A stretch of 64,000 nucleotides of DNA from an uncultured Desulfatibacillum sp. (GTDB lineage Bacteria; Desulfobacterota; Desulfobacteria; Desulfobacterales; SpSt-501): positions 41,469-105,468 of the forward strand of contig CAZNAX010000001.1 of the NCBI GenBank assembly GCA_964570965.1. Reading direction: 5' to 3'. Positions 1 to 64,000 of the stretch are shown here, in pieces. Below the pieces are notes generated by a model that worked only from the letters and a program-made list of their open reading frames with translations, was not told the DNA's origin and did no database searches. A program made the translations under genes and the position numbers. How positions within the stretch are numbered: position 1 is the first letter of the stretch; every line of letters starts with the position of its first letter.

Positions 1-6
1 CCGGCC

Positions 7-981
7 ATGACCGTTCCTCTGGAAGTTGGAGCGTCGCCAAACGCAGCGGCGACTGCAATCCAGACCGACGCCAACAATCCTCCAGGTGGACCAGGTGAGC
101 AACCTCAGATGATCCAAACTGGCGGTACTGGTGGCGACAAGCCGCAAGCCAAGACTGCCAGCGTGAACCGAATCATGAATGCCATGATGAAGTCAGCGGC
201 TACTGACGAAGAGATCGCAGCCATCCGCAGAGAAAGAAAGTCAGGAGCTTTGCTAGGTGGTGCCCTCGGTGGTGCTGCCCATGGGGCAGTAGCTGGGGGT
301 GCTTATGGTGGTGGTCTACCTGGGGTACTTCTAGGGGGCGTTGGTGGTGCCGCCGGCGGCGCCCTTGGTGGTGCTGCCTACGAATCCGATTGGGGTAGGC
401 GCCATCCGATTGCCAGGCATGCGGTGCCCATCATGCTTCTGGGTGGCCCAGTGGGCCACGCTGGCGCTCTAATCGGTGCCCATATGGCAGGCGATGAGCC
501 AGAAAAAACAGCGGCAGATGATCAGGGCGAAGATCACAAGACGCTCGCCCCAAGAACGATGGATGCCACCACACCGGAAGACAAGCCCTCTGGTGTGGAA
601 CGCCCAGCAGAGGTCACCTCCCAAGAGAAGCATATCTCTTCGTCAGAAGCAGCGATCAATATGACGAAGCGAGAAGGCAAGGAGGTTCCGAAGAAGCGAA
701 TGGGCGATATCCTGAGTGAGCCGATGCTTGCAGCATCGACCGACTCAACGCTTGGAAAAGCATTGGGACCTCAGGTAGTCAATCAGGCTGGTGCCAAGAT
801 CGCTGCGGCACAAGCCCGAGTCCTTTTGCAGAAAGTCGCATCGCAGAAATGCACCTGCAATAATGCAGGCTCATGCGGATTCTGCAAGATCGCTTCAAAG
901 ATGGACCAGAAGCACACGAAGCAGGCTGGAGCTTTGTGGGAAGCTGGTCGCAACCCGAGCACCCGCGCTCGGTCGGTGTAG
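7..981 (+). CDS. Glycine-zipper virion-module protein (true start may lie upstream of window)
   Basis: 324-aa ORF from ATG 7 with no in-frame stop before it in the window. Long Gly/Ala segment GALLGGALGGAAHGAVAGGAYGGGLPGVLLGGVGGAAGGALGGAAY. C-terminal cysteine cluster CTCNNAGSCGFC. Confidence 0.55.
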   Translation: MTVPLEVGASPNAAATAIQTDANNPPGGPGEQPQMIQTGGTGGDKPQAKTASVNRIMNAMMKSAATDEEIAAIRRERKSGALLGGALGGAAHGAVAGGAYGGGLPGVLLGGVGGAAGGALGGAAYESDWGRRHPIARHAVPIMLLGGPVGHAGALIGAHMAGDEPEKTAADDQGEDHKTLAPRTMDATTPEDKPSGVERPAEVTSQEKHISSSEAAINMTKREGKEVPKKRMGDILSEPMLAASTDSTLGKALGPQVVNQAGAKIAAAQARVLLQKVASQKCTCNNAGSCGFCKIASKMDQKHTKQAGALWEAGRNPSTRARSV

Positions 982-989
982 GAGGCGCC

Positions 990-1367
990 ATGAAAAAGCT
1001 GAGTGCACAGAACGTGGTTGCCATCCTCTCCGAGGTACCCACTGCTCTTCGTAAGCTTGCATCAGAGCGAGACGGCTGGAAGGCCCGAGCAGCAAAGGCT
1101 GAGAGCCGGATTGCCGAGTACGAGCGAAGAGAGCAGGTCGAGAAGGTTGCAGCAATGATCATGGAGAAGAACCTGAGCAAGGGTCAGACCATGGACGAGC
1201 TGCGAACTACTCTCATGCAGAAAGCTGCTGAGGGAAAGCTCGGAGTGGTGGCCGAGGCAGTCAACATGACCGCACGGTCCAATCCACTTGGGTATCTGGG
1301 CGAGGACCGAACGACCGGCGGCAGTGGCCATGCTGAGTCAGCGTTCGAGAACGCTATTCTTGGCTGA
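990..1367 (+). CDS. Scaffolding-like coiled-coil protein
   Basis: ATG 990 follows GGAGG (981-985). 125 aa, helical and charged (RKLASERDGWKARAAKAESRIAEYERREQVEKVAAMIMEK), lying just upstream of the capsid candidate. The longer ORF-track start at 873 overlaps the previous gene. Confidence 0.5.
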   Translation: MKKLSAQNVVAILSEVPTALRKLASERDGWKARAAKAESRIAEYERREQVEKVAAMIMEKNLSKGQTMDELRTTLMQKAAEGKLGVVAEAVNMTARSNPLGYLGEDRTTGGSGHAESAFENAILG

Positions 1368-1415
1368 AGCCTGGGTGAACGAACAAGGAACCTGAACCGA
1401 AAGGGAGAATGATCG

Positions 1416-1892
1416 ATGCCGTACGAGGCAACATTCCGTCTGCTCACTCCCGTGGCACTGGTGGAGAGGAAAGACTTCGTCATTTCCGATAGGAAGCTGC
1501 TCGAATTCGACAGCATCACTCCAGTTCCGTTGCTCATGGGTGAGTGGTGTACGCTCAATTCCGTCTACAAGCTCGACAGGGCAGCAAACCCTGGCGTGCC
1601 TCCTGGCCCATGGTGTCTCTTTGCGGAGCTCGGACGATCCGATACGCAAGGAATCGCCGAAGGCAAGGCTCCAGTGCTGTTCCACAACAGCTACTGGGCG
1701 GAAACCAAGATCTTCGCAGGGCACCCAGTGCTTGGTGCTGCTCTGGAAGTTGCGAACGTAACGTACCCGGCCGGCGTGACCCGGTCTGGTCTTCAAACCC
1801 ATGGTGTTGGTACCAACCCCATTATCGGTTACGTGACGAAGGTCGATACCGATAACGGTGGATGGCTCCAGTTCCAGCAGTGCATGTACTAG
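1416..1892 (+). CDS. Hypothetical head-module protein
   Basis: 158-aa ORF with RBS AAGGGAG upstream, between the scaffold-like and capsid candidates. No motif recognised. Confidence 0.65.
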   Translation: MPYEATFRLLTPVALVERKDFVISDRKLLEFDSITPVPLLMGEWCTLNSVYKLDRAANPGVPPGPWCLFAELGRSDTQGIAEGKAPVLFHNSYWAETKIFAGHPVLGAALEVANVTYPAGVTRSGLQTHGVGTNPIIGYVTKVDTDNGGWLQFQQCMY

Positions 1893-1913
1893 AGGGAAAG
1901 GAGGAACAGAACA

Positions 1914-3044
1914 ATGACAACGAGAGCTCAAGTCCTGAACGACCTGTTCGTCCAGAACCTCGATAGCTACGAAGGCAAGGAGAAGGTCGCACAAGCTGGT
2001 GGTACCTTCATCCGAGATCGTCTTCGTGAAGTCGCGTTCTCCAGGCAGGTCATCCCGCCCGAGAACGTCACCAAAGCCGACTGCCAGCGCAGCACGCGGC
2101 ACGACACCTTGGTCAAGATCATCGACGTGGAACCCCAGAGCAAAGCGATGGCGATCACATTCCGTGGTCAGCCAAATGCTCGCTTCGTTCGAGGTTCTCG
2201 TGCGGAGATCCCCTTCTTCACCATTTCGTCAGAGAAGTTCGAGAAGGTGGAGCAGGAGCTGCTTGCCTACGAGATGCCGATCACTCGCATCATCGAAGAC
2301 AACAGCGTGAAGGACATCCAAGAGATCGAAGACCGAGAGTTCTTGTTGCACATCGAAGCGGCTGTCCAGGCCATGCAGGCGGACGCAAACGGTGTTGCTG
2401 CTGCTCCGGCTCTCAACAACGCTGCCATCAATGGCGCCACTCCTCCGAAAGAGTTCTCAGTCCGCAAGGGCGAGCTCTGTCGGCAGGTTGGTGTGGCTGA
2501 CAACTCGTACATCTGGCCGCTTCAGAGACCTGACCTGGTCAATATGCACAAGCTGCTGGATGGGAACCGCTTGAGGGCTGAGAAGATCCTCATGACGGAA
2601 TACGACTTCGACGACCTCAACCAGTGGACCGTTGAGGACTTCGGCTCGAAGCTCGAAGGTGAGACGGCTGTAGACGGTTACAAGTACTCCACGCTGCTCG
2701 GTCGTGCGTTCGTCCGAACGATCAAAACCGACATTCTGCGTCCGGGGAACTTGTACGTCTTCACGTCTCCAGAGTTCTTGGGCAAGTTCTACGTCCTCAA
2801 CAACACGAAGTTCTACATCGACAAGATCGCGAATCTCATCACGTGGCAATCGTGGGAAGACATCGCAATGTCGATCGTGAACATTGCTTCGGTTCGCAAG
2901 ATGGAGCTCTACTCCGGTGATGCGACGGCGCACAATACGGATTCGATCCGTACTGACGTCACGCCGAAGGACGAGGCCGATCTCGGAGCCGTGAACAACC
3001 GAGTCGATGCCGGCTTGGTGTTCCCACAGGTGAAGGTCTACTAG
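1914..3044 (+). CDS. Major capsid protein candidate (HK97-fold class)
   Basis: 376 aa with strong RBS AAGGAGG. It sits after the scaffold-like gene and is followed immediately by a perfect 10-bp GC hairpin terminator, as expected for a highly expressed gene. Size and composition fit an MCP. No search was run. Confidence 0.55.
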   Translation: MTTRAQVLNDLFVQNLDSYEGKEKVAQAGGTFIRDRLREVAFSRQVIPPENVTKADCQRSTRHDTLVKIIDVEPQSKAMAITFRGQPNARFVRGSRAEIPFFTISSEKFEKVEQELLAYEMPITRIIEDNSVKDIQEIEDREFLLHIEAAVQAMQADANGVAAAPALNNAAINGATPPKEFSVRKGELCRQVGVADNSYIWPLQRPDLVNMHKLLDGNRLRAEKILMTEYDFDDLNQWTVEDFGSKLEGETAVDGYKYSTLLGRAFVRTIKTDILRPGNLYVFTSPEFLGKFYVLNNTKFYIDKIANLITWQSWEDIAMSIVNIASVRKMELYSGDATAHNTDSIRTDVTPKDEADLGAVNNRVDAGLVFPQVKVY

Positions 3045-3080
3045 ATCCGCGCCTGCGCTGATCTTCGCGCTACTATTGAA

Positions 3081-3120
3081 GGGCGCGGCGTCAATCACCG
3101 GCGCCGCGCCCTTTGCTTCT
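3081..3120 (+). terminator. Intrinsic terminator after capsid candidate
   Basis: GGGCGCGGCG (3081-3090) pairs perfectly with CGCCGCGCCC (3102-3111), followed by TTTGCTTCT. Confidence 0.8.
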
Positions 3121-3133
3121 CAGGAGGTTGATC

Positions 3134-3625
3134 GTGAGCGGAGTGTACATAGTAAAGAACATGTCGCGGGATATCCGAGCCAGGACCTCTCGAGTTCTTT
3201 CTCCTGGTCGTGGTGGGACGATCCAGCGTATCTGCGGTGGACGTATTCGGTTGGGTCGAGGTGACAGCGCAGTTCTGGGCGAAGATCAGCTCAAGGCCAA
3301 CTACGATGAGCTGGCACGGCTTCAGAATCGTGGAGTGATCGAAGTCAGATTCGGGAGCAGAAAAGGCCCCCTTGTATCTTTCAAAGACTACGATCACCAA
3401 CCGGAAGTTGAAGTTGCCAAAACAGAGTCGTCGACGCCCCCACCTACTTCAGAAGAGACAGTTGATGACAATGTGTTGATCGAGATCGAAGAGACTGAAC
3501 CAGAGAAGCCACTCGACAAGATGAACAAGCAGGAACTGATCCTCTACGCAGCAGAAGTGCTGGGGGAGAAGCCTGAAGAGTTGGAGCTGCTCACCAAGAA
3601 GCAGATTCTGGAGAAGCTTTCATGA
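3134..3625 (+). CDS. Hypothetical protein with C-terminal HeH/Rho-N-like helix-extension-helix motif
   Basis: GTG 3134 lies 6 nt after AGGAGG (3122-3127). C-terminus MNKQELILYAAEVLGEKPEELELLTKKQILEKLS resembles SAP/HeH/Rho N-terminal type motifs. The ORF-track TTG 3113 start sits inside the terminator tail. Confidence 0.55.
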   Translation: MSGVYIVKNMSRDIRARTSRVLSPGRGGTIQRICGGRIRLGRGDSAVLGEDQLKANYDELARLQNRGVIEVRFGSRKGPLVSFKDYDHQPEVEVAKTESSTPPPTSEETVDDNVLIEIEETEPEKPLDKMNKQELILYAAEVLGEKPEELELLTKKQILEKLS

Positions 3626-3915
3626 TCATATACAACCTCACGGATAGGACTCCCCCGTGGGAGAAAACACCAAGAACAGCGCAGTCGATGAAGCTATTTG
3701 GTAAGCTGATCCCGGCTGGCGAGTTCATGGAGTTTTCGAGTTTTCCCCTCCGTGCGGTGACTGGTCTCATCAGTTCCCATACGATCAGTGTGGACAATCT
3801 TCCTGAGTGGTATCAGAAGATCGGATCCGACAAGAGGATGATGGAATCTGAAACGCCAGTGGTAGTTGAAGAGAGTCCAAAGAAGCGTTCTCGTAGGATC
3901 AGGGACGATCGATGA
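3622..3915 (+). CDS. Hypothetical protein
   Basis: 97-aa ORF whose ATG overlaps the upstream stop (ATGA), in a co-directional packed block. Confidence 0.6.
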   Translation: MIIYNLTDRTPPWEKTPRTAQSMKLFGKLIPAGEFMEFSSFPLRAVTGLISSHTISVDNLPEWYQKIGSDKRMMESETPVVVEESPKKRSRRIRDDR

Positions 3916-4433
3916 CAACTCTTCAGGGCATGGATAACCCTCTGATACCGGGGGCTACACAAACGTTCAATGTCTTCGTATCGCAGACACGTTTGTTCAT
4001 GCGAGACTTTCCAGAACTGAATCGACTGGTAGCTGGCGAAGAGTCGAGCGATAGGATGATCGCGTTTGCGGCTACGGAGGCTATGAGCGACTTCAACTCA
4101 GAGCCTCCACATCTGGGTTTCTACACCTTCGACATGTTCGTGTCGAAAGGGTGGATACATCCTTTGCGGATTGGTACCATCAATGAACTTCTGCACATGG
4201 TTGGATTGCTTCAGACCAGGAACCATCTACCCTTTTCGGATGGCGGGCTCAACGTTGCTGTGAGCGACAAGACCCCTCTACTCCAGAGCTGGATCCAACT
4301 CTTCGGTGCGAAGTGGGAGAATTGGAAGCAGAAGACGAAGGTCGCGCAGAACATCTCCGGCATTCTCACTGGAGCAGGTGGTGTGTCTAGCGAACTGTTC
4401 GCCGTAAATGGATATTTTGGGACATACTATTGA
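3912..4433 (+). CDS. Hypothetical virion-module protein
   Basis: 173-aa ORF with ATGA overlap to the upstream gene. Its position suggests a head completion or connector role, but no motif was recognised. Confidence 0.65.
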   Translation: MTTLQGMDNPLIPGATQTFNVFVSQTRLFMRDFPELNRLVAGEESSDRMIAFAATEAMSDFNSEPPHLGFYTFDMFVSKGWIHPLRIGTINELLHMVGLLQTRNHLPFSDGGLNVAVSDKTPLLQSWIQLFGAKWENWKQKTKVAQNISGILTGAGGVSSELFAVNGYFGTYY

Positions 4434-4460
4434 GTGATTTCAATAGGTTAGAGGTAGATC

Positions 4461-4931
4461 ATGGCAACTTGGAGAATCTGGAGATTCCGTACAGATCAGG
4501 ACTTGTACGATACGCTGAACGGTGCGGTCGGCAGCGAAGTTGATGCCGAGAAGGGTCTTGATCTAGATGGCAAAACGCTCATCATCAATGTCGGTGGCGC
4601 CGGTGACAGAACTGTCAATTTCGCTCCGGCGTTGTCCAGGAAATGGACCCCAGAGGAAGTAGTTGCCAAGATCAGTGCAGCACATGCCGACTTGACTGGC
4701 ATTCCGAAATTGGTGCGAGAACCGGGAACAAGAGCTGGAATGAACCCCACGTACCTTCGTCTCGTGAAGGATACTGGAGCCGTCATTACAGTTAGATCGA
4801 CTGGAACTGCCAATGCTCTATTCGGTTATTCTATTACAGCTGACACGGTTGGGGTGCCCTATACCTTCAACGACGTGAAGTCTGTCTATATGAACGATAA
4901 CAAGACCTGGTACGCAGTGACGTACAAGTAG
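4461..4931 (+). CDS. Hypothetical virion-module protein
   Basis: 156-aa ORF with RBS AGAGGTAG upstream. Confidence 0.65.
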   Translation: MATWRIWRFRTDQDLYDTLNGAVGSEVDAEKGLDLDGKTLIINVGGAGDRTVNFAPALSRKWTPEEVVAKISAAHADLTGIPKLVREPGTRAGMNPTYLRLVKDTGAVITVRSTGTANALFGYSITADTVGVPYTFNDVKSVYMNDNKTWYAVTYK

Positions 4932-4941
4932 GAGCAAGATC

Positions 4942-6798
4942 ATGTCTCACACATTTGACAGTATGCTCAAAGAAGCTACCGCGCTGCCGTGGGCAATGGG
5001 CGCACGTCTCATGGTCGAGCTCCGCAGCACGGTCAGAATTCCTGAAGAGCCGAGGATGACCAAGTCTGCAGCTGCTGGTCTTGTGAAGATAGCACGCATT
5101 TGCAAGATGGCTCAGACTCCTGAAGAGGCGCAGCAAACCGTTCAGCAACAAGCCATGGTCGATCCAAATGTCGTACAGGCTTTGGACTACCAGCAGGCGG
5201 AGAGTGAACGGCAGGCTATGATGGCCAAGATCCAAGAGCTGCAGATGGCTACTGAGGCCGCGCAGGCTCAGGCTCAGATGGCCGATCAGCAAGCTCAGGC
5301 TGCTACGCAACAGCAGGAGCAGTTGATGATGCAGGCACAGCAGGCCAAGCAAGAGCAGGTCAATGCTGTGATGGAGTCGATGCAGGCCAAGGATCAGACT
5401 CTCCAGGTCCAGGTATCTTCTCAGCAGCATCGTCAACAAGTTGCTCAGTTTGCCCAGCAGATGGCTGATCAACTCAAGCAACTAGCTACTACGAGTCCTG
5501 AAGAGCAACAGATGCAGGAGCAGGCCGCTGCTGAACAAGAACAGCAACAGCAGGCGGCGATGCAGCAACAGCAGCAGGGACAAGAGCAGCCAGTAAAGAA
5601 GAAGACGAAGCAACAGCAGCAAGAAGCCCAGAACTCCCAGGAGAACGCACAGAAGCAAACAGCACAAGCTGAGCAGGCAACTGCACAAGATCAGCAAGAG
5701 ATGCAGGGAATGCAGGCTCAAGCCCAGCAACCACAACAGCCCCAAGTACCTCCAATGGGAGGTCAACCGAAGATGGGATCAGCGAAGCTGCAGAAGATCG
5801 CTGCTAGGTTCAAGTTCGCTCGTATTCGGAAACAGGCTCAGTTCTCTGGCACCAATGAGGGGTACGGAGAGAGCCAAGGAGGATCGGGACAGCAGGGGAT
5901 GTTCTCCTACTCCTCGATGGGGAAGAGAGAATCTCTTCCAGCAAAGCAGTTTGCGGCTTTGAGATCAAAGGTGAAGAAGCGAGAAGGTACAGGAAAGAGT
6001 AAGACTGGATCAGCAGAAGCTCAGGTTATTGGTATCGAGCTTGGCGTAGATTGGTCCAGGGCAAACTTCACACCCGCTGATCTCGCTAAAGGTATGAAGA
6101 TCGAAGAGGAGCACGGATCGAAAGACTCTCGTGAGACTGCCAAAGTCGCTATCGATCACCTTCGAGAACGTGGAGACTACTACGATCTTCTAGCGAAGAA
6201 GGTTGAAGAAGCTCCCAAGACGGATGGCGGGGAATCAGCAGCCAAGGAGAAGCAAGAGCAACAGCAGGAAAAGCAAGGATCATTTGATCATAGAAGAGCC
6301 ATGATGATCGCTCAACGAGTCAGGTTGATCAAAGAAGGTCAGCTAAAAAAAGTGTGTAGGGACTCTGCTGATATTGCGGAGTCCCACCAACTTCAACTCG
6401 TGAAGAGTGCTGCGAAGATGAAACTTCCAGTAGTAGAGAGTGGTGCGCACAGACTCGGTAGGGCTGGTGCCTACGCAGCTCTTGGAGCAGCTCTTGGAGC
6501 TGCCTACGAGAAGTCGCGGCTACGGGCTCATGAGAAGAAGGTTGGACTTGACAAACCAACTCAAAAAGAGATTGATCTTGCTGGCAAGCTAGTGGGTGCC
6601 AAGGAGTTGGCCAAGAGGGAGCCAACTTACGCAAACAAGCTCCGTATTCATAACATCAAGTATAAGATCGACATGGAGAGGTTGGGGCGGGAACATCCGA
6701 ATAGAGCAGCTTTGAGAGGAGCTGGTTTGGGTGCGCTTGGTGGTTTCGCGCTAGGGCCATTCGTTCACAGAGTAGCTGGAAAGATCATCAAGAGATAG
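4942..6798 (+). CDS. Gln/Ala/Glu-rich coiled-coil protein with C-terminal glycine-zipper segments
   Basis: 618 aa with RBS TAGGAG. About 200 aa of Q/A/E low complexity (QAQAQMADQQAQAATQQQEQLMMQAQQAKQEQ...). Conserved-looking block GMKIEEEHGSKDSRETAKVAIDHLRERGDYYDLL. C-terminal GRAGAYAALGAALGAAY and GAGLGALGGFALGP. Confidence 0.7.
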   Translation: MSHTFDSMLKEATALPWAMGARLMVELRSTVRIPEEPRMTKSAAAGLVKIARICKMAQTPEEAQQTVQQQAMVDPNVVQALDYQQAESERQAMMAKIQELQMATEAAQAQAQMADQQAQAATQQQEQLMMQAQQAKQEQVNAVMESMQAKDQTLQVQVSSQQHRQQVAQFAQQMADQLKQLATTSPEEQQMQEQAAAEQEQQQQAAMQQQQQGQEQPVKKKTKQQQQEAQNSQENAQKQTAQAEQATAQDQQEMQGMQAQAQQPQQPQVPPMGGQPKMGSAKLQKIAARFKFARIRKQAQFSGTNEGYGESQGGSGQQGMFSYSSMGKRESLPAKQFAALRSKVKKREGTGKSKTGSAEAQVIGIELGVDWSRANFTPADLAKGMKIEEEHGSKDSRETAKVAIDHLRERGDYYDLLAKKVEEAPKTDGGESAAKEKQEQQQEKQGSFDHRRAMMIAQRVRLIKEGQLKKVCRDSADIAESHQLQLVKSAAKMKLPVVESGAHRLGRAGAYAALGAALGAAYEKSRLRAHEKKVGLDKPTQKEIDLAGKLVGAKELAKREPTYANKLRIHNIKYKIDMERLGREHPNRAALRGAGLGALGGFALGPFVHRVAGKIIKR

Positions 6799-6808
6799 GG
6801 GATTGAAC

Positions 6809-8266
6809 ATGCTAGATATGTTGCAGAAGCAGGCATCACAGGTCAAAACAGCAGCAGACCAATTCAGAGATCTGATGCACAATCTAGACAAGCTAGCATT
6901 CAAACCTGATCCATTCCGTAGGATGGAAGGTATGGATCCCCTGCTAGCTGTCCGTGAGTACGATTCTCCGGTATACGTGCGGCATAGGACAACTCCAGGT
7001 GGAGTTGACGAGCTGCTCTCCGAACCACCGAAGAAGACAGTAGCCGAGACCAATCGTCTCACGAGTGAAGCACAGGAACCTCCTCAACCGTCAGAGGATG
7101 GAAACGACAGTAGATCGGTTGCGAAAGACAACAAGTCGCTTGGAACGGTTGGCTATACTTGGGAGCAGAACAAGAAACCGGAGACCGTTCCAGATCTTGC
7201 TTCCATGAAAGTTCCAGGAACTGGTGGGACTGCTGCGCCCCAACCCAGTATACCGAAATCAGCAAGTAGATCTCGTATACAGAATGTGTTTGATCAAGAT
7301 CTGATGGATCTAGTAAAGATGGGACTTGCTGGTCCAGCTCCTGTGATGGCCGGAAGTCCGACAATGTCACCAGCTATGAAAAATAAGCCGGTGATCGCAA
7401 CTACTCCTACTCCTGACAAAGGCGCTCAAGCACCAGCAAAGAAGAAACTACCAGGTTGGGTACTTCCAGCTGGAATAGCTGCTGGTGCCTTGGGGGTAGT
7501 AGGTCTTGGCGCCCTTGCTGGTAGATCAGCTAGAAAGTCCTTTGCTAGAGAGTTCGGTGGAGGCGGTGGAGGTCGTGCAGCTGCTGAGCACTATACATGG
7601 AACATTGGCGGTAAGGCTGGCAAGGGATCATGGGAGGACTACACCAAAGCCCGTCAGGCTCATCAGGCTGAGCGAGATACCTACTGGGCTGGGCAAAAGG
7701 CGAAAGCCGATGCCGATTTTGCTGCGTCAAGAGAGGCTCATAGAAAAGCCTATGAGGAAGGACGAGCTGCGCACCAGGCGAAAGAAAAAGCTAGGAGTGA
7801 ACAGAAAACCAGTTGGGAAGACAAATGGGAGGATTTCAATAAGAGGTGGGGAAGAGGCGGATCAGAGTGGGGAGAAAGGACTCACTCCGGAAGAGCTGGA
7901 GGAGGTCAAGCTGGGTGGGGAAGTGGGGGAGCAGCTGTACCACACGAGGCGGATAGAGTCTGGGAAGAGACTAGAAAAGCTACGCAAGAAGCTGCAAACG
8001 AAGCCGCGAAAAGAGGTGAAGCCGCCAATCGTGACATGCCAACTAGAGAAGAAATGGCTGAAGCATTTCGTTTTTATGGACTTGATCTGAAAACCCATAA
8101 GAGAGCAGATGTCATCAAGAAGCACAAAGAGATCGTAAAAAAGTATCACACAGACAAAGCCGGCGGAGGAAGCAGAGAAGAAGTGGCTAAGGCTAATACC
8201 ATGTTTGAGAGACTGAAGAAGATCAGTTCTCTCAAACTTGTATACGATCTGGGAATGGTTCGCTAG
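6809..8266 (+). CDS. Membrane-anchored protein with C-terminal J-domain-like module (HTD instead of HPD)
   Basis: ATG 6809 lies 8 nt after AGGGG (the track's TTG 6803 is also possible). TM-like LPAGIAAGALGVVGLGALAG. The last 75 aa, AFRFYGLDLKTHKRADVIKKHKEIVKKYHTDKAGGGSREEVAKANTMFERLKKI, follow the DnaJ J-domain helix II / HPD loop / helix III pattern. Confidence 0.55.
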   Translation: MLDMLQKQASQVKTAADQFRDLMHNLDKLAFKPDPFRRMEGMDPLLAVREYDSPVYVRHRTTPGGVDELLSEPPKKTVAETNRLTSEAQEPPQPSEDGNDSRSVAKDNKSLGTVGYTWEQNKKPETVPDLASMKVPGTGGTAAPQPSIPKSASRSRIQNVFDQDLMDLVKMGLAGPAPVMAGSPTMSPAMKNKPVIATTPTPDKGAQAPAKKKLPGWVLPAGIAAGALGVVGLGALAGRSARKSFAREFGGGGGGRAAAEHYTWNIGGKAGKGSWEDYTKARQAHQAERDTYWAGQKAKADADFAASREAHRKAYEEGRAAHQAKEKARSEQKTSWEDKWEDFNKRWGRGGSEWGERTHSGRAGGGQAGWGSGGAAVPHEADRVWEETRKATQEAANEAAKRGEAANRDMPTREEMAEAFRFYGLDLKTHKRADVIKKHKEIVKKYHTDKAGGGSREEVAKANTMFERLKKISSLKLVYDLGMVR

Positions 8267-9150
8267 TGCTCAACGTTGTCAACGTTCAGGTAAAGTCACT
8301 CGAACTGGATCACCTCGATGTGTACTGGGAGATCTCAGACTCATCGGAGGATGCTTGGGACTACACCTTCACCGTTGAGCGCAGTGAGTCTGCTATGGGT
8401 CCGTTTGATCAGGCAAGCGAGCCATTCTCCGACAAGTACTACTTCCGAGATTCCATCGTGAACCTCTACAGCAGGTGGAGGCAGCTCTGGTACAGGATCA
8501 AGGTCACCAGTAAGCTAACCAGTGAGTTCGTCTATAGTGCGTCAGCTACTCAAGAACCAAGACCGTCTCTTGATGCCATTGAAGTACGTAGGCTCGAGCT
8601 CATTGCGTTTAGAGAGCACATCGGACGGCTAGTGTGGATCTTTCCAGTACGTACCTTTGGGCAGCGATGCCCAGACTGCTACGACAAGAGAACTGGCAAT
8701 CGTCGTAGATCACAGTGTCCAACCTGTTTCAGTACTACATACGTTCGTGGGTATCTGGATCCTATCGCGACGTATCTGCAAATCGATCCAAGTCCTAAGC
8801 ATGTTGAGATGCTGCAGGTGGCTAAGACTGAGCAGTCGAACACTACGGGAAGGACACCCTACTTCCCGCCACTGAAGCCGAAAGATATAATCGTAGAAGC
8901 TGAGAATAGAAGGTGGAGGATTGAGAGGGTAAGTACTACGCAGCGTTTGAGGGCGGTCCTGCACCATGAGGTGGTGCTGCATGAGATCCCAAGAGCGGAC
9001 ATCGAATATTCGATTCCGATCAACATAGATGATCTCAGAAGATTGGAGCCCAGTCCGCAGCGTGAGTTCACGAACCCTCACAACCTTGAGAGCTTGGATG
9101 GAGCCGAGTTCATCAACAACCTTCTAACAGGACACGGTTTTGGAACATGA
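8266..9150 (+). CDS. Hypothetical virion-module protein with CxxC...CxxC zinc-ribbon
   Basis: 294 aa with a GTG start overlapping the upstream TAG. Zinc-ribbon motif is QRCPDCYDKRTGNRRRSQCPTCF. Confidence 0.65.
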   Translation: MLNVVNVQVKSLELDHLDVYWEISDSSEDAWDYTFTVERSESAMGPFDQASEPFSDKYYFRDSIVNLYSRWRQLWYRIKVTSKLTSEFVYSASATQEPRPSLDAIEVRRLELIAFREHIGRLVWIFPVRTFGQRCPDCYDKRTGNRRRSQCPTCFSTTYVRGYLDPIATYLQIDPSPKHVEMLQVAKTEQSNTTGRTPYFPPLKPKDIIVEAENRRWRIERVSTTQRLRAVLHHEVVLHEIPRADIEYSIPINIDDLRRLEPSPQREFTNPHNLESLDGAEFINNLLTGHGFGT

Positions 9151-9740
9151 TCAATTTTGCATCATTTAGTGACGAGCTGCAGAAGATTGCTGCTGAGCCT
9201 ATTGTGGCTGATCCGATCAATAAAGAAGAACTAGTACGTCACTATCAGCAACTCGGCCGTATAGGTGGTGGAGTGGGTGGTGCTGCTCTTGGTGGTGGCG
9301 GGCTTGGACTACTCGGATCTAGAATTGCTGGAATACCTGGTGCCGTAGTTGGTGGCACAGTTGGTGCACTTGGTGGCGGTTACCTTGGTGGGAAGTACGT
9401 TGGTAGAGCTGCCAAAGGAATAGCTATGGGAACGCCTGAAGATGTATTCCAGGCACGTGCAAATCTTGATCATGCGGAGGACTTGTACGAACGTGGAGAG
9501 TTGGGAGATAAGGATCGTCTGCGAGCCACATTGATCGCGTCCAACGCCGCCAGAAAGGCTCACGGAAGAAAACCTCTAGAGTCTGACTTTCTATCTCGTG
9601 ATCGACCAGGATCTTACGTAGTGGAAGGTAGAGATGTCGCGGTCAATCCTTATGGTATTTCTTACGCAGATCCATATGGATATAGACCGGGACCGGCACA
9701 AGTGACTTCTAGATATCGAAGAGTTCCTATGAGCGAGTAA
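9147..9740 (+). CDS. Glycine-zipper protein
   Basis: 197 aa with ATGA overlap. N-terminus FSDELQKIAAEP, then GGVGGAALGGGGLGLLGSRIAGIPGAVVGGTVGALGGGYLGG. Confidence 0.7.
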   Translation: MINFASFSDELQKIAAEPIVADPINKEELVRHYQQLGRIGGGVGGAALGGGGLGLLGSRIAGIPGAVVGGTVGALGGGYLGGKYVGRAAKGIAMGTPEDVFQARANLDHAEDLYERGELGDKDRLRATLIASNAARKAHGRKPLESDFLSRDRPGSYVVEGRDVAVNPYGISYADPYGYRPGPAQVTSRYRRVPMSE

Positions 9741-10153
9741 TGTACGATCTTGTATCCATAGCTGCCTTCCGCGATGAGATGACCAAACTGGCGCAGGAGT
9801 CTGCTCAGCGCATTGATCCGCAGGCTATTGAGCTGCAACAAGCTCTAGATCAGGAGCAGGGCCGGAGAACGATGAACCGGCAAGCTCTAGGGCAGTTCTT
9901 GAAGGACACTGCTATCGTTGCTGGTGGTGTTGGGGCTGGATATGGGCTAGGTCGGTTGTCAGTGGATGCTCTGACAAAGCTACGAGGGCCAGTATCAAGT
10001 CCATGGCGTCAAATGCTGTATGCAACATTTCCGGTAGTGGCAGGTGGTGCTGCTCTAGCTGTTCGTGGGAAGATGCGAGAAGAGCAAGATCGAAGGCTGG
10101 AAGAAGCATATCAGAGGGGTGTTCAGTCCGCAGGTAGTAGGGTGGGCAGGTGA
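9740..10153 (+). CDS. Small membrane protein (glycine-zipper family)
   Basis: 137 aa with TAATG overlap. N-terminus AAFRDEMTKLAQES. Hydrophobic AIVAGGVGAGYGLG and FPVVAGGAALAV. Confidence 0.65.
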   Translation: MYDLVSIAAFRDEMTKLAQESAQRIDPQAIELQQALDQEQGRRTMNRQALGQFLKDTAIVAGGVGAGYGLGRLSVDALTKLRGPVSSPWRQMLYATFPVVAGGAALAVRGKMREEQDRRLEEAYQRGVQSAGSRVGR

Positions 10154-10995
10154 GCGCAGTCATTCCGACCATAGCTCCAGAGACTCAAGGGAGTAGCTGG
10201 GCGGACAACCCGCTCGAGCACTTGATAAGGCTCTGTCTGATCTTTGCCCAAGAGCTGTGGAAGGAAGCGCCTACTGGTAACTTCAAGTGGGACCCCGACG
10301 ATGCTGTCTCTGAGATAGTGATCACGGATGACGCTCCCATCGAGCCTGATGTTATCGAGAAGAGGCCCGCCATCGTATCCGTCCGATCTCAGTGTGGATG
10401 GGCTGGTATCGGTCTAGATCAGCTCATGTCGTTGAGTATCAGAACTGGCGAGCGCGTTCACACAGATCTGATCTCCGGCAACATAACGCTGAACTGTCTC
10501 TCTAGGGTCAAGACAGAAGCCGAGTTGATCGCATGGGTGACTGCAAACCATTTCTGGGTTTTGAAGTACATCCTCATGAAGCTCGGGTTCCACAAGATCG
10601 GAGAACAGATCCAGGTTCTATCCGCCTCTCCTCCTGGAGCTATCGTCAGTGGAGACACTGAAGGCGAGATCATAAATGTCCCAGTAGTTATCCCGTTCCA
10701 CTTCCAGCACACTGTGAAGGTGAGCGAAGAGGGATTGCGGGTTCTGAACAAGATCGAACAGACCATAACAGTTCAGATGACGAATCCATTCAAACCAACT
10801 ACTCAACTCGAAGAAGGTGGTTGGGGAACCGGTCTGTACCAACAAGATGGTAAGCGGGCCGAGTTCCAGAACATGAAGGGCAACATTAGACCCCCAACGT
10901 TTAGGGGGCGATCACTGCAGCCGATGAACTACATTGGTGGAGGAAAGGCGGATCCGCCTATCCAAGTGGTAGTCAAGATCGACGACGAGGAGTAG
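10150..10995 (+). CDS. Hypothetical virion-module protein
   Basis: 281-aa ORF with a GTG start overlapping the upstream stop, directly upstream of the sheath candidate. Confidence 0.65.
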   Translation: MSAVIPTIAPETQGSSWADNPLEHLIRLCLIFAQELWKEAPTGNFKWDPDDAVSEIVITDDAPIEPDVIEKRPAIVSVRSQCGWAGIGLDQLMSLSIRTGERVHTDLISGNITLNCLSRVKTEAELIAWVTANHFWVLKYILMKLGFHKIGEQIQVLSASPPGAIVSGDTEGEIINVPVVIPFHFQHTVKVSEEGLRVLNKIEQTITVQMTNPFKPTTQLEEGGWGTGLYQQDGKRAEFQNMKGNIRPPTFRGRSLQPMNYIGGGKADPPIQVVVKIDDEE

Positions 10996-11000
10996 AGAAC

Positions 11001-14000
11001 ATGGCACAAGCAATCCCCGAACTTCCGCAGCCTGGTGTGCAGGTCGTCCAGGAGTACACGGATCAGACCCCTGTTATCGTGATCCCGACGCTGGTTCCGT
11101 GCGTGGTCGGGGTAGCGAAGGAGATCCGCGAGCTCTACAACTCGGACGGCACTCTCAACACAGATATCATTGTGGATGGTCCAGCACTTGCTGTGGCCCC
11201 CAACGATCAGACTAGCTACACGGTAATGGACGCGCTCACGCTCCAGCTTCGGGTCAATGGCGGGGTTCTCCAGACCTTTACCATGCCCACTGGTGCTACG
11301 CCGCCAACTACCATGACGGCACAAGAGGTGGCTATCGCCATCAACGGTGCAGCGCCTCCTCCGATCAACTTCGCAGCCTATGTGCTAGCGGAAGACTCGG
11401 ATGGCGATGGTGTGGACGACAAGTGGTACCTCGAGCTCCGCTCCACCGCCACCGGAGAAGACACTTCCATCCAGATCGTTGGTGGGACTGCTATCACCAA
11501 GTTCGGTTGGGGTGAGGGGCAGACCTTCTACGGGCTTGGTGCCTACATCCAAGATAGCGTGTACCTGAAGCAGTCCAGCTTCCCGGATCCCAGAGGCAAC
11601 CTCGATGAGCTGAACATCGATGAGGACTCGATCCGAGTGTTCGTGGACCTCGGTACTGCTCCAAGGGAATTCCTGCGAACAGAGTCGTTCCTTCGGCTGG
11701 GGAGCTACTACAACGTAGTTGGACCAGTGTACGGTGTTACACCAGTTGATGATGGGGATGGAGACACTCTGACCCCGTACGTCGACTTCAAGAGCACTGG
11801 AGCATCGATCCCAAACTTCCAAGCTCTTGCTACTTCAGCCGCACTGACTGGCATTGTCGATCTATCGACATTCCAGCCTCTGCATGGCAAGGAGCTGATC
11901 CTCCAAATTGACGGTGGTGGAAAGCAGACCATCAAGTTCTACGGTCAACCGATCGTGTCCACCGACTCAACGGCTGGTGGTGGTTGGGACTTCACTGCCC
12001 CAGCTGGTGCGATCAATGGGCAGACGTTGAACCTTCTGGTCAACGGTGTGTCGCTTGTTGTGACGTTCGTTGCAGCTGCGTCCATAGCGGATGTCGTAAC
12101 TCAGATCAATGCGGTTTCAGTGGCTACCTTCGGCGTCAACATCGCCTATCGGTGCAATGCCGCTGGTGATTCAGCTCCTGCTGGTGTGTACGTGGGATTG
12201 TTCTATGGCGCCCAACCGGCTGTGAACATCGTCGCCAACACCGAGGTGCAGGTAGCTGCCAACGTTTCTACGGCCCACACCGAGATCATTGGTGATGCTC
12301 TAGCCCATACTCAGTTGCTCGGCAAGAATGCTGGAGCGGAGCCGGTAGATGATGTTGTCGAACAGATCAACAACGTCTACCCATCTGGTGTTGCTTCGTG
12401 GAGCACCAACTTTCTCAAGCTGCAGAGCCTGACCTCTGGGTACGAATCGAAGATCGAGATCGATTCAAACAGCACGTCGCTTGGATCACCGCAACCTACC
12501 CCAACCACCAATCTTGGTATCAATGTTGGTCTCAACGGCTACACCTACCATGGAAATCCGTTCCCAGTTCGTGTAGGGGATGCCATCTACGGTGATGGCG
12601 CCTACCTCGGCAACGTCAGTGAGATTCATCCCATGGCAACTCAGGGACGGATCAAGCTGGATCGAGAAGTAGCTGTTTCTGGAAGGTGGCAGTACTGGTA
12701 CTTCCTCGCTAAGAACCTGGATACCGTACTGAGCAGCCAGTGGGGCGTGACCGTTCCAACTCCGGACATCTACCTGGATACGCAGGGTAATGTGCACCTC
12801 AAGCACGACTTCTTGAGGGACATCTACGGACAACCTGTTTCGACAGCGGTAGTCATGCTCTACGTGATGTATACCGCTGTTCGACTGGATGTCACGGCAG
12901 CCTCTGCAGATCCAGCACTCTTGACGTTCAACAACATCAACGAGCTCGAGGCCGCGATGAGTCCGGTCACTCCGGAGAATCCGCTGGCCTACGGTGTCTT
13001 CTGTGCCCTTGGCAACTCGAATGGTGTGTCGGTCTCCTGCATCGGTGTGAGCGAGACCTTGGCCGACAAACCGTACGGAACGTTGGCAGCATTCCAGGAG
13101 GCGTTTGACTTCCTGCAGAGTTCGGAAGTGTACGGCATCGCCACCCTCACCAGCGATCTCGACATCGCCATGGCGGCTCAGCAGCATGTCAATACTATGA
13201 GCGAGCCGACCATGAAGGGTGAGCGTGTTGCAGTCGTTCACCTAGGCCGGCCGACTCGGAAGGTTGATACCATCGTTGCTTCTGGCAATGATGGTGACAC
13301 GATCGTCGGCACGCCAACCTATCTCGATACTGGCGTTCCGAATCTGTCACAGTTGCTCCTGGATGCTGGTCTCAATCCAGCAACCTTTGGGATCACGGAC
13401 GGTGTATTCCTCGATCTATCGGCTGATAGCTACAACTGGAACGTGATCGGACCGGTAGTTGGCGGTACGAGACTTCGGGTCAACACTATCTTCGCTCCGG
13501 GGCAGAATGACGATGGCTTCTACCACGATACCATTGGAGACTTCCCGACTCTGATCAGTGGTAGCTTCTCGGTGAAGATCAGAGGAGCTGCTGTTGCTTC
13601 CAAGGACGAGGAAGTAGAGACCGTCTATGCGCGAGGTCAGGGATTCAGCGATAGGCGCGTATGGATGATGCAGCTCGATCAGCTCAAAGCGACCATTGAT
13701 GGTATCGAGCAGCTGGTGCCTGGGTTCTACATGAACGCGGCCAAGGTTGGTATGGTTGGTGGGCAGCAGCCCTCTCAGCCCTTCACCAATCTTCCGATCG
13801 CAGTGTTCACCGGAGTCACTGGGACCAATGATAGGTACAACACCACGCAGCTCAATCAGATGGCTGCAGGTGGTGCTGACCTTACTGTGCAAGAGAACAA
13901 GAACGGTCCAATCTGGTCGCGCATGCAGGTCACCACCAAGCTGACGACCATCGAACAACGAGAGCAGTCGATCGTGAGAGCGGTTGACTACTGCGCGAAG

Positions 14001-14243
14001 TTCTACCGAATGAGCCTCAAGGTCTACATCGGTAGATACAACATCACGCAAGGATTCCTCGACACTCTCAGCACAGTGGCCCAAGGCCTGGGGCGATGGC
14101 TAGAGGAAGAGGGAAAAGTAGTGTCGGGTGCAGAGCTGAACAATCTGATCCAGGATGAGAACAATCCTGATACCGTTCTCGTTCAGGTCAGTATTGATCC
14201 ACTATACCCGTGCAACTATATTGTGATCACGATCATTGTCTGA
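11001..14243 (+). CDS. Contractile tail sheath protein candidate (unusually large)
   Basis: 1080 aa with RBS GAGGAG. The C-terminal about 200 aa (REQSIVRAVDYCAKFYRMSLKVYIGRYNITQGFLDTLSTVAQGLGRWLEEEGKVVSGAELNNLIQDENNPDTVLVQVSIDPLYPCNYIVITIIV) follow the pattern I associate with sheath C-terminal domains. A tube-sized gene comes next. Confidence 0.55.
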   Translation: MAQAIPELPQPGVQVVQEYTDQTPVIVIPTLVPCVVGVAKEIRELYNSDGTLNTDIIVDGPALAVAPNDQTSYTVMDALTLQLRVNGGVLQTFTMPTGATPPTTMTAQEVAIAINGAAPPPINFAAYVLAEDSDGDGVDDKWYLELRSTATGEDTSIQIVGGTAITKFGWGEGQTFYGLGAYIQDSVYLKQSSFPDPRGNLDELNIDEDSIRVFVDLGTAPREFLRTESFLRLGSYYNVVGPVYGVTPVDDGDGDTLTPYVDFKSTGASIPNFQALATSAALTGIVDLSTFQPLHGKELILQIDGGGKQTIKFYGQPIVSTDSTAGGGWDFTAPAGAINGQTLNLLVNGVSLVVTFVAAASIADVVTQINAVSVATFGVNIAYRCNAAGDSAPAGVYVGLFYGAQPAVNIVANTEVQVAANVSTAHTEIIGDALAHTQLLGKNAGAEPVDDVVEQINNVYPSGVASWSTNFLKLQSLTSGYESKIEIDSNSTSLGSPQPTPTTNLGINVGLNGYTYHGNPFPVRVGDAIYGDGAYLGNVSEIHPMATQGRIKLDREVAVSGRWQYWYFLAKNLDTVLSSQWGVTVPTPDIYLDTQGNVHLKHDFLRDIYGQPVSTAVVMLYVMYTAVRLDVTAASADPALLTFNNINELEAAMSPVTPENPLAYGVFCALGNSNGVSVSCIGVSETLADKPYGTLAAFQEAFDFLQSSEVYGIATLTSDLDIAMAAQQHVNTMSEPTMKGERVAVVHLGRPTRKVDTIVASGNDGDTIVGTPTYLDTGVPNLSQLLLDAGLNPATFGITDGVFLDLSADSYNWNVIGPVVGGTRLRVNTIFAPGQNDDGFYHDTIGDFPTLISGSFSVKIRGAAVASKDEEVETVYARGQGFSDRRVWMMQLDQLKATIDGIEQLVPGFYMNAAKVGMVGGQQPSQPFTNLPIAVFTGVTGTNDRYNTTQLNQMAAGGADLTVQENKNGPIWSRMQVTTKLTTIEQREQSIVRAVDYCAKFYRMSLKVYIGRYNITQGFLDTLSTVAQGLGRWLEEEGKVVSGAELNNLIQDENNPDTVLVQVSIDPLYPCNYIVITIIV

Positions 14244-14268
14244 TCTAGGTCAGTTGTAGGAGGACAAA

Positions 14269-15021
14269 ATGCCAGGTCCCTTCTCAGGTTGGAATCCCCT
14301 CAACCACTATGTCCAGAATGGCATGGTTGACGGGAAGTTTGTTTCGGGCGGCCTTACTCTCATCGCTGCTGGTCCTCCCCGGCTATCACAGCTTGGGACA
14401 GGAGCTGGCGGGATGTCCATGGCCGCTTCCGCTCGTGATAGCGACATTGTCTATCCGATCGGTGTGACCCAGAACATCAATCACTCTCAGAACAAGACCT
14501 TCATGCGTATCTGGGAGCTTGGCTCAGAGAGATCATACTTCATCGGCGGCAGAACAGTGGGGCAGCTCGCTCTTTCGAGAGTGTACTATCACGGTGCATC
14601 TCTCCTGCGTGTGTTGTACGCATACTACCAGGACATGCTGCCTGGACCGGTTCAGGTACCTTGGATGTTCCCCAATCAGGGAGCATACAACATGGTAAAC
14701 CAGCACGACGTGATCGTGCCTCCTGGATACGAGAACCTCTTTCTCAACCTGGCGTCTGATCTGTTCAATCAACCCATTGGTCTCTTGGTCTACATGAGAG
14801 ACTCGAATCTCAATACGATAGGTGCTGTATACCTCGAGGCGTGCTACGCTCCGAATCACACTTGGGCAACAGACGCTCAAGGAACCATCGTTCAGGAGAC
14901 GGTGGCGATCCAGTACGAGCGAGTGATCCCGGTCAACGTAGCAGCTGTGTCGCTGGTCACTGGACTATCAGAAGCTGTTTCCGGTATCTCTAGCGGAGCG
15001 ATGCCGTCTATCGCAGCGTAG
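14269..15021 (+). CDS. Tail tube protein candidate
   Basis: 250 aa with RBS AGGAGG, immediately downstream of the sheath candidate. The call rests mainly on synteny. Confidence 0.4.
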   Translation: MPGPFSGWNPLNHYVQNGMVDGKFVSGGLTLIAAGPPRLSQLGTGAGGMSMAASARDSDIVYPIGVTQNINHSQNKTFMRIWELGSERSYFIGGRTVGQLALSRVYYHGASLLRVLYAYYQDMLPGPVQVPWMFPNQGAYNMVNQHDVIVPPGYENLFLNLASDLFNQPIGLLVYMRDSNLNTIGAVYLEACYAPNHTWATDAQGTIVQETVAIQYERVIPVNVAAVSLVTGLSEAVSGISSGAMPSIAA

Positions 15022-15033
15022 GAAGGTTGACCT

Positions 15034-16197
15034 ATGGCAGTGTACTCTACCAGAGCTGAGTGGCTCGAAGCACAGTCTCGAGATCACTTCCACAAGTTGG
15101 GATCGTTGACGATCAAGACGACTGATGCCCACTTCATGGGCAAGGTAGCAGCTCATGAGTTCAGCCCAGAGATCACAAAGACTGCCAGCTTCAATGCCAT
15201 TCTTCTGGACATCATAGAGCGCAGCAAGCCAAATGGACTGATCAAATCGGCAGCTCTGCACGCAACTCTCAACGATGAGGGCATCTTGAAAGTTGCTTCG
15301 GAGGATAGCTACTGGACCGGCGCACAGGCAGTACATCACCTTGATTTCCTTTCAGGTGTCTACGATATCAATCCGGATATGGCCTGGCGTTTTGCTGCGA
15401 ATGCGGGGCTTGCCAAGGAAGCAGGCATTGGAAACTTCGTTGGTGCTGCAGGCCGACTTTTGGGCAGAGGAGCTAAAGCTGGCGGAGGAGCACTACAAGC
15501 TGGAAGGCAGGCAGTAGGTCGAACAGCTAGTGGTGTGTCAAATTGGTGGAAAGGGACTGGTACCAAGTTCCTAGGTGATACAAGCCATTTGGGAACCAAG
15601 CCGTTGGGCCAAGCCTGGTCGCCGCTACCAGCGGGACAGCATGCGATCAATCCGAATACTCTAGCAAGCAATCTTGCGAACAAGAATCCGTTTCAGCGGG
15701 CTGCTCAGCGAGTTAGCAATTGGTGGTCAGGTTCAGTTCACGGAACAGCTGGAATGCAGGGTCCTGGAATCAATCCATTGCGTAGAGCGGGTCAGAATAT
15801 TGCCTATCAAGCCGAGCGTGGTTTTGAAGCAGGAAAGGCCGGAGCCCCCATTCTTCAGCGAGCTCCTAAGCCCGCAGCTGCAGCTGCAGAGCACGCCGCT
15901 CCAGCAGCTAGTCAGGGAGCAGGTGCAGCAGGCCATGCAGTGCCGGCCGCTCCTGAAGCAGCTGCGGGAGCTGCCGGTCAAGTAGCACCAAGACAAAGTG
16001 CTGGAAGAGAAGCCTGGGAGACCACCAAGGCAATTGGCCGGGGAGCACGTAACCTGGGCTATGCAGGTATCATAGGCGGAACTGTTCTTGGAGCAGCTGG
16101 ACTATCAGCAGCAGGCAATCTAGTTCGTCCCAACCCCTCACCATACCAGTATGGAATGGGCGGCCCAACTCCCTGGATGTCCCCACAGCAGATGTAG
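15034..16197 (+). CDS. Gly/Ala-rich protein with C-terminal glycine-zipper TM
   Basis: 387 aa with RBS AGGAAGG. Ala/Pro/Gly-rich centre and C-terminal GYAGIIGGTVLGAAGLSAAG. Confidence 0.65.
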   Translation: MAVYSTRAEWLEAQSRDHFHKLGSLTIKTTDAHFMGKVAAHEFSPEITKTASFNAILLDIIERSKPNGLIKSAALHATLNDEGILKVASEDSYWTGAQAVHHLDFLSGVYDINPDMAWRFAANAGLAKEAGIGNFVGAAGRLLGRGAKAGGGALQAGRQAVGRTASGVSNWWKGTGTKFLGDTSHLGTKPLGQAWSPLPAGQHAINPNTLASNLANKNPFQRAAQRVSNWWSGSVHGTAGMQGPGINPLRRAGQNIAYQAERGFEAGKAGAPILQRAPKPAAAAAEHAAPAASQGAGAAGHAVPAAPEAAAGAAGQVAPRQSAGREAWETTKAIGRGARNLGYAGIIGGTVLGAAGLSAAGNLVRPNPSPYQYGMGGPTPWMSPQQM

Positions 16198-16232
16198 AGC
16201 TAAGACAAAGAGCCACGGGTTTCCGTGACTCT
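16196..16232 (-). terminator. Hairpin + CTTAGCT module ending the minus-strand block
   Basis: AGAGCCACGG (16209-16218) pairs with CCGTGACTCT (16223-16232) with one mismatch. On the minus strand it is followed by TTGTCTTAGCT, the motif seen after other minus-strand hairpins. Confidence 0.5.
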
Positions 16233-16256
16233 TCGTCTCGTTGGAGTGGGGGAAGG

Positions 16257-16514
16257 CTACGCGCGTACGATCTTGCGTCCGATCTTGCGTTCCTTTGTCA
16301 GAGCATCCACTAGTCGCTGCTTCTTCAGCGGGGTCGCGTTGGGGGTGGGCGGCTCGACCACGATGGTCAGCACGCCGTCCTTGGTCAACGAGGAGAGGTG
16401 GTCGATGAGTTTGTCCACTCCGTCGGCCATTTGGCGGTGGATGCTCATGTACGCCTTTGCCACGTTGTTGAGAGCGTCCAACTCGGCCTTAGAAAACTCG
16501 AAACTGATGCGCAT
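16257..16514 (-). CDS. Hypothetical small protein
   Basis: 85-aa ORF (MRISFEFSKAELDALNNVAKAY...) with a GGAG-type RBS (AAGGAGTCACCAATG on the minus strand), bracketed by promoter and terminator modules. Confidence 0.65.
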   Translation of the reverse strand: MRISFEFSKAELDALNNVAKAYMSIHRQMADGVDKLIDHLSSLTKDGVLTIVVEPPTPNATPLKKQRLVDALTKERKIGRKIVRA

Positions 16515-16566
16515 TGGTGACTCCTTTCTTTTTCAAGGGAGAACTAGGTTCTCCGTCACCATAATA

Positions 16567-16595
16567 CTTATCCCATCTTATATGATCAGATTTTC
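16567..16595 (-). promoter_or_regulatory. Phage promoter candidate, class GAAAwT-N16/17-kATAAG
   Basis: Minus strand reads GAAAAT (16595-16590), 17 nt, GATAAG (16572-16567). It lies 53 nt upstream of ATG 16514 and is one of about 10 copies of this arrangement. Confidence 0.5.
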
Positions 16596-16601
16596 GCTTT
16601 T

Positions 16602-16630
16602 AGAGCTAAGAAGAGCGCCCGAGAGGGCGT
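16602..16630 (-). terminator. Weak hairpin + TCTTCTTAGCT module
   Basis: GCGCCC (16615-16620) pairs with GGGCGT (16625-16630). The minus-strand hairpin is followed by TCTTCTTAGCT, downstream of the stop of gene 16648..16848. Confidence 0.4.
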
Positions 16631-16647
16631 CTTCCGGAGGTGCTCGG

Positions 16648-16848
16648 CTAGTTGGCCGAGTTCACCTCCTTCATCAGGTCCTTGCTCACCAGGTTGGCCA
16701 GTGCGATGAGAGAATTGATCGTATCCGCTGCGTCTTGCCACTCGGAATCCGTTGGAGTTGAGTGGACCACCAACTTCTTTACGATCGTCTGAAGTTTCGC
16801 AACAGCCTGGAGCGACGTCTTGATCGTCTCTTCTTCTACTCGTGTCAT
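16648..16848 (-). CDS. Hypothetical small protein
   Basis: 66-aa ORF (MTRVEEETIKTSLQAVAKLQ...) with RBS AAGGAGGTCACCAAAATG on the minus strand and its own promoter and terminator modules. Confidence 0.65.
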   Translation of the reverse strand: MTRVEEETIKTSLQAVAKLQTIVKKLVVHSTPTDSEWQDAADTINSLIALANLVSKDLMKEVNSAN

Positions 16849-16902
16849 TTTGGTGACCTCCTTCTTTTTCGGGGGAGCATAATTGCTCCGATCACCAAGA
16901 TA

Positions 16903-16930
16903 CTTATCCCATCTGTATGATCAGAATTTC
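16903..16930 (-). promoter_or_regulatory. Phage promoter candidate, class GAAAwT-N16/17-kATAAG
   Basis: Minus strand reads GAAATT (16930-16925), 16 nt, GATAAG (16908-16903). It is near-identical to the 16567-16595 copy (shared ACTTATCCCATCTkTATGATCAGA). Confidence 0.5.
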
Positions 16931-16939
16931 ACTTTTGGA

Positions 16940-16990
16940 GCTAAAAAATGAGGGTGCAACAGAGTCCCGCTGCACTGTTGCATGACCCTC
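16940..16990 (-). terminator. Intrinsic terminator (minus strand)
   Basis: GAGGG-TGCAACAG (16950-16962) pairs with CTGTTGCA-tga-CCCTC (16975-16990). On the minus strand it is followed by CATTTTTTAGCT. Confidence 0.7.
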
Positions 16991-16998
16991 TCAGAATA

Positions 16999-17026
16999 CT
17001 TATCCCATGATTAGGCTAGGATTTTT
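16999..17026 (-). promoter_or_regulatory. Degenerate third copy of the GATAAG promoter module
   Basis: Minus strand reads AAAAAT, 16 nt, GATAAG (CTTATC at 16999-17004). It overlaps the 3' end of gene 17016..17558 and points straight into the 16940-16990 hairpin. Confidence 0.3.
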
Positions 17027-17558
17027 TCTCCCACCACTTATCAAGACTGATGGTTCCAGGTATGGGAGACATGTCTACAAACGATCCAGGCATCTGATGG
17101 CGGGGTTCTTCTAGTCGATCTGGGAACAGTTCCTCTAGCTCATCGTCATCGCTCTGTGCTGGTAGCTGAGGAGCTTTCTGCTTTGGTGCTCGAGCTCCAC
17201 CGGTTCTCATGTGCTCGAGGGCTATGTCTGCTATGGCCTGTGGTGGTAGATCCTTGCTCAGGACGCCGAAGAACTTCTCCAGCTCCTCGGCCTCCCACAA
17301 CTCAGGCTCATTGAGAGCGGAGATGGCAAACTCTTCTGGGGTAGTGCCATAGGTCTCCAGCAACTCATCTAGTGCTGGATCAGAAGAGGAGGGCTGCCGG
17401 GGCTCCTCCTCCGTCGAGGATAGAGACGGAGTGATGGGTGTGAGGAACCCCGGCAGCGTAGACGGATCACATGGTTTGATATACTCCTGGATACGAGCCA
17501 GGTCGTCAAGAGGTGCTGCTGCTGAAGTCCAGAAGCTATTCAGTATCGGTGTCTTCAT
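17016..17558 (-). CDS. Acidic hypothetical protein
   Basis: ORF 17016..17606, with the start at ATG 17558 (MKTPILNSFW) preferred to limit overlap with the upstream gene. Acidic and Pro-rich (DDDELEELFPDRLEE). Start is uncertain. Confidence 0.55.
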   Translation of the reverse strand: MKTPILNSFWTSAAAPLDDLARIQEYIKPCDPSTLPGFLTPITPSLSSTEEEPRQPSSSDPALDELLETYGTTPEEFAISALNEPELWEAEELEKFFGVLSKDLPPQAIADIALEHMRTGGARAPKQKAPQLPAQSDDDELEELFPDRLEEPRHQMPGSFVDMSPIPGTISLDKWWEKKS

Positions 17559-17781
17559 CTTTGTCCAGATCAGCAATGTTCTGGTACATCCACCATCGAG
17601 CATCACTGTCCTCAGATGCTACCACCTGAAGACGCAATCGGTGCGCTTCGATCAGTACTTTGACTACCTCACTGGCGCTCAGCTTTATTCCGTAGTCCTG
17701 TCGAAGTCGCAGCTGTTCTTGAAGTAGCAGCTGTTCTTGTTCCGGTGTGAACTGCCACTGTACTATCGTCTTCTTTTTCAT
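17536..17781 (-). CDS. Hypothetical small protein
   Basis: ATG 17781 (MKKKTIVQWQFTPEQEQLLLQEQLRLRQ...). It overlaps the tail of ORF 17669..17899 in another frame. Confidence 0.5.
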   Translation of the reverse strand: MKKKTIVQWQFTPEQEQLLLQEQLRLRQDYGIKLSASEVVKVLIEAHRLRLQVVASEDSDARWWMYQNIADLDKDEDTDTE

Positions 17782-17899
17782 CCTCAAACTCGAAGTGTAC
17801 CCTCAATCTTGGTTGATCACCTTTCAATCGACGTTGAGCGTATTCCAGTGCCAGCTCTGCCAACGTCGTGAAAAGATCCTCGCTAAAGTCCCTCTTCAT
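17669..17899 (-). CDS. Hypothetical small protein (3' part possibly non-coding)
   Basis: ATG 17899 lies 7 nt after GAGGAA (MKRDFSEDLFTTLAELALEYAQRRL...). The last about 30 codons are low complexity (TGTRTAATSRTAATST) created by an 18-nt tandem repeat and overlap the next gene by 113 nt. Confidence 0.4.
   Translation of the reverse strand: MKRDFSEDLFTTLAELALEYAQRRLKGDQPRLRVHFEFEDEKEDDSTVAVHTGTRTAATSRTAATSTGLRNKAERQ
17701..17736. repeat. 18-nt tandem duplication
   Basis: TCGAAGTCGCAGCTGTTC followed by TTGAAGTAGCAGCTGTTC (2 copies, 3 mismatches), inside two overlapping ORFs. Confidence 0.8.
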
Positions 17900-18485
17900 A
17901 CTTCCATTCCTCATATTCCGTTTTCATCTTCTTCACCTCCTTCTGCGGAATGCCTAGCTCGAGCTCCTTAGATCTGTTGTTCAACATCACAAGCGCTGTG
18001 CTGTATTTGATCCCGTATCCAGTCAGTTGATGGGCTCGAGCTACGACATTTTCTGCGTTCATCAACTTCGGGAACATTGCCCACTCTGCTTGGATGCATA
18101 CACTTTCGTAGTGTGCTCTCCACTTTGCGTTGATCAGGTAGCGTACGGCATATAGAAGATTCCACTGCATGACGTGAGTCAACTCGTGGAACATGTGAGG
18201 GGTCATATGGCTGTTCCAGGTCCATGCTGGACAGTCGTAGATCGTATGCCCTATGGTGGTACCATAGTCGGTGAGGAACTTCTGAATGTTAGTGATCTTC
18301 AAGGCGTTAGTGATCTTCAAGAAGATATTGATGGTTCTCATGAACCAAGATCTTTGCTTGTCGACTAGTTTGATCTTAGCCACGTTCTTATGAAAGTACG
18401 GGAGAAAGTTCATGTCCACTCCGATCCTAATATATGAGTAAAAACGATTCGGCTTTTCCGCCTCAACCGCGACATCATGTCCCAT
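17883..18485 (-). CDS. Putative HExxH zinc metallopeptidase-like protein
   Basis: ORF 17883..18608, with ATG 18485 (MGHDVAVE...) preferred because the longer form overlaps the upstream ORF by 86 nt. Motif MFHELTHVMQW. Start is uncertain. Confidence 0.45.
   Translation of the reverse strand: MGHDVAVEAEKPNRFYSYIRIGVDMNFLPYFHKNVAKIKLVDKQRSWFMRTINIFLKITNALKITNIQKFLTDYGTTIGHTIYDCPAWTWNSHMTPHMFHELTHVMQWNLLYAVRYLINAKWRAHYESVCIQAEWAMFPKLMNAENVVARAHQLTGYGIKYSTALVMLNNRSKELELGIPQKEVKKMKTEYEEWKYEEGL
18288..18323. repeat. 18-nt tandem duplication inside CDS
   Basis: GTTAGTGATCTTCAAGGC followed by GTTAGTGATCTTCAAGAA. It encodes LKITNALKITNI on the minus strand. Confidence 0.85.
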
Positions 18486-18522
18486 CGGTTTACTCAGCCT
18501 TGTGGTACCGCCAGAACACTTA

Positions 18523-18741
18523 TCACACTTTCTGATCGAAATTTTTGCGGGATCTAATGTCCTCGAAAGACAGTCTACTCTCGTTATCTTTGATGTGTTC
18601 CCCCGCACTGATCAGCACTTCAGCTAGTAAGAAGCATTGATCAGCTCCATGTAGGACAAGTCCAGTGTCTGCATCTCCTGGCCTTCCGGTGATTACCTTC
18701 AAGATCGCAATGTTGCCCATCACCTTCACACGATCTTTCAT
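18523..18741 (-). CDS. Hypothetical small protein (first gene of minus block)
   Basis: 72-aa ORF (MKDRVKVMGNIAILKVITGRPGD...) with GGGGG upstream on the minus strand, facing a divergent promoter region. Confidence 0.55.
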   Translation of the reverse strand: MKDRVKVMGNIAILKVITGRPGDADTGLVLHGADQCFLLAEVLISAGEHIKDNESRLSFEDIRSRKNFDQKV

Positions 18742-18841
18742 TCCGTTACCCCCTGTCTGGTGTGATCGTAACTAGAGATCGACTTGACTTCGACTACATT
18801 GCCCACCTAACATCACCTCCTCCGGATCCTTCATTGTCTCC

Positions 18842-18869
18842 TTGGACCGATCGAGATCGATTGTAGAAT
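18842..18869 (+). promoter_or_regulatory. Sigma70-like promoter candidate
   Basis: TTGGAC (18842-18847), 16 nt, TAGAAT (18864-18869). The spacer contains the inverted repeat CGATC-ga-GATCG. Confidence 0.4.
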
Positions 18870-18925
18870 GCGACGGTCCATGGTATAAGAGGCCCGGCCA
18901 CGGAACTGTTCTAGTACAGAAGATC

Positions 18926-19183
18926 ATGACAAATCAAGTACCAAAAGTAATTTGTGTTGCCTGCGAAAGGCCGATTTTCTTCTGCAGAGCTGTGGGGCGG
19001 GACTACATAGGAGCCAATGTAAGAGCCGAGGACTTTGTTCCGATCGGTGATTATGCCGCTCCTAAAGAGGCAGATCCAATGATCTGTCCTCTATGTGGTA
19101 AATTGTTCGTACTACTCAATGGCAGAGGCGGGATCATCCTAAAGCTGGAGGGTGAGGCTTATTGGCCGCATCCTCCATTCTGA
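18926..19183 (+). CDS. Small zinc-ribbon protein
   Basis: ATG 18926 (MTNQVPKVICVACERPIFFC...ICPLCGKLF), with a CxxC...CxxC pair. The upstream part of ORF 18842.. overlaps the promoter. Confidence 0.55.
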   Translation: MTNQVPKVICVACERPIFFCRAVGRDYIGANVRAEDFVPIGDYAAPKEADPMICPLCGKLFVLLNGRGGIILKLEGEAYWPHPPF

Positions 19184-19194
19184 ATCAAGATCTC

Positions 19195-19223
19195 TTGACA
19201 TAGTGATCATGATCAGATATGTT
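19195..19223 (+). promoter_or_regulatory. Sigma70-like promoter with palindromic spacer
   Basis: TTGACA (19195-19200), 17 nt, TATGTT (19218-19223). The spacer holds the perfect palindrome TGATCATGATCA. Confidence 0.55.
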
Positions 19224-19271
19224 CATTGTGATCGTGATCGAGTACGACAAGTTGAAGTAAGGAAGGTAGAA

Positions 19272-20042
19272 ATGACACATCCGGCAGAGGCAAAGAGCGA
19301 CAAGGCAGCGGAGCTGAAGGAAAAGCTTGCGCGCCTGAAGAGTGGTGGCAATGGGCAGACGGCGGCTCCGGTACCGTCCAACGGAAATAGCGTGACCGTC
19401 CCGGCCAAGAAACGTGGTGGGATGGCGGACGTGCCAGGAGTGCATGTCTCTGAGACCCCCGTCGTGAAGAAGAGCCCAGTCGTGAAGAAGAGCCCAGTCG
19501 AGAAGGAGCCCAAAAAGACACCGGTGAGGGCTGCGAAGACCGCGAAGGCCGCCAAGTCCGAAAAGGCTCCAGCACCTCGAAAAGCAGCCAAGGAGAGCGT
19601 GGAGAAAGCTCCGAGGAAAGCCAAGAAGGCTGCAGAAGGTGAGATTCACCGGAGCATGGATAGGGACAGGAAAAGTGATGGTCTACGTCCTGTTGAAAGG
19701 GACATCATCAAGATCGTGAAGGCCAAGCGTGGGAAGCCAATCTCCATCCGTGACATCGCGATCGCAATGTTCGGGGAGGAGAAGGTAACCGTAGCATACG
19801 GTGAGGGCAAGAAGGACAACGAGCTCGTCCGTGTTGTTCGCAACGGCATCAGGGTCCCATGCTCCATTGGCATTCTCACTAGGTGGTCGAAAACTGGCGA
19901 TCCAGATGCGAAGCGTGGCTACGTGATGATGGTTGGGGTCTCTCCTCCTCCAGTCAGTGCTTCTGCGAAAGCGACGAAGATAGCGAAGGAGAAAGTCAGA
20001 GAGAAGGTCGCCGCCAAAAGGGCGAAGATCAAGTCTGAGTAG
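19272..20042 (+). CDS. Lys/Ala/Pro-rich histone H1-like DNA-binding protein candidate
   Basis: ATG 19272 follows AAGGAAGG. Basic repeats PVVKKSPVVKKSPVEKEPKKTPVRAAKTAKAAKSEKAPAPRKAAK, then a folded C-terminal domain. Confidence 0.55.
   Translation: MTHPAEAKSDKAAELKEKLARLKSGGNGQTAAPVPSNGNSVTVPAKKRGGMADVPGVHVSETPVVKKSPVVKKSPVEKEPKKTPVRAAKTAKAAKSEKAPAPRKAAKESVEKAPRKAKKAAEGEIHRSMDRDRKSDGLRPVERDIIKIVKAKRGKPISIRDIAIAMFGEEKVTVAYGEGKKDNELVRVVRNGIRVPCSIGILTRWSKTGDPDAKRGYVMMVGVSPPPVSASAKATKIAKEKVREKVAAKRAKIKSE
19458..19511 (+). repeat. 3 x 18-nt in-frame tandem repeat (PVVKKS)
   Basis: CCCGTCGTGAAGAAGAGC, CCAGTCGTGAAGAAGAGC, CCAGTCGAGAAGGAGCCC. Confidence 0.8.
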
Positions 20043-20058
20043 CTTCCAGACCGATAGA

Positions 20059-20092
20059 CAGGTGGGCCTCATAGAAATGTGAGGCCCACCTG
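20059..20092 (+). terminator. 13-bp perfect hairpin after H1-like gene
   Basis: CAGGTGGGCCTCA (20059-20071) pairs with TGAGGCCCACCTG (20080-20092). No clear U-tract follows, so termination efficiency is uncertain. Confidence 0.5.
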
Positions 20093-20109
20093 CGTCTAGT
20101 AGGTGTGGT

Positions 20110-20679
20110 ATGAACATTCTTGATCTAGAAGAAGAAGATGTATTCCAACTCAGCTCACCAACAAAAGGCGGTGTCATGGCAGAGGGTAAAAAGGTGGAGA
20201 GTAAACGCTCTACTCCTACAAGACCAATGATGAGTACGATAGGCCATGTACCTCCTGGTTGGGTGGGTAATTACCGCCAGACGCATGATCCGAATAGTGA
20301 GCGCTGTATGTGCGCTAGCTGTACTGTTCGCGAGTATCCCTACCTGCGTGAGGGGATTCCGGTACAGGTACACCCATCCTACTCAGCGGATACTCCGCAG
20401 ATGCAAAATATGGCCGGTCTCTACGACAAGAGAGTCATGAACAAAATGCAGGTCGAGTGCTGTAAGTGCCACATGTACATCGAGCTGGAAGGCGCAGTGG
20501 CTGACGCCTATACTCCAGAGAAACAAGACATCTGCCACTTTGGCTGTCTACCAGACGATGAGCGAAAGCACTTCGAGTCCATAGGGTACAGCCTTCCGTA
20601 CGTCATATTTATCAGGAAGATGGATGGAGGCAAGAATGGATCAGGACCCGTATCGGAGACACTGCCACAAAAGGAATGA
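20110..20679 (+). CDS. Cys-rich hypothetical protein
   Basis: 189 aa with AGGTG upstream. Cysteine motifs CMCASC, CCKCH and CHFGC. Confidence 0.6.
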   Translation: MNILDLEEEDVFQLSSPTKGGVMAEGKKVESKRSTPTRPMMSTIGHVPPGWVGNYRQTHDPNSERCMCASCTVREYPYLREGIPVQVHPSYSADTPQMQNMAGLYDKRVMNKMQVECCKCHMYIELEGAVADAYTPEKQDICHFGCLPDDERKHFESIGYSLPYVIFIRKMDGGKNGSGPVSETLPQKE

Positions 20680-20935
20680 TGTGACGGCAATCTACGAGGT
20701 CAACCTCGATGGGTTTGCTGGTGAAATTGGAAAGCTAGTGATCGTTCTGACGGATGGCACTATACTTCTGTACGACTTTCATAAGTATGTCCATGAGGTA
20801 CTAGGTCCTGAATGTGAAAGACGAAGCGTGCTTCTCCAGGACGTAGAAAGGGAGATAGGGTACGTAGAGGAGAAGCTGAAGACGCTGAAGCATCTTCGTA
20901 GGATGCTGGAACCCTCACCGGAGCTGACTGAGTAA
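20636..20935 (+). CDS. Hypothetical protein
   Basis: ATG 20636 lies 5 nt after GGAGG (MDQDPYRRHCHKRNDV...). It overlaps the upstream gene by 44 nt. Confidence 0.55.
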   Translation: MDQDPYRRHCHKRNDVTAIYEVNLDGFAGEIGKLVIVLTDGTILLYDFHKYVHEVLGPECERRSVLLQDVEREIGYVEEKLKTLKHLRRMLEPSPELTE

Positions 20936-21267
20936 TGGCACCGATCACTGATCTCAAATACGTCCGTTTCATCAAGGAAGGATCTGAGATAGGATCCTCG
21001 CTGATAGAGCAGGCCAAGAGGGAGATAAAGATCGAGCCCAAGGATGCATCAAAGACATTGGTGACAGCTTGGGTAGTGCTGAACGCCGTTTCTGCTGTTT
21101 GCCACCGAAACAGGATGCACACACAGGCAGCCAAGGTAGAGACGATGCGACAGAGGATCAGGTTCATGGCAGGTGAGCTGGCGACAGCAGGCTACCACTT
21201 GGTGACCGACGTACCAGATAGCCAGGTAGCGCTAGTCGTCACACCAAAGAAACCAGAGGAGGTGTAG
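20935..21267 (+). CDS. Hypothetical protein
   Basis: 110-aa ORF with TAATG overlap. Confidence 0.6.
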   Translation: MAPITDLKYVRFIKEGSEIGSSLIEQAKREIKIEPKDASKTLVTAWVVLNAVSAVCHRNRMHTQAAKVETMRQRIRFMAGELATAGYHLVTDVPDSQVALVVTPKKPEEV

Positions 21268-21269
21268 AG

Positions 21270-21737
21270 ATGGAACCGGAAGAGAAGACCAGAAGGATGT
21301 CCGAGTGGGCGGACGGAGTTCAGGACGGCAGCATCGAATTCCTCGAGGTTGCGCTTGATATGAAGGAGGCGAGCAAGGCTGGCTACGAATGGCCCTGGCT
21401 CATCGGCCTCTACCTCGAGATGTTCGCCAACCTCATTCGGAATGGAAGCTGCGCACCAGATTTCGATGCCAAGCTGAAGACGCGGATAAAGGTGGCGAGG
21501 ACCACTGCGTCCAGGGGCTACCTCGGCCCGTTCCAGGAAATGTCGAAGATGCTGTCTGGCGAACAGATCAGCGCCCTCGACAACATGAACGAAGTCTTCA
21601 TCGAGCTGTGGAACAAGATGCCTGGTAGCTGCGAGATCGACAAGATATTGAGCGAGGCGGCAACTCCACAGCAACAAGAGCTCCCGATCGTGACTGTTGT
21701 TACCCCACCGAATGGCGAGTTCCCGACGGCTGTCTAG
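21270..21737 (+). CDS. Hypothetical protein
   Basis: 155-aa ORF with RBS GGAGGTG. It is the last gene before the ORF-free region. Confidence 0.65.
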   Translation: MEPEEKTRRMSEWADGVQDGSIEFLEVALDMKEASKAGYEWPWLIGLYLEMFANLIRNGSCAPDFDAKLKTRIKVARTTASRGYLGPFQEMSKMLSGEQISALDNMNEVFIELWNKMPGSCEIDKILSEAATPQQQELPIVTVVTPPNGEFPTAV

Positions 21738-21760
21738 TATCAGCCAATAACTACGTAAGA

Positions 21761-21830
21761 GAAGAGGGGCGGCTTAGATCTTTCACTGTGATCCAGGGGA
21801 CAAGTTACTGGAATCTAGCCGCCCCTCTTC
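21761..21830. ncRNA. Structured element, unit 1 (candidate small RNA or terminator)
   Basis: GAAGAGGGGCGGCT(T)AGAT (21761-21779) pairs with ATCTAGCCGCCCCTCTTC (21813-21830), an 18-bp stem with one bulged T. Apical sub-hairpin ACTGT/ACA(A)GT. Strand is undetermined. Confidence 0.45.
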
Positions 21831-21864
21831 CCTGTTTCTAGTATCAAAGCTTTCACCTGTCAAT

Positions 21865-21944
21865 GGGAGAGAGGACGGCTTAGATCTTTCTCCTGTGTCC
21901 TGAGACCACAGGGTACTGGAATCTAGCCGCCCACAAACTCTCCC
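21865..21944. ncRNA. Structured element, unit 2 (paralog of unit 1)
   Basis: It shares GGCTTAGATCTTTC...TACTGGAATCTAGCCGCC with unit 1. Outer stem is GGGAGAG/CTCTCCC. The apical hairpin CCTGTG/CACAGG differs in sequence but not in position from unit 1, which looks like compensatory change. Confidence 0.45.
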
Positions 21945-22180
21945 AACCGATCCTAACATTACTCCTGGCGCCAGCGTGCTTCATTACGACCATTCGTACC
22001 CAGGTCTCAGGTACCCGGATGCCTCCCCACAAACACGTCGTGGGGCGCACAAGGACATACGATAGCCGCCACCATATTTGAATCTCCGATGGTGGCCGGA
22101 GCAGATCCTTTTGCGATAGGCGCCTTCACGCAAAGGATCCGATCATAGAAACAGTCCGTAACTGCTCCTCGATCAAAGAT

Positions 22181-22209
22181 CTTATATACACGATCTATCG
22201 TCTTTTTTC
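22181..22209 (-). promoter_or_regulatory. Leftward promoter candidate facing the ORF-free region
   Basis: Minus strand reads GAAAAA, 17 nt, TATAAG (CTTATA at 22181-22186). The first 20 nt nearly match the 36070 promoter (CTTATATACTGATCTAT vs CTTATATACACGATCTAT). There is no ORF downstream on the minus strand. Confidence 0.45.
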
Positions 22210-22218
22210 ACTTATCTG

Positions 22219-22226
22219 GGTATAAG
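22219..22226 (+). promoter_or_regulatory. GTATAAG -10-like element (plus-strand class)
   Basis: GGTATAAG lies 44 nt upstream of ATG 22270. It belongs to the recurrent GTTATAAG family found 35-70 nt upstream of first genes of plus-strand blocks. Confidence 0.4.
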
Positions 22227-22269
22227 ACTGACAGAGGAAGACCATTTGACGTGGTCATAGGAGGTTCAT

Positions 22270-22671
22270 ATGGGATGTGTGACCTGTGGAGGCGGAGTAG
22301 TAGAGAAACAGGAAGACATGTCGATCGAAGAGATCGAAGAGGAGCTGCGCGAGATGCGTACTCCAGCAGAGATGGACAAGCTGGAGAAGTGGCTCAAGAA
22401 CAGGCCATCAGAGGTAGAGAGAGTGGCCAGGGAATTTCCACCATGGCAGCTATATCGGATCAAGGATCAGGCACCCTACCGATTCACGGTTGAAAAGTCC
22501 GTTGTTGCCTCATACAAGTTCGTAGAGACCAACAACGGGGTGGAAGCCTACTTCAGAGTGCTACGTAGCCCGATCGGATACGCTGGCGTAGTCGCCCACA
22601 TTAGCCCCGCATTCTTGGAACCGATCACTCTTGATGATCTGAAGGAGGAGGTGAAGAATGAGGATCGTTGA
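22270..22671 (+). CDS. Hypothetical protein
   Basis: 133 aa with AGGAGG upstream. It is the first gene after the noncoding gap. N-terminus MGCVTCGG. Confidence 0.7.
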   Translation: MGCVTCGGGVVEKQEDMSIEEIEEELREMRTPAEMDKLEKWLKNRPSEVERVAREFPPWQLYRIKDQAPYRFTVEKSVVASYKFVETNNGVEAYFRVLRSPIGYAGVVAHISPAFLEPITLDDLKEEVKNEDR

Positions 22672-22924
22672 GCGGGAGTTCGATAACCTAGATGCCGTTC
22701 AGGGATTTATCGAGGGCATCAACTTCGTGAACGATGACGACATTGCTGTCCGTGAGGTGATGGTTGAAGTAAACGTCCTCGGAAAAGATCCACGAGTACG
22801 TTTCATAGTCCTCATACTGGATAGCGATGGTGATGATTCGGAGAGTGATCTGGTAGATGATGAGAACGGAGAATGGGTGCGCTTGCATCCAGGATGCTCT
22901 ACCGAAGTGTGCATGAAGAGGTAG
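22658..22924 (+). CDS. Acidic hypothetical protein
   Basis: 88 aa with RBS GAAGGAGGAGG. Contains DSDGDDSESDLVDDENGE. Confidence 0.65.
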   Translation: MRIVEREFDNLDAVQGFIEGINFVNDDDIAVREVMVEVNVLGKDPRVRFIVLILDSDGDDSESDLVDDENGEWVRLHPGCSTEVCMKR

Positions 22925-22927
22925 CAT

Positions 22928-23158
22928 GTGATCTGGATCAACAATGCACTCGGAGGTAGACACTGGCACGGACATCTACATAGATCAGTAGTCAACGGTG
23001 TTTGCTGCTGTGCGGACTGTCTTGTGGAACGAAGTAGCGGACTCCTAGCGATCGGCCCCATTCATGCTGATAATCGAAAGGCATTGCAGCAACTGGAGCG
23101 GGAGGGCTACGTTGGTCTCTACCGATGCATACGTAAGCCGTGGAAGGAGAGAGGGTGA
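22928..23158 (+). CDS. Possible Cys/His-rich small protein
   Basis: 76-aa GTG-start ORF (HWHGHLH, CCCADC) that fills the gap between neighbours. RBS is weak. Confidence 0.35.
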   Translation: MIWINNALGGRHWHGHLHRSVVNGVCCCADCLVERSSGLLAIGPIHADNRKALQQLEREGYVGLYRCIRKPWKERG

Positions 23159-23466
23159 TGGACTACGAGAAGAAGGATATAGATCAGAAGGTCACTGACG
23201 AGAATGTCAAGCTTGCTGGACTGCTAGAAGAAACTGCCAAGTTCATAAACGATACTGGTGCACAGATCGTGAATAGGCTCAACAAAATATCTGATCATAT
23301 GTTCCAACTCAAGCCCCAAGACGCTGAACTGGTGTTCAACACCGGTATACTCATTGGAAAGATGGATCAGGTAGCTGTTACGATGCACGCTTACCTGGAG
23401 TCTTACCTGAAGTTCCAGGCAGTATATCTGACTAGCATCAACAGTGCCAAAGAGGAGATGCACTAA
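23158..23466 (+). CDS. Hypothetical protein
   Basis: ATG 23158 follows GGAGAGAGGG and overlaps the upstream TGA. 102 aa, helical. Confidence 0.65.
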   Translation: MDYEKKDIDQKVTDENVKLAGLLEETAKFINDTGAQIVNRLNKISDHMFQLKPQDAELVFNTGILIGKMDQVAVTMHAYLESYLKFQAVYLTSINSAKEEMH

Positions 23467-23822
23467 TGGGGATGTTCGATAATTTGATCTGCGATTATCC
23501 ACTACCCGGTGGCCATTCAGTGACTTCAGTGTCTATATGGCAGAAGGTACAGACAAAGACGTTTCAGACAAAAGATCTCCAACAGCATCCTAACTTGGAT
23601 ACATTCAAGATCACCAAAGATGGAAAGCTACTTATTCATAATGATCCCAAATTTGAGGAAAAGATCTATAATTTCACAGGATACTGTGTCTTTTACGACT
23701 TTGTAGGTGATCCGGCTGTTGGGTGGGTAGAGTTCATTGCTGAGTTTGAACGCGGCGTTCTCAAGGATATCAAACTGCGTACATATGAGGATCCGGATGT
23801 GAGAAGTAAGGAGGGTGCATAG
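23466..23822 (+). CDS. Hypothetical protein
   Basis: 118 aa with TAATG overlap (MGMFDNLICDYPLPGG...). Confidence 0.7.
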   Translation: MGMFDNLICDYPLPGGHSVTSVSIWQKVQTKTFQTKDLQQHPNLDTFKITKDGKLLIHNDPKFEEKIYNFTGYCVFYDFVGDPAVGWVEFIAEFERGVLKDIKLRTYEDPDVRSKEGA

Positions 23823-24143
23823 ATGGAACTGAAGAGAGACAAAGACAAATACGGCGGTCTGATGCCTCGATGTGGTGGAGGGATAAAGAACCCGGCGAAA
23901 GAGTCACCCGATCAGTCCAGGCTGAATCATATGCAATCCAAGCTGAATCATCTGTATGCCTCTACGTGTGTTATATCTTCGTGCGTTGCTGTGCTCAAGA
24001 ACTTGTTCAGCATGACATCGAAGAGCTGGACTGCCGATAGCTCCGAAAAGGCTATGGCTAATGCTCGCGCCATAGAGTTGCTACTCCAAGAGATCAGAGA
24101 CGAAGTGAAGGAGATAGTGATAGAGGGAAGTGAGTTGAAATGA
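23823..24143 (+). CDS. Hypothetical protein
   Basis: 106 aa with RBS AGGAGGG. Confidence 0.65.
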   Translation: MELKRDKDKYGGLMPRCGGGIKNPAKESPDQSRLNHMQSKLNHLYASTCVISSCVAVLKNLFSMTSKSWTADSSEKAMANARAIELLLQEIRDEVKEIVIEGSELK

Positions 24144-24340
24144 GTGTGAGATCAGAACTAGGTCGTTTGTACGATCGTACCGACTTGATCCATGTTTACA
24201 AAGTACAACTCGGTAAAACGTTGCAGAAAGAGGGAGTGTGGGGCGAAGAGGAGCGAAAAGACGTACTCAACTCCATACGAAATCTGAAGCGGATACTCCG
24301 TGATATCGAAACTTCTGTGAAGAATATGGAGCTGGGATGA
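24140..24340 (+). CDS. Hypothetical small protein
   Basis: 66 aa with ATGA overlaps at both ends. Confidence 0.6.
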   Translation: MSVRSELGRLYDRTDLIHVYKVQLGKTLQKEGVWGEEERKDVLNSIRNLKRILRDIETSVKNMELG

Positions 24341-25275
24341 GCGATCTATGCCACTTCTGCATGGTGAAAGAGGCTACGAGGAAAGTAGATGGCGGGCAGC
24401 TGGGATCGTTGGGCCAGGTCTCTTTCTGCCTCTGTCCCGAGTGTGCAGATGAGAAGTTACTGGCGGACAAGCGGAACAGCAATCTGCTCGAGCTCCAGCA
24501 CAATGATCTGTCTAAGCTGTGTGTAGGATGTGGCATATGCTGTTTCATACTGCACGCAAAAGTAACACACGCAGAAGCGGATCGTATAGTCGAGGAGAAC
24601 AAGATCTGTAAAGATGATTTTGCGATCGAGACGGAGATCGGAAAGTCTCTCTATCCAGACAACTACACGATCAAGACTCCTTGCATGTTTCTTCTGGGAA
24701 GACCACTTGGCGAATGGACTGCGTGTCGCATCCACGGGAAGTTCAGGCCGGAAGTGTGTCGAACGTACATGTGCAAGATCGCCATAAGGTATCAGATCGG
24801 TACTGTCTCTTTAGGTGAGGCGAAGTACGCGTTACGTTCGGCGGTACTGACGAAGGACTTGTCGATCTTCAACTGGTCGAGCAATAGTGATCAGGAAGCA
24901 AAGCTGCTACTCTCGTTCCAGCTTGCGTCAAGAGTTCGTCAGCTGAGAAAGGACAACCTATCGGAAGAAGACATCAAGATGGCCATGGCCTCTTGGGTCA
25001 CTCCTCGCTACACAATCAAGTCAGTGCTGGATGAGCTGGTGCTAGATATGCACCTTGCTACACATGATCGAGGAGATGACGATCCACTTGTCTTCTTCAG
25101 TAAGGAAGAGCTTGCGAATTTGAGGCAGCTAGAGCCATCAGCCGTGATTGGAGAGGTGATCACTAGAGTGTTGGATACGATCAGGGGGTACTTCGTGTGT
25201 GATAAGAGGCATATAGAGGGGATGCCGAAGGTGGATGAAGAGAAGGCAGAGGAGCTGAAAGGATCAAGCAAATGA
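24337..25275 (+). CDS. YkgJ/UPF0153-like CxxCxxCC metal-binding protein (paralog 1)
   Basis: 312 aa. Motifs CVGCGICC, then later PCMFL...ACRIHGKFRPEVCRTYMC, matching the Cys layout I recall for the putative zinc/iron-chelating domain family. Confidence 0.5.
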   Translation: MSDLCHFCMVKEATRKVDGGQLGSLGQVSFCLCPECADEKLLADKRNSNLLELQHNDLSKLCVGCGICCFILHAKVTHAEADRIVEENKICKDDFAIETEIGKSLYPDNYTIKTPCMFLLGRPLGEWTACRIHGKFRPEVCRTYMCKIAIRYQIGTVSLGEAKYALRSAVLTKDLSIFNWSSNSDQEAKLLLSFQLASRVRQLRKDNLSEEDIKMAMASWVTPRYTIKSVLDELVLDMHLATHDRGDDDPLVFFSKEELANLRQLEPSAVIGEVITRVLDTIRGYFVCDKRHIEGMPKVDEEKAEELKGSSK

Positions 25276-26414
25276 CAATGCTGGGAAACGAATTTGCAGA
25301 CAAGTTGAGGATTCTTACTTCACAGATCGATGATGCACTCATCGATCAAGGAAAGTTGTCATACAGAGATTGTATACTACTCACAGAGGGTGCACAGCGT
25401 CTGATAGATATACTGGACACGAAGCACAATGAGCAGAAGGAGTCGTCTGATAAAGAGGACGATGCCAAAGCTTGGCAGGCTAACCAGCTTGCGAACAAGT
25501 TGAAGGATGCCGAGTTCGCCATCAGTGGGCACAAGAGCACGATCGAGCTCCAGAAAGAACAGCTGAATAGGTACGAGGGGGAAGTAGAGTCCTTGATCAG
25601 GACGGTCGAGAGTCTTGTGGGAGAGGCTCATGACCATTACCTGAAGGAGGAGAAGCGTAGGCGCAGAGTATGTGATCTGCTTCACATACCTACTGGTATA
25701 GAGTGGGATACCATAGAGGCTAGGATGGAAGAGGTATTCGGTTCAACTGCGAAACCGAAGGAGGAATCCCAGCGAATCGGGATCGAATCAGGATCGGATC
25801 AGAATGGCACTTTCGCAGTCTGTCACTATAGATATGAGATCAGAAAGCTCCTTGACGTAGCTCCAGATACCTCCTGGAAGACCGTCATAAAGAAGATAGG
25901 TGAGATCAAAGCGGATGTTGAGGATAGAACGGCAGAGGTTGAGAGGCTGAAGGTTGAGCTGAATAAGTTCGGTGGGTTGGGTTATGATCATGTTAGATCG
26001 CTGCACGAAGAGATCTCCGATATGCGTAAAGACTGGGAGGAGCGTGTAGCGCGAGTAGTTGAAAAGAGCGAGGAAGCTCGAAAACGCTACTTGGATATCA
26101 AAGGGACTGCTCGAGATGACCTGCAAAAGCGTGAAGAAGTGTTCAACGAAGGTCTCAGTGAGGGTCTCAATCTAGCCTGCTCGTTCTTGAAAACTACTTC
26201 GGCCTCTTTCTTCAATAGTGACAGCGAAAAGACTGATCCCCAGCAACCATACCGAGAGCTTATCAGCTCAATGCTTATCAACATCAGACGGATGATGAAG
26301 TTCATCATGATGTTGGAGAACTTGAAGGGCATCGATGTTGATCCTTCTGAGTACGTAGGGATGAGGATTCAGCTCAAGATCATGGAAGATGTGGCGACTA
26401 AGGCTGGCTACTAG
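25272..26414 (+). CDS. Coiled-coil protein
   Basis: 380 aa with ATGA overlap, charged and helical throughout. It contains two copies of the R..(I/L/V).(D/E/K).L.(I/V)...W..(I/V)I motif. Confidence 0.7.
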   Translation: MTMLGNEFADKLRILTSQIDDALIDQGKLSYRDCILLTEGAQRLIDILDTKHNEQKESSDKEDDAKAWQANQLANKLKDAEFAISGHKSTIELQKEQLNRYEGEVESLIRTVESLVGEAHDHYLKEEKRRRRVCDLLHIPTGIEWDTIEARMEEVFGSTAKPKEESQRIGIESGSDQNGTFAVCHYRYEIRKLLDVAPDTSWKTVIKKIGEIKADVEDRTAEVERLKVELNKFGGLGYDHVRSLHEEISDMRKDWEERVARVVEKSEEARKRYLDIKGTARDDLQKREEVFNEGLSEGLNLACSFLKTTSASFFNSDSEKTDPQQPYRELISSMLINIRRMMKFIMMLENLKGIDVDPSEYVGMRIQLKIMEDVATKAGY

Positions 26415-26427
26415 AAAGATGGGATCA

Positions 26428-26465
26428 GGGGGCCAGGTGGGTGGGGGAGAGACCACCTGGCCCCC
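26428..26465 (+). terminator. 13-bp perfect GC-rich hairpin
   Basis: GGGGGCCAGGTGG (26428-26440) pairs with CCACCTGGCCCCC (26453-26465), followed by TATTGATCC, a weak U-tract. Confidence 0.6.
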
Positions 26466-26555
26466 TATTGATCCGCGTAGCCACTCAACAGGACCAAAGG
26501 AGATGCAGACAGAAATGTATCACGAGCTTTCGTGGATGTGAAGGAGGAAAGTGAG

Positions 26556-26768
26556 ATGTCAAAGGAAGCTAGAAGATTGGTACCGGCAGATGTGGTCGAG
26601 AGACGTAGAGAGAACATTTGTGAAGCGTTGGGGATCGAAACGGACTACAGTTGGACTCAGATCATCATAGAGATCAAGAGACTCGTGAATGAGCGAGACC
26701 ATTGGATGAGCGTAATCATGAAGCTGAGGCTGGAGCAGAAGAGAGAAGATGGAACAGATCGGAACTAA
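26556..26768 (+). CDS. Hypothetical small protein
   Basis: ATG 26556 follows GAAGGAGG. Contains RRENICEALGIETDYSWTQIIIEIKRL. Confidence 0.6.
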   Translation: MSKEARRLVPADVVERRRENICEALGIETDYSWTQIIIEIKRLVNERDHWMSVIMKLRLEQKREDGTDRN

Positions 26769-27264
26769 GGAGAGCTGTACATGTTCTACGTGCCGATCAG
26801 GCTGTGATCGAAGACCTGGATGGCTGTATCCAGATCAGCTCGGAAAGATAGCCAAGCACCTGAAGATGTCTCAGAAGAGGTTATTCGAGGAGTACCTATC
26901 AGTAGACTGGTGGGAGAGCTACTTCGACAATGATTCCAGTGATCATAGGGCCTATATCATTGCGCCGGCGATTGTTGGATACGAGGGTGGATACTACCCT
27001 ACCCATCCAGAAGGACGCTGCTCCTTCTATCTGAACGAACGATGTCTGATCCATCCAGTCAAACCGATCGAGTGCGCTACGGCCTGGTGTGGTAATCCGT
27101 TCACTGCAGCTAGGTCCGCTGAGGTCGTGTTTCTGAAGAAAGACATTGCCAGGGCATGGCAGGAACCGAAGAACAGATCTATGATGAGAAGGCTTTTTGG
27201 TCGTGATCCGCACAGGATAGGTCATCTAGAGGAACTACTTCTGAGTCGTCTGGGCGTACCCTAA
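26749..27264 (+). CDS. YkgJ/UPF0153-like Cys-rich protein (paralog 2)
   Basis: 171 aa. Motifs CTCSTCRSGC...GRCSFYLNERCLIHPVKPIECATAWC. Confidence 0.5.
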   Translation: MEQIGTKESCTCSTCRSGCDRRPGWLYPDQLGKIAKHLKMSQKRLFEEYLSVDWWESYFDNDSSDHRAYIIAPAIVGYEGGYYPTHPEGRCSFYLNERCLIHPVKPIECATAWCGNPFTAARSAEVVFLKKDIARAWQEPKNRSMMRRLFGRDPHRIGHLEELLLSRLGVP

Positions 27265-27345
27265 TCGATCTTGTGGGAAATGGGTATAAGGGCTACGACA
27301 GAGTCAGAGCTGTCTAGCCCTTTCTTTAGATGTCAGGTGAGTAGC

Positions 27346-27723
27346 ATGGAACTAGTACACTACAAGGATTCGTCGACCGGACAGGATAAGTTTATCCTTG
27401 AGATCAATCATGACGAAGCGATCTTGTTGCAGGAAAGTATCTTGCGGCAGATGCGAGGTTGGAGTTCGAATACTGGTAGATGGGAGATACCAGAATGTCC
27501 GTACAAGAAGGGATCAGTGATCGAGGAAACGATGTACAACACTGATGGGAGTACATGCTACCTCACTGTGGCTGTCCTACCCAATGCTATGCGTTTGAGT
27601 CCTTACTACAAGAGGAGGATCTCTGATCTTCTTGAGTCGTACAAGAAGGGTAGTACGGACCAATCAACGAGGATCATCTCCAGTGCAGAAGCACTACTGA
27701 TGGATCTGTTGAACAAGGAGTGA
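27346..27723 (+). CDS. Hypothetical protein
   Basis: ATG 27346 follows AGGTGAG (MELVHYKDSSTGQDKF...). The longer ORF-track start lacks an RBS. Confidence 0.6.
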   Translation: MELVHYKDSSTGQDKFILEINHDEAILLQESILRQMRGWSSNTGRWEIPECPYKKGSVIEETMYNTDGSTCYLTVAVLPNAMRLSPYYKRRISDLLESYKKGSTDQSTRIISSAEALLMDLLNKE

Positions 27724-27726
27724 GAG

Positions 27727-28077
27727 ATGGATGAATCGTTTGGCTGTAAGAGGTGTGGGTATTGCTGCATCTACTTGGATGTAGTGATACAGCGTATGAT
27801 GCCGGATGGAACAAAGCGTTACTACTACAAGCCTTTCGATCATATTTGCCCGCATTTGACGTTTGACGACAAGACAGCTGCATGTGCCATTCACGACGAG
27901 CTTGACTACAAAGAGTGTCCGTGTGATCGGCACAACAATCCAGAATACGATCCCGACATCTTGCATTGGGGTACCGAGTGGAGATGTATCGGACCCAAGT
28001 TGGTTATGCAAAAGATCTACGAGATAAGACCGCCTAAAAGGGTAACGTGGGAGGAATTGACAGAATTGGGTGATTAG
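27727..28077 (+). CDS. YkgJ/UPF0153-like Cys-rich protein (paralog 3)
   Basis: 116 aa with RBS AAGGAG. Motifs CKRCGYCC...ICPHLTFDDKTAACAIHDELDYKECPC. Confidence 0.5.
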   Translation: MDESFGCKRCGYCCIYLDVVIQRMMPDGTKRYYYKPFDHICPHLTFDDKTAACAIHDELDYKECPCDRHNNPEYDPDILHWGTEWRCIGPKLVMQKIYEIRPPKRVTWEELTELGD

Positions 28078-28079
28078 CC

Positions 28080-28769
28080 ATGAAGATGACATCGATCGAT
28101 TTTGACTACTGGTACTGTGGGGAGGACAACGACGACAACCTGCACTGCGGGTATTGTGCGAACGAGGTGGATGGACTGCCCAGTAACCGTAGACCAACGA
28201 CGTTCACAGCCTACCCCATACTAACGCAGGATCACGTGCTCAGAAAAATACCGTCCGGGACTCCTATCTACGTGGCGGAAAGCCATGCGTCCATACTACA
28301 GTTGATTGTGGATTTGAAGGTTGATGTGAATGATCTAGAGATCTGGAACGTCGATCATCATTCGGATGATCTAGATGGTATCCTAGGTCGTATGAGTCCA
28401 ATTCCGGGAATGCTCATCGATTGTAGTACGTGGGCCAGTGTGATCCAGGATATGGGCGCCACATACCGTTGGATTGTTGACTACGGGAAGAAGGGTGCAT
28501 ACGAATTCCTTCCTGATGATCCGGATGTTGTCTTCGTGTGCAAGTCGACAGTATGCTTGCACCGTACTGGGGATAGACCGTGGCACAAGTTTCTACGAGA
28601 CCTCAAGGATCGTGCTGCTGATGGTGATCTCAGATTTATTGGGCATAGGGCGTTAGAGCTTCGAAAAAGACATCTGATGCACTTGTGGAGAAAAGGAGCG
28701 GAAGTGAGCGAAGATGGACCTGCAAAGAGCGCAGAGATTAGTGGAAGACACATGCAAAAAGCTATCTGA
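28080..28769 (+). CDS. UPF0489-like (arginase/deacetylase-fold-like) protein candidate
   Basis: 229 aa. VAESHASILQLIV...LEIWNVDHHSDDL resembles the E-x-H...L-x-x-D-x-H-x-D-L signature I recall for UPF0489. Memory-based only. Confidence 0.35.
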   Translation: MKMTSIDFDYWYCGEDNDDNLHCGYCANEVDGLPSNRRPTTFTAYPILTQDHVLRKIPSGTPIYVAESHASILQLIVDLKVDVNDLEIWNVDHHSDDLDGILGRMSPIPGMLIDCSTWASVIQDMGATYRWIVDYGKKGAYEFLPDDPDVVFVCKSTVCLHRTGDRPWHKFLRDLKDRAADGDLRFIGHRALELRKRHLMHLWRKGAEVSEDGPAKSAEISGRHMQKAI

Positions 28770-29034
28770 GCTGAAGGCAGAGCTGATGGGCCTGGAGACG
28801 GTAGACTCTACTCCTATCAGCGGTGAGCTGTCACAAGCCCAGTTCGTGGATATGATCGTGGCGCAGATCAATGAGCTGAGCAGGAAGTACGTGATCCATG
28901 CGAATGTGTACCAAAAGCGAGTGATGAGGAGTGAGTACGATTGTGGTGATGAGAACGCAAGATCTCGTTACGTGGGTCCAACATACACAACGATCACACT
29001 GAGCTACTATGAAAACGAGTTGCGGAAGAGATAG
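28714..29034 (+). CDS. Hypothetical protein
   Basis: 106-aa ORF that overlaps the upstream gene by 56 nt. Start is uncertain. Confidence 0.5.
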   Translation: MDLQRAQRLVEDTCKKLSELKAELMGLETVDSTPISGELSQAQFVDMIVAQINELSRKYVIHANVYQKRVMRSEYDCGDENARSRYVGPTYTTITLSYYENELRKR

Positions 29035-29130
29035 TAGTGTTGGCCTAGACTCGGATGATCTTTACGGTATGCGCTATTGGCATCCAGAGATGACCAAGTC
29101 TATGGCCGCACTAATAACGGAGGCCAGCTC

Positions 29131-29373
29131 ATGCCAGACACGTTGTACAAGCAATGTAGGCTTCAGCGAGAGACTGGACATGGAATTGAGGAAACCACGA
29201 CGTGGATTCCGATCATGTATGCCTTTCGCGGGAGGATCTTGTCCCTGAAACAGAAGAACGGTGAGTGGAGTAGTGGATGGAAGGTGATCCAAGCGGATAC
29301 ACCTACGACAGAGGATGTCGTAGAGATGTACGAACGGCAGCACCGGTGGACAAGAGAGGCAAGTGACATATGA
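29131..29373 (+). CDS. Hypothetical small protein
   Basis: ATG 29131 follows GGAGG (MPDTLYKQCRLQRETGHGIEE...). Confidence 0.55.
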   Translation: MPDTLYKQCRLQRETGHGIEETTTWIPIMYAFRGRILSLKQKNGEWSSGWKVIQADTPTTEDVVEMYERQHRWTREASDI

Positions 29374-29783
29374 CGAAAGCCTACGACAAAACCCTAAGTC
29401 GAGTTGAGGACCGAATCCAGTCCAAGATCGTACAGTATCTTGGAAGTCCTAGATTTGAAGAGGATGTTGATTCCTTCATCAAGTTCAAAGTGCAGCGGGA
29501 GGTGAAGAAGAGGATTGAGTGGCTGATTGATCGAGATGTGAGCATGAAGGACACTATCCAATCCACGGCGGAGAAACTGCTGGAGAAGATACGAAAGACA
29601 AGGTTGAAGAAGAATGAGATAGACGCTTTGCTAGAGAGCGTTTCTGCCGACTACAAGTCAACTATAGAGCAGGCGTTGGATGACCTAGCCGCTGATAGAG
29701 CAGGTTTAGACGCAGCAGAGATCTTCCGCAAAGCGATCCAAAAGTTGAAGCTGCCTGAGCACAAGGAAGAGGAGGAGGGGTAG
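29370..29783 (+). CDS. Hypothetical helical protein
   Basis: 137 aa with ATGA overlap. Confidence 0.65.
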   Translation: MTKAYDKTLSRVEDRIQSKIVQYLGSPRFEEDVDSFIKFKVQREVKKRIEWLIDRDVSMKDTIQSTAEKLLEKIRKTRLKKNEIDALLESVSADYKSTIEQALDDLAADRAGLDAAEIFRKAIQKLKLPEHKEEEEG

Positions 29784-30008
29784 ATGATCCATAAGTACTG
29801 CTGCGACAACGTACTTCCTCTGAGCGATACGCCTGATCAGGCAATAGAGAAAGCCTTGGATCTCGGCAATAGATCAGAGTTGCCAAGTACTGTTCGCCTA
29901 TACCAGTTCGAGTCGATAGACGGCGACAACTGGAAGCTGTACCGAATCTCGGAGGTCCAGGACATCAACGTGAAAGAGTGGTTGGCTAAGAAAGGAGATA
30001 CCAGATGA
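29784..30008 (+). CDS. Hypothetical small protein
   Basis: 74 aa with RBS GGAGGAGGGG. Confidence 0.65.
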   Translation: MIHKYCCDNVLPLSDTPDQAIEKALDLGNRSELPSTVRLYQFESIDGDNWKLYRISEVQDINVKEWLAKKGDTR

Positions 30009-30442
30009 GAATGAGAAAGAAGCTGAACCTATTGAACCTGCAGGCATTCGTTGCGTACATGTACGCTGATCCTGAACACTGTTTGATCGTTGCAGCTCGA
30101 GATTATGAGCACGCACGTGGGGTTGCTGCGGAATTTCTGGGCTACTTGGCAGATGCGATCATAGTGCGTAAGACAGCGCAGAGACACATCAGACGAATGG
30201 AGACTAGCGGCGTAGCCTGGCAAGTGACGACGCGAGGTCACACTCCGCCACGATACGACTGGCGTAGGCTTCATGCGAAATGGGGAATACTCAACGAAAG
30301 GGAGAATGGGGTCTCTCGACTGAGAAAGAAGATCGCTACTGGATTGCTGAAAGAAGCTAGTGTGCAGATGGCAACCTTCTTCGGCAAGTGGAAGTTTCCT
30401 ATTCCATACTACCCGGAGCATGTCGATAAGGGTGCCAAATGA
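30005..30442 (+). CDS. Paralog family A, member 1
   Basis: 145 aa. LNLQAFVAYMYADPEHCLIVAARDYEHARGVAAEF...KTAQRHIRRMETSGVAWQV is clearly paralogous to the next gene at both protein and nucleotide level. Confidence 0.7.
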   Translation: MRMRKKLNLLNLQAFVAYMYADPEHCLIVAARDYEHARGVAAEFLGYLADAIIVRKTAQRHIRRMETSGVAWQVTTRGHTPPRYDWRRLHAKWGILNERENGVSRLRKKIATGLLKEASVQMATFFGKWKFPIPYYPEHVDKGAK

Positions 30443-30813
30443 AACCTAGGATCGAGCTCACAGAAGAATTGAACCTGCAGGCGTTCATTGCGTACATGAA
30501 CGATGATCTTGAACACTCCGTGATCGTTGCGGCACATGATAACGTTCACGCACGTGAGATAGCTGCGGAGTTCATGGATTGTCCATTCGCTAGGGTAGTA
30601 GTTCACAAGACAGCACAGAGGCATGTCAGGCGAATGGAGACTAGCGGCGTGGCCTGGCGGGTAGATACTCCACGATACTCGCGATACAAAATGGTGGAGC
30701 GGATCGAGTTTCTTAGACAACGGTTGATGATCGATTTCAATGTCGACTATGCTGCTCTGGAGCATCGAGTGATACTCGGTATGATGTGCCCCGGCATGTC
30801 AACAAAGGTGTAA
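30439..30813 (+). CDS. Paralog family A, member 2
   Basis: 124 aa. LNLQAFIAYMNDDLEHSVIVAAHDNVHAREIAAEF...KTAQRHVRRMETSGVAWRV. Its start shares a 29-nt identity with gene 30815. Confidence 0.7.
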   Translation: MKPRIELTEELNLQAFIAYMNDDLEHSVIVAAHDNVHAREIAAEFMDCPFARVVVHKTAQRHVRRMETSGVAWRVDTPRYSRYKMVERIEFLRQRLMIDFNVDYAALEHRVILGMMCPGMSTKV

Positions 30814-30814
30814 G

Positions 30815-31174
30815 ATGAAACCTAGGATCGAGCTCACAGAAGATCGGCATACAGGAATGTACGCCATTGTTTGGATCGTTGATGAGGATGAGGGTGCGTA
30901 CATCGGAGACTTCTGGTCCAAGAACAAAGACATCGTTGAGGTGTCGATGAATGATCGGGAAGAGTACGATGTGTGGAAGACCGAGAAGGTAGCCTTCCAG
31001 TTCAACCCTGACGCAATCAATCCATTCCGTTGGGATTCAAAGAGCGTGGCTAGTGCCGCACTTCGTGCGTGTAGGGCGGCACTGAAAGCGGCTGATAAGG
31101 ATCGTCCACTGCCAGATTGGGCGGTGAAGGCCCTGTCTGAAGGGTGGAAGCAGCCGAAAGGATGGAAGCCGTAA
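30815..31174 (+). CDS. Hypothetical protein sharing only the MKPRIELTE start with the upstream gene
   Basis: 119 aa. The first 29 nt are identical to 30439-30467 and the remainder is unrelated. Confidence 0.65.
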   Translation: MKPRIELTEDRHTGMYAIVWIVDEDEGAYIGDFWSKNKDIVEVSMNDREEYDVWKTEKVAFQFNPDAINPFRWDSKSVASAALRACRAALKAADKDRPLPDWAVKALSEGWKQPKGWKP

Positions 31175-31623
31175 TGGATGAGCATACTTCGCCATTTCAT
31201 ACACCAAACTATGACGACGTAGTCCACCTCGAGGCCCACGGACAGTGGCCTAATGGCGTAGTGCCGCGATGGGCAGAAGAGCTCGCCGAGAGGTGGGAGT
31301 GTTACCCGGTTCACCCAAAGGTACTCGAAGCAGCAATGAGGTTCGAGATCAACAAGCTTCGGGATGTGGTGGGGATCTGTCACGCTGCGATGCTCCTGCA
31401 CGATATGGCTAGCTGTCACAAGGCTTTCTCGTCAGAGATCGAGATTGCGGCACGTGCCATAGGCTTTGCTGCCAGAAGAGAGTGCGTTAGATGTGGGGCA
31501 GAGCTGAACGTGACCGAGGCGACAGATGAGAGCGGCAAGGTGATCCAAGTTCCTGAATACGTGATCTGCGGCAAGTGCCTAACACCGGAAGAGAAGGGTA
31601 TGTACAGTGGTGGAAAAGAATAG
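31174..31623 (+). CDS. Hypothetical protein with C-terminal zinc ribbon
   Basis: ATG 31174 in a TAATG overlap. C-terminal CVRCGAEL...VICGKC. Confidence 0.65.
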   Translation: MDEHTSPFHTPNYDDVVHLEAHGQWPNGVVPRWAEELAERWECYPVHPKVLEAAMRFEINKLRDVVGICHAAMLLHDMASCHKAFSSEIEIAARAIGFAARRECVRCGAELNVTEATDESGKVIQVPEYVICGKCLTPEEKGMYSGGKE

Positions 31624-31972
31624 AATTGACTTGGACAGTATGCTACGTAAGCGATCCCCAGAAGAGCTGAACGAGATTGTGAAGAGTATTCTGTCGAATC
31701 AGATCTTTCTCTCTACACAGATCAAGGATACCTCTTTGGTGTCGATGGTCTTCATGCCTCTATCTTTCACTGACGTCAAGGCAGAGGACATAGATCGAAT
31801 GCAGAAAGATCTAGGTGTTCTGTTCGCCTACCACGATAGTGCATTTCCTCGTTCCATCAACGGCATGCCTATGTTTCGAGAAGTGTGGGCTCTATGCAAA
31901 GAGGACTGGAACAAGGTCCGTGCAGTGCTGGAGATCGAAGAGAACAAGGACTACACTGATCAACTGAGATAG
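31607..31972 (+). CDS. Hypothetical protein
   Basis: 121-aa GTG-start ORF. An alternative ATG lies about 33 nt downstream. Confidence 0.55.
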   Translation: MVEKNRIDLDSMLRKRSPEELNEIVKSILSNQIFLSTQIKDTSLVSMVFMPLSFTDVKAEDIDRMQKDLGVLFAYHDSAFPRSINGMPMFREVWALCKEDWNKVRAVLEIEENKDYTDQLR

Positions 31973-31983
31973 GAGTGAGATCG

Positions 31984-32295
31984 ATGGATAGCATAAAGTT
32001 GCGCCTATGTTTCAAGACAATTCGTGACCAAAAGGATATAGAGAAACTACGTGAGATAGCTCTTGATCTGTTTACGCTTGCACGAACTCTAGATGTCAAC
32101 AGACGCGGACCCAACAACTACAAAGTAGTAGTGATCACGGGTCTGGACAGGCTTGTTACGGCTGCGCAAGGTTCTAAGGAGTATTGTCAGGGTTACTGTG
32201 ATCGTGAGGGCGAGAATGCCCTGGTTGTGTGCGGAAAAATGATCGTCTACCCAGAGGATAGGTGGGGGGAGTATCTAGATGATGTGGTTGATTGA
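31984..32295 (+). CDS. Hypothetical protein
   Basis: ATG 31984 lies 8 nt after AGGAG (MDSIKLRLCFKTIRDQKD...). Confidence 0.6.
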   Translation: MDSIKLRLCFKTIRDQKDIEKLREIALDLFTLARTLDVNRRGPNNYKVVVITGLDRLVTAAQGSKEYCQGYCDREGENALVVCGKMIVYPEDRWGEYLDDVVD

Positions 32296-32306
32296 AAGGA
32301 TAAGAG

Positions 32307-33452
32307 ATGGGGAAGAAACATAGACCGCGGCCAATGCTCCTGAGCGAGCCCACCATACCAGTCAGATCGATATTCATAGGAGCAACAAAAGCTCACTTCA
32401 ACGCGACTATCTTCAAGACAGAAGCTAGTCTCAATTGCAGTTTGGTGGAATGGTCAAGGGAGCTGATGTTGGACTTTCAGTATCGATTGAGTGACGAACC
32501 GGATCTACATAGGATCGTATACACCTTTGTCGACACGTTCGTGCACTTGCACAACACGGCCCCTTCTACTAAGGAGATCGTCGACACACTGATCGTAACG
32601 AGCAGTCACTCTGAGACTGGTATACGTGGATCACTATCCAGGCTTGTAGAGGCTGGATTTCTGACTAGACCTGCTAGAGAGTACTATTGGCCAGCTGACA
32701 TTGCTTTCGTGAAGGAGTGTAATCTGCCGGAGGTGCTGATGAAGAATGGATCTAACGGAAAAGGGAAAAGAAGTTCTCGCCGATCGCATAATGCAGGCGC
32801 TAAGGGAGAACCTGCTCGAGATCATACGCCAGCCATTCACGGAGGAGAAGATCAGGAGTCGAGTACTCGAAGTGATCAAAAGGACTCTCTCGACGGACTC
32901 ACCCTTGTTGCTGTCGGACCTCCGCGACTGTCACAACCCAGCACTGGATGTGCTGGAGGAAATGGACATCCAGATAGAGCAGATTCAGGACACGTTTCTG
33001 ATCACCCTGAAACGAAAGTGAATAACAAAGCCGATGTGCTCTATATGGATGAACGGACGTATGAGAGTCTCTGTGGAATGAGTGATAGCCCTGCGATTGT
33101 GAAGGGACCACAAATGTCCAAGAAGACGATAGACGTGAAGAACGAGATGGAACGAAAGAAGGTCAAGTTCAAGGAGCTGATAGAGCGGTACGACTTTCCT
33201 TCTGACAGTATACGAGAAGCGGTAGCGAGGATGCTCAGCGAAGAGGAAAAGCTGTTCCTCTACTGCAATCACATGTTCGATAGCTCCCACTTCGGGGATG
33301 CAGATATTGTGATCATGGGGCCGGATAGAACATTCAAGGCCTACAACCCGCCAGGGTACATAGGTGATCTACCTTCCATGCGGAAGCAACTAGTCGGCGA
33401 AGTTGATGTAGATGACGTGGTGAAGGAACTGTTGATCCAAGGACCACGATGA
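32307..33452 (+). CDS. Putative winged-helix DNA-binding protein with disordered linker
   Basis: 381 aa. APSTKEIVDTLIVTSSHSETGIRGSLSRLVEAGFLTR looks like a wHTH recognition unit. The central region is low complexity. It contains the peptide GLTLVAVGPPRLSQPSTGCAGG, shared with the tube candidate. Confidence 0.5.
   Translation: MGKKHRPRPMLLSEPTIPVRSIFIGATKAHFNATIFKTEASLNCSLVEWSRELMLDFQYRLSDEPDLHRIVYTFVDTFVHLHNTAPSTKEIVDTLIVTSSHSETGIRGSLSRLVEAGFLTRPAREYYWPADIAFVKECNLPEVLMKNGSNGKGKRSSRRSHNAGAKGEPARDHTPAIHGGEDQESSTRSDQKDSLDGLTLVAVGPPRLSQPSTGCAGGNGHPDRADSGHVSDHPETKVNNKADVLYMDERTYESLCGMSDSPAIVKGPQMSKKTIDVKNEMERKKVKFKELIERYDFPSDSIREAVARMLSEEEKLFLYCNHMFDSSHFGDADIVIMGPDRTFKAYNPPGYIGDLPSMRKQLVGEVDVDDVVKELLIQGPR
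32746..33021 (+). CDS. Possible overprinted alternative-frame ORF
   Basis: 91-aa ORF inside the linker of 32307..33452 with well-formed amphipathic composition (KEVLADRIMQALRENLLEIIRQPFTEEKIRSRVLEVIKR). GGAGGTG lies about 10 nt upstream. Unproven. Confidence 0.3.
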   Translation: MDLTEKGKEVLADRIMQALRENLLEIIRQPFTEEKIRSRVLEVIKRTLSTDSPLLLSDLRDCHNPALDVLEEMDIQIEQIQDTFLITLKRK

Positions 33453-33461
33453 GGAGACGAC

Positions 33462-34160
33462 ATGAGTGAGATACAGCTGATGAAGGATGGTAGATGGAGA
33501 CGAGCTACCGTCAATTTCAAGAATTCGGTTGAGCAGGTGAAAGTGATCTGCGCGCATGCTCGAACTTGTGAGATCGATGCGTTCAATAAGATCATAGCTA
33601 AGCTCAAGGAGCTTGGACATGATCTTGCAATAACAGATCGGTCTAAGGAAACAATTACGTGGGTGGAGATCGCTACTGCTGATCGGATCGCAAAGGTAGA
33701 ATTTGCAGTAGACGGGGATGGGTACGTTGGCAAGCTCAAGCTCAGCATGGGCGGGAACTACAGTATGAAGGTCAGCGGGTTCCGTCGGCAGTACAAGTAC
33801 GACTACTGCGCAGGAGACGCCTCACCCAAGTTCTACACTGCTATCGATGAGGGGCTCAAGAGCCTCAATGGTGCCGGTGAGCGTGAGAAGCAGTTGAGGG
33901 ACGAAGAGAAGGACACTAAGGAGATGATCGAGAGGACCATACGCAATCTAGAGCACTTGATCGTGAGCGACTTCGGTAGTAGAGTAGTGGTGAAACTAGA
34001 TCCAGAAACTCCCCTAGAGTCTGCAGTCAACTTTTTCGTGAAGGGGAGTATCATTTCCGTCGATCTCAAATTGACGGCAAAAGCGATAGACTTCCAGGAG
34101 TTGGTAGCTACGGTGAGGGCTTTGAAAAAGCATACGAAGCTTGCTGTCAGATGTGATTGA
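33462..34160 (+). CDS. Hypothetical protein
   Basis: 232 aa with RBS GAGGAG. Confidence 0.7.
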   Translation: MSEIQLMKDGRWRRATVNFKNSVEQVKVICAHARTCEIDAFNKIIAKLKELGHDLAITDRSKETITWVEIATADRIAKVEFAVDGDGYVGKLKLSMGGNYSMKVSGFRRQYKYDYCAGDASPKFYTAIDEGLKSLNGAGEREKQLRDEEKDTKEMIERTIRNLEHLIVSDFGSRVVVKLDPETPLESAVNFFVKGSIISVDLKLTAKAIDFQELVATVRALKKHTKLAVRCD

Positions 34161-34180
34161 AAGAGACAGGGAGGAGTTAG

Positions 34181-35077
34181 ATGGTTGATCGTAGGCTGGT
34201 TGAGCAGTTTGCCAAAGCGGGTTTGCATCTTGAGATGCAGAGCAAGCCGATCAGGAACGGTCGGGGAATGGACTTGATCTTCCAGATCGACATCCAGCGT
34301 AGGTTCAAAGGTAACGAGAGGGGAGAGTACTTTAGGATCTATCCCGGAAAGGATACTGTGATTCAGGTCCGGGATACTGATCGGGAGATCAACCAGTTGG
34401 TTCTATTGGTTGCTGAGCCCGTTCGTGAATTTGAGGAGGAGATCAGGCGGCATCGTAGTGAGTCTGATGCTCGTTGGCATGAGCAAGTTGCAAAAGTGAA
34501 GATCGCTAAGAGTACGCGTATCATTTCTGTGACTGAAAAGTCGATCCGGCTGGCTAGGAAGACTTCAGAAGAAAAGCGATACTTCCTCATGGGTGTGGAT
34601 GAGCGTCAGCTGTTCATTGCTCAGCTGAATGACGCTTGTACCAGTGTCAAACAGGCCTGCGACAGCTTGGGACGTACCGTACAGCTTGTTGAGGGTACGA
34701 GGCGAAACACCCGACAGGGAGAGTGGTTCTTCCTTGAGACGAAGGAGACTGTGAGAGACGCTATCGACGCCGGTATCAAAGATGGTAGCGTCATCGTCAG
34801 GAAGAAGACGGCTATCAGCGAAGCTATGAAACATCGCCGTGGCGGTAAGCCGCACATGGCTGATGAGATTGCGATCCGAAAAAGCTCATCGAAGTTGGAA
34901 CACGGATACGCCGTCCGTACGTACGACTACTTCGTACGCGGAAAGATAACACATCCGGATCACAAGACTGTCTCGTTCAAGCAATGGCGACAAGTCATTG
35001 CCAACAACGAAGCGGGTGTGGTTAGCAGTGAGAGAGGAGCTAGGATCAGGAGCACAGGAGTCTTCTGGTTCGACTAG
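34181..35077 (+). CDS. Hypothetical protein
   Basis: 298 aa with RBS GGGAGGAG. It is the last gene of the plus block before the convergent terminators. Confidence 0.7.
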   Translation: MVDRRLVEQFAKAGLHLEMQSKPIRNGRGMDLIFQIDIQRRFKGNERGEYFRIYPGKDTVIQVRDTDREINQLVLLVAEPVREFEEEIRRHRSESDARWHEQVAKVKIAKSTRIISVTEKSIRLARKTSEEKRYFLMGVDERQLFIAQLNDACTSVKQACDSLGRTVQLVEGTRRNTRQGEWFFLETKETVRDAIDAGIKDGSVIVRKKTAISEAMKHRRGGKPHMADEIAIRKSSSKLEHGYAVRTYDYFVRGKITHPDHKTVSFKQWRQVIANNEAGVVSSERGARIRSTGVFWFD

Positions 35078-35098
35078 AACGTATACCCACCTATCCAG

Positions 35099-35125
35099 GG
35101 GCCTCGAGTTCTTCGAGCGCCCTTT
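35099..35125 (+). terminator. Hairpin terminator (plus strand)
   Basis: GGGCCTCGA pairs with TCGAG(C)GCCC, 9 bp with one bulge, followed by TTTCATT. Confidence 0.55.
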
Positions 35126-35143
35126 CATTACGTAGTCATGATC

Positions 35144-35172
35144 AGCTAAGGGAAATGGCACAGAAGTGTGCC
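35144..35172 (-). terminator. Hairpin + CCCTTAGCT module
   Basis: GGCACA-gaag-TGTGCC (35157-35172) lies 5 nt after the stop of gene 35178..35759. On the minus strand it is followed by ATTTCCCTTAGCT. Confidence 0.55.
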
Positions 35173-35177
35173 TGGGG

Positions 35178-35759
35178 TTAGCGTGCGATGAAGTGAGGTT
35201 CGCGACAATGGTAGCAGTTCGCTTTTGCCACTGCTGCCGCGATGGCATCGGTGAAACATTTGATTGATTCTGGAAGGGTTTCGTCATAGTACCCCTTCCA
35301 GATCGTTTTTTCCACGATTTCAAGTGTCAAGTCTGGGTGTAGGTGACAGCTGCAGCCAATGATCTGAATCCAGTCTTCACACGCTCTCACTTCCACTACC
35401 ATGATCGTATCGAAGGCAGAAACAGGAACTGAGAAAAGGGCATGTATACCGTTCGATAGGTGTCCACTACGAGGAATGTGATACGGATGAATGGGGAGAC
35501 CATCCGGGTAGCACATCACTGTTGCGTCCCCGGAGTTGGACATACCACCACCGTATTCACGGCAGTTGATGGCGATGCCCATCTTGTAGTCCTTCAATTC
35601 CGGTGGGGATGTGTACACTACACGATAGTCATCCGTATCGTTGTGCTTCGGTAGTTCGACGATCAAACCACCGTGCACGAGCTTAGTGGAAATGCCAGCC
35701 TTAGCCAGCATTTCAGCCAATGCAAGATCTTCCCCAAATACTTTGGCTACGAGATGCAT
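35178..35759 (-). CDS. Hypothetical protein (island gene)
   Basis: 193-aa ORF (MHLVAKVFGEDLALAEMLAKAG...) with its own promoter module. Cys/His-rich C-terminal half (IGCSCHLHPD, NCYHCREPH). Confidence 0.65.
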   Translation of the reverse strand: MHLVAKVFGEDLALAEMLAKAGISTKLVHGGLIVELPKHNDTDDYRVVYTSPPELKDYKMGIAINCREYGGGMSNSGDATVMCYPDGLPIHPYHIPRSGHLSNGIHALFSVPVSAFDTIMVVEVRACEDWIQIIGCSCHLHPDLTLEIVEKTIWKGYYDETLPESIKCFTDAIAAAVAKANCYHCREPHFIAR

Positions 35760-35807
35760 TCTCTTTGCCTTGTCCTTTGAGCGAGTAGGGATCTCTCACT
35801 CATAATC

Positions 35808-35836
35808 CTTATATACTGATCTATGCCGTAATTTCT
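35808..35836 (-). promoter_or_regulatory. Phage promoter candidate, class GAAAwT-N16/17-kATAAG
   Basis: Minus strand reads GAAATT (35836-35831), 17 nt, TATAAG (35813-35808). The AGCTAAG motif lies at 35843-35849. Confidence 0.5.
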
Positions 35837-35868
35837 ATGATCAGCTAAGGAATGAACGGAAGGTGGGA

Positions 35869-36048
35869 CTAGATGGGGATGAGGACATTGATGGGGCCGA
35901 AGGCAAACTGGTAGTAGCATCCAGGCATGCCACTTTCCAGCTGCCTAAAACTGCTAGGGGCGGGAAGAACCCAGACGTGGACCGGCCTTGGCTCTTGCAA
36001 CCTGATGAGCAGGCTGTAGAGCCGATCGCTATCAACTACAAGTGTCAT
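35869..36048 (-). CDS. Hypothetical small protein (island gene)
   Basis: ATG 36048 follows AAAGGAAAC and lies 22 nt downstream of the promoter -10. 59 aa (MTLVVDSDRLYSLLIRLQEPRP...). The opposite-strand ORF 35863..36081 does not fit the module orientation. Confidence 0.45.
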   Translation of the reverse strand: MTLVVDSDRLYSLLIRLQEPRPVHVWVLPAPSSFRQLESGMPGCYYQFAFGPINVLIPI

Positions 36049-36069
36049 ATGTGTTTCCTTTCTACTGAT

Positions 36070-36097
36070 CTTATATACTGATCTATACATGGATTTC
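36070..36097 (-). promoter_or_regulatory. Phage promoter candidate, class GAAAwT-N16/17-kATAAG
   Basis: Minus strand reads GAAATC (36097-36092), 16 nt, TATAAG (36075-36070). Confidence 0.5.
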
Positions 36098-36104
36098 TGT
36101 GATC

Positions 36105-36132
36105 AGCTAAGGAAATTGGCTCGAAGTGAGCC
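36105..36132 (-). terminator. Hairpin + TTTCCTTAGCT module
   Basis: GGCTC-gaagt-GAGCC (36118-36132). On the minus strand it is followed by CAATTTCCTTAGCT, downstream of the stop of gene 36144..36386. Confidence 0.5.
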
Positions 36133-36143
36133 TAGGTAGGGAT

Positions 36144-36386
36144 CTAGCGGAGACAGATACAATCTGCTCCGCCATCATCAGGCGTGCACCAACAATACCT
36201 GGCCCCCACATCAGGGGGCCAGCCCTCCTGGTATTTCAACTGACCTCTCTCGTCGACCCCAGCACAGAACAGCTCTGTGCCTGCCGGGGTAGTTCGTCCC
36301 CTGATAGCCCAGTAGCCCCCTCCGGTTGCTGGGACGATCAGCCCGTCGACCCAATAAGATGACGGGCGCGTCGGGAACGGTTTCAT
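36144..36386 (-). CDS. Hypothetical small Cys/Trp-rich protein (island gene)
   Basis: 80 aa with RBS GGGGGGAAG. C-terminus YCWCTPDDGGADCIC. Confidence 0.6.
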   Translation of the reverse strand: MKPFPTRPSSYWVDGLIVPATGGGYWAIRGRTTPAGTELFCAGVDERGQLKYQEGWPPDVGARYCWCTPDDGGADCICLR

Positions 36387-36431
36387 GACTTCCCCCCGAC
36401 ATTGTAATCATCCCACTTACCAAAGTTTGCT

Positions 36432-36704
36432 TCACTCATTCTTGAATCCTTCTGTAAGGGCAAGTCCACGACGCACGAGCCGATCCAAATAACCCAATGT
36501 TGACGGTGGTACGTTGAGCAGCTCGTTACAAGGAGGACCGCACGATTGCCCTCCCTGGTGAATTCGATAAGCACGGACCTCTTCTAGATCTCGCTTGAGC
36601 ACAACGAACAGGTTCCTGATGACGTGGTGCGTTGCCCGCTCGCATGCCATAGCCCATATTTCTGCTGGAGTTTCCTCACAATCTATACTGTTATTGTTAT
36701 TCAA
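36432..36704 (-). CDS. Hypothetical small protein (island gene)
   Basis: TTG 36704 lies 4 nt after GGAGG, giving 90 aa (NNNNSIDCEETPAEIWAMACERATHHVIRNLF...). The upstream part of ORF 36432..36848 overlaps gene 36697..37035. Start is uncertain. Confidence 0.45.
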   Translation of the reverse strand: MNNNNSIDCEETPAEIWAMACERATHHVIRNLFVVLKRDLEEVRAYRIHQGGQSCGPPCNELLNVPPSTLGYLDRLVRRGLALTEGFKNE

Positions 36705-37035
36705 GTTTCCTCCATGCCCCTTTCTCGGGCTCGGCCTCAAACGATGGCACACCATCCCACGTCGCACCGCAACGACAACATTGACCACCGTTACCATCGG
36801 AGCCTTGCCAGAAGTTAGCTTCGGTCCTGCAAGAAAAACACACGCCATCGATCCAAGTCAGGTCGGTACCTTTTCCAACGTGGTGAATATCGATGACGTC
36901 CTGAAACGTCTCGTACGTTTGGAAGCTTGGATGCTGCCCCAGCCATCGCAGAACGGCTGCACCATCTCGGAATAGCACACCCGCTGCGACGGTATTACCA
37001 TCGCGGATCAGAGAAAATCTCAAGGAATCGGTCAT
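36697..37035 (-). CDS. Hypothetical Cys-rich protein (island gene)
   Basis: 112 aa with RBS AGAGGAGAG. Motifs CFSC...CCRC. Confidence 0.6.
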   Translation of the reverse strand: MTDSLRFSLIRDGNTVAAGVLFRDGAAVLRWLGQHPSFQTYETFQDVIDIHHVGKGTDLTWIDGVCFSCRTEANFWQGSDGNGGQCCRCGATWDGVPSFEAEPEKGAWRKLE

Positions 37036-37099
37036 TGAAATAGCTCTCCTCTAACTACTACTAACACCTGGCCACATGTATTTTAGTCCGCCCCTTTCG

Positions 37100-37426
37100 T
37101 CAACTCCGGCACACCACAAATCCGTACTTCCCACCGACATTACTCATGTAGGTGTCCTCCTCTGCGGGATCGATGAAGAAGGTTTTGGGGCACGGCAGTC
37201 CCTTCCAGAGCCACCTACCGCACTTACCTGGAGTCTCATCGGGGCAGTGTATCCTATCCCCAAACGATCCCGTTGGGCATACCTCGTTGCCCCTATCCCT
37301 ACTCCAAAGCACGGCGTCTCCGAAAGCAGCCCCTACTAGCTGCTCACTAGTCGGCCGCGATCCACATTCCGGGCAGGATCTAGATATTGGTCGGAATCCA
37401 CAATCACAGTTCCATCTATTGTTCAT
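37100..37426 (-). CDS. Hypothetical Cys-rich zinc-ribbon-like protein (island gene)
   Basis: 108 aa. WNCDCGFRPISRSCPECG plus further Cys pairs. It lies 24 nt downstream of a promoter module. Confidence 0.6.
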   Translation of the reverse strand: MNNRWNCDCGFRPISRSCPECGSRPTSEQLVGAAFGDAVLWSRDRGNEVCPTGSFGDRIHCPDETPGKCGRWLWKGLPCPKTFFIDPAEEDTYMSNVGGKYGFVVCRS

Positions 37427-37449
37427 CTTCGTTATTCCTTTCTACTATT

Positions 37450-37478
37450 CTTATACCAGTGATCGAGGTCGTAATGTT
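37450..37478 (-). promoter_or_regulatory. Phage promoter candidate (weaker -35)
   Basis: Minus strand reads AACATT, 17 nt, TATAAG (37455-37450). It probably drives the four genes from 37426 down to 36144. Confidence 0.4.
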
Positions 37479-37482
37479 ACGT

Positions 37483-37509
37483 AGCTAAGGAAATTGGGGA
37501 GAACTCCCC
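37483..37509 (-). terminator. Hairpin + TTTCCTTAGCT module
   Basis: GGGGA-gaac-TCCCC (37496-37509). On the minus strand it is followed by CAATTTCCTTAGCT, just after the stop of gene 37516..37770. Confidence 0.5.
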
Positions 37510-37515
37510 TAGAAT

Positions 37516-37770
37516 CTAGCGATCTTTCGCATTCGGGGGCGGGCGGAACGTGGCGCTTCCGTGCAGGAAGGCTTGCGTCAGCGGGATGTCGACGAGGGTG
37601 ATGGAGAAGTGATCACCGGTTTCGGTGACATTTCCGAGGCAGGAGGTAGTTACTGCGAAGCCGTCTGGTACTGTTTTGACTTCGAGCAGACCTAGCGACG
37701 GCGTAGCTAGGCAGAAGTTCAGCGCTGCTTCATAGGTCACAAACTTGGCCACGGTTTTTGGTTTCGGCAT
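37516..37770 (-). CDS. Hypothetical small protein (island gene)
   Basis: ATG 37770 follows AAAGGACTGAG, giving 84 aa (MPKPKTVAKFVTYEAALNFCLATP...). The 289-aa ORF-track version runs through a promoter, a terminator and the Csx3-like gene in another frame. Confidence 0.55.
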   Translation of the reverse strand: MPKPKTVAKFVTYEAALNFCLATPSLGLLEVKTVPDGFAVTTSCLGNVTETGDHFSITLVDIPLTQAFLHGSATFRPPPNAKDR

Positions 37771-37819
37771 TGGTCTCAGTCCTTTCTTTTTCGAGGTTAG
37801 ACCTTTCCCGATCGTAATT

Positions 37820-37848
37820 CTTATATACAGACTGTGATCAGTATTTTC
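37820..37848 (-). promoter_or_regulatory. Phage promoter candidate, class GAAAwT-N16/17-kATAAG
   Basis: Minus strand reads GAAAAT (37848-37843), 17 nt, TATAAG (37825-37820). Confidence 0.5.
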
Positions 37849-37856
37849 ACATAACG

Positions 37857-37886
37857 AGCTAAAAGGAGGGCTTTTGAAGACCCTCC
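37857..37886 (-). terminator. Intrinsic terminator after Csx3-like gene
   Basis: GGAGGG (37865-37870) pairs with CCCTCC (37881-37886). On the minus strand it is followed by TTTTAGCT. Confidence 0.6.
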
Positions 37887-37922
37887 GGAGACCTGGAACT
37901 AGGATTCCAGGCTCCAGCTTGC

Positions 37923-38258
37923 TTACAGCGGGTAGCCGTCCGATCCCGCTGTGATCGTATCTCCCACGGCGCGACCGCCGTGAGACGACACTATCACATA
38001 GCTCGTCGTCTTCGGATCGAAGATGGCCACTTCGCAGAAGCGGTGGATCAGATGGTGTGCCAGTATGAACGCAACCGGCAGCGATGCCGGTCCATTCACA
38101 AGGCACAGCGCTCCACCAGGGATCGTGTTGGCGGAGGGAGAGCGCATGAACGCATCCACTTCCGCCACGATCTGGTTGTTCTGTGCTGGTTTGCCGAAGC
38201 CCACGCGAAGCAGGGTCACTCCGCCTTCGGACTCGATCACAATAGAATAGTGTTCCAT
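37923..38258 (-). CDS. csx3: Csx3/Crn3-like cyclic oligoadenylate ring nuclease candidate
   Basis: 111 aa with RBS AAGGAGG 5 nt upstream. LVNGPASLPVAFILAHHLIHRFCEVAIFDPKTTSYVIVSSHGGRAVGDTI aligns block by block with my recollection of A. fulgidus Csx3, ISGRGPIWLHCFLAHKYAHTPFVAVYDPRLGAVVVQSHSELREGDVI. The aligned blocks include the AH..H, (Y/F)DP(R/K) and SH positions. The size matches a single-domain Csx3 of about 104 aa. Confidence 0.6.
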   Translation of the reverse strand: MEHYSIVIESEGGVTLLRVGFGKPAQNNQIVAEVDAFMRSPSANTIPGGALCLVNGPASLPVAFILAHHLIHRFCEVAIFDPKTTSYVIVSSHGGRAVGDTITAGSDGYPL

Positions 38259-38389
38259 TGGAACCTCCTTGATCTGGCACTGCCAGGGAGTTGCCTAGTA
38301 CTTCCCCAGAAAGTGCACCCGTCCCTTGTTTTATGGGTGGGACGTCAACCCGATCAACTAGGAACTTTATGTTCCCATTGATCAATCTT

Positions 38390-38418
38390 CTTATACCCTA
38401 GACGCTCATTGTTCTTTC
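38390..38418 (-). promoter_or_regulatory. Phage promoter candidate upstream of Csx3-like gene (long leader)
   Basis: Minus strand reads GAAAGA (38418-38413), 17 nt, TATAAG (38395-38390). It lies about 130 nt upstream of ATG 38258, against 22-53 nt for the other copies. Confidence 0.45.
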
Positions 38419-38504
38419 AATCTGACAGAGAAAAATGCTGCTGTAGAGAGTCCTAGATCTGGTTATAAGCATGGTGGAAGGGAAATCCTTTAGAGAGTGA
38501 GGAG

Positions 38505-38942
38505 ATGATGGGGAAGAGAAAGTCGACTGACCTGCACAAATTGGTGCAGGAGCAACTGGAGAGCAAGAACCCCGAGTGCTATGGTGCGTTCGACCAAGAG
38601 GACGCAACGTGCACGGAGGAATGTGCGAAGATGGAAGCCTGCCGTAGACTACGGGGGAAGTTGTTTTCTCCAACAAGGGGGTTGTCGAGGAAAAGGGCTA
38701 TCCAAGCATTCTGTTGGGAGTGCAATGGCGGTACGAGCCATGCACCAGACTGCAAGGACACGGCCTGTCCATTCTACGTCTTCAGGAAGAAGAACGAGGG
38801 CACGCCTAATCTGTGGTGGACACAGGAGGCGAGCAAGTGGAACAGGCTGTCCCAGGAGGCTAGAGGGGTGATCAAGGTTATAGAGTCCACCGAAGAGGTT
38901 GAGGTGGACGAGGAAGAAGAGGAAGAAGATGGAGACGATTAG
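38505..38942 (+). CDS. Cys-rich protein with acidic tail
   Basis: 145 aa with RBS GAGGAG. RKRAIQAFCWECNGGTSHAPDCKDTACPFYVFR resembles a C..C....C....CP(L/F) zinc module common in small phage proteins. C-terminus EEVEVDEEEEEEDGDD. Confidence 0.65.
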   Translation: MMGKRKSTDLHKLVQEQLESKNPECYGAFDQEDATCTEECAKMEACRRLRGKLFSPTRGLSRKRAIQAFCWECNGGTSHAPDCKDTACPFYVFRKKNEGTPNLWWTQEASKWNRLSQEARGVIKVIESTEEVEVDEEEEEEDGDD

Positions 38943-39468
38943 GATGGAATGTGCGCTGCTAGAGATCCCAAACTTCAACGTGGCCGACTACAGGGAGAAC
39001 ACCCTGCAGGCATTGAGACTGGGATTCGAGCAGCGTAAGGAGATGGATCCGTTTGCGGAGCTCGTGGTCTCAGTAGATCCACGAACAGGGGCACGAGAAG
39101 GAAGGCACTTCTCCTTGGTCCTGTCTCCTCACAGATTTGAAGACGAAAATGACAAGGACGCATTCGCAAGTATGATCCGTGCCGTCGCACAGACGTACAA
39201 CGCCGTCGCTTACATGTTCCTGTCCGAAGCGTACATGGTGAAGCGTGAGGATGAGCTGGAGGCGCCACCAAGCGAGTGCAGTGATCGGATTGAGGTACTC
39301 CAGATCATCTTCGAGTTTGAGGAGACTGGCATGGAGATGCACAGCGCCAAGATAGTGAGGGGTGATAAGGTCGAGCTCTCTGAGTGGACGAGCTACAAGA
39401 CCGAGAAGGGATCTGGGTTCGGTGGCAGGTTCACGAACGTGCTGCCCAGGAGCAAGTACCTGCAATGA
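38929..39468 (+). CDS. Hypothetical protein
   Basis: ATG 38929 (METIRMECALLEIPNF...). ATG 38944 is also possible. It overlaps the upstream gene end. Confidence 0.6.
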   Translation: METIRMECALLEIPNFNVADYRENTLQALRLGFEQRKEMDPFAELVVSVDPRTGAREGRHFSLVLSPHRFEDENDKDAFASMIRAVAQTYNAVAYMFLSEAYMVKREDELEAPPSECSDRIEVLQIIFEFEETGMEMHSAKIVRGDKVELSEWTSYKTEKGSGFGGRFTNVLPRSKYLQ

Positions 39469-39737
39469 AGAAGGCGAAGAAGGAAGCTCGTATACAGAAT
39501 GAGGTGATCTGGGCAGAAAGCGATGAGGAAGTTCCCAAGTACCGTGCCCACCTTCAATATGAGCACTGGATAGGGAAGCCGGACCCTTCAGGATTTGGGG
39601 ACTACTATCTGATCAGTGACAGCATGAGCTGGCTGGAAAAAGAAGTAGCGTGGCGGGTAGAAAGAAGAGATAAGTTGCTGGGGTACGAGATGAGATCAGA
39701 AGATGGGAAGTGGAAGAGGATCAGAAGTGAAAAATGA
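39465..39737 (+). CDS. Paralog family B, member 1
   Basis: ATG 39465 in an ATGA overlap, 90 aa. PKYRAHLQYEHW...GDYYLISDSMSWLEKEVAWRVERRDKLLGYEMR. Confidence 0.6.
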   Translation: MKKAKKEARIQNEVIWAESDEEVPKYRAHLQYEHWIGKPDPSGFGDYYLISDSMSWLEKEVAWRVERRDKLLGYEMRSEDGKWKRIRSEK

Positions 39738-39939
39738 GATCGAGCCTAAGTACCGAGCACATTTCCAGGCGAGTTACGGGGACTACTTCGTCTACAGCCA
39801 CTTCCTCGAGAGGCTAAAGTGGGAAGTAGGATGGCGGACGAAGATGAGAGGGGATAAGTTTATCGGATACGAGACAAGAAAGAAGAATAGGATATGGATC
39901 AAATTGAGTGAGGTAGATCACAGTGAAGCAGCAGAATAA
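39703..39939 (+). CDS. Paralog family B, member 2
   Basis: 78 aa (or GTG 39727). PKYRAHFQASYGDYFVYSHFLERLKWEVGWRTKMRGDKFIGYETR parallels the upstream gene. Confidence 0.55.
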   Translation: MGSGRGSEVKNEIEPKYRAHFQASYGDYFVYSHFLERLKWEVGWRTKMRGDKFIGYETRKKNRIWIKLSEVDHSEAAE

Positions 39940-41971
39940 ACCAATTCAGAAAGAGTTGATCAGAACTGAAATAAATCTTGATCAGATTTTCCAAGAGGGT
40001 GGTATCCTCTCAAAATCTCGATCAGGATACAAACTGCGTCCAGGCCAGCTATCCATGGCCAAAGCAGTTGAAGAAGCGATCCGCAGAGGCCAAACACTCA
40101 TGGCTGAGGGACCGACTGGAGTGGGCAAATCATTTGCCTACTTGATCCCGGCCATGTTGAGAATGGCTAACAAGACAGTTACTGATGCAAAGCGAGTCGT
40201 AGTCGCCACGGCAAATATTGCTCTGCAGGATCAACTATGCGGAAAGGATGTTCCATATCTAGTTGCGACGCTGCCTGGATGCCAAGATCTTAGGTACATG
40301 GTCGTGAAGGGGAGGAACAACTATGCCTGCATGATGAAGTTGGGGGAGATCGAAGAGAAAAGAGAAGAGTCAAAGCACACTGAGATCGCTTCAGCCTTTG
40401 ACTCTGAAGGGAATCTGCTCATCGAACCGAAAGCAAAGGAAAAGGATGAGGAGGTCAAGGATGAGGACATCTTCGATCCTGAGATTGGAGAGCTGATCGA
40501 ATGGGCAGCGAAGTCCCCTACCGGTGACAAGAACGAGCTGAGCAAGATCTACAGGACGTGGAACTTGGTCAGTACCAGTAGCGAAGACTGTCTGGGATCG
40601 AAGTGTCCCTACAAGAGCGGATGCTTCGTGAACAGAGCGAGAAGGAAGATGATGGTGGTCCCGATCCTCATATCCAATTATCACTTCCTCCTCACCAAGC
40701 CTACCATTGCGGAGGATAGCATCCTCATCTGCGATGAGGCGCATGATCTCGCTGACATAGCGAGGAATGTGCTGGGCTGGGACATCAGCCGATCATCATT
40801 CAGTCGAACACTCAGCTTCGTGAAGAAGCTTGACAATGGAGCTGCTGAGCGGATCAAGCAGCTCATCAACAACATGTGGATCGCTATCGAGAGCAAGCTC
40901 GAAGATGGGAAGCATCCACATCTTCGGATCAGGAGTTGGAGTGACGATGTGGGGTTCTCTCTGGATCCCATAATCGAACTATTGAGCAAGGTCATCATCG
41001 ATCACGACAAGGAGGGTGAAGAGGACATCAAAATGATCCGGGGGATCAAGATGTTGAACAACGCCCTGTCCAAGTTCGGTGAGCTGAAAGCGATCTCACC
41101 AGAAGACGGTAGAGTCTACTGGTTCGAGAGATCAGGTAAGTGGATAAACATTCACGCTGCCTACGTGGATGTGTCTGAGGCATTGAATAAGACACTCTAC
41201 GAGAACGCTCGTAGTGTGATCATGACCTCGGCCACCATGACATCCGGTGGCAGCTTCGAGTTCATACGTGAAGACGTTGGACTTGAGGTTGATGGAGAGA
41301 TAAGGGCACCAAGTCCATTCGACCTGAAGAGACAGGGAATGATCGTGGTGCCGAGAGATATGCCAGACATCCCCAAGTGGAACGAGCCTGCGAAGGTGAG
41401 GGAGTGGAACCGAAAGGCTGCTGAGTATGCAGTCCAGCTCATGAAGATCTGTGGTGGTAGGTGTCTCATGCTCTTCACCAGCTGGAGGAGCCTGGACGAG
41501 GTGCACGGTGTCGTCTCCAAGGAGGCGAGAGCTATGGGCATCCGTGTGCTGCACCAAAAGGATGCACCCAAGATGAAGCTGATCGAGCAATTCAAAGAGG
41601 ACGAGACGTCGGTTCTCTTTGGTGTTGCTAGCTTCTGGCAGGGTATCGACGTACCAGGCAAGGCATTGTCTGGTCTGTTCATCGACAAGATACCCTTCAT
41701 GGTGCCGAACACCCCATTCAATGAGGCACTGAGCGAATTGATCGAGGAACGAGGCGGCAATTCGTTCATGGACCTATCCGTCCCTCGAGCTACCATTGCT
41801 TTGTGCCAAGGTGTTGGAAGACTGATACGTACCACGACAGATCGTGGTATCGTCGTCATCACTGACACCCGTCTCATCAACAAGAGATATGGTGAGACGA
41901 TCGTACGTAGCCTTCCAGAATTCAAGAAGGTTCAGGACATGAGCAAAGCTGTTGGGTTCCTGGACTTGTAA
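39923..41971 (+). CDS. dinG: DinG/XPD-family ATP-dependent DNA helicase with Fe-S cluster domain
   Basis: 682 aa. Walker A EGPTGVGKSFAYLIPA and DEAH box ICDEAHDL. Four Cys (NNYACMM...EDCLGSKCPYKSGCF) sit between them. C-terminal FWQGIDVPG, IDKIPF and QGVGRLIR motifs. Confidence 0.85.
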   Translation: MKQQNKPIQKELIRTEINLDQIFQEGGILSKSRSGYKLRPGQLSMAKAVEEAIRRGQTLMAEGPTGVGKSFAYLIPAMLRMANKTVTDAKRVVVATANIALQDQLCGKDVPYLVATLPGCQDLRYMVVKGRNNYACMMKLGEIEEKREESKHTEIASAFDSEGNLLIEPKAKEKDEEVKDEDIFDPEIGELIEWAAKSPTGDKNELSKIYRTWNLVSTSSEDCLGSKCPYKSGCFVNRARRKMMVVPILISNYHFLLTKPTIAEDSILICDEAHDLADIARNVLGWDISRSSFSRTLSFVKKLDNGAAERIKQLINNMWIAIESKLEDGKHPHLRIRSWSDDVGFSLDPIIELLSKVIIDHDKEGEEDIKMIRGIKMLNNALSKFGELKAISPEDGRVYWFERSGKWINIHAAYVDVSEALNKTLYENARSVIMTSATMTSGGSFEFIREDVGLEVDGEIRAPSPFDLKRQGMIVVPRDMPDIPKWNEPAKVREWNRKAAEYAVQLMKICGGRCLMLFTSWRSLDEVHGVVSKEARAMGIRVLHQKDAPKMKLIEQFKEDETSVLFGVASFWQGIDVPGKALSGLFIDKIPFMVPNTPFNEALSELIEERGGNSFMDLSVPRATIALCQGVGRLIRTTTDRGIVVITDTRLINKRYGETIVRSLPEFKKVQDMSKAVGFLDL

Positions 41972-42008
41972 GTGTCATTTGAATGATCGATACTACCCGC
42001 CAATCTTG

Positions 42009-42040
42009 GAGAGCGTGCCTCTGCACGTTCTCTTCTTAGA
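42009..42040 (+). terminator. Hairpin + TTCTTAGAT module
   Basis: GAGAGCGTGC (42009-42018) pairs with GCACGTTCTC (42023-32, one G-U), followed by TTCTTAGAT. Confidence 0.6.
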
Positions 42041-42042
42041 TC

Positions 42043-42050
42043 GTTATAAG
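42043..42050 (+). promoter_or_regulatory. GTTATAAG -10-like element
   Basis: CTTAGATCGTTATAAG lies 49 nt upstream of ATG 42099. The same 16-mer is present at 44511-44526. Confidence 0.45.
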
Positions 42051-42098
42051 CCAATTGAGTAGATGCACTGTTACGTGCACACAACAGAGGAGAGAAGA

Positions 42099-42350
42099 AT
42101 GGAGATCAGAAAGTTGACTGTGTGGTTGCAGAATGGACTCTGCTTCGTTGAAATGATCGACAACGCCAAATCAACCTCAAAGGATGACGTATCGTTGATA
42201 TTCACTACAGTAAGGAATGTCAGAGGTAGGACGGACATCGATCAAGAATGGAAGGAAACGGGACTTCTGACCGTTCGTATTGATCGGGTAGAGGCAATGT
42301 CGATTAGTGATCTTGCGGAACGCTCGAGTAGGAGAGAAGTAGATGAGTAG
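42099..42350 (+). CDS. Hypothetical small protein
   Basis: ATG 42099 follows AGAGGAGAG (MEIRKLTVWLQNGLCFVEM...). Confidence 0.6.
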   Translation: MEIRKLTVWLQNGLCFVEMIDNAKSTSKDDVSLIFTTVRNVRGRTDIDQEWKETGLLTVRIDRVEAMSISDLAERSSRREVDE

Positions 42351-43515
42351 GAAAGGACCGTACAACTATTTCCTAAAGGGTGATGAGAACAAGACCAAGG
42401 CAGCGTATACGCTATGGCTTCGCGTACCGTATACGGACTCCAAGTCCAAGGAGCCCCCGACAACCAAGATCGGCGAGATGGTGTTCATCGGTAAGGACGA
42501 AACTGGGAAGGATAAGTGGGTATGTGCTCGCGAGTTCTATGAAAAGTACGGGAGGAAGCACATAGAGGGCTCGAAGGATGATGTTGGCAAGGAGATGGTC
42601 CAGGCGTTTATTGGGGACGATCCCAACCTCAAGATGAAGTACACCAGACCGAACGAAGAGCCTCCCCCTAAGAAGATCGAACCCGGTCAACCTGAGACAT
42701 TCCTTGATGCGTTGGATCGTATCAAGTTGGCTCTGATGAAGAGCACGGCCCAGGAGATAGATGAGGCGTTTGATTACCTAGCCGACTACTACGATGATGA
42801 TGTGGAGGATCAGTACGAAGATGTGAAGGCAGCTTGTCCGGGAGACGAACTGCAGAAAGAACAATTGGACAAGATCATTGGATCAGCAGCCATCGTCACC
42901 TGCTGCCAAATGCCGTCGGAGGTAGGTCCAGCTCAAGGCGAGGTGGTGAGCTCGAAGGAGAATAGGATCTCCGGCGAGGAGTCCACATTCGACAAGTACA
43001 TCTGGCCTGAGTACTCGTCTCACAAACTCGTACGCCAGGCTAGGAAGCGCTACAAGGAGGGATTCCTGGACAGCGAGGCACGTACACTCAGGAACAGGAT
43101 TCTAATATGCGAAGAGGACAAGCCAGTTTTCTTCGCATACGTGGTCGGAGAGTCTGGGGACGATGAGATTCGGAATATGCTGCTCTCCTACAGGATCGAC
43201 CTTGGGCCACAGTTCTACTACAAGCCCATGTACAAGTGGCGGATCATAGTTGACCGGCTCGGTTGGGAGACTGCTGATATGTTCAAAATCCCAATAGATC
43301 TCAATGGGAACTACTACACTCTCGATGAGGTGAAGCGCGAGATCGTAAGGATCAAATCGAGGGTGGTAGAGTGCGTCAACAGATGGGACGCTCCATACGT
43401 TGCCGATCTACTTATTAGGTTCCAGTCGGAACGGAGACCGTTCAGGTACGAGCATGTCGTAAAAGCCGCAGAAGAGTTGGGGAAGGAAACCTACTCTGTA
43501 GTGCTGGAGGCATAA
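42343..43515 (+). CDS. Hypothetical protein
   Basis: 390 aa with an 8-nt overlap with the upstream gene. No motif recognised. Confidence 0.7.
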   Translation: MSRKGPYNYFLKGDENKTKAAYTLWLRVPYTDSKSKEPPTTKIGEMVFIGKDETGKDKWVCAREFYEKYGRKHIEGSKDDVGKEMVQAFIGDDPNLKMKYTRPNEEPPPKKIEPGQPETFLDALDRIKLALMKSTAQEIDEAFDYLADYYDDDVEDQYEDVKAACPGDELQKEQLDKIIGSAAIVTCCQMPSEVGPAQGEVVSSKENRISGEESTFDKYIWPEYSSHKLVRQARKRYKEGFLDSEARTLRNRILICEEDKPVFFAYVVGESGDDEIRNMLLSYRIDLGPQFYYKPMYKWRIIVDRLGWETADMFKIPIDLNGNYYTLDEVKREIVRIKSRVVECVNRWDAPYVADLLIRFQSERRPFRYEHVVKAAEELGKETYSVVLEA

Positions 43516-43517
43516 TC

Positions 43518-43916
43518 ATGGGCAAGTCCAGGGCTAAACTAGAAGATTTGCGTAGTTCGATGAATATGATCAGAAGTAGACTCTGTGAGGCACTTGGAAT
43601 CGCAGATACGGATCAATGGGATCTGATCATCGCTGAGGCGCGAAGCATACGCCATACACAGGTTGTAAGGACATACGCATCTCCAGCTTCGGATGTCAGG
43701 AGGGAGTATGTTCGGCTGGTGTCACTCGGTACCAACGTATGCTGTGAGGGAGTAGACTTCACTATGGTGGATGGTAAGCCTCACTTCATAGACATCACAC
43801 TCCACGATGGTGCCACGATCCAAATGTGGCAATGGTCCCTCCTTCCATCCAGTATCGCTTTTCCAAGCTACAAGCGCTGGACAGTACGAAACAATGATCT
43901 TGTTCTGATGGAGTAG
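43518..43916 (+). CDS. Hypothetical protein
   Basis: 132 aa with RBS GGAGGC. The N-terminus carries IRSRLCEALGIADTDQWDLIIAEARSI. Confidence 0.65.
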   Translation: MGKSRAKLEDLRSSMNMIRSRLCEALGIADTDQWDLIIAEARSIRHTQVVRTYASPASDVRREYVRLVSLGTNVCCEGVDFTMVDGKPHFIDITLHDGATIQMWQWSLLPSSIAFPSYKRWTVRNNDLVLME

Positions 43917-43942
43917 GTCCTGCCTTATTGATCTAAAAACAA

Positions 43943-43975
43943 GAGAAACATGATCCGCATGTTTCTCTCTTAGAT
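43943..43975 (+). terminator. Hairpin + TCTTAGAT module (left copy of direct repeat)
   Basis: GAGAAACATG (43943-43952) pairs perfectly with CATGTTTCTC (43958-43967), followed by TCTTAGATAG. Confidence 0.65.
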
Positions 43976-43991
43976 AGTTATGATCGTTTAC

Positions 43992-44019
43992 AGCTAAAGG
44001 AAATTGCGCAGAAGTGCGC
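43992..44019 (-). terminator. Hairpin + TTTCCTTTAGCT module
   Basis: GCGCA-gaag-TGCGC (44006-44019) abuts the stop of gene 44019..44405. On the minus strand it is followed by AATTTCCTTTAGCT. Confidence 0.5.
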
Positions 44020-44405
44020 TAGGAGGATTTCTTCTGGTTGGCTTCTAGGTGCTGGGCTCTTTTGGCAAGCTTTCGCTGTAGCCCAGCGAGTTGGGTGCGG
44101 GCATCGTCCCTCTCTTTTCGGAGGGCGTCTCGTTCCACCCCGACGGAGAACAACTCTGCCTTGGTATCATTCAGCGCTTTCCTCAGCCCGTTCAGCTCGT
44201 GGATTTCTGGTTCCTTCTCGTTCCACTTCAGCAAGAAGGTACTTGCCATTCGCTCCTTCACCAGGGCATCAGACTTGTAGCATTTCTGCAGGATTTTCAG
44301 ATCGTGCTTCAGCACCCTTATGGCGTCTACGGCTGGATGATCTGATGATCCTCGGTCGTCTTCCAGGGATATACGAAGTAGGCCAAAGAACCATTGAATA
44401 CTCAT
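44019..44405 (-). CDS. Coiled-coil hypothetical protein in an inverted cassette
   Basis: 128 aa, the only minus-strand gene in this neighbourhood. It has its own promoter and terminator and is flanked by direct repeats. Confidence 0.65.
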   Translation of the reverse strand: MSIQWFFGLLRISLEDDRGSSDHPAVDAIRVLKHDLKILQKCYKSDALVKERMASTFLLKWNEKEPEIHELNGLRKALNDTKAELFSVGVERDALRKERDDARTQLAGLQRKLAKRAQHLEANQKKSS

Positions 44406-44423
44406 TCTTGCACCTCCAAATTT

Positions 44424-44452
44424 CTTATCACATCAAATTGATCTGGATTTTC
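44424..44452 (-). promoter_or_regulatory. Phage promoter candidate, class GAAAwT-N16/17-kATAAG
   Basis: Minus strand reads GAAAAT (44452-44447), 17 nt, GATAAG (44429-44424), then GGAGGTG and ATG 44405. Confidence 0.5.
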
Positions 44453-44485
44453 AGGATCACTGCCAATATTGGATCAAAATAGCAA

Positions 44486-44516
44486 GAAAACATGATCTGC
44501 ATGTTTTTTTCTTAGA
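44486..44516 (+). terminator. Hairpin + TTCTTAGAT module (right copy of direct repeat)
   Basis: GAAAACATG (44486-44494) pairs with CATGTTTTT (44500-44508), followed by TTCTTAGAT. Confidence 0.6.
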
Positions 44517-44518
44517 TC

Positions 44519-44526
44519 GTTATAAG
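44519..44526 (+). promoter_or_regulatory. GTTATAAG -10-like element
   Basis: CTTAGATCGTTATAAG lies 70 nt upstream of ATG 44596. Confidence 0.45.
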
Positions 44527-44595
44527 TAGCACGGAGCCAAGATCAATAAAGCTACCCATGTCGGGAGCATCAGAGAAGGGCTCCAAGGAGCAGTT

Positions 44596-45447
44596 ATGCC
44601 GAAAGTAACGAAGAAACCAGCAGAGCAGCCAGTTGACGACACCACAGTAGCAGTTCCCCTCGAGGAGATTGAGCCTGCACGCAGAGAGCTACGCAGGGGA
44701 GAGAAGATCCACATCGAAGACATCTTCGAGGTGGCACTTCCGGTGTGGATCAAGGCGTGGCCGGGCACCCCTCTGGTGATGAATAATTTGAAAGGCAAGA
44801 GCCACATTGGAGACATCCGAATGCGGCTCTGTGGATACAACACATCCAAGAAAGGAACCGTGCGGAACCCCTATGACGAGTACATTGGCGCAATGTACAT
44901 CGACGAGGAGGGTAGACACTGCTTCCCGACCCATGGGATCAAGTTGGCTATCTGTTCCGCACTCCAGTTCATACCGGAGATCCCGATGACGATGGCGAGA
45001 GCCCGTCGTCTAATCAAGGTCAACGTTGGTCAGGAGCTCACTCCGCTGGAGTGGGAGCCTGTTGCAAACAAGCCTCCGCTGGTCTTCTCGGTTGCTGAGA
45101 TGAAGCAGGAGGGGGCTGAGCTCAAGCCTGGTAAGGGGAAGAGGGCTACCGGCGTGTACTACACGGCAGCGGTGGCTGATGACATGCCGGAGCTGCGAGA
45201 GGACGTCGTCCGCCTCATGGGCAAGACGAGAGCTCCAGATCTCAGGTACAGGCCCCAGTACAGGGATTGGAGCGCGAAGATCGTTGTGTCCTTCCCACCG
45301 AAGATCATCACCACGAAATCCGTCTTCAACCTGATCAACATCGCGGGGAAGTACATTGGTCTCTGCGAATGGAGGCCGGAGAAGGGCGGAGAGTGGGGGA
45401 TGTTTAGAATTGACCAAGAGCGGACTGGGGCTGTGACCCTAGAGTAG
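44596..45447 (+). CDS. Hypothetical protein with C-terminal glycine-rich loop
   Basis: 283 aa with RBS AAGGAG. C-terminus LINIAGKYIGLCEWRPEKGGEWGMFRI is loosely reminiscent of RAMP/Cas6-type G-rich loops, with very low confidence. It is followed directly by repeat array A. Confidence 0.65.
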   Translation: MPKVTKKPAEQPVDDTTVAVPLEEIEPARRELRRGEKIHIEDIFEVALPVWIKAWPGTPLVMNNLKGKSHIGDIRMRLCGYNTSKKGTVRNPYDEYIGAMYIDEEGRHCFPTHGIKLAICSALQFIPEIPMTMARARRLIKVNVGQELTPLEWEPVANKPPLVFSVAEMKQEGAELKPGKGKRATGVYYTAAVADDMPELREDVVRLMGKTRAPDLRYRPQYRDWSAKIVVSFPPKIITTKSVFNLINIAGKYIGLCEWRPEKGGEWGMFRIDQERTGAVTLE

Positions 45448-45812
45448 CCTCTTCGGAGGCGAAGTGAAGCGGCTGTAGCGAATGGGATTGGAAAGCCAGG
45501 TCCAGGCTGTAGTGGCAGGGATCGACATGGAGTACCGTGGCTGTACTGGAAAGCCAAGGCCATGACTGGAACGGATGGGATTGGTCGGGCTGAACAGGAT
45601 AGAACGGCAAGCCATTGGAAGCAATTGGAGGGGCTGTACAGGCCAACAGAGGTTGGGAGGTGTATGGAGCTGAGCGGAGCGATCTGATCGGCTGTAGCGG
45701 AAAGAGATGGAGAGGTGAGCAAGGGCGGTCCCGGATTACTAGGGCAGACAGGGCAGTGATCTGGCTGCAATGGAAAGCCATCGAAAGAGGTGGTATGTCT
45801 GGGATGGCTCGT
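45447..45812 (+). repeat. Purine-rich GGCTGTA motif array A
   Basis: It opens with GCCTC-ttcg-GAGGC (45447-45460) plus GAAGTGAAGC. GGCTGTA occurs at 45471, 45505, 45539, 45632 and 45690. Variants GGCTGAA at 45588 and GGCTGCA at 45763. C-poor on the plus strand. Confidence 0.85.
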
Positions 45813-45853
45813 GATCCTGGGGATGAAGTAATCTCTCCCCAGGATCGTTTTTG
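45813..45853 (+). terminator. Strong intrinsic terminator closing array A
   Basis: GATCCTGGGGA (45813-45823) pairs perfectly with TCCCCAGGATC (45836-45846), followed by GTTTTTG. Confidence 0.8.
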
Positions 45854-45870
45854 ACAAGAAAGGAGCTGCG

Positions 45871-46359
45871 ATGGCCAGAAATAGGAGGAAGTTCGCTTGG
45901 CGAACTCCTCACTTCTATCAAGGGATCGATCCTGACGAGGTAGCCAGGGAGCTCGAGGACATCAAAGAAGAGAACGGCTTGCTCACACCATCGCTCGTGG
46001 TTGAGCGAGCACGCGATTCTATGTCGGCGCTCCACGCCTGCTTCGAGTGGAATGATACGACGGCTGCGGAGAAGTACCGGCTCCAGCAGGCAAGGACGTT
46101 GATCCTGAACGTCCAAGTGATCGTCAAACACTCTGAGCCACAGATCTTCCTAGTTCAGATCGAGAACAAGGAAGGGAAGAAGACCTATGAGGATGTTGAG
46201 CTGGTGACTGAAGAGGCGGCCTGCCTCGTCATGGCCAATGCCCTCAAAGATCTGAAGGCGTGGATGAAGAGATACAACGAGCTGAAAGATAGGTTACCTC
46301 TGAGCAAAGTCTTCAGCGCTGTCGATGAGGCGTTGAGGCAGACTGGGGCACAGCCCTAG
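45871..46359 (+). CDS. Hypothetical protein flanked by the two arrays
   Basis: 162 aa with RBS AAAGGAG. ALHACFEWNDTTAAEKYRLQQARTLI resembles a short motif I recall from small phage proteins near packaging genes. Unverified. Confidence 0.65.
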   Translation: MARNRRKFAWRTPHFYQGIDPDEVARELEDIKEENGLLTPSLVVERARDSMSALHACFEWNDTTAAEKYRLQQARTLILNVQVIVKHSEPQIFLVQIENKEGKKTYEDVELVTEEAACLVMANALKDLKAWMKRYNELKDRLPLSKVFSAVDEALRQTGAQP

Positions 46360-46363
46360 AGTA

Positions 46364-47023
46364 AGCAGCTTGGCTGCTGAAGTGAACCGGCAGCAGATGA
46401 AAGGTTAGGAGGGGCTTGGGAGGCAAGATTGGGCTGTAAAGGATGGCATAGATCGGGTTAGGACCGGATCGGTTGGGATTGAACGGCTGTAGTGGTTTCT
46501 AAGGGTTAGGAAGTGAAGGGTCGGGAGGGTTCAGGCTGTAAAGGAGGGGAAAGGTAATGTAGGGGTCGGGCAAGGAAATTACAGAAAAGGCTGTAGAGGA
46601 TAGGATGGGAGATGGATTGGACGGTTAGGGCCGTAAGGGCGTAGATCGGAGAGAAGCGGGAAGGTAGGGCTGTAATGAAATGAAGAATCGATAACGGGGA
46701 AGGAACTGACGGGATTAGGCTGAAGAGGAGTTGACTGCAGGGAATGGGCGCTGCTTGGCGAGTCGTATCTTGGCTGAACAGGCGAGAAATGCTCTGAGAA
46801 GGCGATGCCTTGGTACGGCTGTATTGGAGTGCAAGGCAGGCGGACTGATCAGGAAGGGCTGTACCGGATTGCCATGAAGTGTATTGCTGATCATGCGAAT
46901 GGCTGTAGCGGAGCGGATTGGCGCTGATAGCAATGTAGGGGCTGGGCTGTAGTGGAACGGATTGGAGTTGACAGTGATGCAGTGGCGGACCTGGTCTGCA
47001 TGCCATGGGCACCCACGTGTTTT
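46364..47023 (+). repeat. Purine-rich GGCTGTA motif array B
   Basis: It opens with AGCAGC-ttg-GCTGCT (46364-46378) plus GAAGTGAACC. GGCTGTA occurs at 46432, 46485, 46534, 46589, 46668, 46817, 46857, 46901 and 46945. Variants at 46629, 46718 and 46772. Spacing is 39-55 nt, and many copies read GGCTGTAnnGGA. Confidence 0.85.
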
Positions 47024-47066
47024 GATCCTGGGAGGGAGACCGTTCTCTTCCAGGATCATTTTCTTT
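47024..47066 (+). terminator. Intrinsic terminator closing array B
   Basis: GATCCTGGGAG (47024-47034) pairs with CTCTTCCAGGATC (47045-47057), followed by ATTTTCTTTAGAT. It is a near copy of the 45813 terminator. Confidence 0.75.
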
Positions 47067-47071
47067 AGATG

Positions 47072-47141
47072 ATCATAAAATAAGGCCCTCGTTCAGTTCC
47101 ACTATCCTTGTAAGGACAACACTGGAACCGTTCGAGGGCCT
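47072..47141 (-). terminator. Long hairpin terminator for the minus-strand tail cluster
   Basis: AGGCCCTCG (47083-47091) pairs with CGAGGGCCT (47133-47141), with inner GTTCCA/TGGAAC pairing. On the minus strand it is followed by TATTTTATGAT. Confidence 0.7.
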
Positions 47142-47195
47142 CACGGCGCCGCCATGTAAGAGGGATCGTATCGTAGACGCATTTCAGAAGCAAGA

Positions 47196-47897
47196 CTACA
47201 GTCCGTAGGTAGTACGGATGAGACGGACATCGCTATCTGTGAGGCGGGTGGTGGCGGTGTTCAGCTCGTCTGTCACCATGCGCGGATACATGAGTGAGCT
47301 GATGAACTGATCATGAGAGAGTCCGATCACATGACCCAGTTCGTGGAGTGTGGTGACGAAAGCAAGTCTATCAGAGGAGGTTTCTCTGATACGAACTATG
47401 GACTGTATAGACTGCATCGTCGTTCCGATCTTAGCATGGTTGACGTAGCCACCAATCTTTCCGCTCTCGGAACCCGTAGCTCCGACTACTGACGGCGCAC
47501 CCCAGATCACTACTACATCTGGTTCCTCATCCGCAATATTGGCGACGCTGAAAAGGAGCTTTCCAACTTGGAGATTGAAGTCGTCCATAGCCTCTTTGAC
47601 TATCTTCGATCCCCTATCTTGCTCTTTGAGTGCCGTATGGTTGTTGCTGAATACGACGACGGATAGCGGTAGTTGCTTTTGTGGCCACACCAGAGGAACT
47701 GGGTTCTTGCACTGCCCGCTATCCCCCTCCCCTTGTATGTCTTCGGTGTAGGAAGCGTGCCCATTGTCCCAGCACACTTGGAGCAGGCCTGCTTCCTGAT
47801 GTGTAACCACCCCATAGACAACGCAGCAGGCAGCGATGACGGCGAATACCAGGATCACTAGTCCCCACGTTCTGAGAGAGCTCTGTTTCGTTTCCAT
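47196..47897 (-). CDS. Matrixin-type (M10, metzincin) zinc metalloprotease with N-terminal signal anchor
   Basis: 233 aa with RBS AGGAGA. HELGHVIGLSH (HExxHxxGxxH) followed by the Met-turn SLMYP. N-terminal TM WGLVILVFAVIAACCVVYGV. Confidence 0.8.
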   Translation of the reverse strand: METKQSSLRTWGLVILVFAVIAACCVVYGVVTHQEAGLLQVCWDNGHASYTEDIQGEGDSGQCKNPVPLVWPQKQLPLSVVVFSNNHTALKEQDRGSKIVKEAMDDFNLQVGKLLFSVANIADEEPDVVVIWGAPSVVGATGSESGKIGGYVNHAKIGTTMQSIQSIVRIRETSSDRLAFVTTLHELGHVIGLSHDQFISSLMYPRMVTDELNTATTRLTDSDVRLIRTTYGL

Positions 47898-47906
47898 TCT
47901 TGTCTC

Positions 47907-48179
47907 CTACGACGTAAGCCAGGCCGGCCGGCCTGCTCGAAGCAATTTCTCTTGCTGTAGCTTATCTGCAGCTCTTCCCCAAGTAGACGGACCCATACGG
48001 ACGGTCGTGGGGACTTTGCCCTCCAATTGCTTTGCGGCGGCCCGAAGCCGTGCTGCTCGCATGCCCCCTCCAACTTCTCCCGCTAGGCCTAGCGGATTGG
48101 AAATGGCGATCTTCTGCATCTCGTCAAAGAATGCTCGAAACTGTGCCGACTTCAACATGCCTCTTGGTACTCTTTTCAT
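47907..48179 (-). CDS. Small protein of the F.DE(L/M).KIA family
   Basis: ATG 48179 lies 7 nt after GGAG (MKRVPRGMLKSAQFRAFFDEMQKIAISNPLGLAGEVGGGM...). The N-terminal motif is shared with genes 9147 and 9740. Confidence 0.6.
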   Translation of the reverse strand: MKRVPRGMLKSAQFRAFFDEMQKIAISNPLGLAGEVGGGMRAARLRAAAKQLEGKVPTTVRMGPSTWGRAADKLQQEKLLRAGRPAWLTS

Positions 48180-48270
48180 GATCATGCTCCTTCAAATATC
48201 TACGGTAGCCTCAATTCACAAAGAACCAGACCTGCAATCACCTGATTTAGAGACTCTTGAACGCCCATGA

Positions 48271-48816
48271 TTACTCCTCTATGACTTCGATTCCCGAGCT
48301 GTCCACCGAGAACGTGCCAGTCGTTGCACCATCGATGGTGAGACCGATGCCGTGGTTCCCTGTGGTCGTAAGAATTGCCAAGAGGTCGTCGGTGGGTACC
48401 TGAACCTCACCGTGAATACGAATCGAAAGGTCCAAGGTCCAATCGTCCCATGTCGGCAGATATATCGAGTTGGGATTGCTAATGACAGTTGGACCCGAGA
48501 TCAAATGAGTTCGCCATGCCGGCAGCGCGACCAGCCGTTTGACGAACGTACCTGCGATTGGTCCAAGATTGTCTACCACACCGGGATAGAACGGAATGAT
48601 CACGGCTTTTGGAGGATTGGCCAGTCCTCGTAGTTCTCGGAAAATGGCAGACCGCACATCTCCTAGAGGATGACCAGGAGATAGATCTTCTCGCAGGTAT
48701 TTTCCCGTCTCAGAGAGATCGTCATTTTCCGACGCCGAAGGGAGTAGAGTATGATGGCATTGAACCAGCATAGTTAGACCATCAAACTGTAGACCGTTGA
48801 TTATCTTCGTGAACAT
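48271..48816 (-). CDS. Hypothetical protein (tail cluster)
   Basis: 181 aa with RBS AGGAGG, directly downstream of the spike candidate. Confidence 0.65.
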   Translation of the reverse strand: MFTKIINGLQFDGLTMLVQCHHTLLPSASENDDLSETGKYLREDLSPGHPLGDVRSAIFRELRGLANPPKAVIIPFYPGVVDNLGPIAGTFVKRLVALPAWRTHLISGPTVISNPNSIYLPTWDDWTLDLSIRIHGEVQVPTDDLLAILTTTGNHGIGLTIDGATTGTFSVDSSGIEVIEE

Positions 48817-48824
48817 TTTTCCTC

Positions 48825-50273
48825 CTAGGATGGGTTGAACGACATCATGATTCTACGAACGGTAACAGACCAGTTATCCGTGTTTACGGCCGTGGCGCGC
48901 AAACGAACATTGCTAGCGTTTATGTCCACGGACAAAGATAGATCCGAAGTCAAACCGACTTCTGCGAGCTTTGTTTCGCCTTGTGTGTTGATGGACAAAC
49001 CATCTGCAGTCCAAACCGCTGTTATGCTGCCTCGACGAAATTGGGTAGTGCCTCGTTTGACCAGCACTTCCCAAGTGCAGCAACAAGCAAGAGCATAAGG
49101 AAACTGGTCAACAACTTCAGGGCTAGTTGCTATGTCAACATCAGAATTCCGGTAAAAGTACATGTCCAGGTCTTGTAGAATAGGAACTGGCGCAGAGAAC
49201 GTTAGTGAGCCTGAACGAAGGGCTTTGAATAACGTGGCTTTGCTTTCTTCGTCAAGTGGCAAGTAACTTCCAGCACTGATGTATGCTCCAAGTATGCCAG
49301 TTGCGTGCAAACCTTTCAAAGGACCCATAGCCATACTGCCGTTTGCCACCGTCAGCCCGCCCCTCATGCTAAGAAGTTGGCCTATAACTGCGTCAGCATC
49401 GACGAGACTAGTACAAGAGCTTTCGTCACCTATAATCTCAAAATGAGGGGCGTCTATTGACTTGTGCACACCACCGCCAATGTCAGTACCAAAAATACTG
49501 CATTGATTGATGGTGATATTACCGTCTACATACCATGCTGGATCGTTGATCCAGTCTGGTATGCGTATCGCTCCGTGTGCAGCATAATATCCGAAAGACA
49601 CACCACGAAACACGAATTCACATGAGACAAATGCCGGATCTGGAATTATGTTCGCTACCTGCACCTCGAAATTCCCCCAGATCTGGATCTGGAGTAACTC
49701 GGGTATGTTACCTCCACCAGGAACTTCTTTGTAGTCGGAGTAGAAACCTACGCACAAAGAAGTGTTTAGAGTAGACCAAATTGGAAGATCGCCGTCTATG
49801 GAAACTGTGACATCACCTATTATCTTCAACTGCTTACGCGCGTGCGTCATAACAGAACGAATAGTGGGCAATGTGAAGTTTGCAGTCTCTTCGTACTCCG
49901 AGAGAATGTAGACCGTGTAGACGATGTTGAAGTCGGCTGCATCCACAGCCGAAGGAATCGAATCATAGGCGTCTTGAAGTGAAGAGAATGGGTTCTCGAA
50001 GCTGCCGTTTTGCCCAGGAGCAGTATTGAATTGATCAACGTATCGATAGTGCTCAGGCTGAATGGGCAGGACTTGTTCTATATCCCAACCGTTAGCACCT
50101 GTTCTTTCTTTTCGCCAAATAACTCTGGGTGTAGCATCTAGCTGAAGATATGTCGTTCCAACAAGCGCACCATCAAGAGAAGATGCTAGGTTCGGATCGC
50201 CTACTTGCTTGAGTTGGATACGACGATTCACTAGTTCAGCGATCACCTGATTCAATGATTCTTGAACGCCCAT
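48825..50273 (-). CDS. Tail spike / fibre candidate
   Basis: 482 aa. The N-terminal adaptor-like segment is followed by NPFSSLQDAYDSIP and long beta-rich sequence, which suggests a beta-helix spike. The call rests on context and composition. Confidence 0.45.
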   Translation of the reverse strand: MGVQESLNQVIAELVNRRIQLKQVGDPNLASSLDGALVGTTYLQLDATPRVIWRKERTGANGWDIEQVLPIQPEHYRYVDQFNTAPGQNGSFENPFSSLQDAYDSIPSAVDAADFNIVYTVYILSEYEETANFTLPTIRSVMTHARKQLKIIGDVTVSIDGDLPIWSTLNTSLCVGFYSDYKEVPGGGNIPELLQIQIWGNFEVQVANIIPDPAFVSCEFVFRGVSFGYYAAHGAIRIPDWINDPAWYVDGNITINQCSIFGTDIGGGVHKSIDAPHFEIIGDESSCTSLVDADAVIGQLLSMRGGLTVANGSMAMGPLKGLHATGILGAYISAGSYLPLDEESKATLFKALRSGSLTFSAPVPILQDLDMYFYRNSDVDIATSPEVVDQFPYALACCCTWEVLVKRGTTQFRRGSITAVWTADGLSINTQGETKLAEVGLTSDLSLSVDINASNVRLRATAVNTDNWSVTVRRIMMSFNPS

Positions 50274-50458
50274 TAGACAGTCTCCACGATAAAATGCATC
50301 TTAGATTTCAGAAGCAGCCGTTGCTCTTCTTTGGACAGCGCAAGCCACACAACTCTCATTTGAGTTTGTACCCTACTAACTTCGTGTACCGCTCCATTGG
50401 CCTCGCTCTCAAGCATCAACTTTTCCAAATGGACATAGTTTTGTAGCGTTGGACTCAT
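50273..50458 (-). CDS. Hypothetical small protein
   Basis: 61 aa. Both ends overlap neighbouring genes by 1-4 nt, suggesting translational coupling. Confidence 0.5.
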   Translation of the reverse strand: MSPTLQNYVHLEKLMLESEANGAVHEVSRVQTQMRVVWLALSKEEQRLLLKSKMHFIVETV

Positions 50459-52206
50459 ACAGTCTCCTGAACGTCAGCGATGGTCAGAGTCCCCAACGTA
50501 TTCTGTCCAGCAAGTGTTACGTCATTCAGCCAGACCGTCGTTGGGTTGGTGCCAATCGAGTCCACAGTCAGCGTATCCACGATGTCCGCATGATCCCCCT
50601 GAACAGCGTTCCGAAGCCCGGTGTGGTTGTTCAACGAAAGCACGCCAAACGTGAGCTTGGTGTACGTGACCACTGGAACGTTCATCGTGGTGGACTGTGA
50701 GAACGCTGCGAAGGTCAACGTTCGAGCTACGAATCCACCGATCGTGTATGCAGCACTTGCTGGCGCAATGGTAGTGGTCACCTTTCCGGCTCTGTTCGTG
50801 ACTGAGAAAGCTCCCCAGTTGTGAGACGCATGGACATCGTTGTCGTGGACGGAGAGACTTCGTGTCCAAGAAGATGGTCCACCAGTCCATGATCCAAGCC
50901 ATGTACCGCCATTTACGTCTGTGGCAAGAGACGGTGCTGCGTACGCTGGCTGATCAAGTGCGATAGTGATCGTGTGAGACTGTGCGGAAGTTCCATTGTT
51001 GCCACCAGATCGAAGTCTAGCTGCTGGAAGAGTGATCGTGGCGGCAGAGATGGCAACGTGGGCAATAGCAGCGTAGCTGTCCACAGTGGTCTGAGAGCCA
51101 TTGGCCTCTCTGCTCAAGACCATTCTGAAGTTGACTCCGCTAAACCTAGTATCTCCTGCGATCCTGGTAACAACCTTGGCAGCCTCGAAGGTGCTTGGGT
51201 TGGCGATGCTGAGTTCGGCTGGAGCACTTGGGCTCGTGAAGGCTACCGTATCGTAGTTGGATGCTGTGAGGTTGAACGTAGCGCTCTCTGCATCCTTCAG
51301 AGCGGATTGCCCTGCCGGGTAGTTGATGGAAGCAACCGATCCAGACGGATAGCGGTTGTTGAGAGCGACAAGATCGTGTCCGTCAACAGAACCACCAAGC
51401 TCGTTCGTTGCTCTGACATTACCGAAGGCACCGGCAGCGTTGTGCACCTTCATCTTGGCTGCGAGGTTCTGTAGGGTCGTTCCTCTATCAGCGATGGTGA
51501 TCGAAACGGTTCCAGAAGTGGCTGGGGCAAACGCGAAGGTCTGTAGAGTCCCTGCCCCGTCGTTGAGCACGGTGGCTCCAGTGCAGGGAAGATCAGAAAC
51601 AAAGTGGAGGTCGAAGGTGTCTCCCGCTTTGAGCTCCGTTTGGGGCGTACCAGGAAGCCACGGGACATCCGGATAACCTCCAGTGAAGTAAAGATCCAGA
51701 AGTTGAGGAGGCAGTTCGATTGCAACAGCAACGTCATCTCTTGCGCTTGCGAGTCCTTCTGGCGTCAGTACAACGATCCCAATTGTCTCTCCAGCAGGAT
51801 CAATAACAACATCCACCGTGCCAGAGTAGTGCCCCTCGTCCAACGAAGGAGTCAAGGTCTCGTTGACCGTTCCAGCCAACGTGATGACTCTAACTTCGGG
51901 ATACGAGGAGTTGATCGTAAGCCTGACATCTACGGTAGAACAAGTGAACGATTGCAACACTGTGTTGTCGGGAGGATTCTGGTAGACCTGGTCGCTGACC
52001 ATACCACCAGTAGGTGATGCTGCGTCGGTCAGATAGATAAAGCCTTGGCCTGATTCACTGATCTTGCTATCAATGTATGTTTCGAGGGATGTAAAGGCGC
52101 CATCGATGTCTCTGCGAAGGTCCATTATCTCGGCAGCCAGACCTCCTGACTTGCGAACCAGGTGTGGTCTGAGCGGATGTGAGCCGCCAAAGGATCTGCT
52201 TCCCAT
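50455..52206 (-). CDS. Tail fibre candidate
   Basis: 583 aa. After an N-terminal helical segment (AAEIMDLRRDIDGAFTSLETYIDSKI) comes Thr/Ser/Gly/Ala/Val-rich beta sequence typical of fibre shafts. It is the first gene of the minus-strand cluster. Confidence 0.5.
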   Translation of the reverse strand: MGSRSFGGSHPLRPHLVRKSGGLAAEIMDLRRDIDGAFTSLETYIDSKISESGQGFIYLTDAASPTGGMVSDQVYQNPPDNTVLQSFTCSTVDVRLTINSSYPEVRVITLAGTVNETLTPSLDEGHYSGTVDVVIDPAGETIGIVVLTPEGLASARDDVAVAIELPPQLLDLYFTGGYPDVPWLPGTPQTELKAGDTFDLHFVSDLPCTGATVLNDGAGTLQTFAFAPATSGTVSITIADRGTTLQNLAAKMKVHNAAGAFGNVRATNELGGSVDGHDLVALNNRYPSGSVASINYPAGQSALKDAESATFNLTASNYDTVAFTSPSAPAELSIANPSTFEAAKVVTRIAGDTRFSGVNFRMVLSREANGSQTTVDSYAAIAHVAISAATITLPAARLRSGGNNGTSAQSHTITIALDQPAYAAPSLATDVNGGTWLGSWTGGPSSWTRSLSVHDNDVHASHNWGAFSVTNRAGKVTTTIAPASAAYTIGGFVARTLTFAAFSQSTTMNVPVVTYTKLTFGVLSLNNHTGLRNAVQGDHADIVDTLTVDSIGTNPTTVWLNDVTLAGQNTLGTLTIADVQETV

Positions 52207-52292
52207 TCATATCTCCTATCGGTTGTCAAAACCACTGTATCATCTACGACCTTACAGCCAGAAGTGTAGGATAACAGATTGGTCTGTTGCCT

Positions 52293-52300
52293 GTTATAAG
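52293..52300 (+). promoter_or_regulatory. GTTATAAG -10-like element
   Basis: TGTTATAAGATCGG lies 39 nt upstream of ATG 52339, in the divergent intergenic region. Confidence 0.45.
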
Positions 52301-52338
52301 ATCGGTGGAGCAAGAGTCTCTTAGATGGAGGAGGTGAG

Positions 52339-52575
52339 ATGCCTAAAGTGAAACAACGCAAAGATCCGTTGGAAGACATGACCGAGTTGTCTATGCCGTA
52401 CCACAACGTCTCGTGGTACGAAAACAAGGAGTGTAGCGGGATCACGCTGAAGATTCAGCTTGTGCATCCAGATGGCGTATCGAGGGGGCTGCTGATATCC
52501 GTTCCAGACGAGTGTCTGTTTCCAGTACCTCCAGGTCACTACTTCGTCACCAGAAAGCTCGGTCGATATGAGTGA
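52339..52575 (+). CDS. Hypothetical small protein
   Basis: 78 aa with RBS GGAGGAGGTG. Confidence 0.65.
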   Translation: MPKVKQRKDPLEDMTELSMPYHNVSWYENKECSGITLKIQLVHPDGVSRGLLISVPDECLFPVPPGHYFVTRKLGRYE

Positions 52576-52783
52576 TCATGTGCTGATCAATATGAAAGAG
52601 CTGGGATCGAAAGAGGGCACTGTTAGAAGAGGAAAGTGCCCTGTATGTGGGAAAGAGCTGACGCTTAGCCATTCTGGGTGGGCAAACGGGGCAGCAATAC
52701 ATTTCCTACCTAATCATCACTACAATGATGAGAAATACTGTTCGGGTAGCGGAACTTATTTGAAGGAGATTCGATCAGTATGA
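52568..52783 (+). CDS. Small zinc-ribbon-like protein
   Basis: 71 aa. CPVCGKEL...YCSGSG. Its start ATGAGTGATCATGT is repeated at the next gene. Confidence 0.6.
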   Translation: MSDHVLINMKELGSKEGTVRRGKCPVCGKELTLSHSGWANGAAIHFLPNHHYNDEKYCSGSGTYLKEIRSV

Positions 52784-52989
52784 GTGATCATGTATGGGAA
52801 GATCAGATAGAGCCTGCATTCGATGCAGCTCTATGGGTGCTTTCCAGGCTCTACGATGTGCTCAGCGAGCTGGATAGTAGTGGCTGCCACATTGGAAATG
52901 AGCTAGTCTCGGCCGCCGAAGCAGTTCGCAATCTCAGAGTCGAGCTCTCAGTGATCAAAAGTAGATGCTTCACCAGGAGGTCAGAGTAG
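52780..52989 (+). CDS. Hypothetical small protein
   Basis: 69 aa with ATGA overlap and the same MSDHV start. Confidence 0.6.
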   Translation: MSDHVWEDQIEPAFDAALWVLSRLYDVLSELDSSGCHIGNELVSAAEAVRNLRVELSVIKSRCFTRRSE

Positions 52990-52990
52990 G

Positions 52991-53320
52991 ATGACTGAGG
53001 AAGAACGTAATGAGTTCGTCACGCAGGTGTTGGAGACCGTGGTTTCGTGGGGTAGAATCCGTCATCTGAAGATATGTCGTGCCGATAACAAAGACGGTAT
53101 CACCTGGGATCAACTACAGTATCTGAAGAATGAGGCCCTTGGGAAAGATGCATGTGCGATCGAGTTCTACCCACCAGAAGATGAATTGATCAACGATGTC
53201 AACATCAGACATCTCTGGGAGATTCCATCACATATGCTAAAGAGACCTATGGGGTCGAGAAACCCAACCAAAGGAATGAATGATGAAGGATCAGAATGTA
53301 GTGGAATGGGCGTGGACTGA
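52991..53320 (+). CDS. Hypothetical protein
   Basis: 109 aa with RBS GGAGG (GITWDQLQYLKNEALGKDACAIEFYPPEDELINDVNIRHLW). Confidence 0.6.
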   Translation: MTEEERNEFVTQVLETVVSWGRIRHLKICRADNKDGITWDQLQYLKNEALGKDACAIEFYPPEDELINDVNIRHLWEIPSHMLKRPMGSRNPTKGMNDEGSECSGMGVD

Positions 53321-53729
53321 TCTGTACGATGAGGATGCTAACGGCCCATTCGCGACAAGAGAGCTCGCCGTAGAGAACGCACAGAATGAGGCAAATGAGG
53401 AAAGCTGGGACAACAAAGAGATCATCCTTGGGCATGCTGTGTGGCCTGATCCCGGCAAGTACATAGGGATCGACATTGATACTCTGTTGAATGATATGGA
53501 TTCAGCAGCAGGTGATGATGGCTGCTGGTCTAGTGATGACACCCTATTCAGTCTCACAGACGCCTCAAAGGCTGAGGCCGAGCTGGAGAAGCTGATTCAG
53601 AACTGGGCACGAAAGTGGGTAGAGCCGGATCATTGGACCTTTGAAGAGGTAGAGAAGATCGTTTTGAGTGAGGAACCAGAAGGAGGAGAAGATGAAAGTG
53701 AAACAGGAGAAGGCGCTGACCAAGAGTGA
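53280..53729 (+). CDS. Highly acidic protein (DNA-mimic candidate)
   Basis: 149 aa, strongly Asp/Glu-rich throughout, ending EEPEGGEDESETGEGADQE. It overlaps both neighbours. Confidence 0.55.
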   Translation: MMKDQNVVEWAWTDLYDEDANGPFATRELAVENAQNEANEESWDNKEIILGHAVWPDPGKYIGIDIDTLLNDMDSAAGDDGCWSSDDTLFSLTDASKAEAELEKLIQNWARKWVEPDHWTFEEVEKIVLSEEPEGGEDESETGEGADQE

Positions 53730-54018
53730 GATCATTGCAACCTTGGCTGAGAGATCGGGAATGGCCAAGAAAGATGTGACAGCGTTCTTGGCAATGCATG
53801 CGGAGCTGATGAATGAGCAGCTGACCATGAAGGGAGTTGGATCGTACACCATCCCCTTCATGGGTGTGAAGGTGCTCATGATGGTGAGGCCGGCGACCAA
53901 GGCGCGTATGGGCAGAAACCCTGCGACTGGTGAGGAAGTCATGATCGCCGCCAAGCCAAAGAGGAAGGTGGTCAAGGCCAAGGTCATGAAAGTCCTGAAG
54001 GACACAGTACTGTCTTGA
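53692..54018 (+). CDS. HU/IHF-family DNA-binding protein
   Basis: ATG 53692 follows GGAGGAG. LTKSEIIATLAERSGMAKKDVTAFL...ARMGRNPATGEEVMIAAKPKRKVVKAKVMKVLK matches the HU fold signature (R-N-P-x-T-G-E arm). Confidence 0.75.
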   Translation: MKVKQEKALTKSEIIATLAERSGMAKKDVTAFLAMHAELMNEQLTMKGVGSYTIPFMGVKVLMMVRPATKARMGRNPATGEEVMIAAKPKRKVVKAKVMKVLKDTVLS

Positions 54019-54078
54019 AAGTGTGTTCGGGGTGGACTAGAATGTCTCCCTGAATAGATAGCCGTCCCTGTCTCACGT

Positions 54079-54124
54079 AGGCCGACCGGATAGAATGGGT
54101 CTCTCCGGCCGGCCTCTTTTTTTC
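54079..54124 (+). terminator. Intrinsic terminator after HU-like gene
   Basis: AGGCCGACCGGA (54079-54090) pairs with TCCGGCCGGCCT (54104-54115), followed by CTTTTTTTTCC. Confidence 0.85.
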
Positions 54125-54141
54125 CTAATGGAGATGTAACG

Positions 54142-54408
54142 ATGAGATTTCTTGTGATCGGAAATGGTGAGATCAAGAGTCCACGATTGAAAGAATTGGT
54201 GGAGATATCCGATGACCTCCGTTCCAGCCCATTGATTGAAAAGCTTTTCGATCTATGGCAAATCCAGGAATGGACAGCAGAAGAGCAGGACATGGGGAAC
54301 AAGCGTTGGGCTGCTGAGCTGTACATGGAGTCAAATGAAGACGCTGATCATCTGATGGAAGACGAGGAATCTGTACATTCGTATGTAGACGTGGAGTTGG
54401 GAGAATGA
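54142..54408 (+). CDS. Hypothetical small protein
   Basis: 88 aa with RBS GGAGATG. Confidence 0.6.
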   Translation: MRFLVIGNGEIKSPRLKELVEISDDLRSSPLIEKLFDLWQIQEWTAEEQDMGNKRWAAELYMESNEDADHLMEDEESVHSYVDVELGE

Positions 54409-54659
54409 GCGATGATGGCAGGCGTTTCATAATCTATCCGCACTGCGAGGATCCGATGATGGACGCAGAGGGTAACATCATCTCTGATGGTGTCACGGGC
54501 AGGATCAGTGTGGACAACTGCTACCTGACAGCCTATCCCAAGTGGCCGGATGATAATGATCTAAGGCCCAAGGATCTCAATGTCGGTGACTGCATAATGG
54601 GTGTTGAGTACCGTCTATCTGGATCGTACGGTATCTACGATGTTTACAGGGTTAGCTGA
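54405..54659 (+). CDS. Hypothetical small protein
   Basis: 84 aa with ATGA overlap. Confidence 0.6.
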   Translation: MSDDGRRFIIYPHCEDPMMDAEGNIISDGVTGRISVDNCYLTAYPKWPDDNDLRPKDLNVGDCIMGVEYRLSGSYGIYDVYRVS

Positions 54660-55186
54660 TGCGCTTCATTTTCAAAGTAGGTGATCTGGTCTCTTGGTAC
54701 ATACGTCCTGAAGTTCAAGATCCAGAACACCCGAGTAGCTATGCCGCAAATGTAGATCGTATTCGTGGGATCGTACGGTCGGTGCACGTCTGGACTCATG
54801 TAATGGTCGAGGCTGAAGAGCATCTCATGTACGCTGTTGATTTGAACAACCCCAGCCTGCGATTGGAGTACGCAGCTAAGTTTAGAAAGGAAGAGAAGAT
54901 GACCGTGAGGGAAGAGTGGATAGAGCTCGCAAGGAAGACAGGGCAGCTGGTAGCTGAGAAGAATGCTGCGTACGGGGACAGCGTCCGCAAGTCGGCTAGG
55001 ATCATGCAGACCCTATACCCAGAAGGTATCAAGCCCGATCAGATACCTGCCGCTCTAGTGACCGTTCGGATCCTCGACAAGTTGAGCAGGATTGCGAACG
55101 ATCCGAATTATGGAGGAGAGGATCCTGCATTGGACGTGACTGGATACGGACTTCTCCTTCAGGAGCTAGTCAAGAACGGTCTGTAA
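54659..55186 (+). CDS. DUF1599-like / MazG-superfamily-like nucleotide-binding protein candidate
   Basis: 175 aa. C-terminal half KNAAYGDS...LVTVRILDKLSRIANDPNYGGEDPALDVTGYGLLL follows the K-N-x-x-Y-G...R-x-x-D-K-x-x-R...E-D/S...D-x-x-G/N-Y pattern I recall for DUF1599. Confidence 0.4.
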   Translation: MRFIFKVGDLVSWYIRPEVQDPEHPSSYAANVDRIRGIVRSVHVWTHVMVEAEEHLMYAVDLNNPSLRLEYAAKFRKEEKMTVREEWIELARKTGQLVAEKNAAYGDSVRKSARIMQTLYPEGIKPDQIPAALVTVRILDKLSRIANDPNYGGEDPALDVTGYGLLLQELVKNGL

Positions 55187-55237
55187 CCTTTCCACGGGAA
55201 GAGTGGGGAAGGTATACTCAGGGGAAGTGGAGGTCGT

Positions 55238-55777
55238 ATGCCCTTCCCCAACACAAGCTACCCTGTGGCGTTAGACGCCACAGAGGACAGAACAGACTAT
55301 GTTGATGTCGTCTATGCAGACGACTTCGACTATCATGACAAACAGATCAGGAAGGTTCAGGAGTACCTGGGCATCACTTCCGAGCTCATAGGTCAACGGA
55401 TTGCCGGTACGGGTCCTGGTGGCATGGTTAGCCCGGTCGCTTCGGGTGGAGCCGCCAGAGCATTCAGGCTAGCAGCAAGGAATGCTTTCTCTGCGGGGTA
55501 CCTCCTGAGCGTGGGCGACGCATGGGATACCTCCTACACTGAAAAGCTCCAGCTAAGCTATGCAGGGCAGCTCTGGACATTGAATGGTATTGATGCGAGC
55601 GCAAAGCTGAAAATACCACGATCAGCGCTGCCACCAGCAGGCGAAGTAGGGCGCCTTCACTGGGACCCGGCCGGCTCTTCCCTCCAGTACGACGATGGAG
55701 CTGCATGGAATTCTGTTGGAGGAGGCGGCCTCACTGCAGAAGATTGGGCACTGCTCGATATGAGCTTCGGAGGCTGA
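55238..55777 (+). CDS. Tail fibre-associated protein candidate
   Basis: 179 aa with RBS GGAGG. The N-terminus DATEDRTDYVDVVYADDFDYHDKQIRKVQEYLG is the kind of N-terminal segment often seen in phage fibre proteins. Confidence 0.4.
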   Translation: MPFPNTSYPVALDATEDRTDYVDVVYADDFDYHDKQIRKVQEYLGITSELIGQRIAGTGPGGMVSPVASGGAARAFRLAARNAFSAGYLLSVGDAWDTSYTEKLQLSYAGQLWTLNGIDASAKLKIPRSALPPAGEVGRLHWDPAGSSLQYDDGAAWNSVGGGGLTAEDWALLDMSFGG

Positions 55778-55778
55778 A

Positions 55779-56102
55779 ATGGCGATAACCAGAAGCGTAC
55801 TAGCGCATGGAACCCTGACGGCACTGTCTGCTAGCGTCTACACACCAGCGGGAGCTGCTGTGGGACATCCCCACTTGATCCGATGGCACAATACGACAGG
55901 ATCTCCAGAGACAGTCATTGTCGGCTATGACGATGGATCAACGCCAATCGAGTTGGATAGGTTCGAGATCCAAGCGTTTGATTCCATAACCCAGGCATTC
56001 CCAATGGAAGGGGATCTTGTCGAGAACGGTCATGACATCACGGCATATTGTTCGACTGCCAGTGCGGTGACCTACAAGATCGTTGGGACAGAGGCGTCAT
56101 GA
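55779..56102 (+). CDS. Small protein, module 1 partner of LamG protein
   Basis: 107 aa, same size and position as gene 58252..58581 relative to its LamG neighbour. Confidence 0.6.
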   Translation: MAITRSVLAHGTLTALSASVYTPAGAAVGHPHLIRWHNTTGSPETVIVGYDDGSTPIELDRFEIQAFDSITQAFPMEGDLVENGHDITAYCSTASAVTYKIVGTEAS

Positions 56103-57706
56103 TCACCAGAACTACACGAAAAGGCGAAGTGCTGACTGGAAGCTCGATGCGTCAGGTTGGTGCGCAGCCGTATACCAAGTCGAGACGGATCAGTTTCGTC
56201 AACTACGAGAAGCTCACAGGGTCCACGGGTAATGACCCTTACATCGATTGCGGCAATGACTACTCCCTGAACCTGAATGCGGACTACCCATTCTCGATCT
56301 ACATGGTTGGGTGCATTCAAAGCAACGGCAATCCGGTTTTGAGTAAGCTCAGTGGTTCCCTAGGCTGGGCGGTTGCTTTCTATGGTGATGGTGGGGGTCT
56401 ATCTGGTGGTCAGCCGAATTTGATCCTATACGATGGGGCTGGTGGACTTCTGTACGTGCACGTTGCTCAGGACATTCGTGGTTTGTGCCACGAGCTACTC
56501 TGGGCCTATGATGGGTCGAGACTAGCCGCTGGCGTAAGTGCTTACCTGGATGGCGTTCCAGTAGTAGTGGTGGTTGACAACGACACCCTGGCAGGAACAA
56601 CGGAAAATAACGCCAATTTCCAGATCGGCGGTCAGGGGGGTACAACAGGGTTTCTCAAACTCGATGATGTGGCGCTCTTTAGTGCAGAGTTGTCCGTAGC
56701 GAATGCGGCCGCTCTCTATTCGCGTCCAACTGATTCTCCGATTCGGCCGAAGAACCTAAAGGGTTTTGATTTTAGCGACTCATTGGCCCATTGGTGGAGA
56801 ATGGGTGATGGTCTCTACCTGCCATCTGAGGTGACATACCCGAACGTACCAGACGAAGTTGGAAACTCACACGGTGTGATGGTCGATTTTGACATCATGG
56901 CAGGAGCTGGATACGAGGCTGCTATGTCTGTAGCACGAGATCAGCCAATCCCTGCTATCTACGAGCTGCGACGAACGCTTGCCGCCTACTACCAGATGAA
57001 TCCTGATTTTGGGACTTTTGGGATTCCTTCGGCAGGCTGGTTTGCAGGGACACAAGTTTGGGATGAGTCGGGAAATGGGTTTGATCTGACGGTTACCTCT
57101 GGTGCTCCTGCTGTTCCTCTTGGGCAGTTCCTCATTCCGCTGGCTGATGAATATCCGTGGAATAGGGGAGTAGCGGATTTCACTGGAGTTCAGCCCGGAT
57201 CCTACTTTGAGGGCTCCGATCCAATTGCATTTGGAGATATGTCGTTCTCCATGCAAGTTTGGTTTGAGACTCCACCAGGACCACAACCAAACCCACAGAC
57301 TGTAATCATGCGTGGTGGTCCATTGGGTTGCGCTCCTGGGGATCGAGAATACATAGGATTGGAGCTGGGTCCGACTATCCTTGTTCGCTACGGGAGCGCG
57401 AACACATTGTCACTAGGACCGTGGGGTTTCAGCACTCGCTACCATGTTGCGATTACGTGTACTCCTTCAGGTCCGTTTGGTACAGTGAGCGGCTACCTGA
57501 ATAATGGTGCTGCAGTAGTTGGTGGCGCTCCTTTGCTCCCGCAGGTCACTCCTGGTGCTTGGACTTTCATGGTTGGGTACAGCAGGAACGTTGTGAGCCG
57601 AGATGCCTATGTGAAGGTGGATCAGATCGCGTTGTTCAACAAAACTATCAACTCGACTGAAATCGGATGGTTGTGGAATGGCGCAAACGGTCTAGTGATT
57701 CCATAG
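56099..57706 (+). CDS. LamG/concanavalin-like domain protein (receptor-binding candidate), module 1
   Basis: ATG 56099 in an ATGA overlap, 535 aa. LKLDDVALFSAELSVANAAALY and VKVDQIALFNKTINSTEIGWLWNG are typical LamG C-terminal strands, suggesting two domains. Confidence 0.55.
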   Translation: MITRTTRKGEVLTGSSMRQVGAQPYTKSRRISFVNYEKLTGSTGNDPYIDCGNDYSLNLNADYPFSIYMVGCIQSNGNPVLSKLSGSLGWAVAFYGDGGGLSGGQPNLILYDGAGGLLYVHVAQDIRGLCHELLWAYDGSRLAAGVSAYLDGVPVVVVVDNDTLAGTTENNANFQIGGQGGTTGFLKLDDVALFSAELSVANAAALYSRPTDSPIRPKNLKGFDFSDSLAHWWRMGDGLYLPSEVTYPNVPDEVGNSHGVMVDFDIMAGAGYEAAMSVARDQPIPAIYELRRTLAAYYQMNPDFGTFGIPSAGWFAGTQVWDESGNGFDLTVTSGAPAVPLGQFLIPLADEYPWNRGVADFTGVQPGSYFEGSDPIAFGDMSFSMQVWFETPPGPQPNPQTVIMRGGPLGCAPGDREYIGLELGPTILVRYGSANTLSLGPWGFSTRYHVAITCTPSGPFGTVSGYLNNGAAVVGGAPLLPQVTPGAWTFMVGYSRNVVSRDAYVKVDQIALFNKTINSTEIGWLWNGANGLVIP

Positions 57707-57714
57707 GAGAAAAA

Positions 57715-58242
57715 ATGGGATACGCAACGACAAGACTTGGTAGAACGGGGTCGTCAAGGCCGTATATTCGTCAAGATGCGCAATCGGTTCAGACTGTCCC
57801 TGTGTACGGATACGGACCTGGAGCCCTTCCAAACAATGACGATACGATCAAATACAGCGATTCCGAGGGGAAATGGCTTTACGGCCCTGGCGGTGGTGGT
57901 GAAGTACCTGCGCACTATCTGGGTGGAGATGCGCACGATGCGGACTCTCTCGCCAACCTAAACAGCAAGCTCACCGATGCGACATTGGATAGCAATACGG
58001 ACCCCAGGCCGCCACAGATACACGGATTCCGCGATCCATACGCGCACAGCGATATTGATGTCAATCCGATTGACGTTCAAGACGAGGGTTCATCCGTCGA
58101 AGCCGCTCTAGTGTATTTGAACTTTATTGGAGATGGCGTTACTGCCTCATCATTAGGAGGCGGTGGGGTTGAAGTGAGTATTCCAGGTGGCGGGGGATCG
58201 ACAGAATCTCAGATTCTACACCTGATCTGGGCAACACATTAG
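57715..58242 (+). CDS. Hypothetical tail-associated protein
   Basis: ATG 57715 follows GGAGAAAAA, giving 175 aa with Gly-rich segments. Confidence 0.55.
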   Translation: MGYATTRLGRTGSSRPYIRQDAQSVQTVPVYGYGPGALPNNDDTIKYSDSEGKWLYGPGGGGEVPAHYLGGDAHDADSLANLNSKLTDATLDSNTDPRPPQIHGFRDPYAHSDIDVNPIDVQDEGSSVEAALVYLNFIGDGVTASSLGGGGVEVSIPGGGGSTESQILHLIWATH

Positions 58243-58251
58243 GAGGAGACG

Positions 58252-58581
58252 ATGGCAGTAACATACGATCCCACGGAAGTTCATGGGCAGCTAGCCGTAT
58301 CGGGATCAGAGGTTGCGCTGGCAACTGCTAGTACGGGTCTTTGGTTTTGGGTTGTAAAAAGGCTGGCACTAACGAACATTTCAGCTAGCCCGGTTGCCGC
58401 ATCCTTGACCTACGATGGCCTGGTTCAGACGGAATTCGATATACCCGCCAACGAGGTGGTTGAGTTCATTTGGGAGGATCAGGGTTACCTTGTCCAAGCG
58501 AGTTTGGCCTTGAATATCACGGTGGATACCGTAGACGTAATCAACTATAAGCTTGATGGTCTTATGGGGTATCTATCATGA
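58252..58581 (+). CDS. Small protein, module 2 partner of LamG protein
   Basis: 109 aa with RBS AGGAGGAG. Confidence 0.6.
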   Translation: MAVTYDPTEVHGQLAVSGSEVALATASTGLWFWVVKRLALTNISASPVAASLTYDGLVQTEFDIPANEVVEFIWEDQGYLVQASLALNITVDTVDVINYKLDGLMGYLS

Positions 58582-60023
58582 TGGTTGGCTTCGCAACAAA
58601 GAGAAGGGGAGCGATAATCAAGCGGTACACAGCGTCACATCCCGGTGGCATTGGGTACAGGTCTAAAACCCCTTTTAGCGAAGCCGACATTATGAAGTTC
58701 GTGAACGGGTACTCGCTCAAGTTTGTGGCGCTCGATGGTAGCGAGGTCAACGCTGGAGATCTGTGTGCGTTTGAGTATACCGATTCGTTCAGTCTGACGG
58801 GTTGGCTAAAAATCGAGACTGGATTCAATTCCGGTACGCTCTTGGCGAGAATGGGGACGGACGCAGGCTGGAGGCTTCGCCTTGATACGGCAGTTCTCTA
58901 CCTAGATCTGATTCACGACCTTGGACTGTCGGATATGATTTCGTGCCATGCGCCAACTGCGCTGGACATAAATGAGTGGTACTTCTGGGGCGCGACCTAC
59001 GACGGAGGAAATGTCGGCTCTACAGGAATGAAGTTCTACCTAGCTGGGGCCTTGGATGGGTGTACGTCAATAAGCGAGTCTGTCACTGGAACGATTATTG
59101 AGCCAAGCATCAATCTTATGATGGGCGAGGACTTCACTGGATGGCAGGACGAAATGGGCATTTATGATGGAGTTCTCACTGCTCCTGAAATGGCCAATCT
59201 ATTTGCTACTCAGGTGCCCAGACACCTGAAGAGATTTTCTGCTCCATCCCCATCACAACTCCGTCATTGGTGGCGGATGGGAGACTCGTTTACAGCACCA
59301 GATCAGATGAAGGACGAGGTCACAGGGAATTACGCTACTATCGTAAACGCCACGCGCGACGTAGATGTACCAGTGCAGGCTCCTCCTCCTTTGAACGTGA
59401 ATCTGGTTTCATATTGGAAGTGCAATACCGGGCCGTGGGTAGTAAGCAGTCCGTTGGTTGACGAGATCGGTAATGCTGCTCTGACATCTACAGGGACGAT
59501 TGGCAGCGGGGCTCCTCTCGTTGCGGATGGAACGTTTTCAGCGAGTAGTACCGCAGTTGCAAACTTTACAGGTCCTGCCAACGCCCAGCACGTCAATAAG
59601 ATTTTCTCCTTTCAAGCTTGGTTTCAGCGATCTGTTACGCAAACCGGAACTCGATTCTTGTATCGTATGTTTGATACAGGAACAGGAGTATGGTTCTGCG
59701 TCCAACTCACATCCGGCGTTATCTACATTGTTCGCGAGCTCAATACTTACGCTGTGGGATCGATACTCGCCCCTACCCATCTGGTTGTCGTATCGAGTGT
59801 TAGCGGTTTGTACTGCTACTTGAACGGCTCACTAGTGATTACACATCCTCCATTTGTCAACGCTCCTGTACTTCCAATGACCATTTCTATCGGCGGTACA
59901 GGTACGACAAACAGATTCAACGGTCGTATGGACGAGTATGCTTTTTGGGCTGGAAGGAATCTGACTCCAACTGAAGTGACCACTTTGTGGAATGGCGGGA
60001 CGGGGCAGCCTATTACGTTGTAG
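58578..60023 (+). CDS. LamG/concanavalin-like domain protein, module 2
   Basis: 481 aa. GWQDEMGIYDGVLTAPEMANLF and GRMDEYAFWAGRNLTPTEVTTLWNGGTG. Confidence 0.55.
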   Translation: MMVGFATKRRGAIIKRYTASHPGGIGYRSKTPFSEADIMKFVNGYSLKFVALDGSEVNAGDLCAFEYTDSFSLTGWLKIETGFNSGTLLARMGTDAGWRLRLDTAVLYLDLIHDLGLSDMISCHAPTALDINEWYFWGATYDGGNVGSTGMKFYLAGALDGCTSISESVTGTIIEPSINLMMGEDFTGWQDEMGIYDGVLTAPEMANLFATQVPRHLKRFSAPSPSQLRHWWRMGDSFTAPDQMKDEVTGNYATIVNATRDVDVPVQAPPPLNVNLVSYWKCNTGPWVVSSPLVDEIGNAALTSTGTIGSGAPLVADGTFSASSTAVANFTGPANAQHVNKIFSFQAWFQRSVTQTGTRFLYRMFDTGTGVWFCVQLTSGVIYIVRELNTYAVGSILAPTHLVVVSSVSGLYCYLNGSLVITHPPFVNAPVLPMTISIGGTGTTNRFNGRMDEYAFWAGRNLTPTEVTTLWNGGTGQPITL

Positions 60024-60032
60024 GTATTCTGA

Positions 60033-60923
60033 GTGGGAACCGAATGTATAGACGTCACCGTGGTTGTATCGAACTACAACCAAGCACCTTTGATCGTAGG
60101 GGCATTAGACTTTCTAGCCCAGTCTGACTTTCTCCCCAAGCTGGAAATCATGGTAGTAGATGACTGCTCCTCGCAGGGGTTTGCGGAAGTCGAAAGTGCG
60201 ATCAGGTTGCTGCGTGATCGCGAAGTAGGGAAGGCATCTCTAATAAGAGCTAGAAGAAATCTTGGGGTCTCTGCGGTCAGAAATATAGGTTTGGAAAACG
60301 CTCAGGGGCGGTTCGTGTGTTTTCATGATGGGGATGATTTGTGGTTGGATGGTTGGAAGGTAGCCGTATCAGAGCTGGATCGTAATGGATTCAGAGTGCT
60401 TGGAACTGGTGAAAAAGCAGTTACTCACGATAAGCAGATACACTCTTTGAGTATGTCTTCTATCAACAGCATCGCCCAAACAAGAACGCACCCAATCGTG
60501 AAATTCCCGTTGGACGTGCCGGTTATGTCTGCTACGTTTCTGGTGGCGGCAGACATAAAAACCAGATTCCGAAGCTTTTTGTGTCGTCCTACATCCTTGT
60601 GGCCGGGTAAACCACCGGGATGGGAGGATGCCGTATTTTGGATAGAAGCGTGTGCTGAGAATGTTGGAAGAGTAGGACGTAGTGGTATCAATCGGATTAG
60701 ACAGCAGCACGTACCAGAGAGCTCGTGGCACGATGGGCGAAGCGGGTTTGGATGGATGTCGTTCCCTATTATTCGTCCAGATTTGTTTACGGAGGCGGCA
60801 ATAGAAAAGGCCGTGCTTCTGGCTCGTAAAAAGAAAATCGAACCAGACATGTTGCGAAAGTTGGCTCTACTATCAGAAGAAGAGATATTGAACGGGCCAA
60901 TTTTGTTTGATCGTGTTTTGTAG
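60033..60923 (+). CDS. Family 2 (GT-A) glycosyltransferase
   Basis: 296 aa with a GTG start. VTVVVSNYNQAPLIVGALDFL...IMVVDDCSS...RRNLGVSAVRNIGLENAQGRFVCFHDGDDLW (DxD). Confidence 0.7.
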   Translation: MGTECIDVTVVVSNYNQAPLIVGALDFLAQSDFLPKLEIMVVDDCSSQGFAEVESAIRLLRDREVGKASLIRARRNLGVSAVRNIGLENAQGRFVCFHDGDDLWLDGWKVAVSELDRNGFRVLGTGEKAVTHDKQIHSLSMSSINSIAQTRTHPIVKFPLDVPVMSATFLVAADIKTRFRSFLCRPTSLWPGKPPGWEDAVFWIEACAENVGRVGRSGINRIRQQHVPESSWHDGRSGFGWMSFPIIRPDLFTEAAIEKAVLLARKKKIEPDMLRKLALLSEEEILNGPILFDRVL

Positions 60924-60959
60924 GCTACTTTAGCGATCTAGCAACTCTTTACATCTTCT

Positions 60960-60967
60960 GTTATAAG
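60960..60967 (+). promoter_or_regulatory. GTTATAAG -10-like element
   Basis: TGTTATAAGATCGT lies 42 nt upstream of ATG 61009. TTAGCG lies 26 nt upstream of it. Confidence 0.45.
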
Positions 60968-61008
60968 ATCGTTGGGATCAGATCATCTAGGTCCATAAGG
61001 AGGATCAA

Positions 61009-61602
61009 ATGGAGATTCTTGAGAAAATCAAGAAGAGGCTGGATGGGCATATCACCATAGGTCCAGTGGCGATCTATGGATTCAATGCGATGCACGTAGC
61101 AGTGAATGTGTGGACCAAGAGATGGGGGTTCATATGCTTCCATCCATCTCTTCGTTTTCTGAGAAAGTACGCCCCGTGGATGCTTGGGGAGAATTGGCCC
61201 TGGTACTTCTTTCTAAGCCCGAATGGAACTTCCTGGGCTTCTACATTTGCGATAGGTCCAGGGATCGACAAGGATACCAAGATTGATGCTCTGCGTAGGT
61301 ACGCGGCATGGGGGCATGGGTACGACGTTGATCGAATTGATGTGCAAGCTGAGGCTGCTGTCTTCTGGAAGTATCTTGATCGTCTGAAGAAGGCAAAGAG
61401 CGTGGTAGACAATGAGAAAGAGGATCATGAGTGCACGGGCTGTGGAATGTGCAAGAAGTGTGATGCGTGTGGAAAGGATCTTGATGAGGATGAGCAGCAG
61501 TACAGCAATGTGTGCCTGGAGTGCCTGCTGAGGGAGTGCAATCGCATAGCGAGCATGATCACCCAGAAGAAGTCGGGTGGTGTGACGAAAGGAGCAAACT
61601 GA
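61009..61602 (+). CDS. Hypothetical protein with C-terminal Cys cluster
   Basis: 197 aa with RBS AAGGAGG. HECTGCGMCKKCDACGK...CLECLLREC. Confidence 0.65.
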   Translation: MEILEKIKKRLDGHITIGPVAIYGFNAMHVAVNVWTKRWGFICFHPSLRFLRKYAPWMLGENWPWYFFLSPNGTSWASTFAIGPGIDKDTKIDALRRYAAWGHGYDVDRIDVQAEAAVFWKYLDRLKKAKSVVDNEKEDHECTGCGMCKKCDACGKDLDEDEQQYSNVCLECLLRECNRIASMITQKKSGGVTKGAN

Positions 61603-61605
61603 TCT

Positions 61606-62151
61606 ATGGAATCTGGAGTGTGCAAATGGGACGAGTGGTTCTTTGCCCTAGCTACTACGGCCGCTAGAAAGTCCAAAGACCCATCGACGCAGGTAGGTTG
61701 TGTGGTGGTAGGACCGGATCGAGAAGTCCGATCGATTGGCTACAACGGGTTCGCTAGAGGAGTTGACGACACCAGAGAGGATTGGAAGCAGAGGCCGCTG
61801 AAGATCAAGGTGACAGCACATGCCGAGCTCAACGCTGTGTGCAATGCAGCGCGATGCGGAGCTACGCTGAAAGGTTGTGTGGCCTACGTAACGCTTCCTC
61901 CATGTGCTGGGTGCGCGCTTGCTCTGACGCAGGCAGGTGTAAGCTCGGTTGCATTCATAGCACCACTAGGCAACATCGGTGGCGTTGAGGATCGTTGGAG
62001 AGAAGACTTCAAGATAGCTCTCGACATCTTCACAGAGGCGTCAGTCGACTATGAGGGTTTCAGTGGTGTGTGGGATGACAACGGTAACGATCCACTAGCT
62101 CATGATGTAGAAATGTGGATCACCAAAATTCAGGATCAAGAGGGAGAGTAA
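61606..62151 (+). CDS. dCMP (deoxycytidylate) deaminase
   Basis: 181 aa. Zinc-binding motifs HAELNAV and PCAGCA at canonical spacing. Confidence 0.85.
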   Translation: MESGVCKWDEWFFALATTAARKSKDPSTQVGCVVVGPDREVRSIGYNGFARGVDDTREDWKQRPLKIKVTAHAELNAVCNAARCGATLKGCVAYVTLPPCAGCALALTQAGVSSVAFIAPLGNIGGVEDRWREDFKIALDIFTEASVDYEGFSGVWDDNGNDPLAHDVEMWITKIQDQEGE

Positions 62152-63137
62152 TGGAAAAGAGAAGAGTATGCTTCTACCATCGTGTTGATCTTGATGGCAA
62201 GTGTGCTGGTGCAATCGTGCTGGATCATTTCGAGGGAGCGGTCGAAATGGTTGGGATCAACCACGGAGACGACTTTGAGAAGCTCGTCTTCGGTCGCCCC
62301 AGTCTGACAGACGAGATCGTGATAATGGTCGACTTCTGTTTGGAGCCGTGGGATCTCATGCCGCGTTTGCAGGAGTCGTGCAAGCACCTTATCTGGATCG
62401 ACCATCATTCGGAATCGATCAAGAAATACGAGAGCTGGCTAAGCTTCCCAGAAAGGAAGATAGACGGCATTCGTAAGATAGGACTTGCTGGCTGTGAGCT
62501 TGCCTGGATGTTCTTCAACAATGATGATCACATGCCCGAGGCAGTACGTCTGCTCGGTAGATACGACGTGTGGGACTGGGAGAATACACCAGAAGCTCTT
62601 GAGTTTCAGATGGGCATGCGCCTTGCGGAGACAATGCCCGATAGGACAACTGCACTATGGAGGTCACTACTCAGTCCGTCTTCCTTCTATGCGGAGAGGA
62701 CTTTGATAGGTCAGATCATTGATGATGGGAGGGTAGTTCTGCGCTACAAGAAGCAGCAAGACTCGATCCACATCAAGAGTGCCGGCTTCGAGCTCGATTG
62801 GTTCGGAAAGAAGTGGATTGCGATCAACGAGATGTACAACAACAGCGAATTGTTCAATGAGCTCTACGACCCAAGCCGGCACCATGGCATGCTGGCCTTC
62901 GGGTGGCGGAAAGGGAACTGGCACATAACCCTGTACACGACTCGAGATGATGTTGACTGCGGGGCCATCGCTACTGAAGCGGCCAAGCGTCTGAGTGATG
63001 AGCGCTACAAGGCAACTGGAGGCGGCCACAAAAAGGCGGCAGGATTCCAGAGTGTCTACATGCCCTTTGATGTACGGTTTCCGACAATGGACACGTTCTG
63101 TTCTCCAGTCGACAACATAATGAGGACGGCGGACTGA
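62151..63137 (+). CDS. DHH-family phosphoesterase (NrnA/RecJ-like)
   Basis: ATG 62151 in a TAATG overlap, 328 aa. HRVDLDG (motif I), IWIDHHSES (DHH) and the C-terminal DHHA1-like GGGHKKAAGF. Confidence 0.75.
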   Translation: MEKRRVCFYHRVDLDGKCAGAIVLDHFEGAVEMVGINHGDDFEKLVFGRPSLTDEIVIMVDFCLEPWDLMPRLQESCKHLIWIDHHSESIKKYESWLSFPERKIDGIRKIGLAGCELAWMFFNNDDHMPEAVRLLGRYDVWDWENTPEALEFQMGMRLAETMPDRTTALWRSLLSPSSFYAERTLIGQIIDDGRVVLRYKKQQDSIHIKSAGFELDWFGKKWIAINEMYNNSELFNELYDPSRHHGMLAFGWRKGNWHITLYTTRDDVDCGAIATEAAKRLSDERYKATGGGHKKAAGFQSVYMPFDVRFPTMDTFCSPVDNIMRTAD

Positions 63138-63802
63138 TGCCAAACATCATACAACCGTCGTTCGAGATAATCGAGTACCCGCAGAACGTACTCGAGAAGA
63201 TCGAGCGAGTAGCTCGTACCTGTTACAAGAGCGAGGACAAGATCGAACCAGGATCAGCAGAGAAGCTGGTACGCAAGCTGCTCACGGACGAGCACTACCC
63301 CATGATCGAGTTCGGCGGCTGGATTGTGGTGAAGTTCTACTCCAACAGAGGATTCACACACGAAGCAGTTCGGCATAGGATCGTTTCAGCCGCACAGGAA
63401 TCGACAAGATACTGTAACTACGTAAAAGAAAAGTTTGGCACCGAGATCACCGTCATAGACCCTGAGAAGGCGCTAGCTATGAAGGTGAAGGATGCCGAAA
63501 AGCGAGCGCTCATCGTAATCAAGATGGTAGAGAGCTGGGCACGGGCGGAGCACGACTACATCTACTTGGTGAGTGAGCTGGGATGTCCAGCAGAGATGGC
63601 CAGGGAAGTGCTGCCAATAGGACTGAAGGCAGAGCTAGTTGTGGGAGCTACCGTTCGTGAGTGGCGGCACATCATGAAGCTTCGTACCAGTAACAAAGCC
63701 CATCCACGGATGCGTGAGATCATGAGACCTCTTCTCGTGAAGTTTCGGGAACTCATGCCCGTGGTATTCGATGACGTGGGCACTTTGGGGGACGAGAAGT
63801 AG
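63137..63802 (+). CDS. thyX: Flavin-dependent thymidylate synthase ThyX
   Basis: 221 aa. RHRIVSAAQESTRY matches the ThyX signature RHRxxSxxxxSxR. Confidence 0.9.
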   Translation: MPNIIQPSFEIIEYPQNVLEKIERVARTCYKSEDKIEPGSAEKLVRKLLTDEHYPMIEFGGWIVVKFYSNRGFTHEAVRHRIVSAAQESTRYCNYVKEKFGTEITVIDPEKALAMKVKDAEKRALIVIKMVESWARAEHDYIYLVSELGCPAEMAREVLPIGLKAELVVGATVREWRHIMKLRTSNKAHPRMREIMRPLLVKFRELMPVVFDDVGTLGDEK

Positions 63803-63878
63803 TGTTCCAGCTGGCGATCCTCTACCGTATTCTCAAGATCCTGCTCAGATCAGTAAGAGCAATCATCTCCTGATCATT

Positions 63879-63886
63879 GTTATAAG
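63879..63886 (+). promoter_or_regulatory. GTTATAAG -10-like element
   Basis: TGTTATAAGATCAA lies 35 nt upstream of ATG 63921. Confidence 0.45.
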
Positions 63887-63920
63887 ATCAACGGAGTAGA
63901 GACTGTTTAGGAGGAGAAGC

Positions 63921-64000
63921 ATGTCTTCGCTGATGCAATTTGGCGGTGAGATGAGAATGAACAGTAGAGGGTACGGAGAGGTACGCCTCGAATTTGTCCG
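63921..64000 (+). CDS. Hypothetical protein (3' truncated by window end)
   Basis: ATG 63921 follows AGGAGGAG. The ORF stays open to the window edge. Confidence 0.5.
   Translation, partial: MSSLMQFGGEMRMNSRGYGEVRLEFV

Follow-up and report, generated by a model that had tools for sequence, protein, structure and literature searches.

A conserved, structured non-coding gap with tandem hairpin units in a 174-kb phage, and its candidate minus-strand RNA

What occupies a gap of half a kilobase between two phage genes, if it is not another protein-coding gene? In the window analysed here, a stretch of 64,000 nt, positions 21738-22269 separate two plus-strand genes (21270-21737 and 22270-22671). The gap lies on a phage contig of 173,992 bp with a G+C content of 51%, compared with a bin mean of 59%, and a second contig of 174,060 bp is near-identical to it. 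Within the gap are a tandem pair of hairpin units and no fewer than five other hairpins. The original prediction described the region as free of ORFs, and we found none of at least 60 aa within 21738-22250, the longest being 58, 56 and 49 aa, all on the minus strand. A protein-coding gene was rejected, considering that substitutions are spread evenly over codon positions (25/25/21 and 20/20/16). The sole candidate frame, which lies on the minus strand and is open in the related loci L124 (127 aa) and L138, is broken twice in the window, and the indels of the gap are not multiples of three, several being 1 or 5 nt. Searches for tRNA and tmRNA found none, and no tRNA cluster adjoins the locus. 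Among the ten flanking proteins, the sole match to Pfam and PHROG was a CxxCxxCC domain, 2 kb downstream. Compared with shuffled sequences, the whole region 21738-22180 is strongly structured, with z = -5.8 on the minus strand and z = -4.1 on the plus strand.

We have compared the locus in L122/L123, L124, L125, L138 and L145/L146; four other lineages carry it, with flanking proteins that are 65-99% identical. Unit 1 (21758-21833) is an inverted repeat that folds on both strands, with a covariance-model match at 21763-21828 (77.8 bits). Its lower stem is a 13-bp purine/pyrimidine helix, followed by a GGCU/AGCC helix, one bulged base and an AGAU/AUCU helix, above which an invariant asymmetric internal loop leads into a variable apical stem-loop. 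Unit 2 (21864-21945) also folds on both strands and matches the model at 21869-21936 (86.1 bits). It has the same invariant core, with a lower stem GGGAGAG/CUCUCCC carrying a 5-nt bulge and an apical stem CCUGUG/CACAGG. On the minus strand, the core reads GGCUAGAYUCCAGUA ... GAAAGAUCUAAGCC in seven distinct unit copies. The unit stems comprise 21-22 bp, interrupted by the internal loop; the repeat spacing is 104-108 nt, and each locus has one or two copies.

The two units had been described as beginning alike, and they share the 10-mer TCTAGTATCA at 21733-21742 and 21837-21846; taken alone, the frequency of this 10-mer in the window is not above chance. The conserved arms CGGCTTAGATCTTTC (21770 and 21876) and TACTGGAATCTAGCCGCC (21806 and 21914) occur exactly twice each, where the chance expectation for the second arm, TACTGGAATCTAGCCGCC, is 0.05 matches. 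Each unit had been described as a long hairpin with a conserved base. Both units do fold on either strand (z from -2.6 to -5.1), but the conserved boxes lie in the middle of the stem and not at its base. The apical and outer stems of the two units differ in sequence and keep their pairing in the folds, as had been stated. A dispersed repeat or MITE was rejected, because, in the 3.8-Mb bin, covariance model R1 matches nothing beyond the two adjacent copies, and it has no match in 150 related genomes.

Across the lineages, the lower and apical stems change in sequence while their pairing is kept, as in the apical stem GCCUGCG/CGCAGG of L122, and the core is invariant in the seven distinct units. 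Its 29 core positions are almost invariant, even though flanking proteins are down to 65% identical. In unit 1 of L124, an apical insertion of 28 nt merely lengthens the hairpin. The suggestion that the structure is under selection was followed up by aligning relatives: 91.8% of cells pair, 8 of 21 pairs change on both sides, and none of 500 shuffles reaches this, in an alignment of seven distinct units from five lineages whose sequences are related and were fitted to the structure model. With a plain MAFFT alignment of six unit copies, the pairing was not significant. On the evidence of coding tests and relatives, the conclusion that the region is non-coding and conserved as a structure is supported.

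What, then, would read the invariant core? The sarcin-ricin or loop-E motif has a consensus of AGUA opposite GAA (PMC1865062). Its geometry also involves non-canonical pairs (a bulged G, a trans U.A and a sheared A.G) between helices that are in register. On the minus strand, the internal loop of the units places 5'-AGUA-3' opposite 5'-GAA-3' in all seven distinct units, a match, in sequence only, to this bulged-G motif. On the other hand, the loop differs in having one or two extra nucleotides on the basal side (UCC opposite AG), and five of the seven distinct units have C.A or C.C as the apical closing pair, which is Watson-Crick only in unit 1 of the window. Because invariant sequence lies inside a stem that otherwise varies freely, we consider that a specific partner, probably a protein, may well recognise the module.

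The strand on which the units act is less obvious from their folding. They are strand-symmetric, the consensus folding energy being -20.74 kcal/mol on the minus strand and -20.64 kcal/mol on the plus strand. Moreover, L125 retains one unit, while the middle part of the region and the minus-strand promoter are deleted; therefore, the unit does not depend on that promoter. Since the units are strand-symmetric and one persists in L125 without the middle part and the promoter, they may be hairpins that mark a 3' end or terminate transcription, in one direction or in both, and not independent non-coding RNAs.

Taken to its end, this leads to an alternative in which the units would belong to the early plus-strand operon upstream (19152-21737), as hairpins of its terminator or 3' UTR, possibly bidirectional and insulating the next promoter. 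The remaining gap would then be spacer or leader, and a functional non-coding RNA of its own would not exist. In every lineage, L125 included, a unit follows the stop codon of the upstream gene at a distance of 20-25 nt, and its arms are purine-rich and then pyrimidine-rich in either direction. These features, together with the equal folding of both strands and a G+C-rich hairpin directly past a stop codon, resemble intrinsic bidirectional terminators, which likewise have purine-rich 5' and pyrimidine-rich 3' flanks in both directions. Unit 1 begins 21 nt past the stop at 21737 and has at least eight G-C pairs, as expected of an intrinsic terminator hairpin; the plus-strand tail in L146 is U-rich (CUCUUUUCUACUUUUACAUUCUCU), and the next operon has a promoter motif of the phage class. 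However, no U-tract passed a simple scan (at least five U in 8 nt, 0-2 nt from the stem) on either strand of 21200-22700, and the tails beside the unit hairpins are mixed C/U. Terminators normally keep structure and not sequence, which does not fit the almost invariant core across diverged lineages. In addition, the recognisable terminators of this phage are short hairpins with CTTC loops, whereas the units are elaborate hairpins of 75-110 nt, bulged, interrupted by an internal loop and extensible at the apex, and are duplicated in tandem in some lineages. This alternative also leaves unexplained a compensating, minus-biased middle part of 235 nt and a promoter motif pointing inward. Accordingly, we regard it as possible but somewhat unlikely.

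The sequences around unit 1 have some features of an RNA end. Between the hairpin and the stop codon of the gene 21270-21737, the minus-strand tail 21738-21757 (UCUCUUACGUAGUUAUUGGCUGAUA) contains a box, UUACRURGUUAU, that is conserved in all lineages, and this tail is a candidate 3' end of a minus-strand RNA. It resembles the tails of phage terminator modules, in which a hairpin is followed by UUUCCUUAGCU, and also that of another promoter-to-hairpin locus, at C1:167277-167150. In the linker between the units (21834-21863, minus strand), TTGACA (21863-21858) is followed by a 17-nt spacer and TAGAAA (21840-21835). TTGACA with its 17-nt spacing is kept in the window, L122, L124 and L125, and a host-type promoter of the form TTGACA-N17-TAGARA ahead of unit 1 was considered. 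It was downgraded to a weak candidate because the spacing is not kept in L146, where TTGACG stands 24 nt from TAGAAA, and because the -10 box has no T at -7.

The middle part of the region is where the two strands differ. The body of the candidate RNA (21946-22140, minus strand) contains hairpins E (21996-22014), A (22025-22045), B (22068-22096) and C (22104-22139) and is conserved in L124 and in L138/L146. The last three of these had been proposed as further hairpins; they are present and are kept in relatives with compensatory changes, such as CCCCAC/GTGGGG to CCTCAC/GTGAGG and GATCCTTTTGCG/CGCAAAGGATC to GATCTTTCACA/TGTGAAAGATC. Next to the body, a hairpin in the consensus fold would form the 5' end of the candidate RNA (22141-22174, minus strand; GAUCGAGGAGCAGU-UAC-GGACUGUUUCUAUGAUC). 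Ten of its cells are G.U, and in L124 such pairs turn into G-C or A-U; because it is so rich in G.U pairs it is specific to the minus strand, being absent from the plus-strand consensus fold.

The consensus fold of the middle part (21946-22180) comprises 54 pairs at -49.9 kcal/mol on the minus strand, compared with 41 pairs at -37.6 kcal/mol on the plus strand. Over the whole region, the minimum free energy in the window reaches -183.6 kcal/mol for the minus strand and -150.9 kcal/mol for the plus strand; the corresponding values in L124 are -191.7 and -169.2 kcal/mol. When mismatches beside Watson-Crick helices were counted in a strand-neutral manner, 37 were A.C on the plus strand, which is G.U on the minus strand, and 13 were G.U on the plus strand. 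The GC skew is -0.126, in the lowest 3.7% of windows of the same size, whereas plus-strand genes average +0.126. A clear preference of the 235-nt middle part for the minus strand emerges from the G.U pattern, from the folding energy and from the GC skew.

This bias bears on an alternative in which the hairpins would be processing or regulatory sites on a plus-strand polycistronic RNA, either of the RNase III type, as between the early genes of T7, or put/nut-like. The position between two plus-strand operons would suit such sites, as would the stem of 21-22 bp in each hairpin, broken by the internal loop, and the plus strand is itself more structured than its shuffles. A few pairs also favour the plus strand: G.U pairs in the apical stem of L125 and, as one pair, in the lower stem of the L146 unit, one pair in unit 1 of L124, and hairpin A of L138. 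However, the wobble evidence points mostly to the minus strand, the plus-strand fold is weaker by about 33 kcal/mol, and the hairpin 22141-22174 does not form on the plus strand. Known put elements, moreover, lie just downstream of promoters and not at the end of an operon, which counts against a put-like site. We therefore consider plus-strand processing quite improbable.

A minus-strand RNA would need a promoter, and one had been proposed that points into the region with no protein gene to drive. The element at 22178-22199 (minus strand; GATAGATCGTGTATATAAGATC) fits a motif that recurs upstream of minus-strand genes, and this copy of the phage promoter-like motif GATCnnGTATATAAGATC is directed into the middle part, with a start that would be near 22174. 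The motif, GATC-n2-3-GTATATAAGATC, lies mostly in gaps by a crude ORF call and in several places stands ahead of AGAAAGGA and a minus-strand start codon; the class is defined only by the recurring motif and not by mapped transcription starts. No T7-type RNA polymerase or sigma factor that would explain special promoters was detected on the phage contig. The element is kept in L124 and L138 and is deleted in L125. Beside it lies a nearly invariant block (22200-22269, plus strand), consisting of the promoter-like GGGTATAAGA (22218-22227), a leader hairpin GACCATTTGACGTGGTC and the ribosome-binding site of the gene 22270-22671. From 22200 to the leader hairpin, this block is near-identical in the window, L124, L138 and L125, and GGGTATAAGA matches the motif of the phage promoter class ahead of the next plus-strand operon.

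A gene-free 0.5 kb with divergent promoter-like elements may also suggest that the region works as DNA, as cruciforms or folded single-stranded DNA at a replication origin, a single-strand initiation site or a recombination site activated by transcription from the divergent promoters. The symmetry of the hairpins on both strands agrees with this, and an extrahelical base with an unpaired central loop recalls folded single-stranded recombination and initiation sites. On the other hand, the cumulative GC skew has no extremum at the locus, its extremes being at C1:10878 and C1:167252, and the density of GATC is not special there, because GATC is about threefold over-represented genome-wide. The ten flanking proteins gave no match to an integrase, Rep or transposase family, and the conserved boxes, away from the stem base, do not fit the attC R-box consensus GTTRRRY as read from the sequence. 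Hairpins with G.U pairs on the minus strand only point to RNA. A function as DNA is, in our view, very improbable.

Does the locus belong to a known RNA family? A search with Rfam 15 (4227 models, both strands) of the window and five related loci gave no matches at gathering thresholds; at an E-value limit of 10, there was only noise: mir-629 scored 21.3 bits where 72 are required, and archaeal RNase P scored 9.3 where 84 are required. Type III toxin-antitoxin systems have RNA antitoxins (ToxI-like) that consist of tandem repeats of about 34-47 nt and immediately precede the gene of an endoribonuclease toxin. A ToxI-like antitoxin was rejected, since the units stand 104-108 nt apart in one or two copies and the flanking proteins, apart from the CxxCxxCC domain, match nothing in Pfam or PHROG. 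Lambda OOP RNA and similar cis-antisense RNAs of phages (P22 sar, P1/P7 c4 and P4 CI) are 70-80 nt long. Like them, the candidate is a short gene-free unit with its own, here putative, promoter, convergent with a protein-coding operon, dominated by stem-loops and predicted to end near the 3' end of the gene on the opposite strand. It differs from these RNAs in its length of about 430 nt and its duplicated module with an invariant internal loop; there is also no similarity in sequence or in Rfam. The stem of unit 1 ends at 21758, some 20 nt before it would reach the opposing stop codon (21735-21737), so that an overlap with the opposing ORF would depend on where the RNA ends. With GOLLD, ROOL and phi29 pRNA, the candidate shares a phage origin, a length of several hundred nucleotides, many hairpins and no coding capacity, but it is smaller than GOLLD and ROOL, has no neighbouring tRNA cluster and has no Rfam match. 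VIPR vrRNAs consist of 9-16 YNNGG pentanucleotide repeats and a tail (10.64898/2026.04.26.720920). The locus is likewise phage-encoded, repeat-containing and non-coding, but its repeats are hairpin units 104-108 nt apart, and an array of this type was rejected: a regular-expression search of 21700-22260 on both strands gave no run of three or more YNNGG, where at least four in tandem are needed.

Collections were also searched for further copies. INPHARED phage records gave no match by DNA or by a 618-aa protein. Exact-pattern scans of viral, metagenome and genome collections for the two conserved arms, exact-pattern scans for the invariant promoter block, and protein-based searches for the locus among contigs of viruses and genomes, whether by single proteins or by an alignment, gave no match either. 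A 15-mer alone gave only chance matches in genome contigs. All of these are weak negatives.

The original prediction of one or more phage non-coding RNAs on the minus strand is thus upheld in part: the non-coding character, the conserved structure, the minus bias of the middle part and the promoter motif agree with it, but the tandem units are strand-symmetric and one persists in L125. We give about even credence to the reading that the gap is a minus-strand non-coding transcription unit of about 430 nt, with the unit hairpins at its 3' end, between two plus-strand operons. Such an RNA would start near 22174 from the phage-class promoter at 22199-22178, form the G.U-rich 5' hairpin first and then four or five conserved hairpins (22140-21946), and would end in the two hairpin modules of 67-95 nt (21945-21758) and a pyrimidine-rich tail abutting the stop codon of the convergent gene. 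In each module, the lower stem varies freely, an 8-bp helix with a single bulged base and the asymmetric internal loop are invariant, and the apical stem-loop is variable and extensible. Because the module folds equally on both strands and sits once directly after the upstream operon in every lineage, it would most likely also serve the two converging transcripts, that of the early plus-strand operon and the minus-strand RNA, as a common 3'-end or termination hairpin.

A bolder form of this reading can be put forward, which we consider unlikely. In this form, the module would be a new RNA element recognised by its sequence, a loop-E-like platform with a bulged base, bound by a phage or host protein and setting the 3' ends of two convergent transcripts at the switch from the early operon to the next. 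The 430-nt RNA with two modules would then be a regulatory or decoy RNA of an undescribed family.

Phage non-coding RNAs are few and come mostly from model phages. The present lineages provide natural experiments, having two units with the body and the promoter, one unit with the body and the promoter, or one unit alone, and these three natural arrangements, together with the invariant core, offer a clear target for mutation. If the module were merely an elaborate terminator, the finding would be ordinary. If it is a 3'-end element recognised by a factor, or a platform for protein binding, it would represent a new family of regulatory RNA, and it would also give a handle on the timing of gene expression in the unstudied phages of about 174 kb of freshwater and sediment type.

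The picture best supported by our analysis is that the minus strand of the gap at 21738-22269 gives rise to a non-coding RNA of about 430 nt, which would run from its own promoter through a structured body to two hairpin modules at its end. The window, C1:41469-105468, lies on a contig of 173,992 bp with 51% G+C, binned in a 3.8-Mb metagenome-assembled genome with a mean of 59%, and other samples contain near-identical contigs of 174,060 bp and 111,280 bp; therefore, its source is a large uncultured phage. The gap is flanked by plus-strand genes at 21270-21737 (155 aa) and 22270-22671 (133 aa). Pfam and PHROGs gave no match for these two proteins and eight neighbours, except for one CxxCxxCC domain in a protein 2 kb downstream of the gap. 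The tetramer TTAA is absent from all 173,992 bp of the contig (AATT 244, TATA 231 and ATAT 319 occurrences), which suggests that a TTAA-specific restriction activity is completely avoided. With 2137 occurrences, GATC is about threefold above the expectation by base composition, which suggests that the phage makes some use of this tetramer or tolerates it.

The original prediction of a gene-free, structured locus held. The gap contains zero ORFs of at least 60 aa, and there are exactly two copies of each of the arms CGGCTTAGATCTTTC and TACTGGAATCTAGCCGCC, spaced 106-108 nt apart. Unit 1 (21758-21833) and unit 2 (21864-21945) both fold into long hairpins, and all of the additional hairpins proposed beyond them are present. 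Compared with dinucleotide shuffles, 21738-22180 folds far better on both strands (z = -5.8 for minus, -4.1 for plus), and no known RNA family matches the locus. A protein-coding reading of the middle part (21946-22180) was rejected: a minus-strand frame that is open in lineages L124 and L138 is interrupted twice in the window, no codon position stands out in its share of substitutions (25/25/21 and 20/20/16), and several indels are of 1 or 5 nt.

Through homologues of the two flanking proteins we reached four further lineages, so that the comparison covers only five. L122/L123 (upstream protein 99% identical) have a gap with both units, and L124 (81%) has both units and the entire middle part. 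L145/L146, whose upstream protein falls in the 90% cluster of that of L125 (65%), have one unit with the middle part directly after it. L138 (downstream protein 68% identical) carries what remains of the middle part, together with the promoter block; it shares the same run with L146, with a 27-nt overlap containing one mismatch, and they probably make up a single locus between them. One end of ENA contig k119_606294 (L137 1-15) opens with GTGTATAAGAGACAG, which resembles a Nextera transposase adaptor remnant, and that end is therefore non-genomic. In front of more distant homologues of the downstream gene (L126-L130, L135, L136, L139-L142) there is no gap, and R1, the covariance model of the unit, had no other match in L126, L127, L135, L136, L139 and L142, no further match in the bin and none in 150 related genomes. 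Therefore, the element is local and restricted to a narrow clade. No hit came from INPHARED, by DNA or by protein, or from exact-pattern and protein-based scans of viral, metagenome and genome collections, but these negatives are weak, since such collections may lack close relatives.

In the seven distinct unit copies, a core is nearly invariant (minus strand GGCUAGAYUCCAGUA ... GAAAGAUCUAAGCC). It consists of a helix GGCU/AGCC, a single bulged A, a helix AGAU/AUCU and an asymmetric internal loop, followed by an apical stem-loop of variable sequence and length in which GGAY is kept in the loop. The lower stem varies in sequence by copy and keeps its pairing (GGGAAGAGGGGC/GCCCCUCUUCUC; GGGAGAG...GGGC/GUCC...CUCUCCC). 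In L122/L123, the apical stem of unit 2 is GCCUGCG/CGCAGG in place of UCCUGUG/CACAGG, and a 28-nt insertion at the apex of unit 1 in L124 merely lengthens the hairpin. The predicted covariation across relatives stood in a model-fitted alignment, in which 91.8% of cells are paired, both sides change in 8 of 21 pairs and none of 500 shuffles was as good, although this alignment is fitted towards the structure and its sequences are related to one another; in a plain MAFFT alignment of six copies it was not significant. The internal loop (minus strand AGUA opposite GAA) matches the canonical sarcin-ricin/loop-E sequence (PMC1865062); the likeness is in sequence only, and the loop may represent such a module. 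Complementarity links the apical loop of unit 2 (21897-21905, minus strand GGUCUCAGG) with the loop and stem of hairpin E (22003-22011, minus strand CCUGAGACC); it extends over 9 nt in the window, 8 nt in L124, and 6 nt in both L122 and L146. The two could make a loop-loop contact, with no covariation in support.

The middle part forms hairpins E, A, B and C and a 5' hairpin (21946-22174), and compensatory changes are clear in L124 and L138 (CCCCAC/GTGGGG to CCTCAC/GTGAGG; GATCCTTTTGCG/CGCAAAGGATC to GATCTTTCACA/TGTGAAAGATC). Here every measure pointed to the predicted minus strand. On it, the consensus fold reaches 54 pairs and -49.9 kcal/mol, against 41 pairs and -37.6 kcal/mol on the plus strand. 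The G.U-rich 5' hairpin (22141-22174) can form only on the minus strand, and its G.U pairs become G-C or A-U in L124. Whole-region energies for minus and plus are -183.6 versus -150.9 kcal/mol in the window and -191.7 versus -169.2 kcal/mol in L124. When each sequence was folded without G.U and mismatches beside Watson-Crick helices were classed, 37 plus-strand A.C (minus-strand G.U) stood against 13 plus-strand G.U; base composition by itself would give about 1.4 to 1. The GC skew of -0.126 is in the lowest 3.7% of equal-sized windows, and plus-strand genes average +0.126. The strand claim did not extend to the units, whose consensus energies are equal by strand (-20.74 and -20.64 kcal/mol) and in which a few pairs favour the plus strand. 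Two rival readings of the locus, both unlikely, are a plus-strand processing or antitermination site and a DNA-level origin or recombination site.

The minus-strand promoter proposed to point into the region is a good fit, at 22199-22178, to a motif recurring on the phage contig, GATC-n2-3-GTATATAAGATC (variants GGTATAAGA and TGGGATAAGTA). About 17 copies occur, nearly all on the minus strand and about half in gaps by a crude ORF call; several precede AGAAAGGA and a start codon, and most have GATC alongside. Judged from sequence, an RNA from this putative promoter would have the first nucleotide of the 5' hairpin as its start. Neither a T7-type RNA polymerase nor a sigma factor was detected on the contig. 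Back-to-back with the minus-strand copy lies a plus-strand promoter-like GGGTATAAGA (22218-22227), in a block that is near-identical in four lineages as far as the leader hairpin. This block of about 70 nt (window 22200-22269, L124 6880-6956, L125 4810-4889, L138 190-265), in which a minus-strand promoter-like CCAGATAAGT overlaps GGGTATAAGA back-to-back and the leader hairpin GACCATTTGACGTGGTC follows, is almost identical though the flanking proteins are merely 65-81% identical between lineages, and may be a shared regulator-binding region.

On the minus strand, the tail after unit 1, CUUCUCUUACGUAGUUAUUGG, includes a box kept in all lineages and is similar to those found in the terminator modules of the phage; it does not follow a simple U-tract rule. 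About 61.8 kb past the window end, a second gene-free locus of like layout (C1:167277-167150, minus strand) has a promoter-like TGGTATAAGA, about 45 nt further on a long hairpin GAGACCCAGGAGA ... UCUCCUGGGUCU, and a tail UCUUUCUUACCUAGUCAUGG resembling that after unit 1; R1 gave no match there. The phage may encode several small hairpin RNAs. A plain terminator without functional RNA is a less probable rival reading. The simple terminators of the phage are short and variable, so the invariance of the core needs an explanation besides folding. Since invariance within an otherwise free stem demands more than folding, we think that a specific partner, presumably a protein, recognises the core.

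We think that the module is primarily a 3'-end-forming hairpin, and infer termination, where transcription of the early plus-strand operon would meet the minus-strand RNA, because it is strand-symmetric and in all lineages follows the upstream operon immediately, and because one unit persists in L125 without body or promoter. In general, structured RNAs that phages encode convergently with an operon are already known, as are hairpins at convergent junctions. L125 (upstream protein 65% identical), a sister of the L146 lineage, has one unit and then the promoter block. A deletion between two ACG triplets, joining GTCAACG to ATCTATCG at the shared ACG (L125 4780-4815 versus L146 1045-1075 and L138 170-200), removed the entire middle part and the minus-strand promoter. 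Through this clean deletion, L125 is in effect a naturally occurring knock-out for the body of the candidate RNA.

Follow-up and report, generated by a model that had tools for sequence, protein, structure and literature searches.

Probable gene cassette array with counter-defence cargo in an uncultured ~174-kb phage

Gene clusters directed against host defences occur in the accessory regions of phages, for example at anti-CRISPR loci. An island of ~3.3 kb (35144-38418), with small genes on the minus strand, raises the question of whether it represents such a cluster, and how its genes are organised. It forms part of the 64,000-nucleotide stretch of DNA analysed here (the window; G000:C1:41469-105468). 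The most probable interpretation is a hyperplastic array of PeSL-like cassettes (PeSL, promoter-early stem-loop) with counter-defence cargo, belonging to an uncultured phage of ~174 kb.

Genomic setting and architecture of the island

The contig carrying the island (C1; 173,992 bp) has a GC content of 51 %, with 59 % in the remaining MAG. It was assembled as circular, and the 55-bp direct repeat at both termini indicates a complete phage-like contig. The phage has a fused beta-beta' RNA polymerase of its own. Neither Cas10 nor matching spacers were detected in the MAG that includes the contig. Plus-strand blocks stop at 35077 and resume at 38505, and the GC skew is -0.10 within the island, compared to +0.13 and +0.20 in the adjoining 2-kb bins. 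The counter-oriented island originally noted is real. All eight predicted minus-strand ORFs of 59-193 aa are present at the sizes given (Table 1). In a codon-usage test the annotated frames of ORF1-6 and of ORF8 outranked the five other frames, while for ORF7 the antisense frame scored higher. The public gene calls likewise choose an antisense 72-aa ORF at ORF7, and leave the 72-aa ORF5 uncalled. Six of the ORFs can therefore be considered solid, but ORF5 and ORF7 are doubtful.

Table 1 Predicted features of the island, in minus-strand order
Feature	Position	Strand	Length	Description
Promoter P1	38390..38418	-		GAAAGA-N17-TATAAG; 95 % identical in relatives L008-L011
Structured leader of Csx3-like gene	38259..38389	-	131 nt	96.2 % identical to relatives (coding sequence 90.2 %)
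ORF1	37923..38258	-	111 aa	Csx3/Crn3 family, predicted cA4 phosphodiesterase
Terminator T1	37857..37886	-		7-bp hairpin, then TTTTAGCT; z = -4.8 (71-nt region)
Promoter P2	37820..37848	-		GAAAAT-N17-TATAAG
ORF2	37516..37770	-	84 aa	ORFan
Terminator T2	37483..37509	-		GGGGA-gttc-TCCCC, then AATTTCCTTAGCT
Promoter P3	37450..37479	-		Weak hexamer TAACAT, N18, TATAAG; shared leader aatagtagaaaggaa
ORF3	37100..37426	-	108 aa	ORFan; 9 Cys, N-terminal CxC...CxxC zinc-ribbon-like motif
ORF4	36697..37035	-	112 aa	Acb5 (anti-CBASS 5) domain, residues 6-66
ORF5	36432..36650	-	72 aa	Doubtful gene; poor RBS, best frame of six, uncalled by gene callers
ORF6	36144..36386	-	80 aa	ORFan; 5 Cys
Terminator T3	36105..36132	-		GGCTC-acttc-GAGCC, then AATTTCCTTAGCT
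Promoter P4	36070..36097	-		GAAATC-N16-TATAAG; leader atcagtagaaaggaa
ORF7	35869..36048	-	59 aa	Doubtful; consensus leader and RBS, antisense frame better in codon statistics
T4	35843..35852	-		TTCCTTAGCT box without hairpin
Promoter P5	35808..35835	-		GAAATT-N16-TATAAG
ORF8	35178..35759	-	193 aa	8 Cys; small family
Terminator T5, island end	35144..35172	-		GGCACA-cttc-TGTGCC, then ATTTCCCTTAGCT; z = -3.4

Promoter and terminator modules

Every unit had been predicted to start with GAAAWT-N16/17-TATAAG and to end in a hairpin followed by a common tail. The TATAAG -10-like box does occur in all five units, but the upstream hexamer matches GAAAWT exactly in only two (37848 and 35835), the others having the variants GAAATC (36097), GAAAGA (38418) and, at N18, TAACAT (37479). 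Similarly, the TTAGCT box is found in 5/5 units, while a hairpin is found in four (37886-37865, 37509-37496, 36132-36118 and 35172-35157). No hairpin is formed in the unit ending at 35843 (0 kcal/mol), where T4 is likely a decayed terminator with read-through into unit 5, and the first unit carries TTTTAGCT in place of TTTCCTTAGCT. The hairpin stems vary yet stay complementary (GGCACA/TGTGCC, GGCTC/GAGCC, GCGCA/TGCGC, GCCTA/TAGGC, GGGGA/TCCCC and GCCGCA/TGCGGC). The five transcription units and their timing are predictions deduced from these motifs.

Both motifs are far more frequent than chance would give. In the window, the strict promoter pattern has five matches (0.10 expected; 0/100 shuffles reached five) and TYCYTTAGCT likewise five (0.40 expected). 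Across the whole 174-kb contig, 8/8 strict promoter matches and 9/10 TYCYTTAGCT matches lie on the minus strand, and the density is 46 per Mb in the contig versus 0.8 per Mb in the remaining MAG, with about 13-14 copies of each motif genome-wide. The same promoter class also drives some eight small genes at other places in the genome, and none of these carries an anti-defence signature. The promoters do not follow the sigma-70 consensus: the last base of the -10-like box is G, and the upstream hexamer differs from TTGACA. Considering this, and the RNA polymerase encoded by the phage itself, early transcription by the host polymerase cannot be assumed. P1 stands back-to-back with a plus-strand GGTTATAAG promoter at 38464, and the 131-nt leader which follows P1 has no match in Rfam.

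A Csx3/Crn3-family protein

The Csx3-like nature suggested for the ORF1 product holds at the levels of sequence, fold and catalytic residues. ORF1 matches the PADLOC Csx3 model (E 1.1e-11), falls short of the Pfam PF09620 cut-off (20.3 bits; cut-off 21), and yields an AF2 model (pLDDT 88.5) aligned by Foldseek to AfCsx3 (TM 0.71-0.78, E 1e-6). The equivalog model TIGR02579 scored far under its cut-off. It shares the fold, size and dimer-type core of Crn3/Csx3 of Archaeoglobus fulgidus (AF1864; PDB 3wzg, 6yud), with only ~24 % identity, and does not adjoin any CRISPR locus. When compared with the mutational data for AfCsx3 (PMC7371418), the residues H57, H60, D69 and H80 are retained as H68, H72, D81 and H93, while R46 is replaced by N55 and R71, described as absolutely conserved, by K83. 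This Lys is invariant throughout the ORF1 clade, which speaks for selection and against decay. The Csx3-like gene also occurs amid small genes on six otherwise unrelated IMG/VR contigs. A tblastn search of 50,697 phage records gave no Crn3, nor is Crn3 listed in a survey of 28,114 phage genomes in which AcrIII-1, Csx20 and Csx16 were reported (PMC12409355). AcrIII-1 is a member of another family (DUF1874/Crn2); being virus-encoded like AcrIII-1, ORF1 would destroy cA4 and so be an anti-CRISPR.

An Acb5-domain protein

ORF4 had been described as a Cys-rich mini-protein. This applies to its tail (residues 67-112; CxxC...CCxC), but the Acb5 domain ahead of it went unrecognised. The domain is assigned in precomputed Pfam data (PF26761:Acb5), and ORF4 is the sole match (E 2.9e-12) among the 1289 ORFs of the contig to an Acb5 HMM made from eight sequences of the paper describing Acb5 as a cGAMP-cleaving anti-CBASS enzyme (bioRxiv 10.1101/2025.07.12.664507). 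The N-terminal ~60 residues fit the family profile and keep the equivalents of R10 and W38 (R11 and W31), as well as the initial His of the VHxH motif. However, the motif reads IHHV in ORF4, with V53 aligned to the second His, H61 of Acb5A, which is essential according to a published mutant (bioRxiv 10.1101/2025.07.12.664507), and His residues at 51 and 52. Furthermore, the SGVSGTG loop is shorter and the Cys-rich tail of 46 residues is an addition. The tblastn matches of ORF4, its nearest relatives in the databases, are actinophage genes, one of which appears in Table S5 of the Acb5 paper, whereas the host lineage here is, as far as can be told, not actinobacterial. The activity of ORF4 is predicted from its family membership.

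The remaining ORFs

The neighbours of the Csx3-like gene had been regarded as good candidates for further inhibitors. ORF1 and ORF4 apart, none of the ORFs could be assigned to the Acr, Acb, Tad or Apyc families or to any other function. An 18-codon mini-ORF (36383-36439) ends where ORF6 begins, its stop and the ORF6 start overlapping in ATGA. Members of the ORF8 family share invariant E-x-GGGM-x-N-x-G and C-Y-H-C-R motifs, and no known relative of the predicted ORF8 fold was found.

Variable cargo in related phages

The relatives L008 and L009 (~90 % nucleotide identity) retain ORF1 and part of ORF2. Their ORF2 homolog is 45 % identical overall, with nucleotide similarity stopping at 37627 and a different C-terminal part. 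Next comes a mosaic module, which combines a hairpin like that of T5 with a P4-like promoter and a leader resembling that of P3, and behind it another gene, with a product of at least 279 aa. In L062, promoter P5 and its leader are conserved (85 %) ahead of an ORF8 homolog (52 % identical), which is preceded by a different 39-aa cassette flanked by the same modules. The complete genome G001 (178.5 kb), with an RNA polymerase 86 % identical to that of the studied phage, has no Csx3 or Acb5 homolog; its syntenic site holds three unrelated genes without Pfam hits, behind the same promoter and leader. Homologs thus do not lie only in conserved core contexts, as cassettes differ even between close relatives.

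Proposed function and alternatives

Under the favoured interpretation, small gene cassettes would each be flanked by copies of one composite regulatory module comprising, in minus-strand order, a hairpin (often with a CTTC loop), an (A)TTTCC-TTAGCT box, and a GAAAWT-N16/17-(T/G)ATAAG promoter, with the leader atcagtagaaaggaa added in several copies. The modules would supply each cassette with its own transcription start and stop and, as direct repeats of 35-80 bp, may serve as homologous recombination sites at which cassettes are gained, lost and exchanged among related phages; the mosaic modules at cassette borders point to such recombination. Cleavage of cyclic tetra-adenylate, which type III CRISPR uses as its second messenger, is predicted for ORF1, and cleavage of the 3'3'-cGAMP-type cyclic dinucleotides that are CBASS messengers for ORF4. 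Together they would shut down two nucleotide-signalling immune pathways early enough for phage replication, and the other six ORFs may also have anti-defence roles. The anti-defence reading of the original prediction is partly supported, by the families of ORF1 and ORF4.

That 6/8 ORFs lack a detectable function would also suit a generic ORFan or 'moron' region, whose modules only give autonomous expression to accessory genes of various kinds (for host takeover, superinfection exclusion or metabolism). The nuclease-like genes would then be incidental, and possibly inactive or otherwise used, so that their neighbours would be no better anti-defence candidates than other small phage genes. This is considered rather unlikely. 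The promoter class shared with small genes elsewhere, the cargo of G001, and the substitutions R71K in ORF1 and H61V in ORF4, which could mean changed or lost activity, are in its favour. However, the sole two products with a family assignment represent independent cyclic-nucleotide-degrading families and are encoded within 1.2 kb of each other, their remaining catalytic residues are retained, and Lys is invariant at the R71 position in the ORF1 clade. It is very improbable that the nucleases serve regulation by the phage itself, for example by tuning a phage-encoded nucleotide signal or a neighbouring RNA-guided (VIPR-like) system of the phage, or by resetting host signalling in lysogeny-like persistence. 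In cells, Crn3 turns off the type III system of the cell itself (PMC7371418, PMC12409355), and the Csx3 leader, unusually long and more conserved than the gene, suggests regulated expression. Yet no cyclase, CARF or SAVED partner was found in the island or its flanks, the viral ring nucleases described so far are anti-CRISPRs (AcrIII-1; PMC12409355), and Acb5 was characterised as an anti-CBASS enzyme (bioRxiv 10.1101/2025.07.12.664507).

The least probable alternative takes the modules as termini or targets of a small mobile element, or as binding sites for a DNA-level factor (a recombinase, replication or packaging protein), with the promoter and terminator features secondary. A classical intrinsic terminator has no use for the conserved TTAGCT(GATCA) box after the T-run, GATC sites occupy fixed module positions, the copies are strictly co-oriented, and assemblies break within the module, as at P4 (36084), the breakpoint of three independent assemblies. 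No transposase or integrase was found nearby, however, and the TTAGCT box also occurs at promoter-less unit ends (35149; C1 33723 and 30261). Furthermore, the spacing of 21-131 nt to start codons and the position right after stop codons fit transcription signals, and the hairpin stems co-vary while loop and tail are conserved.

Comparison with known systems

The closest counterparts of the cassette array are the PeSL cassettes known from phages of the T4 type (Arbiol et al. 2010, PMC2839356; Comeau et al. 2014, PMC4122927). Both consist of repeated short terminator-hairpin and promoter motifs which cluster beside ORFans in hyperplastic regions between conserved blocks, and in both the motifs mark the places where close relatives differ, consistent with recombination among copies. 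PeSL promoters, however, follow the sigma-70 consensus (TTGACA/TATAAT) rather than GAAAWT/TATAAG, and the island modules lack the polyG/polyC stem, have an extra invariant TTAGCT box after the T-rich tail, and are one-stranded, opposite to most genes. The phage here, with its fused beta-beta' RNA polymerase, is not claimed to be T4-like, and the activities of its modules are predicted from sequence, while mini-circles and promoter/terminator activity have been demonstrated for PeSLs (PMC2839356, PMC4122927). The modules are thus regarded as analogues, not homologues, of PeSLs. Phage T4 also encodes several signal-degrading or signal-sequestering proteins (bioRxiv 10.1101/2025.07.12.664507). 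In comparison with anti-defence clusters, the functions of the island are predicted only, from sequence and fold, and it has no Aca-type regulator gene, each gene or group instead having its own phage-specific promoter-terminator module. As in those clusters, small genes of unrelated families lie side by side, at least two of them predicted to act against immune signalling, and their content varies between related phages.

The island lies on the genome of a large phage

The window occupies positions 41469-105468 of a contig (CAZNAX010000001.1) belonging to a 3.8-Mb MAG of 351 contigs. The contig comprises 173,992 bp, with a GC content of 51 % against 59 % for the whole MAG (~60 % in most of its other large contigs), and 55 bp are common to both of its ends, which indicates a circular assembly. 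Its gene content includes a terminase large subunit, a baseplate J-like protein and a giant SNF2-Nudix protein. Furthermore, between 18 and 24 kb before the start of the window, a single continuous ORF codes for a 2058-aa RNA polymerase, in which beta domains (Rpb2_3, Rpb2_6) are joined to beta' domains (Rpb1_1, _2 and _5), and which shares 86 % identity with its homolog in G001, a complete 178.5-kb relative from IMG/VR. Considering the circular ends and the presence of the terminase, baseplate, SNF2-Nudix and fused polymerase genes, the contig is a complete genome of an uncultured large phage. Identical phage sequence (100 % over the compared stretches) has been assembled from several other public samples. 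Neither a sigma-70 region 2 nor a T7-type RNA polymerase was found on searching the contig.

Gene content of the island

Coding switches to the opposite strand, and the GC skew changes sign, between the two plus-strand blocks that border the island, the first of which ends at 35077 and the second of which starts at 38505. All eight minus-strand ORFs originally called between these blocks are present, with the sizes ascribed to them (59 to 193 aa). Using a codon-usage log-odds test trained on the long genes of the same phage, the annotated frame was ranked first of six for ORF1-6 and ORF8, while for ORF7 (59 aa) the antisense frame outscored the annotated one. In the public gene calls an antisense 72-aa ORF is chosen at the position of ORF7, and the 72-aa ORF5 is skipped. 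ORF7 is possibly a real gene, as it has a full promoter, a consensus leader and an RBS. The island thus contains six solid genes (ORF1-4, ORF6 and ORF8) and two doubtful ones (ORF5 and ORF7). An 18-codon mini-ORF (MSEANFGKWDDYNVGGKS) with a good RBS was also observed, the stop codon of which overlaps the start of ORF6 (ATGA), and the two may be translationally coupled. The gene flanking the island at its lower end encodes a 298-aa protein without a Pfam match. Its 27 relatives, with 26-48 % identity, are encoded on large phage contigs from metagenomes, the longest of which reaches 398 kb. None of these 27 metagenome loci shares another gene with the window, so that synteny is lacking, and this is a widespread, mobile phage gene.

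Coordinates of the island ORFs and of other features discussed in the text (window positions unless another sequence is named)
Feature	Position	Strand	Description
ORF1	37923..38258	-	predicted Csx3/Crn3 family member
ORF2	37516..37770	-	orphan
ORF3	37100..37426	-	orphan, Cys-rich
ORF4	36697..37035	-	predicted Acb5 domain, Cys-rich tail
ORF5	36432..36650	-	doubtful gene
ORF6	36144..36386	-	Cys-rich
ORF7	35869..36048	-	doubtful gene
ORF8	35178..35759	-	193 aa
Mini-ORF	36383-36439	-	upstream of ORF6
ORF1 leader	38259-38389	-	131 nt
Promoter module	37820-37848	-	fixed GATC positions
Promoter module	36070-36097	-	fixed GATC positions
Promoter module	35808-35835	-	fixed GATC positions
Assembly ends	36084		within the P4 module
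Sister module	42045	+	plus-strand module
Sister module	44521	+	plus-strand module
Flanking gene	34181-35077	+	298 aa
RNA polymerase (L047)	contig 17315-23491		fused beta-beta'
Csx3-like gene	L012 8001-8330		Parcubacteria-group MAG
DalanDe gp17	L046 1300-1692		Gordonia phage

Promoter and terminator modules

Each of the five transcription units of the island had been proposed to begin with a GAAAwT-N16/17-TATAAG element and to end with a short hairpin. The TATAAG element, along with a downstream TTAGCT box, is found in all five units, while the upstream GAAAwT hexamer is exact in two, deviates by one to two bases in another two and is poor in the remaining one. Hairpins with a GC stem of 5-7 bp occur at the ends of 4/5 units, with none at the unit end at 35843, and ORF7 and ORF8 may thus be co-transcribed. 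The promoter and terminator motifs are each present five times in the window, where 0.10 and 0.40 copies, respectively, would be expected, and no shuffle reaches this number. Across the contig as a whole, eight copies of the strict promoter pattern (consensus GAAAWT-N16/17-KATAAG) are present, all on the minus strand and each preceding a small minus-strand gene, with ~13 copies when one-base variants are allowed. Similarly, ~14 copies of the hairpin, T-rich and TTAGCT end are distributed over the whole contig, exclusively on the minus strand. The stems of these terminators vary by copy with complementarity maintained (GGCACA, GGCTC, GCGCA, GCCTA, GGGGA and GCCGCA), and both the loop (CTTC-type) and the tail (ATTTCC-TTAGCT) are constant, a pattern that would reflect selection on the hairpin.

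A formal pair count on a MAFFT alignment of the terminators was discarded, since the stems are out of register in this alignment, as was an outer GCTAG/CTTAGC helix around some terminators, which is not general. The 16-base terminator pattern yielded 19 single matches to unrelated contigs in IMG/VR, which were taken as chance, and an Rfam search of the island gave no match.

None of the five island promoters was found with a simple sigma-70 scan, and the TATAAG box ends in a G, which is unusual for sigma-70. Most plus-strand genes are served by a second promoter type, GTTATAAG, frequently located behind a hairpin and TTCTTAGATCG. Sister modules consisting of a hairpin, TTCTTAGATCG and TTATAAG were observed at two plus-strand positions, which suggests that a CTTAG box following hairpins is general to the terminators of this phage on both strands. 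The whole contig contains 2137 copies of GATC (1 per 81 bp), and GATC has fixed positions in three promoter modules (GATCAGTA-TATAAG-ATCA). The island promoters may be subject to Dam-type methylation or be targets of a GATC-binding factor.

Cassette variation among relatives

When compared by blastn with 50,697 phage records, the island had no match, and neither did the helicase in a single-sequence IMG/VR search. Four relatives' loci (L008-L011) share ~90 % nucleotide identity with the window and retain the flanking plus-strand genes, P1, the leader, ORF1, T1, P2 and the first part of ORF2, after which the tail of ORF2 diverges. The module that follows ORF2 in these loci is a mosaic of the T5 hairpin (97 %), P4 promoter (89 %) and P3 leader (82 %) of the window, and the gene behind it is a different one (at least 279 aa). 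The locus L062 encodes an ORF8 homolog that is only 52 % identical, behind a P5 and leader that are 85 % identical. Ahead of this homolog, a different cassette, of 39 aa, lies between a T3-like and a T5-like module. In G001, three unrelated genes (402, 147 and 76 aa) are located beside the homolog of the 145-aa flanking gene, and are split between two units that have the TATAAG box and atcagtagaaaggagg leader in common with the window. The replacements in L009, L062 and L091 relative to the window are bounded by modules, with one breakpoint occurring within ORF2 instead. The island genes are accessory, with L009 and L062 carrying other cassettes and G001 lacking both nuclease genes, as no Csx3 or Acb5 homologs were found anywhere in its complete 178.5-kb sequence.

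Public assemblies of the identical phage end, in three independent cases, at exactly the same position, within the repeated P4 module. This could be due to repeat-induced breakage or to population heterogeneity at a cassette border. Such breaks imply that the repeat confuses assemblers, and it would thus be long enough for homologous recombination.

ORF1 is a Csx3/Crn3 family protein

Profile and model comparisons place ORF1 in the Csx3/Crn3 family, and ring-nuclease activity is predicted. The PADLOC Csx3 models match ORF1 with an E-value of 1.1e-11, while with Pfam PF09620 it attains 20.3 bits, 0.7 bits short of the cut-off of 21. A precomputed PF09620 match exists for six of nine database relatives of ORF1, and a profile of ten ORF1 relatives finds the Archaeoglobus fulgidus Crn3/Csx3 (AfCsx3; E 0.002). 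With the strict equivalog TIGR02579 ORF1 scores 17.6 bits, and the threshold of 55.4 is not reached. When the AF2 model of ORF1 (pLDDT 88.5, pTM 0.82) was used in a Foldseek search, the top thirteen matches were all AfCsx3 (TM 0.65-0.79, rmsd 2.4-3.3 Å), and the model superposes on AfCsx3 with a TM of 0.71-0.78. The conserved catalytic residues are H57, H60, D69, R71 and H80 in AfCsx3, for which mutations have identified the important positions (PMC7371418). H68, H72, D81 and H93 of ORF1, which are invariant in its clade, match AfCsx3 H57, H60, D69 and H80, respectively, while the R71 position is occupied by K83, an invariant Lys in the clade, and the R46 position by Asn. Crn3/Csx3 ring nucleases cleave cA4 as head-to-tail tetramers, in a reaction that depends on Mn.

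No Crn3 was listed in a survey of 28,114 phage genomes, in which AcrIII-1, Csx20 and Csx16 were detected (PMC12409355). Similarly, tblastn of ORF1 against 50,697 phage records and a single-sequence IMG/VR search with ORF1 gave no match. Relatives of ORF1 with 39-53 % identity are located among small genes in six otherwise unrelated IMG/VR contigs (60-155 kb). A Csx3-like gene, 61 % identical to ORF1, was also observed adjoining uvrB and ruvA on a cellular contig of a Parcubacteria-group MAG (GCA_043809205.1). No cas genes occur within 8 kb of this gene, and in cells, too, the Csx3 clade of ORF1 thus appears unconnected with CRISPR loci. In relatives, the 131-nt ORF1 leader is 96.2 % identical, compared with 90.2 % for the coding sequence. 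This leader, in which hairpins occur and for which Rfam gave no match, may function as a regulatory RNA.

ORF4 carries a predicted Acb5 domain

ORF4 was described in the original prediction as a Cys-rich mini-protein. Its residues 6-66 correspond to a domain of the anti-CBASS 5 (Acb5) family that had gone unrecognised. A precomputed Pfam match to PF26761:Acb5 (E <= 1e-5) exists for the public gene call of identical sequence. The Pfam library search with ORF4 returned no match, presumably as the library is without the newer PF26761 model, and the PHROGs match is to phrog_7499, of unknown function. An HMM constructed from eight sequences of Table S5 of the Acb5 paper, including the validated Acb5A and Acb5B, was compared with 1289 ORFs of the contig and identified ORF4 with 42.7 bits (E 2.9e-12), the next best ORF having an E-value of 0.064.

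The Acb5 phage enzymes cleave 3'3'-cGAMP to 2',3'-cyclic mononucleotides and so cancel CBASS, with Streptomyces and Mycobacterium phages as their most frequent carriers (bioRxiv 10.1101/2025.07.12.664507). The tblastn matches of ORF4 are to phages of these types, one of them, Annadreamy gp84, being an entry of Table S5 of the Acb5 paper. Acb5 is a homotetramer in which 3'3'-cGAMP is converted to the 2',3'-cyclic NMPs, with two symmetric pockets, and the pocket residues R10, W38 and H61 of Acb5A are essential by mutation (bioRxiv 10.1101/2025.07.12.664507). The first two align with R11 and W31 of ORF4, while H61 aligns with V53, with His residues at 51 and 52 (motif IHHV versus VHGH). ORF4 furthermore has an extra tail of 46 residues (CxxC...CCxC). 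Its closest isolate-phage relative, gp17 of Gordonia phage DalanDe, was observed to have a C-terminal Acb5 domain and an N-terminal Cys-rich CxxC domain, with the second His missing here too (IHVK). Zn-ribbon fusions may mark an Acb5 subfamily.

Remaining island ORFs

HMM and structure searches of the island products, as had been proposed for their identification, led to assignments for ORF1 and ORF4, with no library match for ORF2, 3, 5, 6, 7 and 8. Pfam, PHROGs, NCBIfam and PADLOC comparisons of all eight ORFs gave only Csx3 (ORF1) and phrog_7499 (ORF4). Five homologs of ORF8 were found, and the motifs E-x-GGGM-x-N-x-G and C-Y-H-C-R are invariant among them. The confident model of ORF8 (pLDDT 83.8) has no fold relatives in PDB or BFVD, the best match being AFV1 ORF157 (E 0.013, TM 0.3-0.4). 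PDB sequence searches with ORF2, ORF5, ORF6 and ORF8 gave either no match or chance antibody matches. ORF2 retrieved only itself from 5.8 billion proteins, and ORF3 only itself and three weak partial matches from 1.84 billion representatives, and both are orphans.

A probable cassette locus with putative anti-defence cargo

By analogy, the island is probably a hyperplastic locus of self-expressed cassettes, and a counterpart of the promoter-early stem-loop (PeSL) regions of T4-type phages. Both have a stem-loop terminator followed by a promoter, repeated beside ORFans in variable regions, and in both, indels or replacements among related phages are bounded by the motifs. However, the PeSL promoters are early promoters identical to the host sigma-70 consensus, from which the sequence of the island promoters departs, and the island differs in its promoter and terminator grammar, its unexplained invariant TTAGCT box and its strict co-orientation. 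Promoter and terminator activity and excised mini-circles have been measured for PeSLs, and promoter and terminator activity is predicted for the island modules. Its co-orientation could be explained if recombination between direct repeats is tolerated and that between inverted repeats is not.

The island had been interpreted as an anti-defence locus, which for ORF1 (Crn3) and ORF4 (Acb5) is supported by family homology, while their neighbours are candidates only. On the basis of this homology, members of two known anti-defence families are clustered, 0.9 kb apart, and the identifiable cargo would comprise two enzymes aimed at cyclic-nucleotide immune signals, although each of the predicted nucleases has one key residue substituted (R71 to Lys in ORF1; H61 to Val in ORF4). 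That the ~13-14 cassettes form a separately timed counter-defence regulon with its own reader, with TTAGCT as a signal and several ORFans as new inhibitors, appears rather unlikely. Were this so, transcription of a phage-specific set would fall to the fused beta-beta' RNA polymerase or to a host enzyme that had been redirected, and TTAGCT would represent a new sequence-specific termination or processing signal. Candidate inhibitors of immune signalling would then include ORF8, whose fold is unmatched and whose GGGM-x-N-x-G and CYHCR motifs are invariant, as well as ORF3 and ORF6, both rich in Cys. Searches for the module could then point to new anti-defence genes of the phage lineage.

As a locus of exchangeable cassettes, the island would place PeSL-like shuffling of self-expressed ORFans also outside the T4-type phages, under a quite different grammar, with the conserved module providing an inexpensive way of flagging variable cargo by sequence in the lineage. 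The pairing of a phage-borne Crn3/Csx3 with a divergent Acb5 bearing a zinc-ribbon-like tail is rare in such a short exchangeable locus, and one phage would thereby disarm both type III CRISPR and CBASS signalling. For screening against defence systems, the other six ORFs, as yet uncharacterised, are reasonable candidates, with the 193-aa ORF8 family foremost among them.

Host link and TTAA avoidance

The link of the phage to the MAG as its host is weak. No 18-mers beyond those due to chance are shared by phage and MAG, CTAG is avoided by the MAG but not by the phage, and no Cas10 was detected in the MAG. The 174-kb phage genome contains no TTAA at all, against 84 copies expected under a Markov model, and the tetranucleotide is likewise missing from all fetched pieces of the relatives L008, L009, L062 and L091, while unrelated phage loci of similar GC contain dozens. 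Such an absence points to strong selection, as a restriction enzyme cutting at TTAA might exert.
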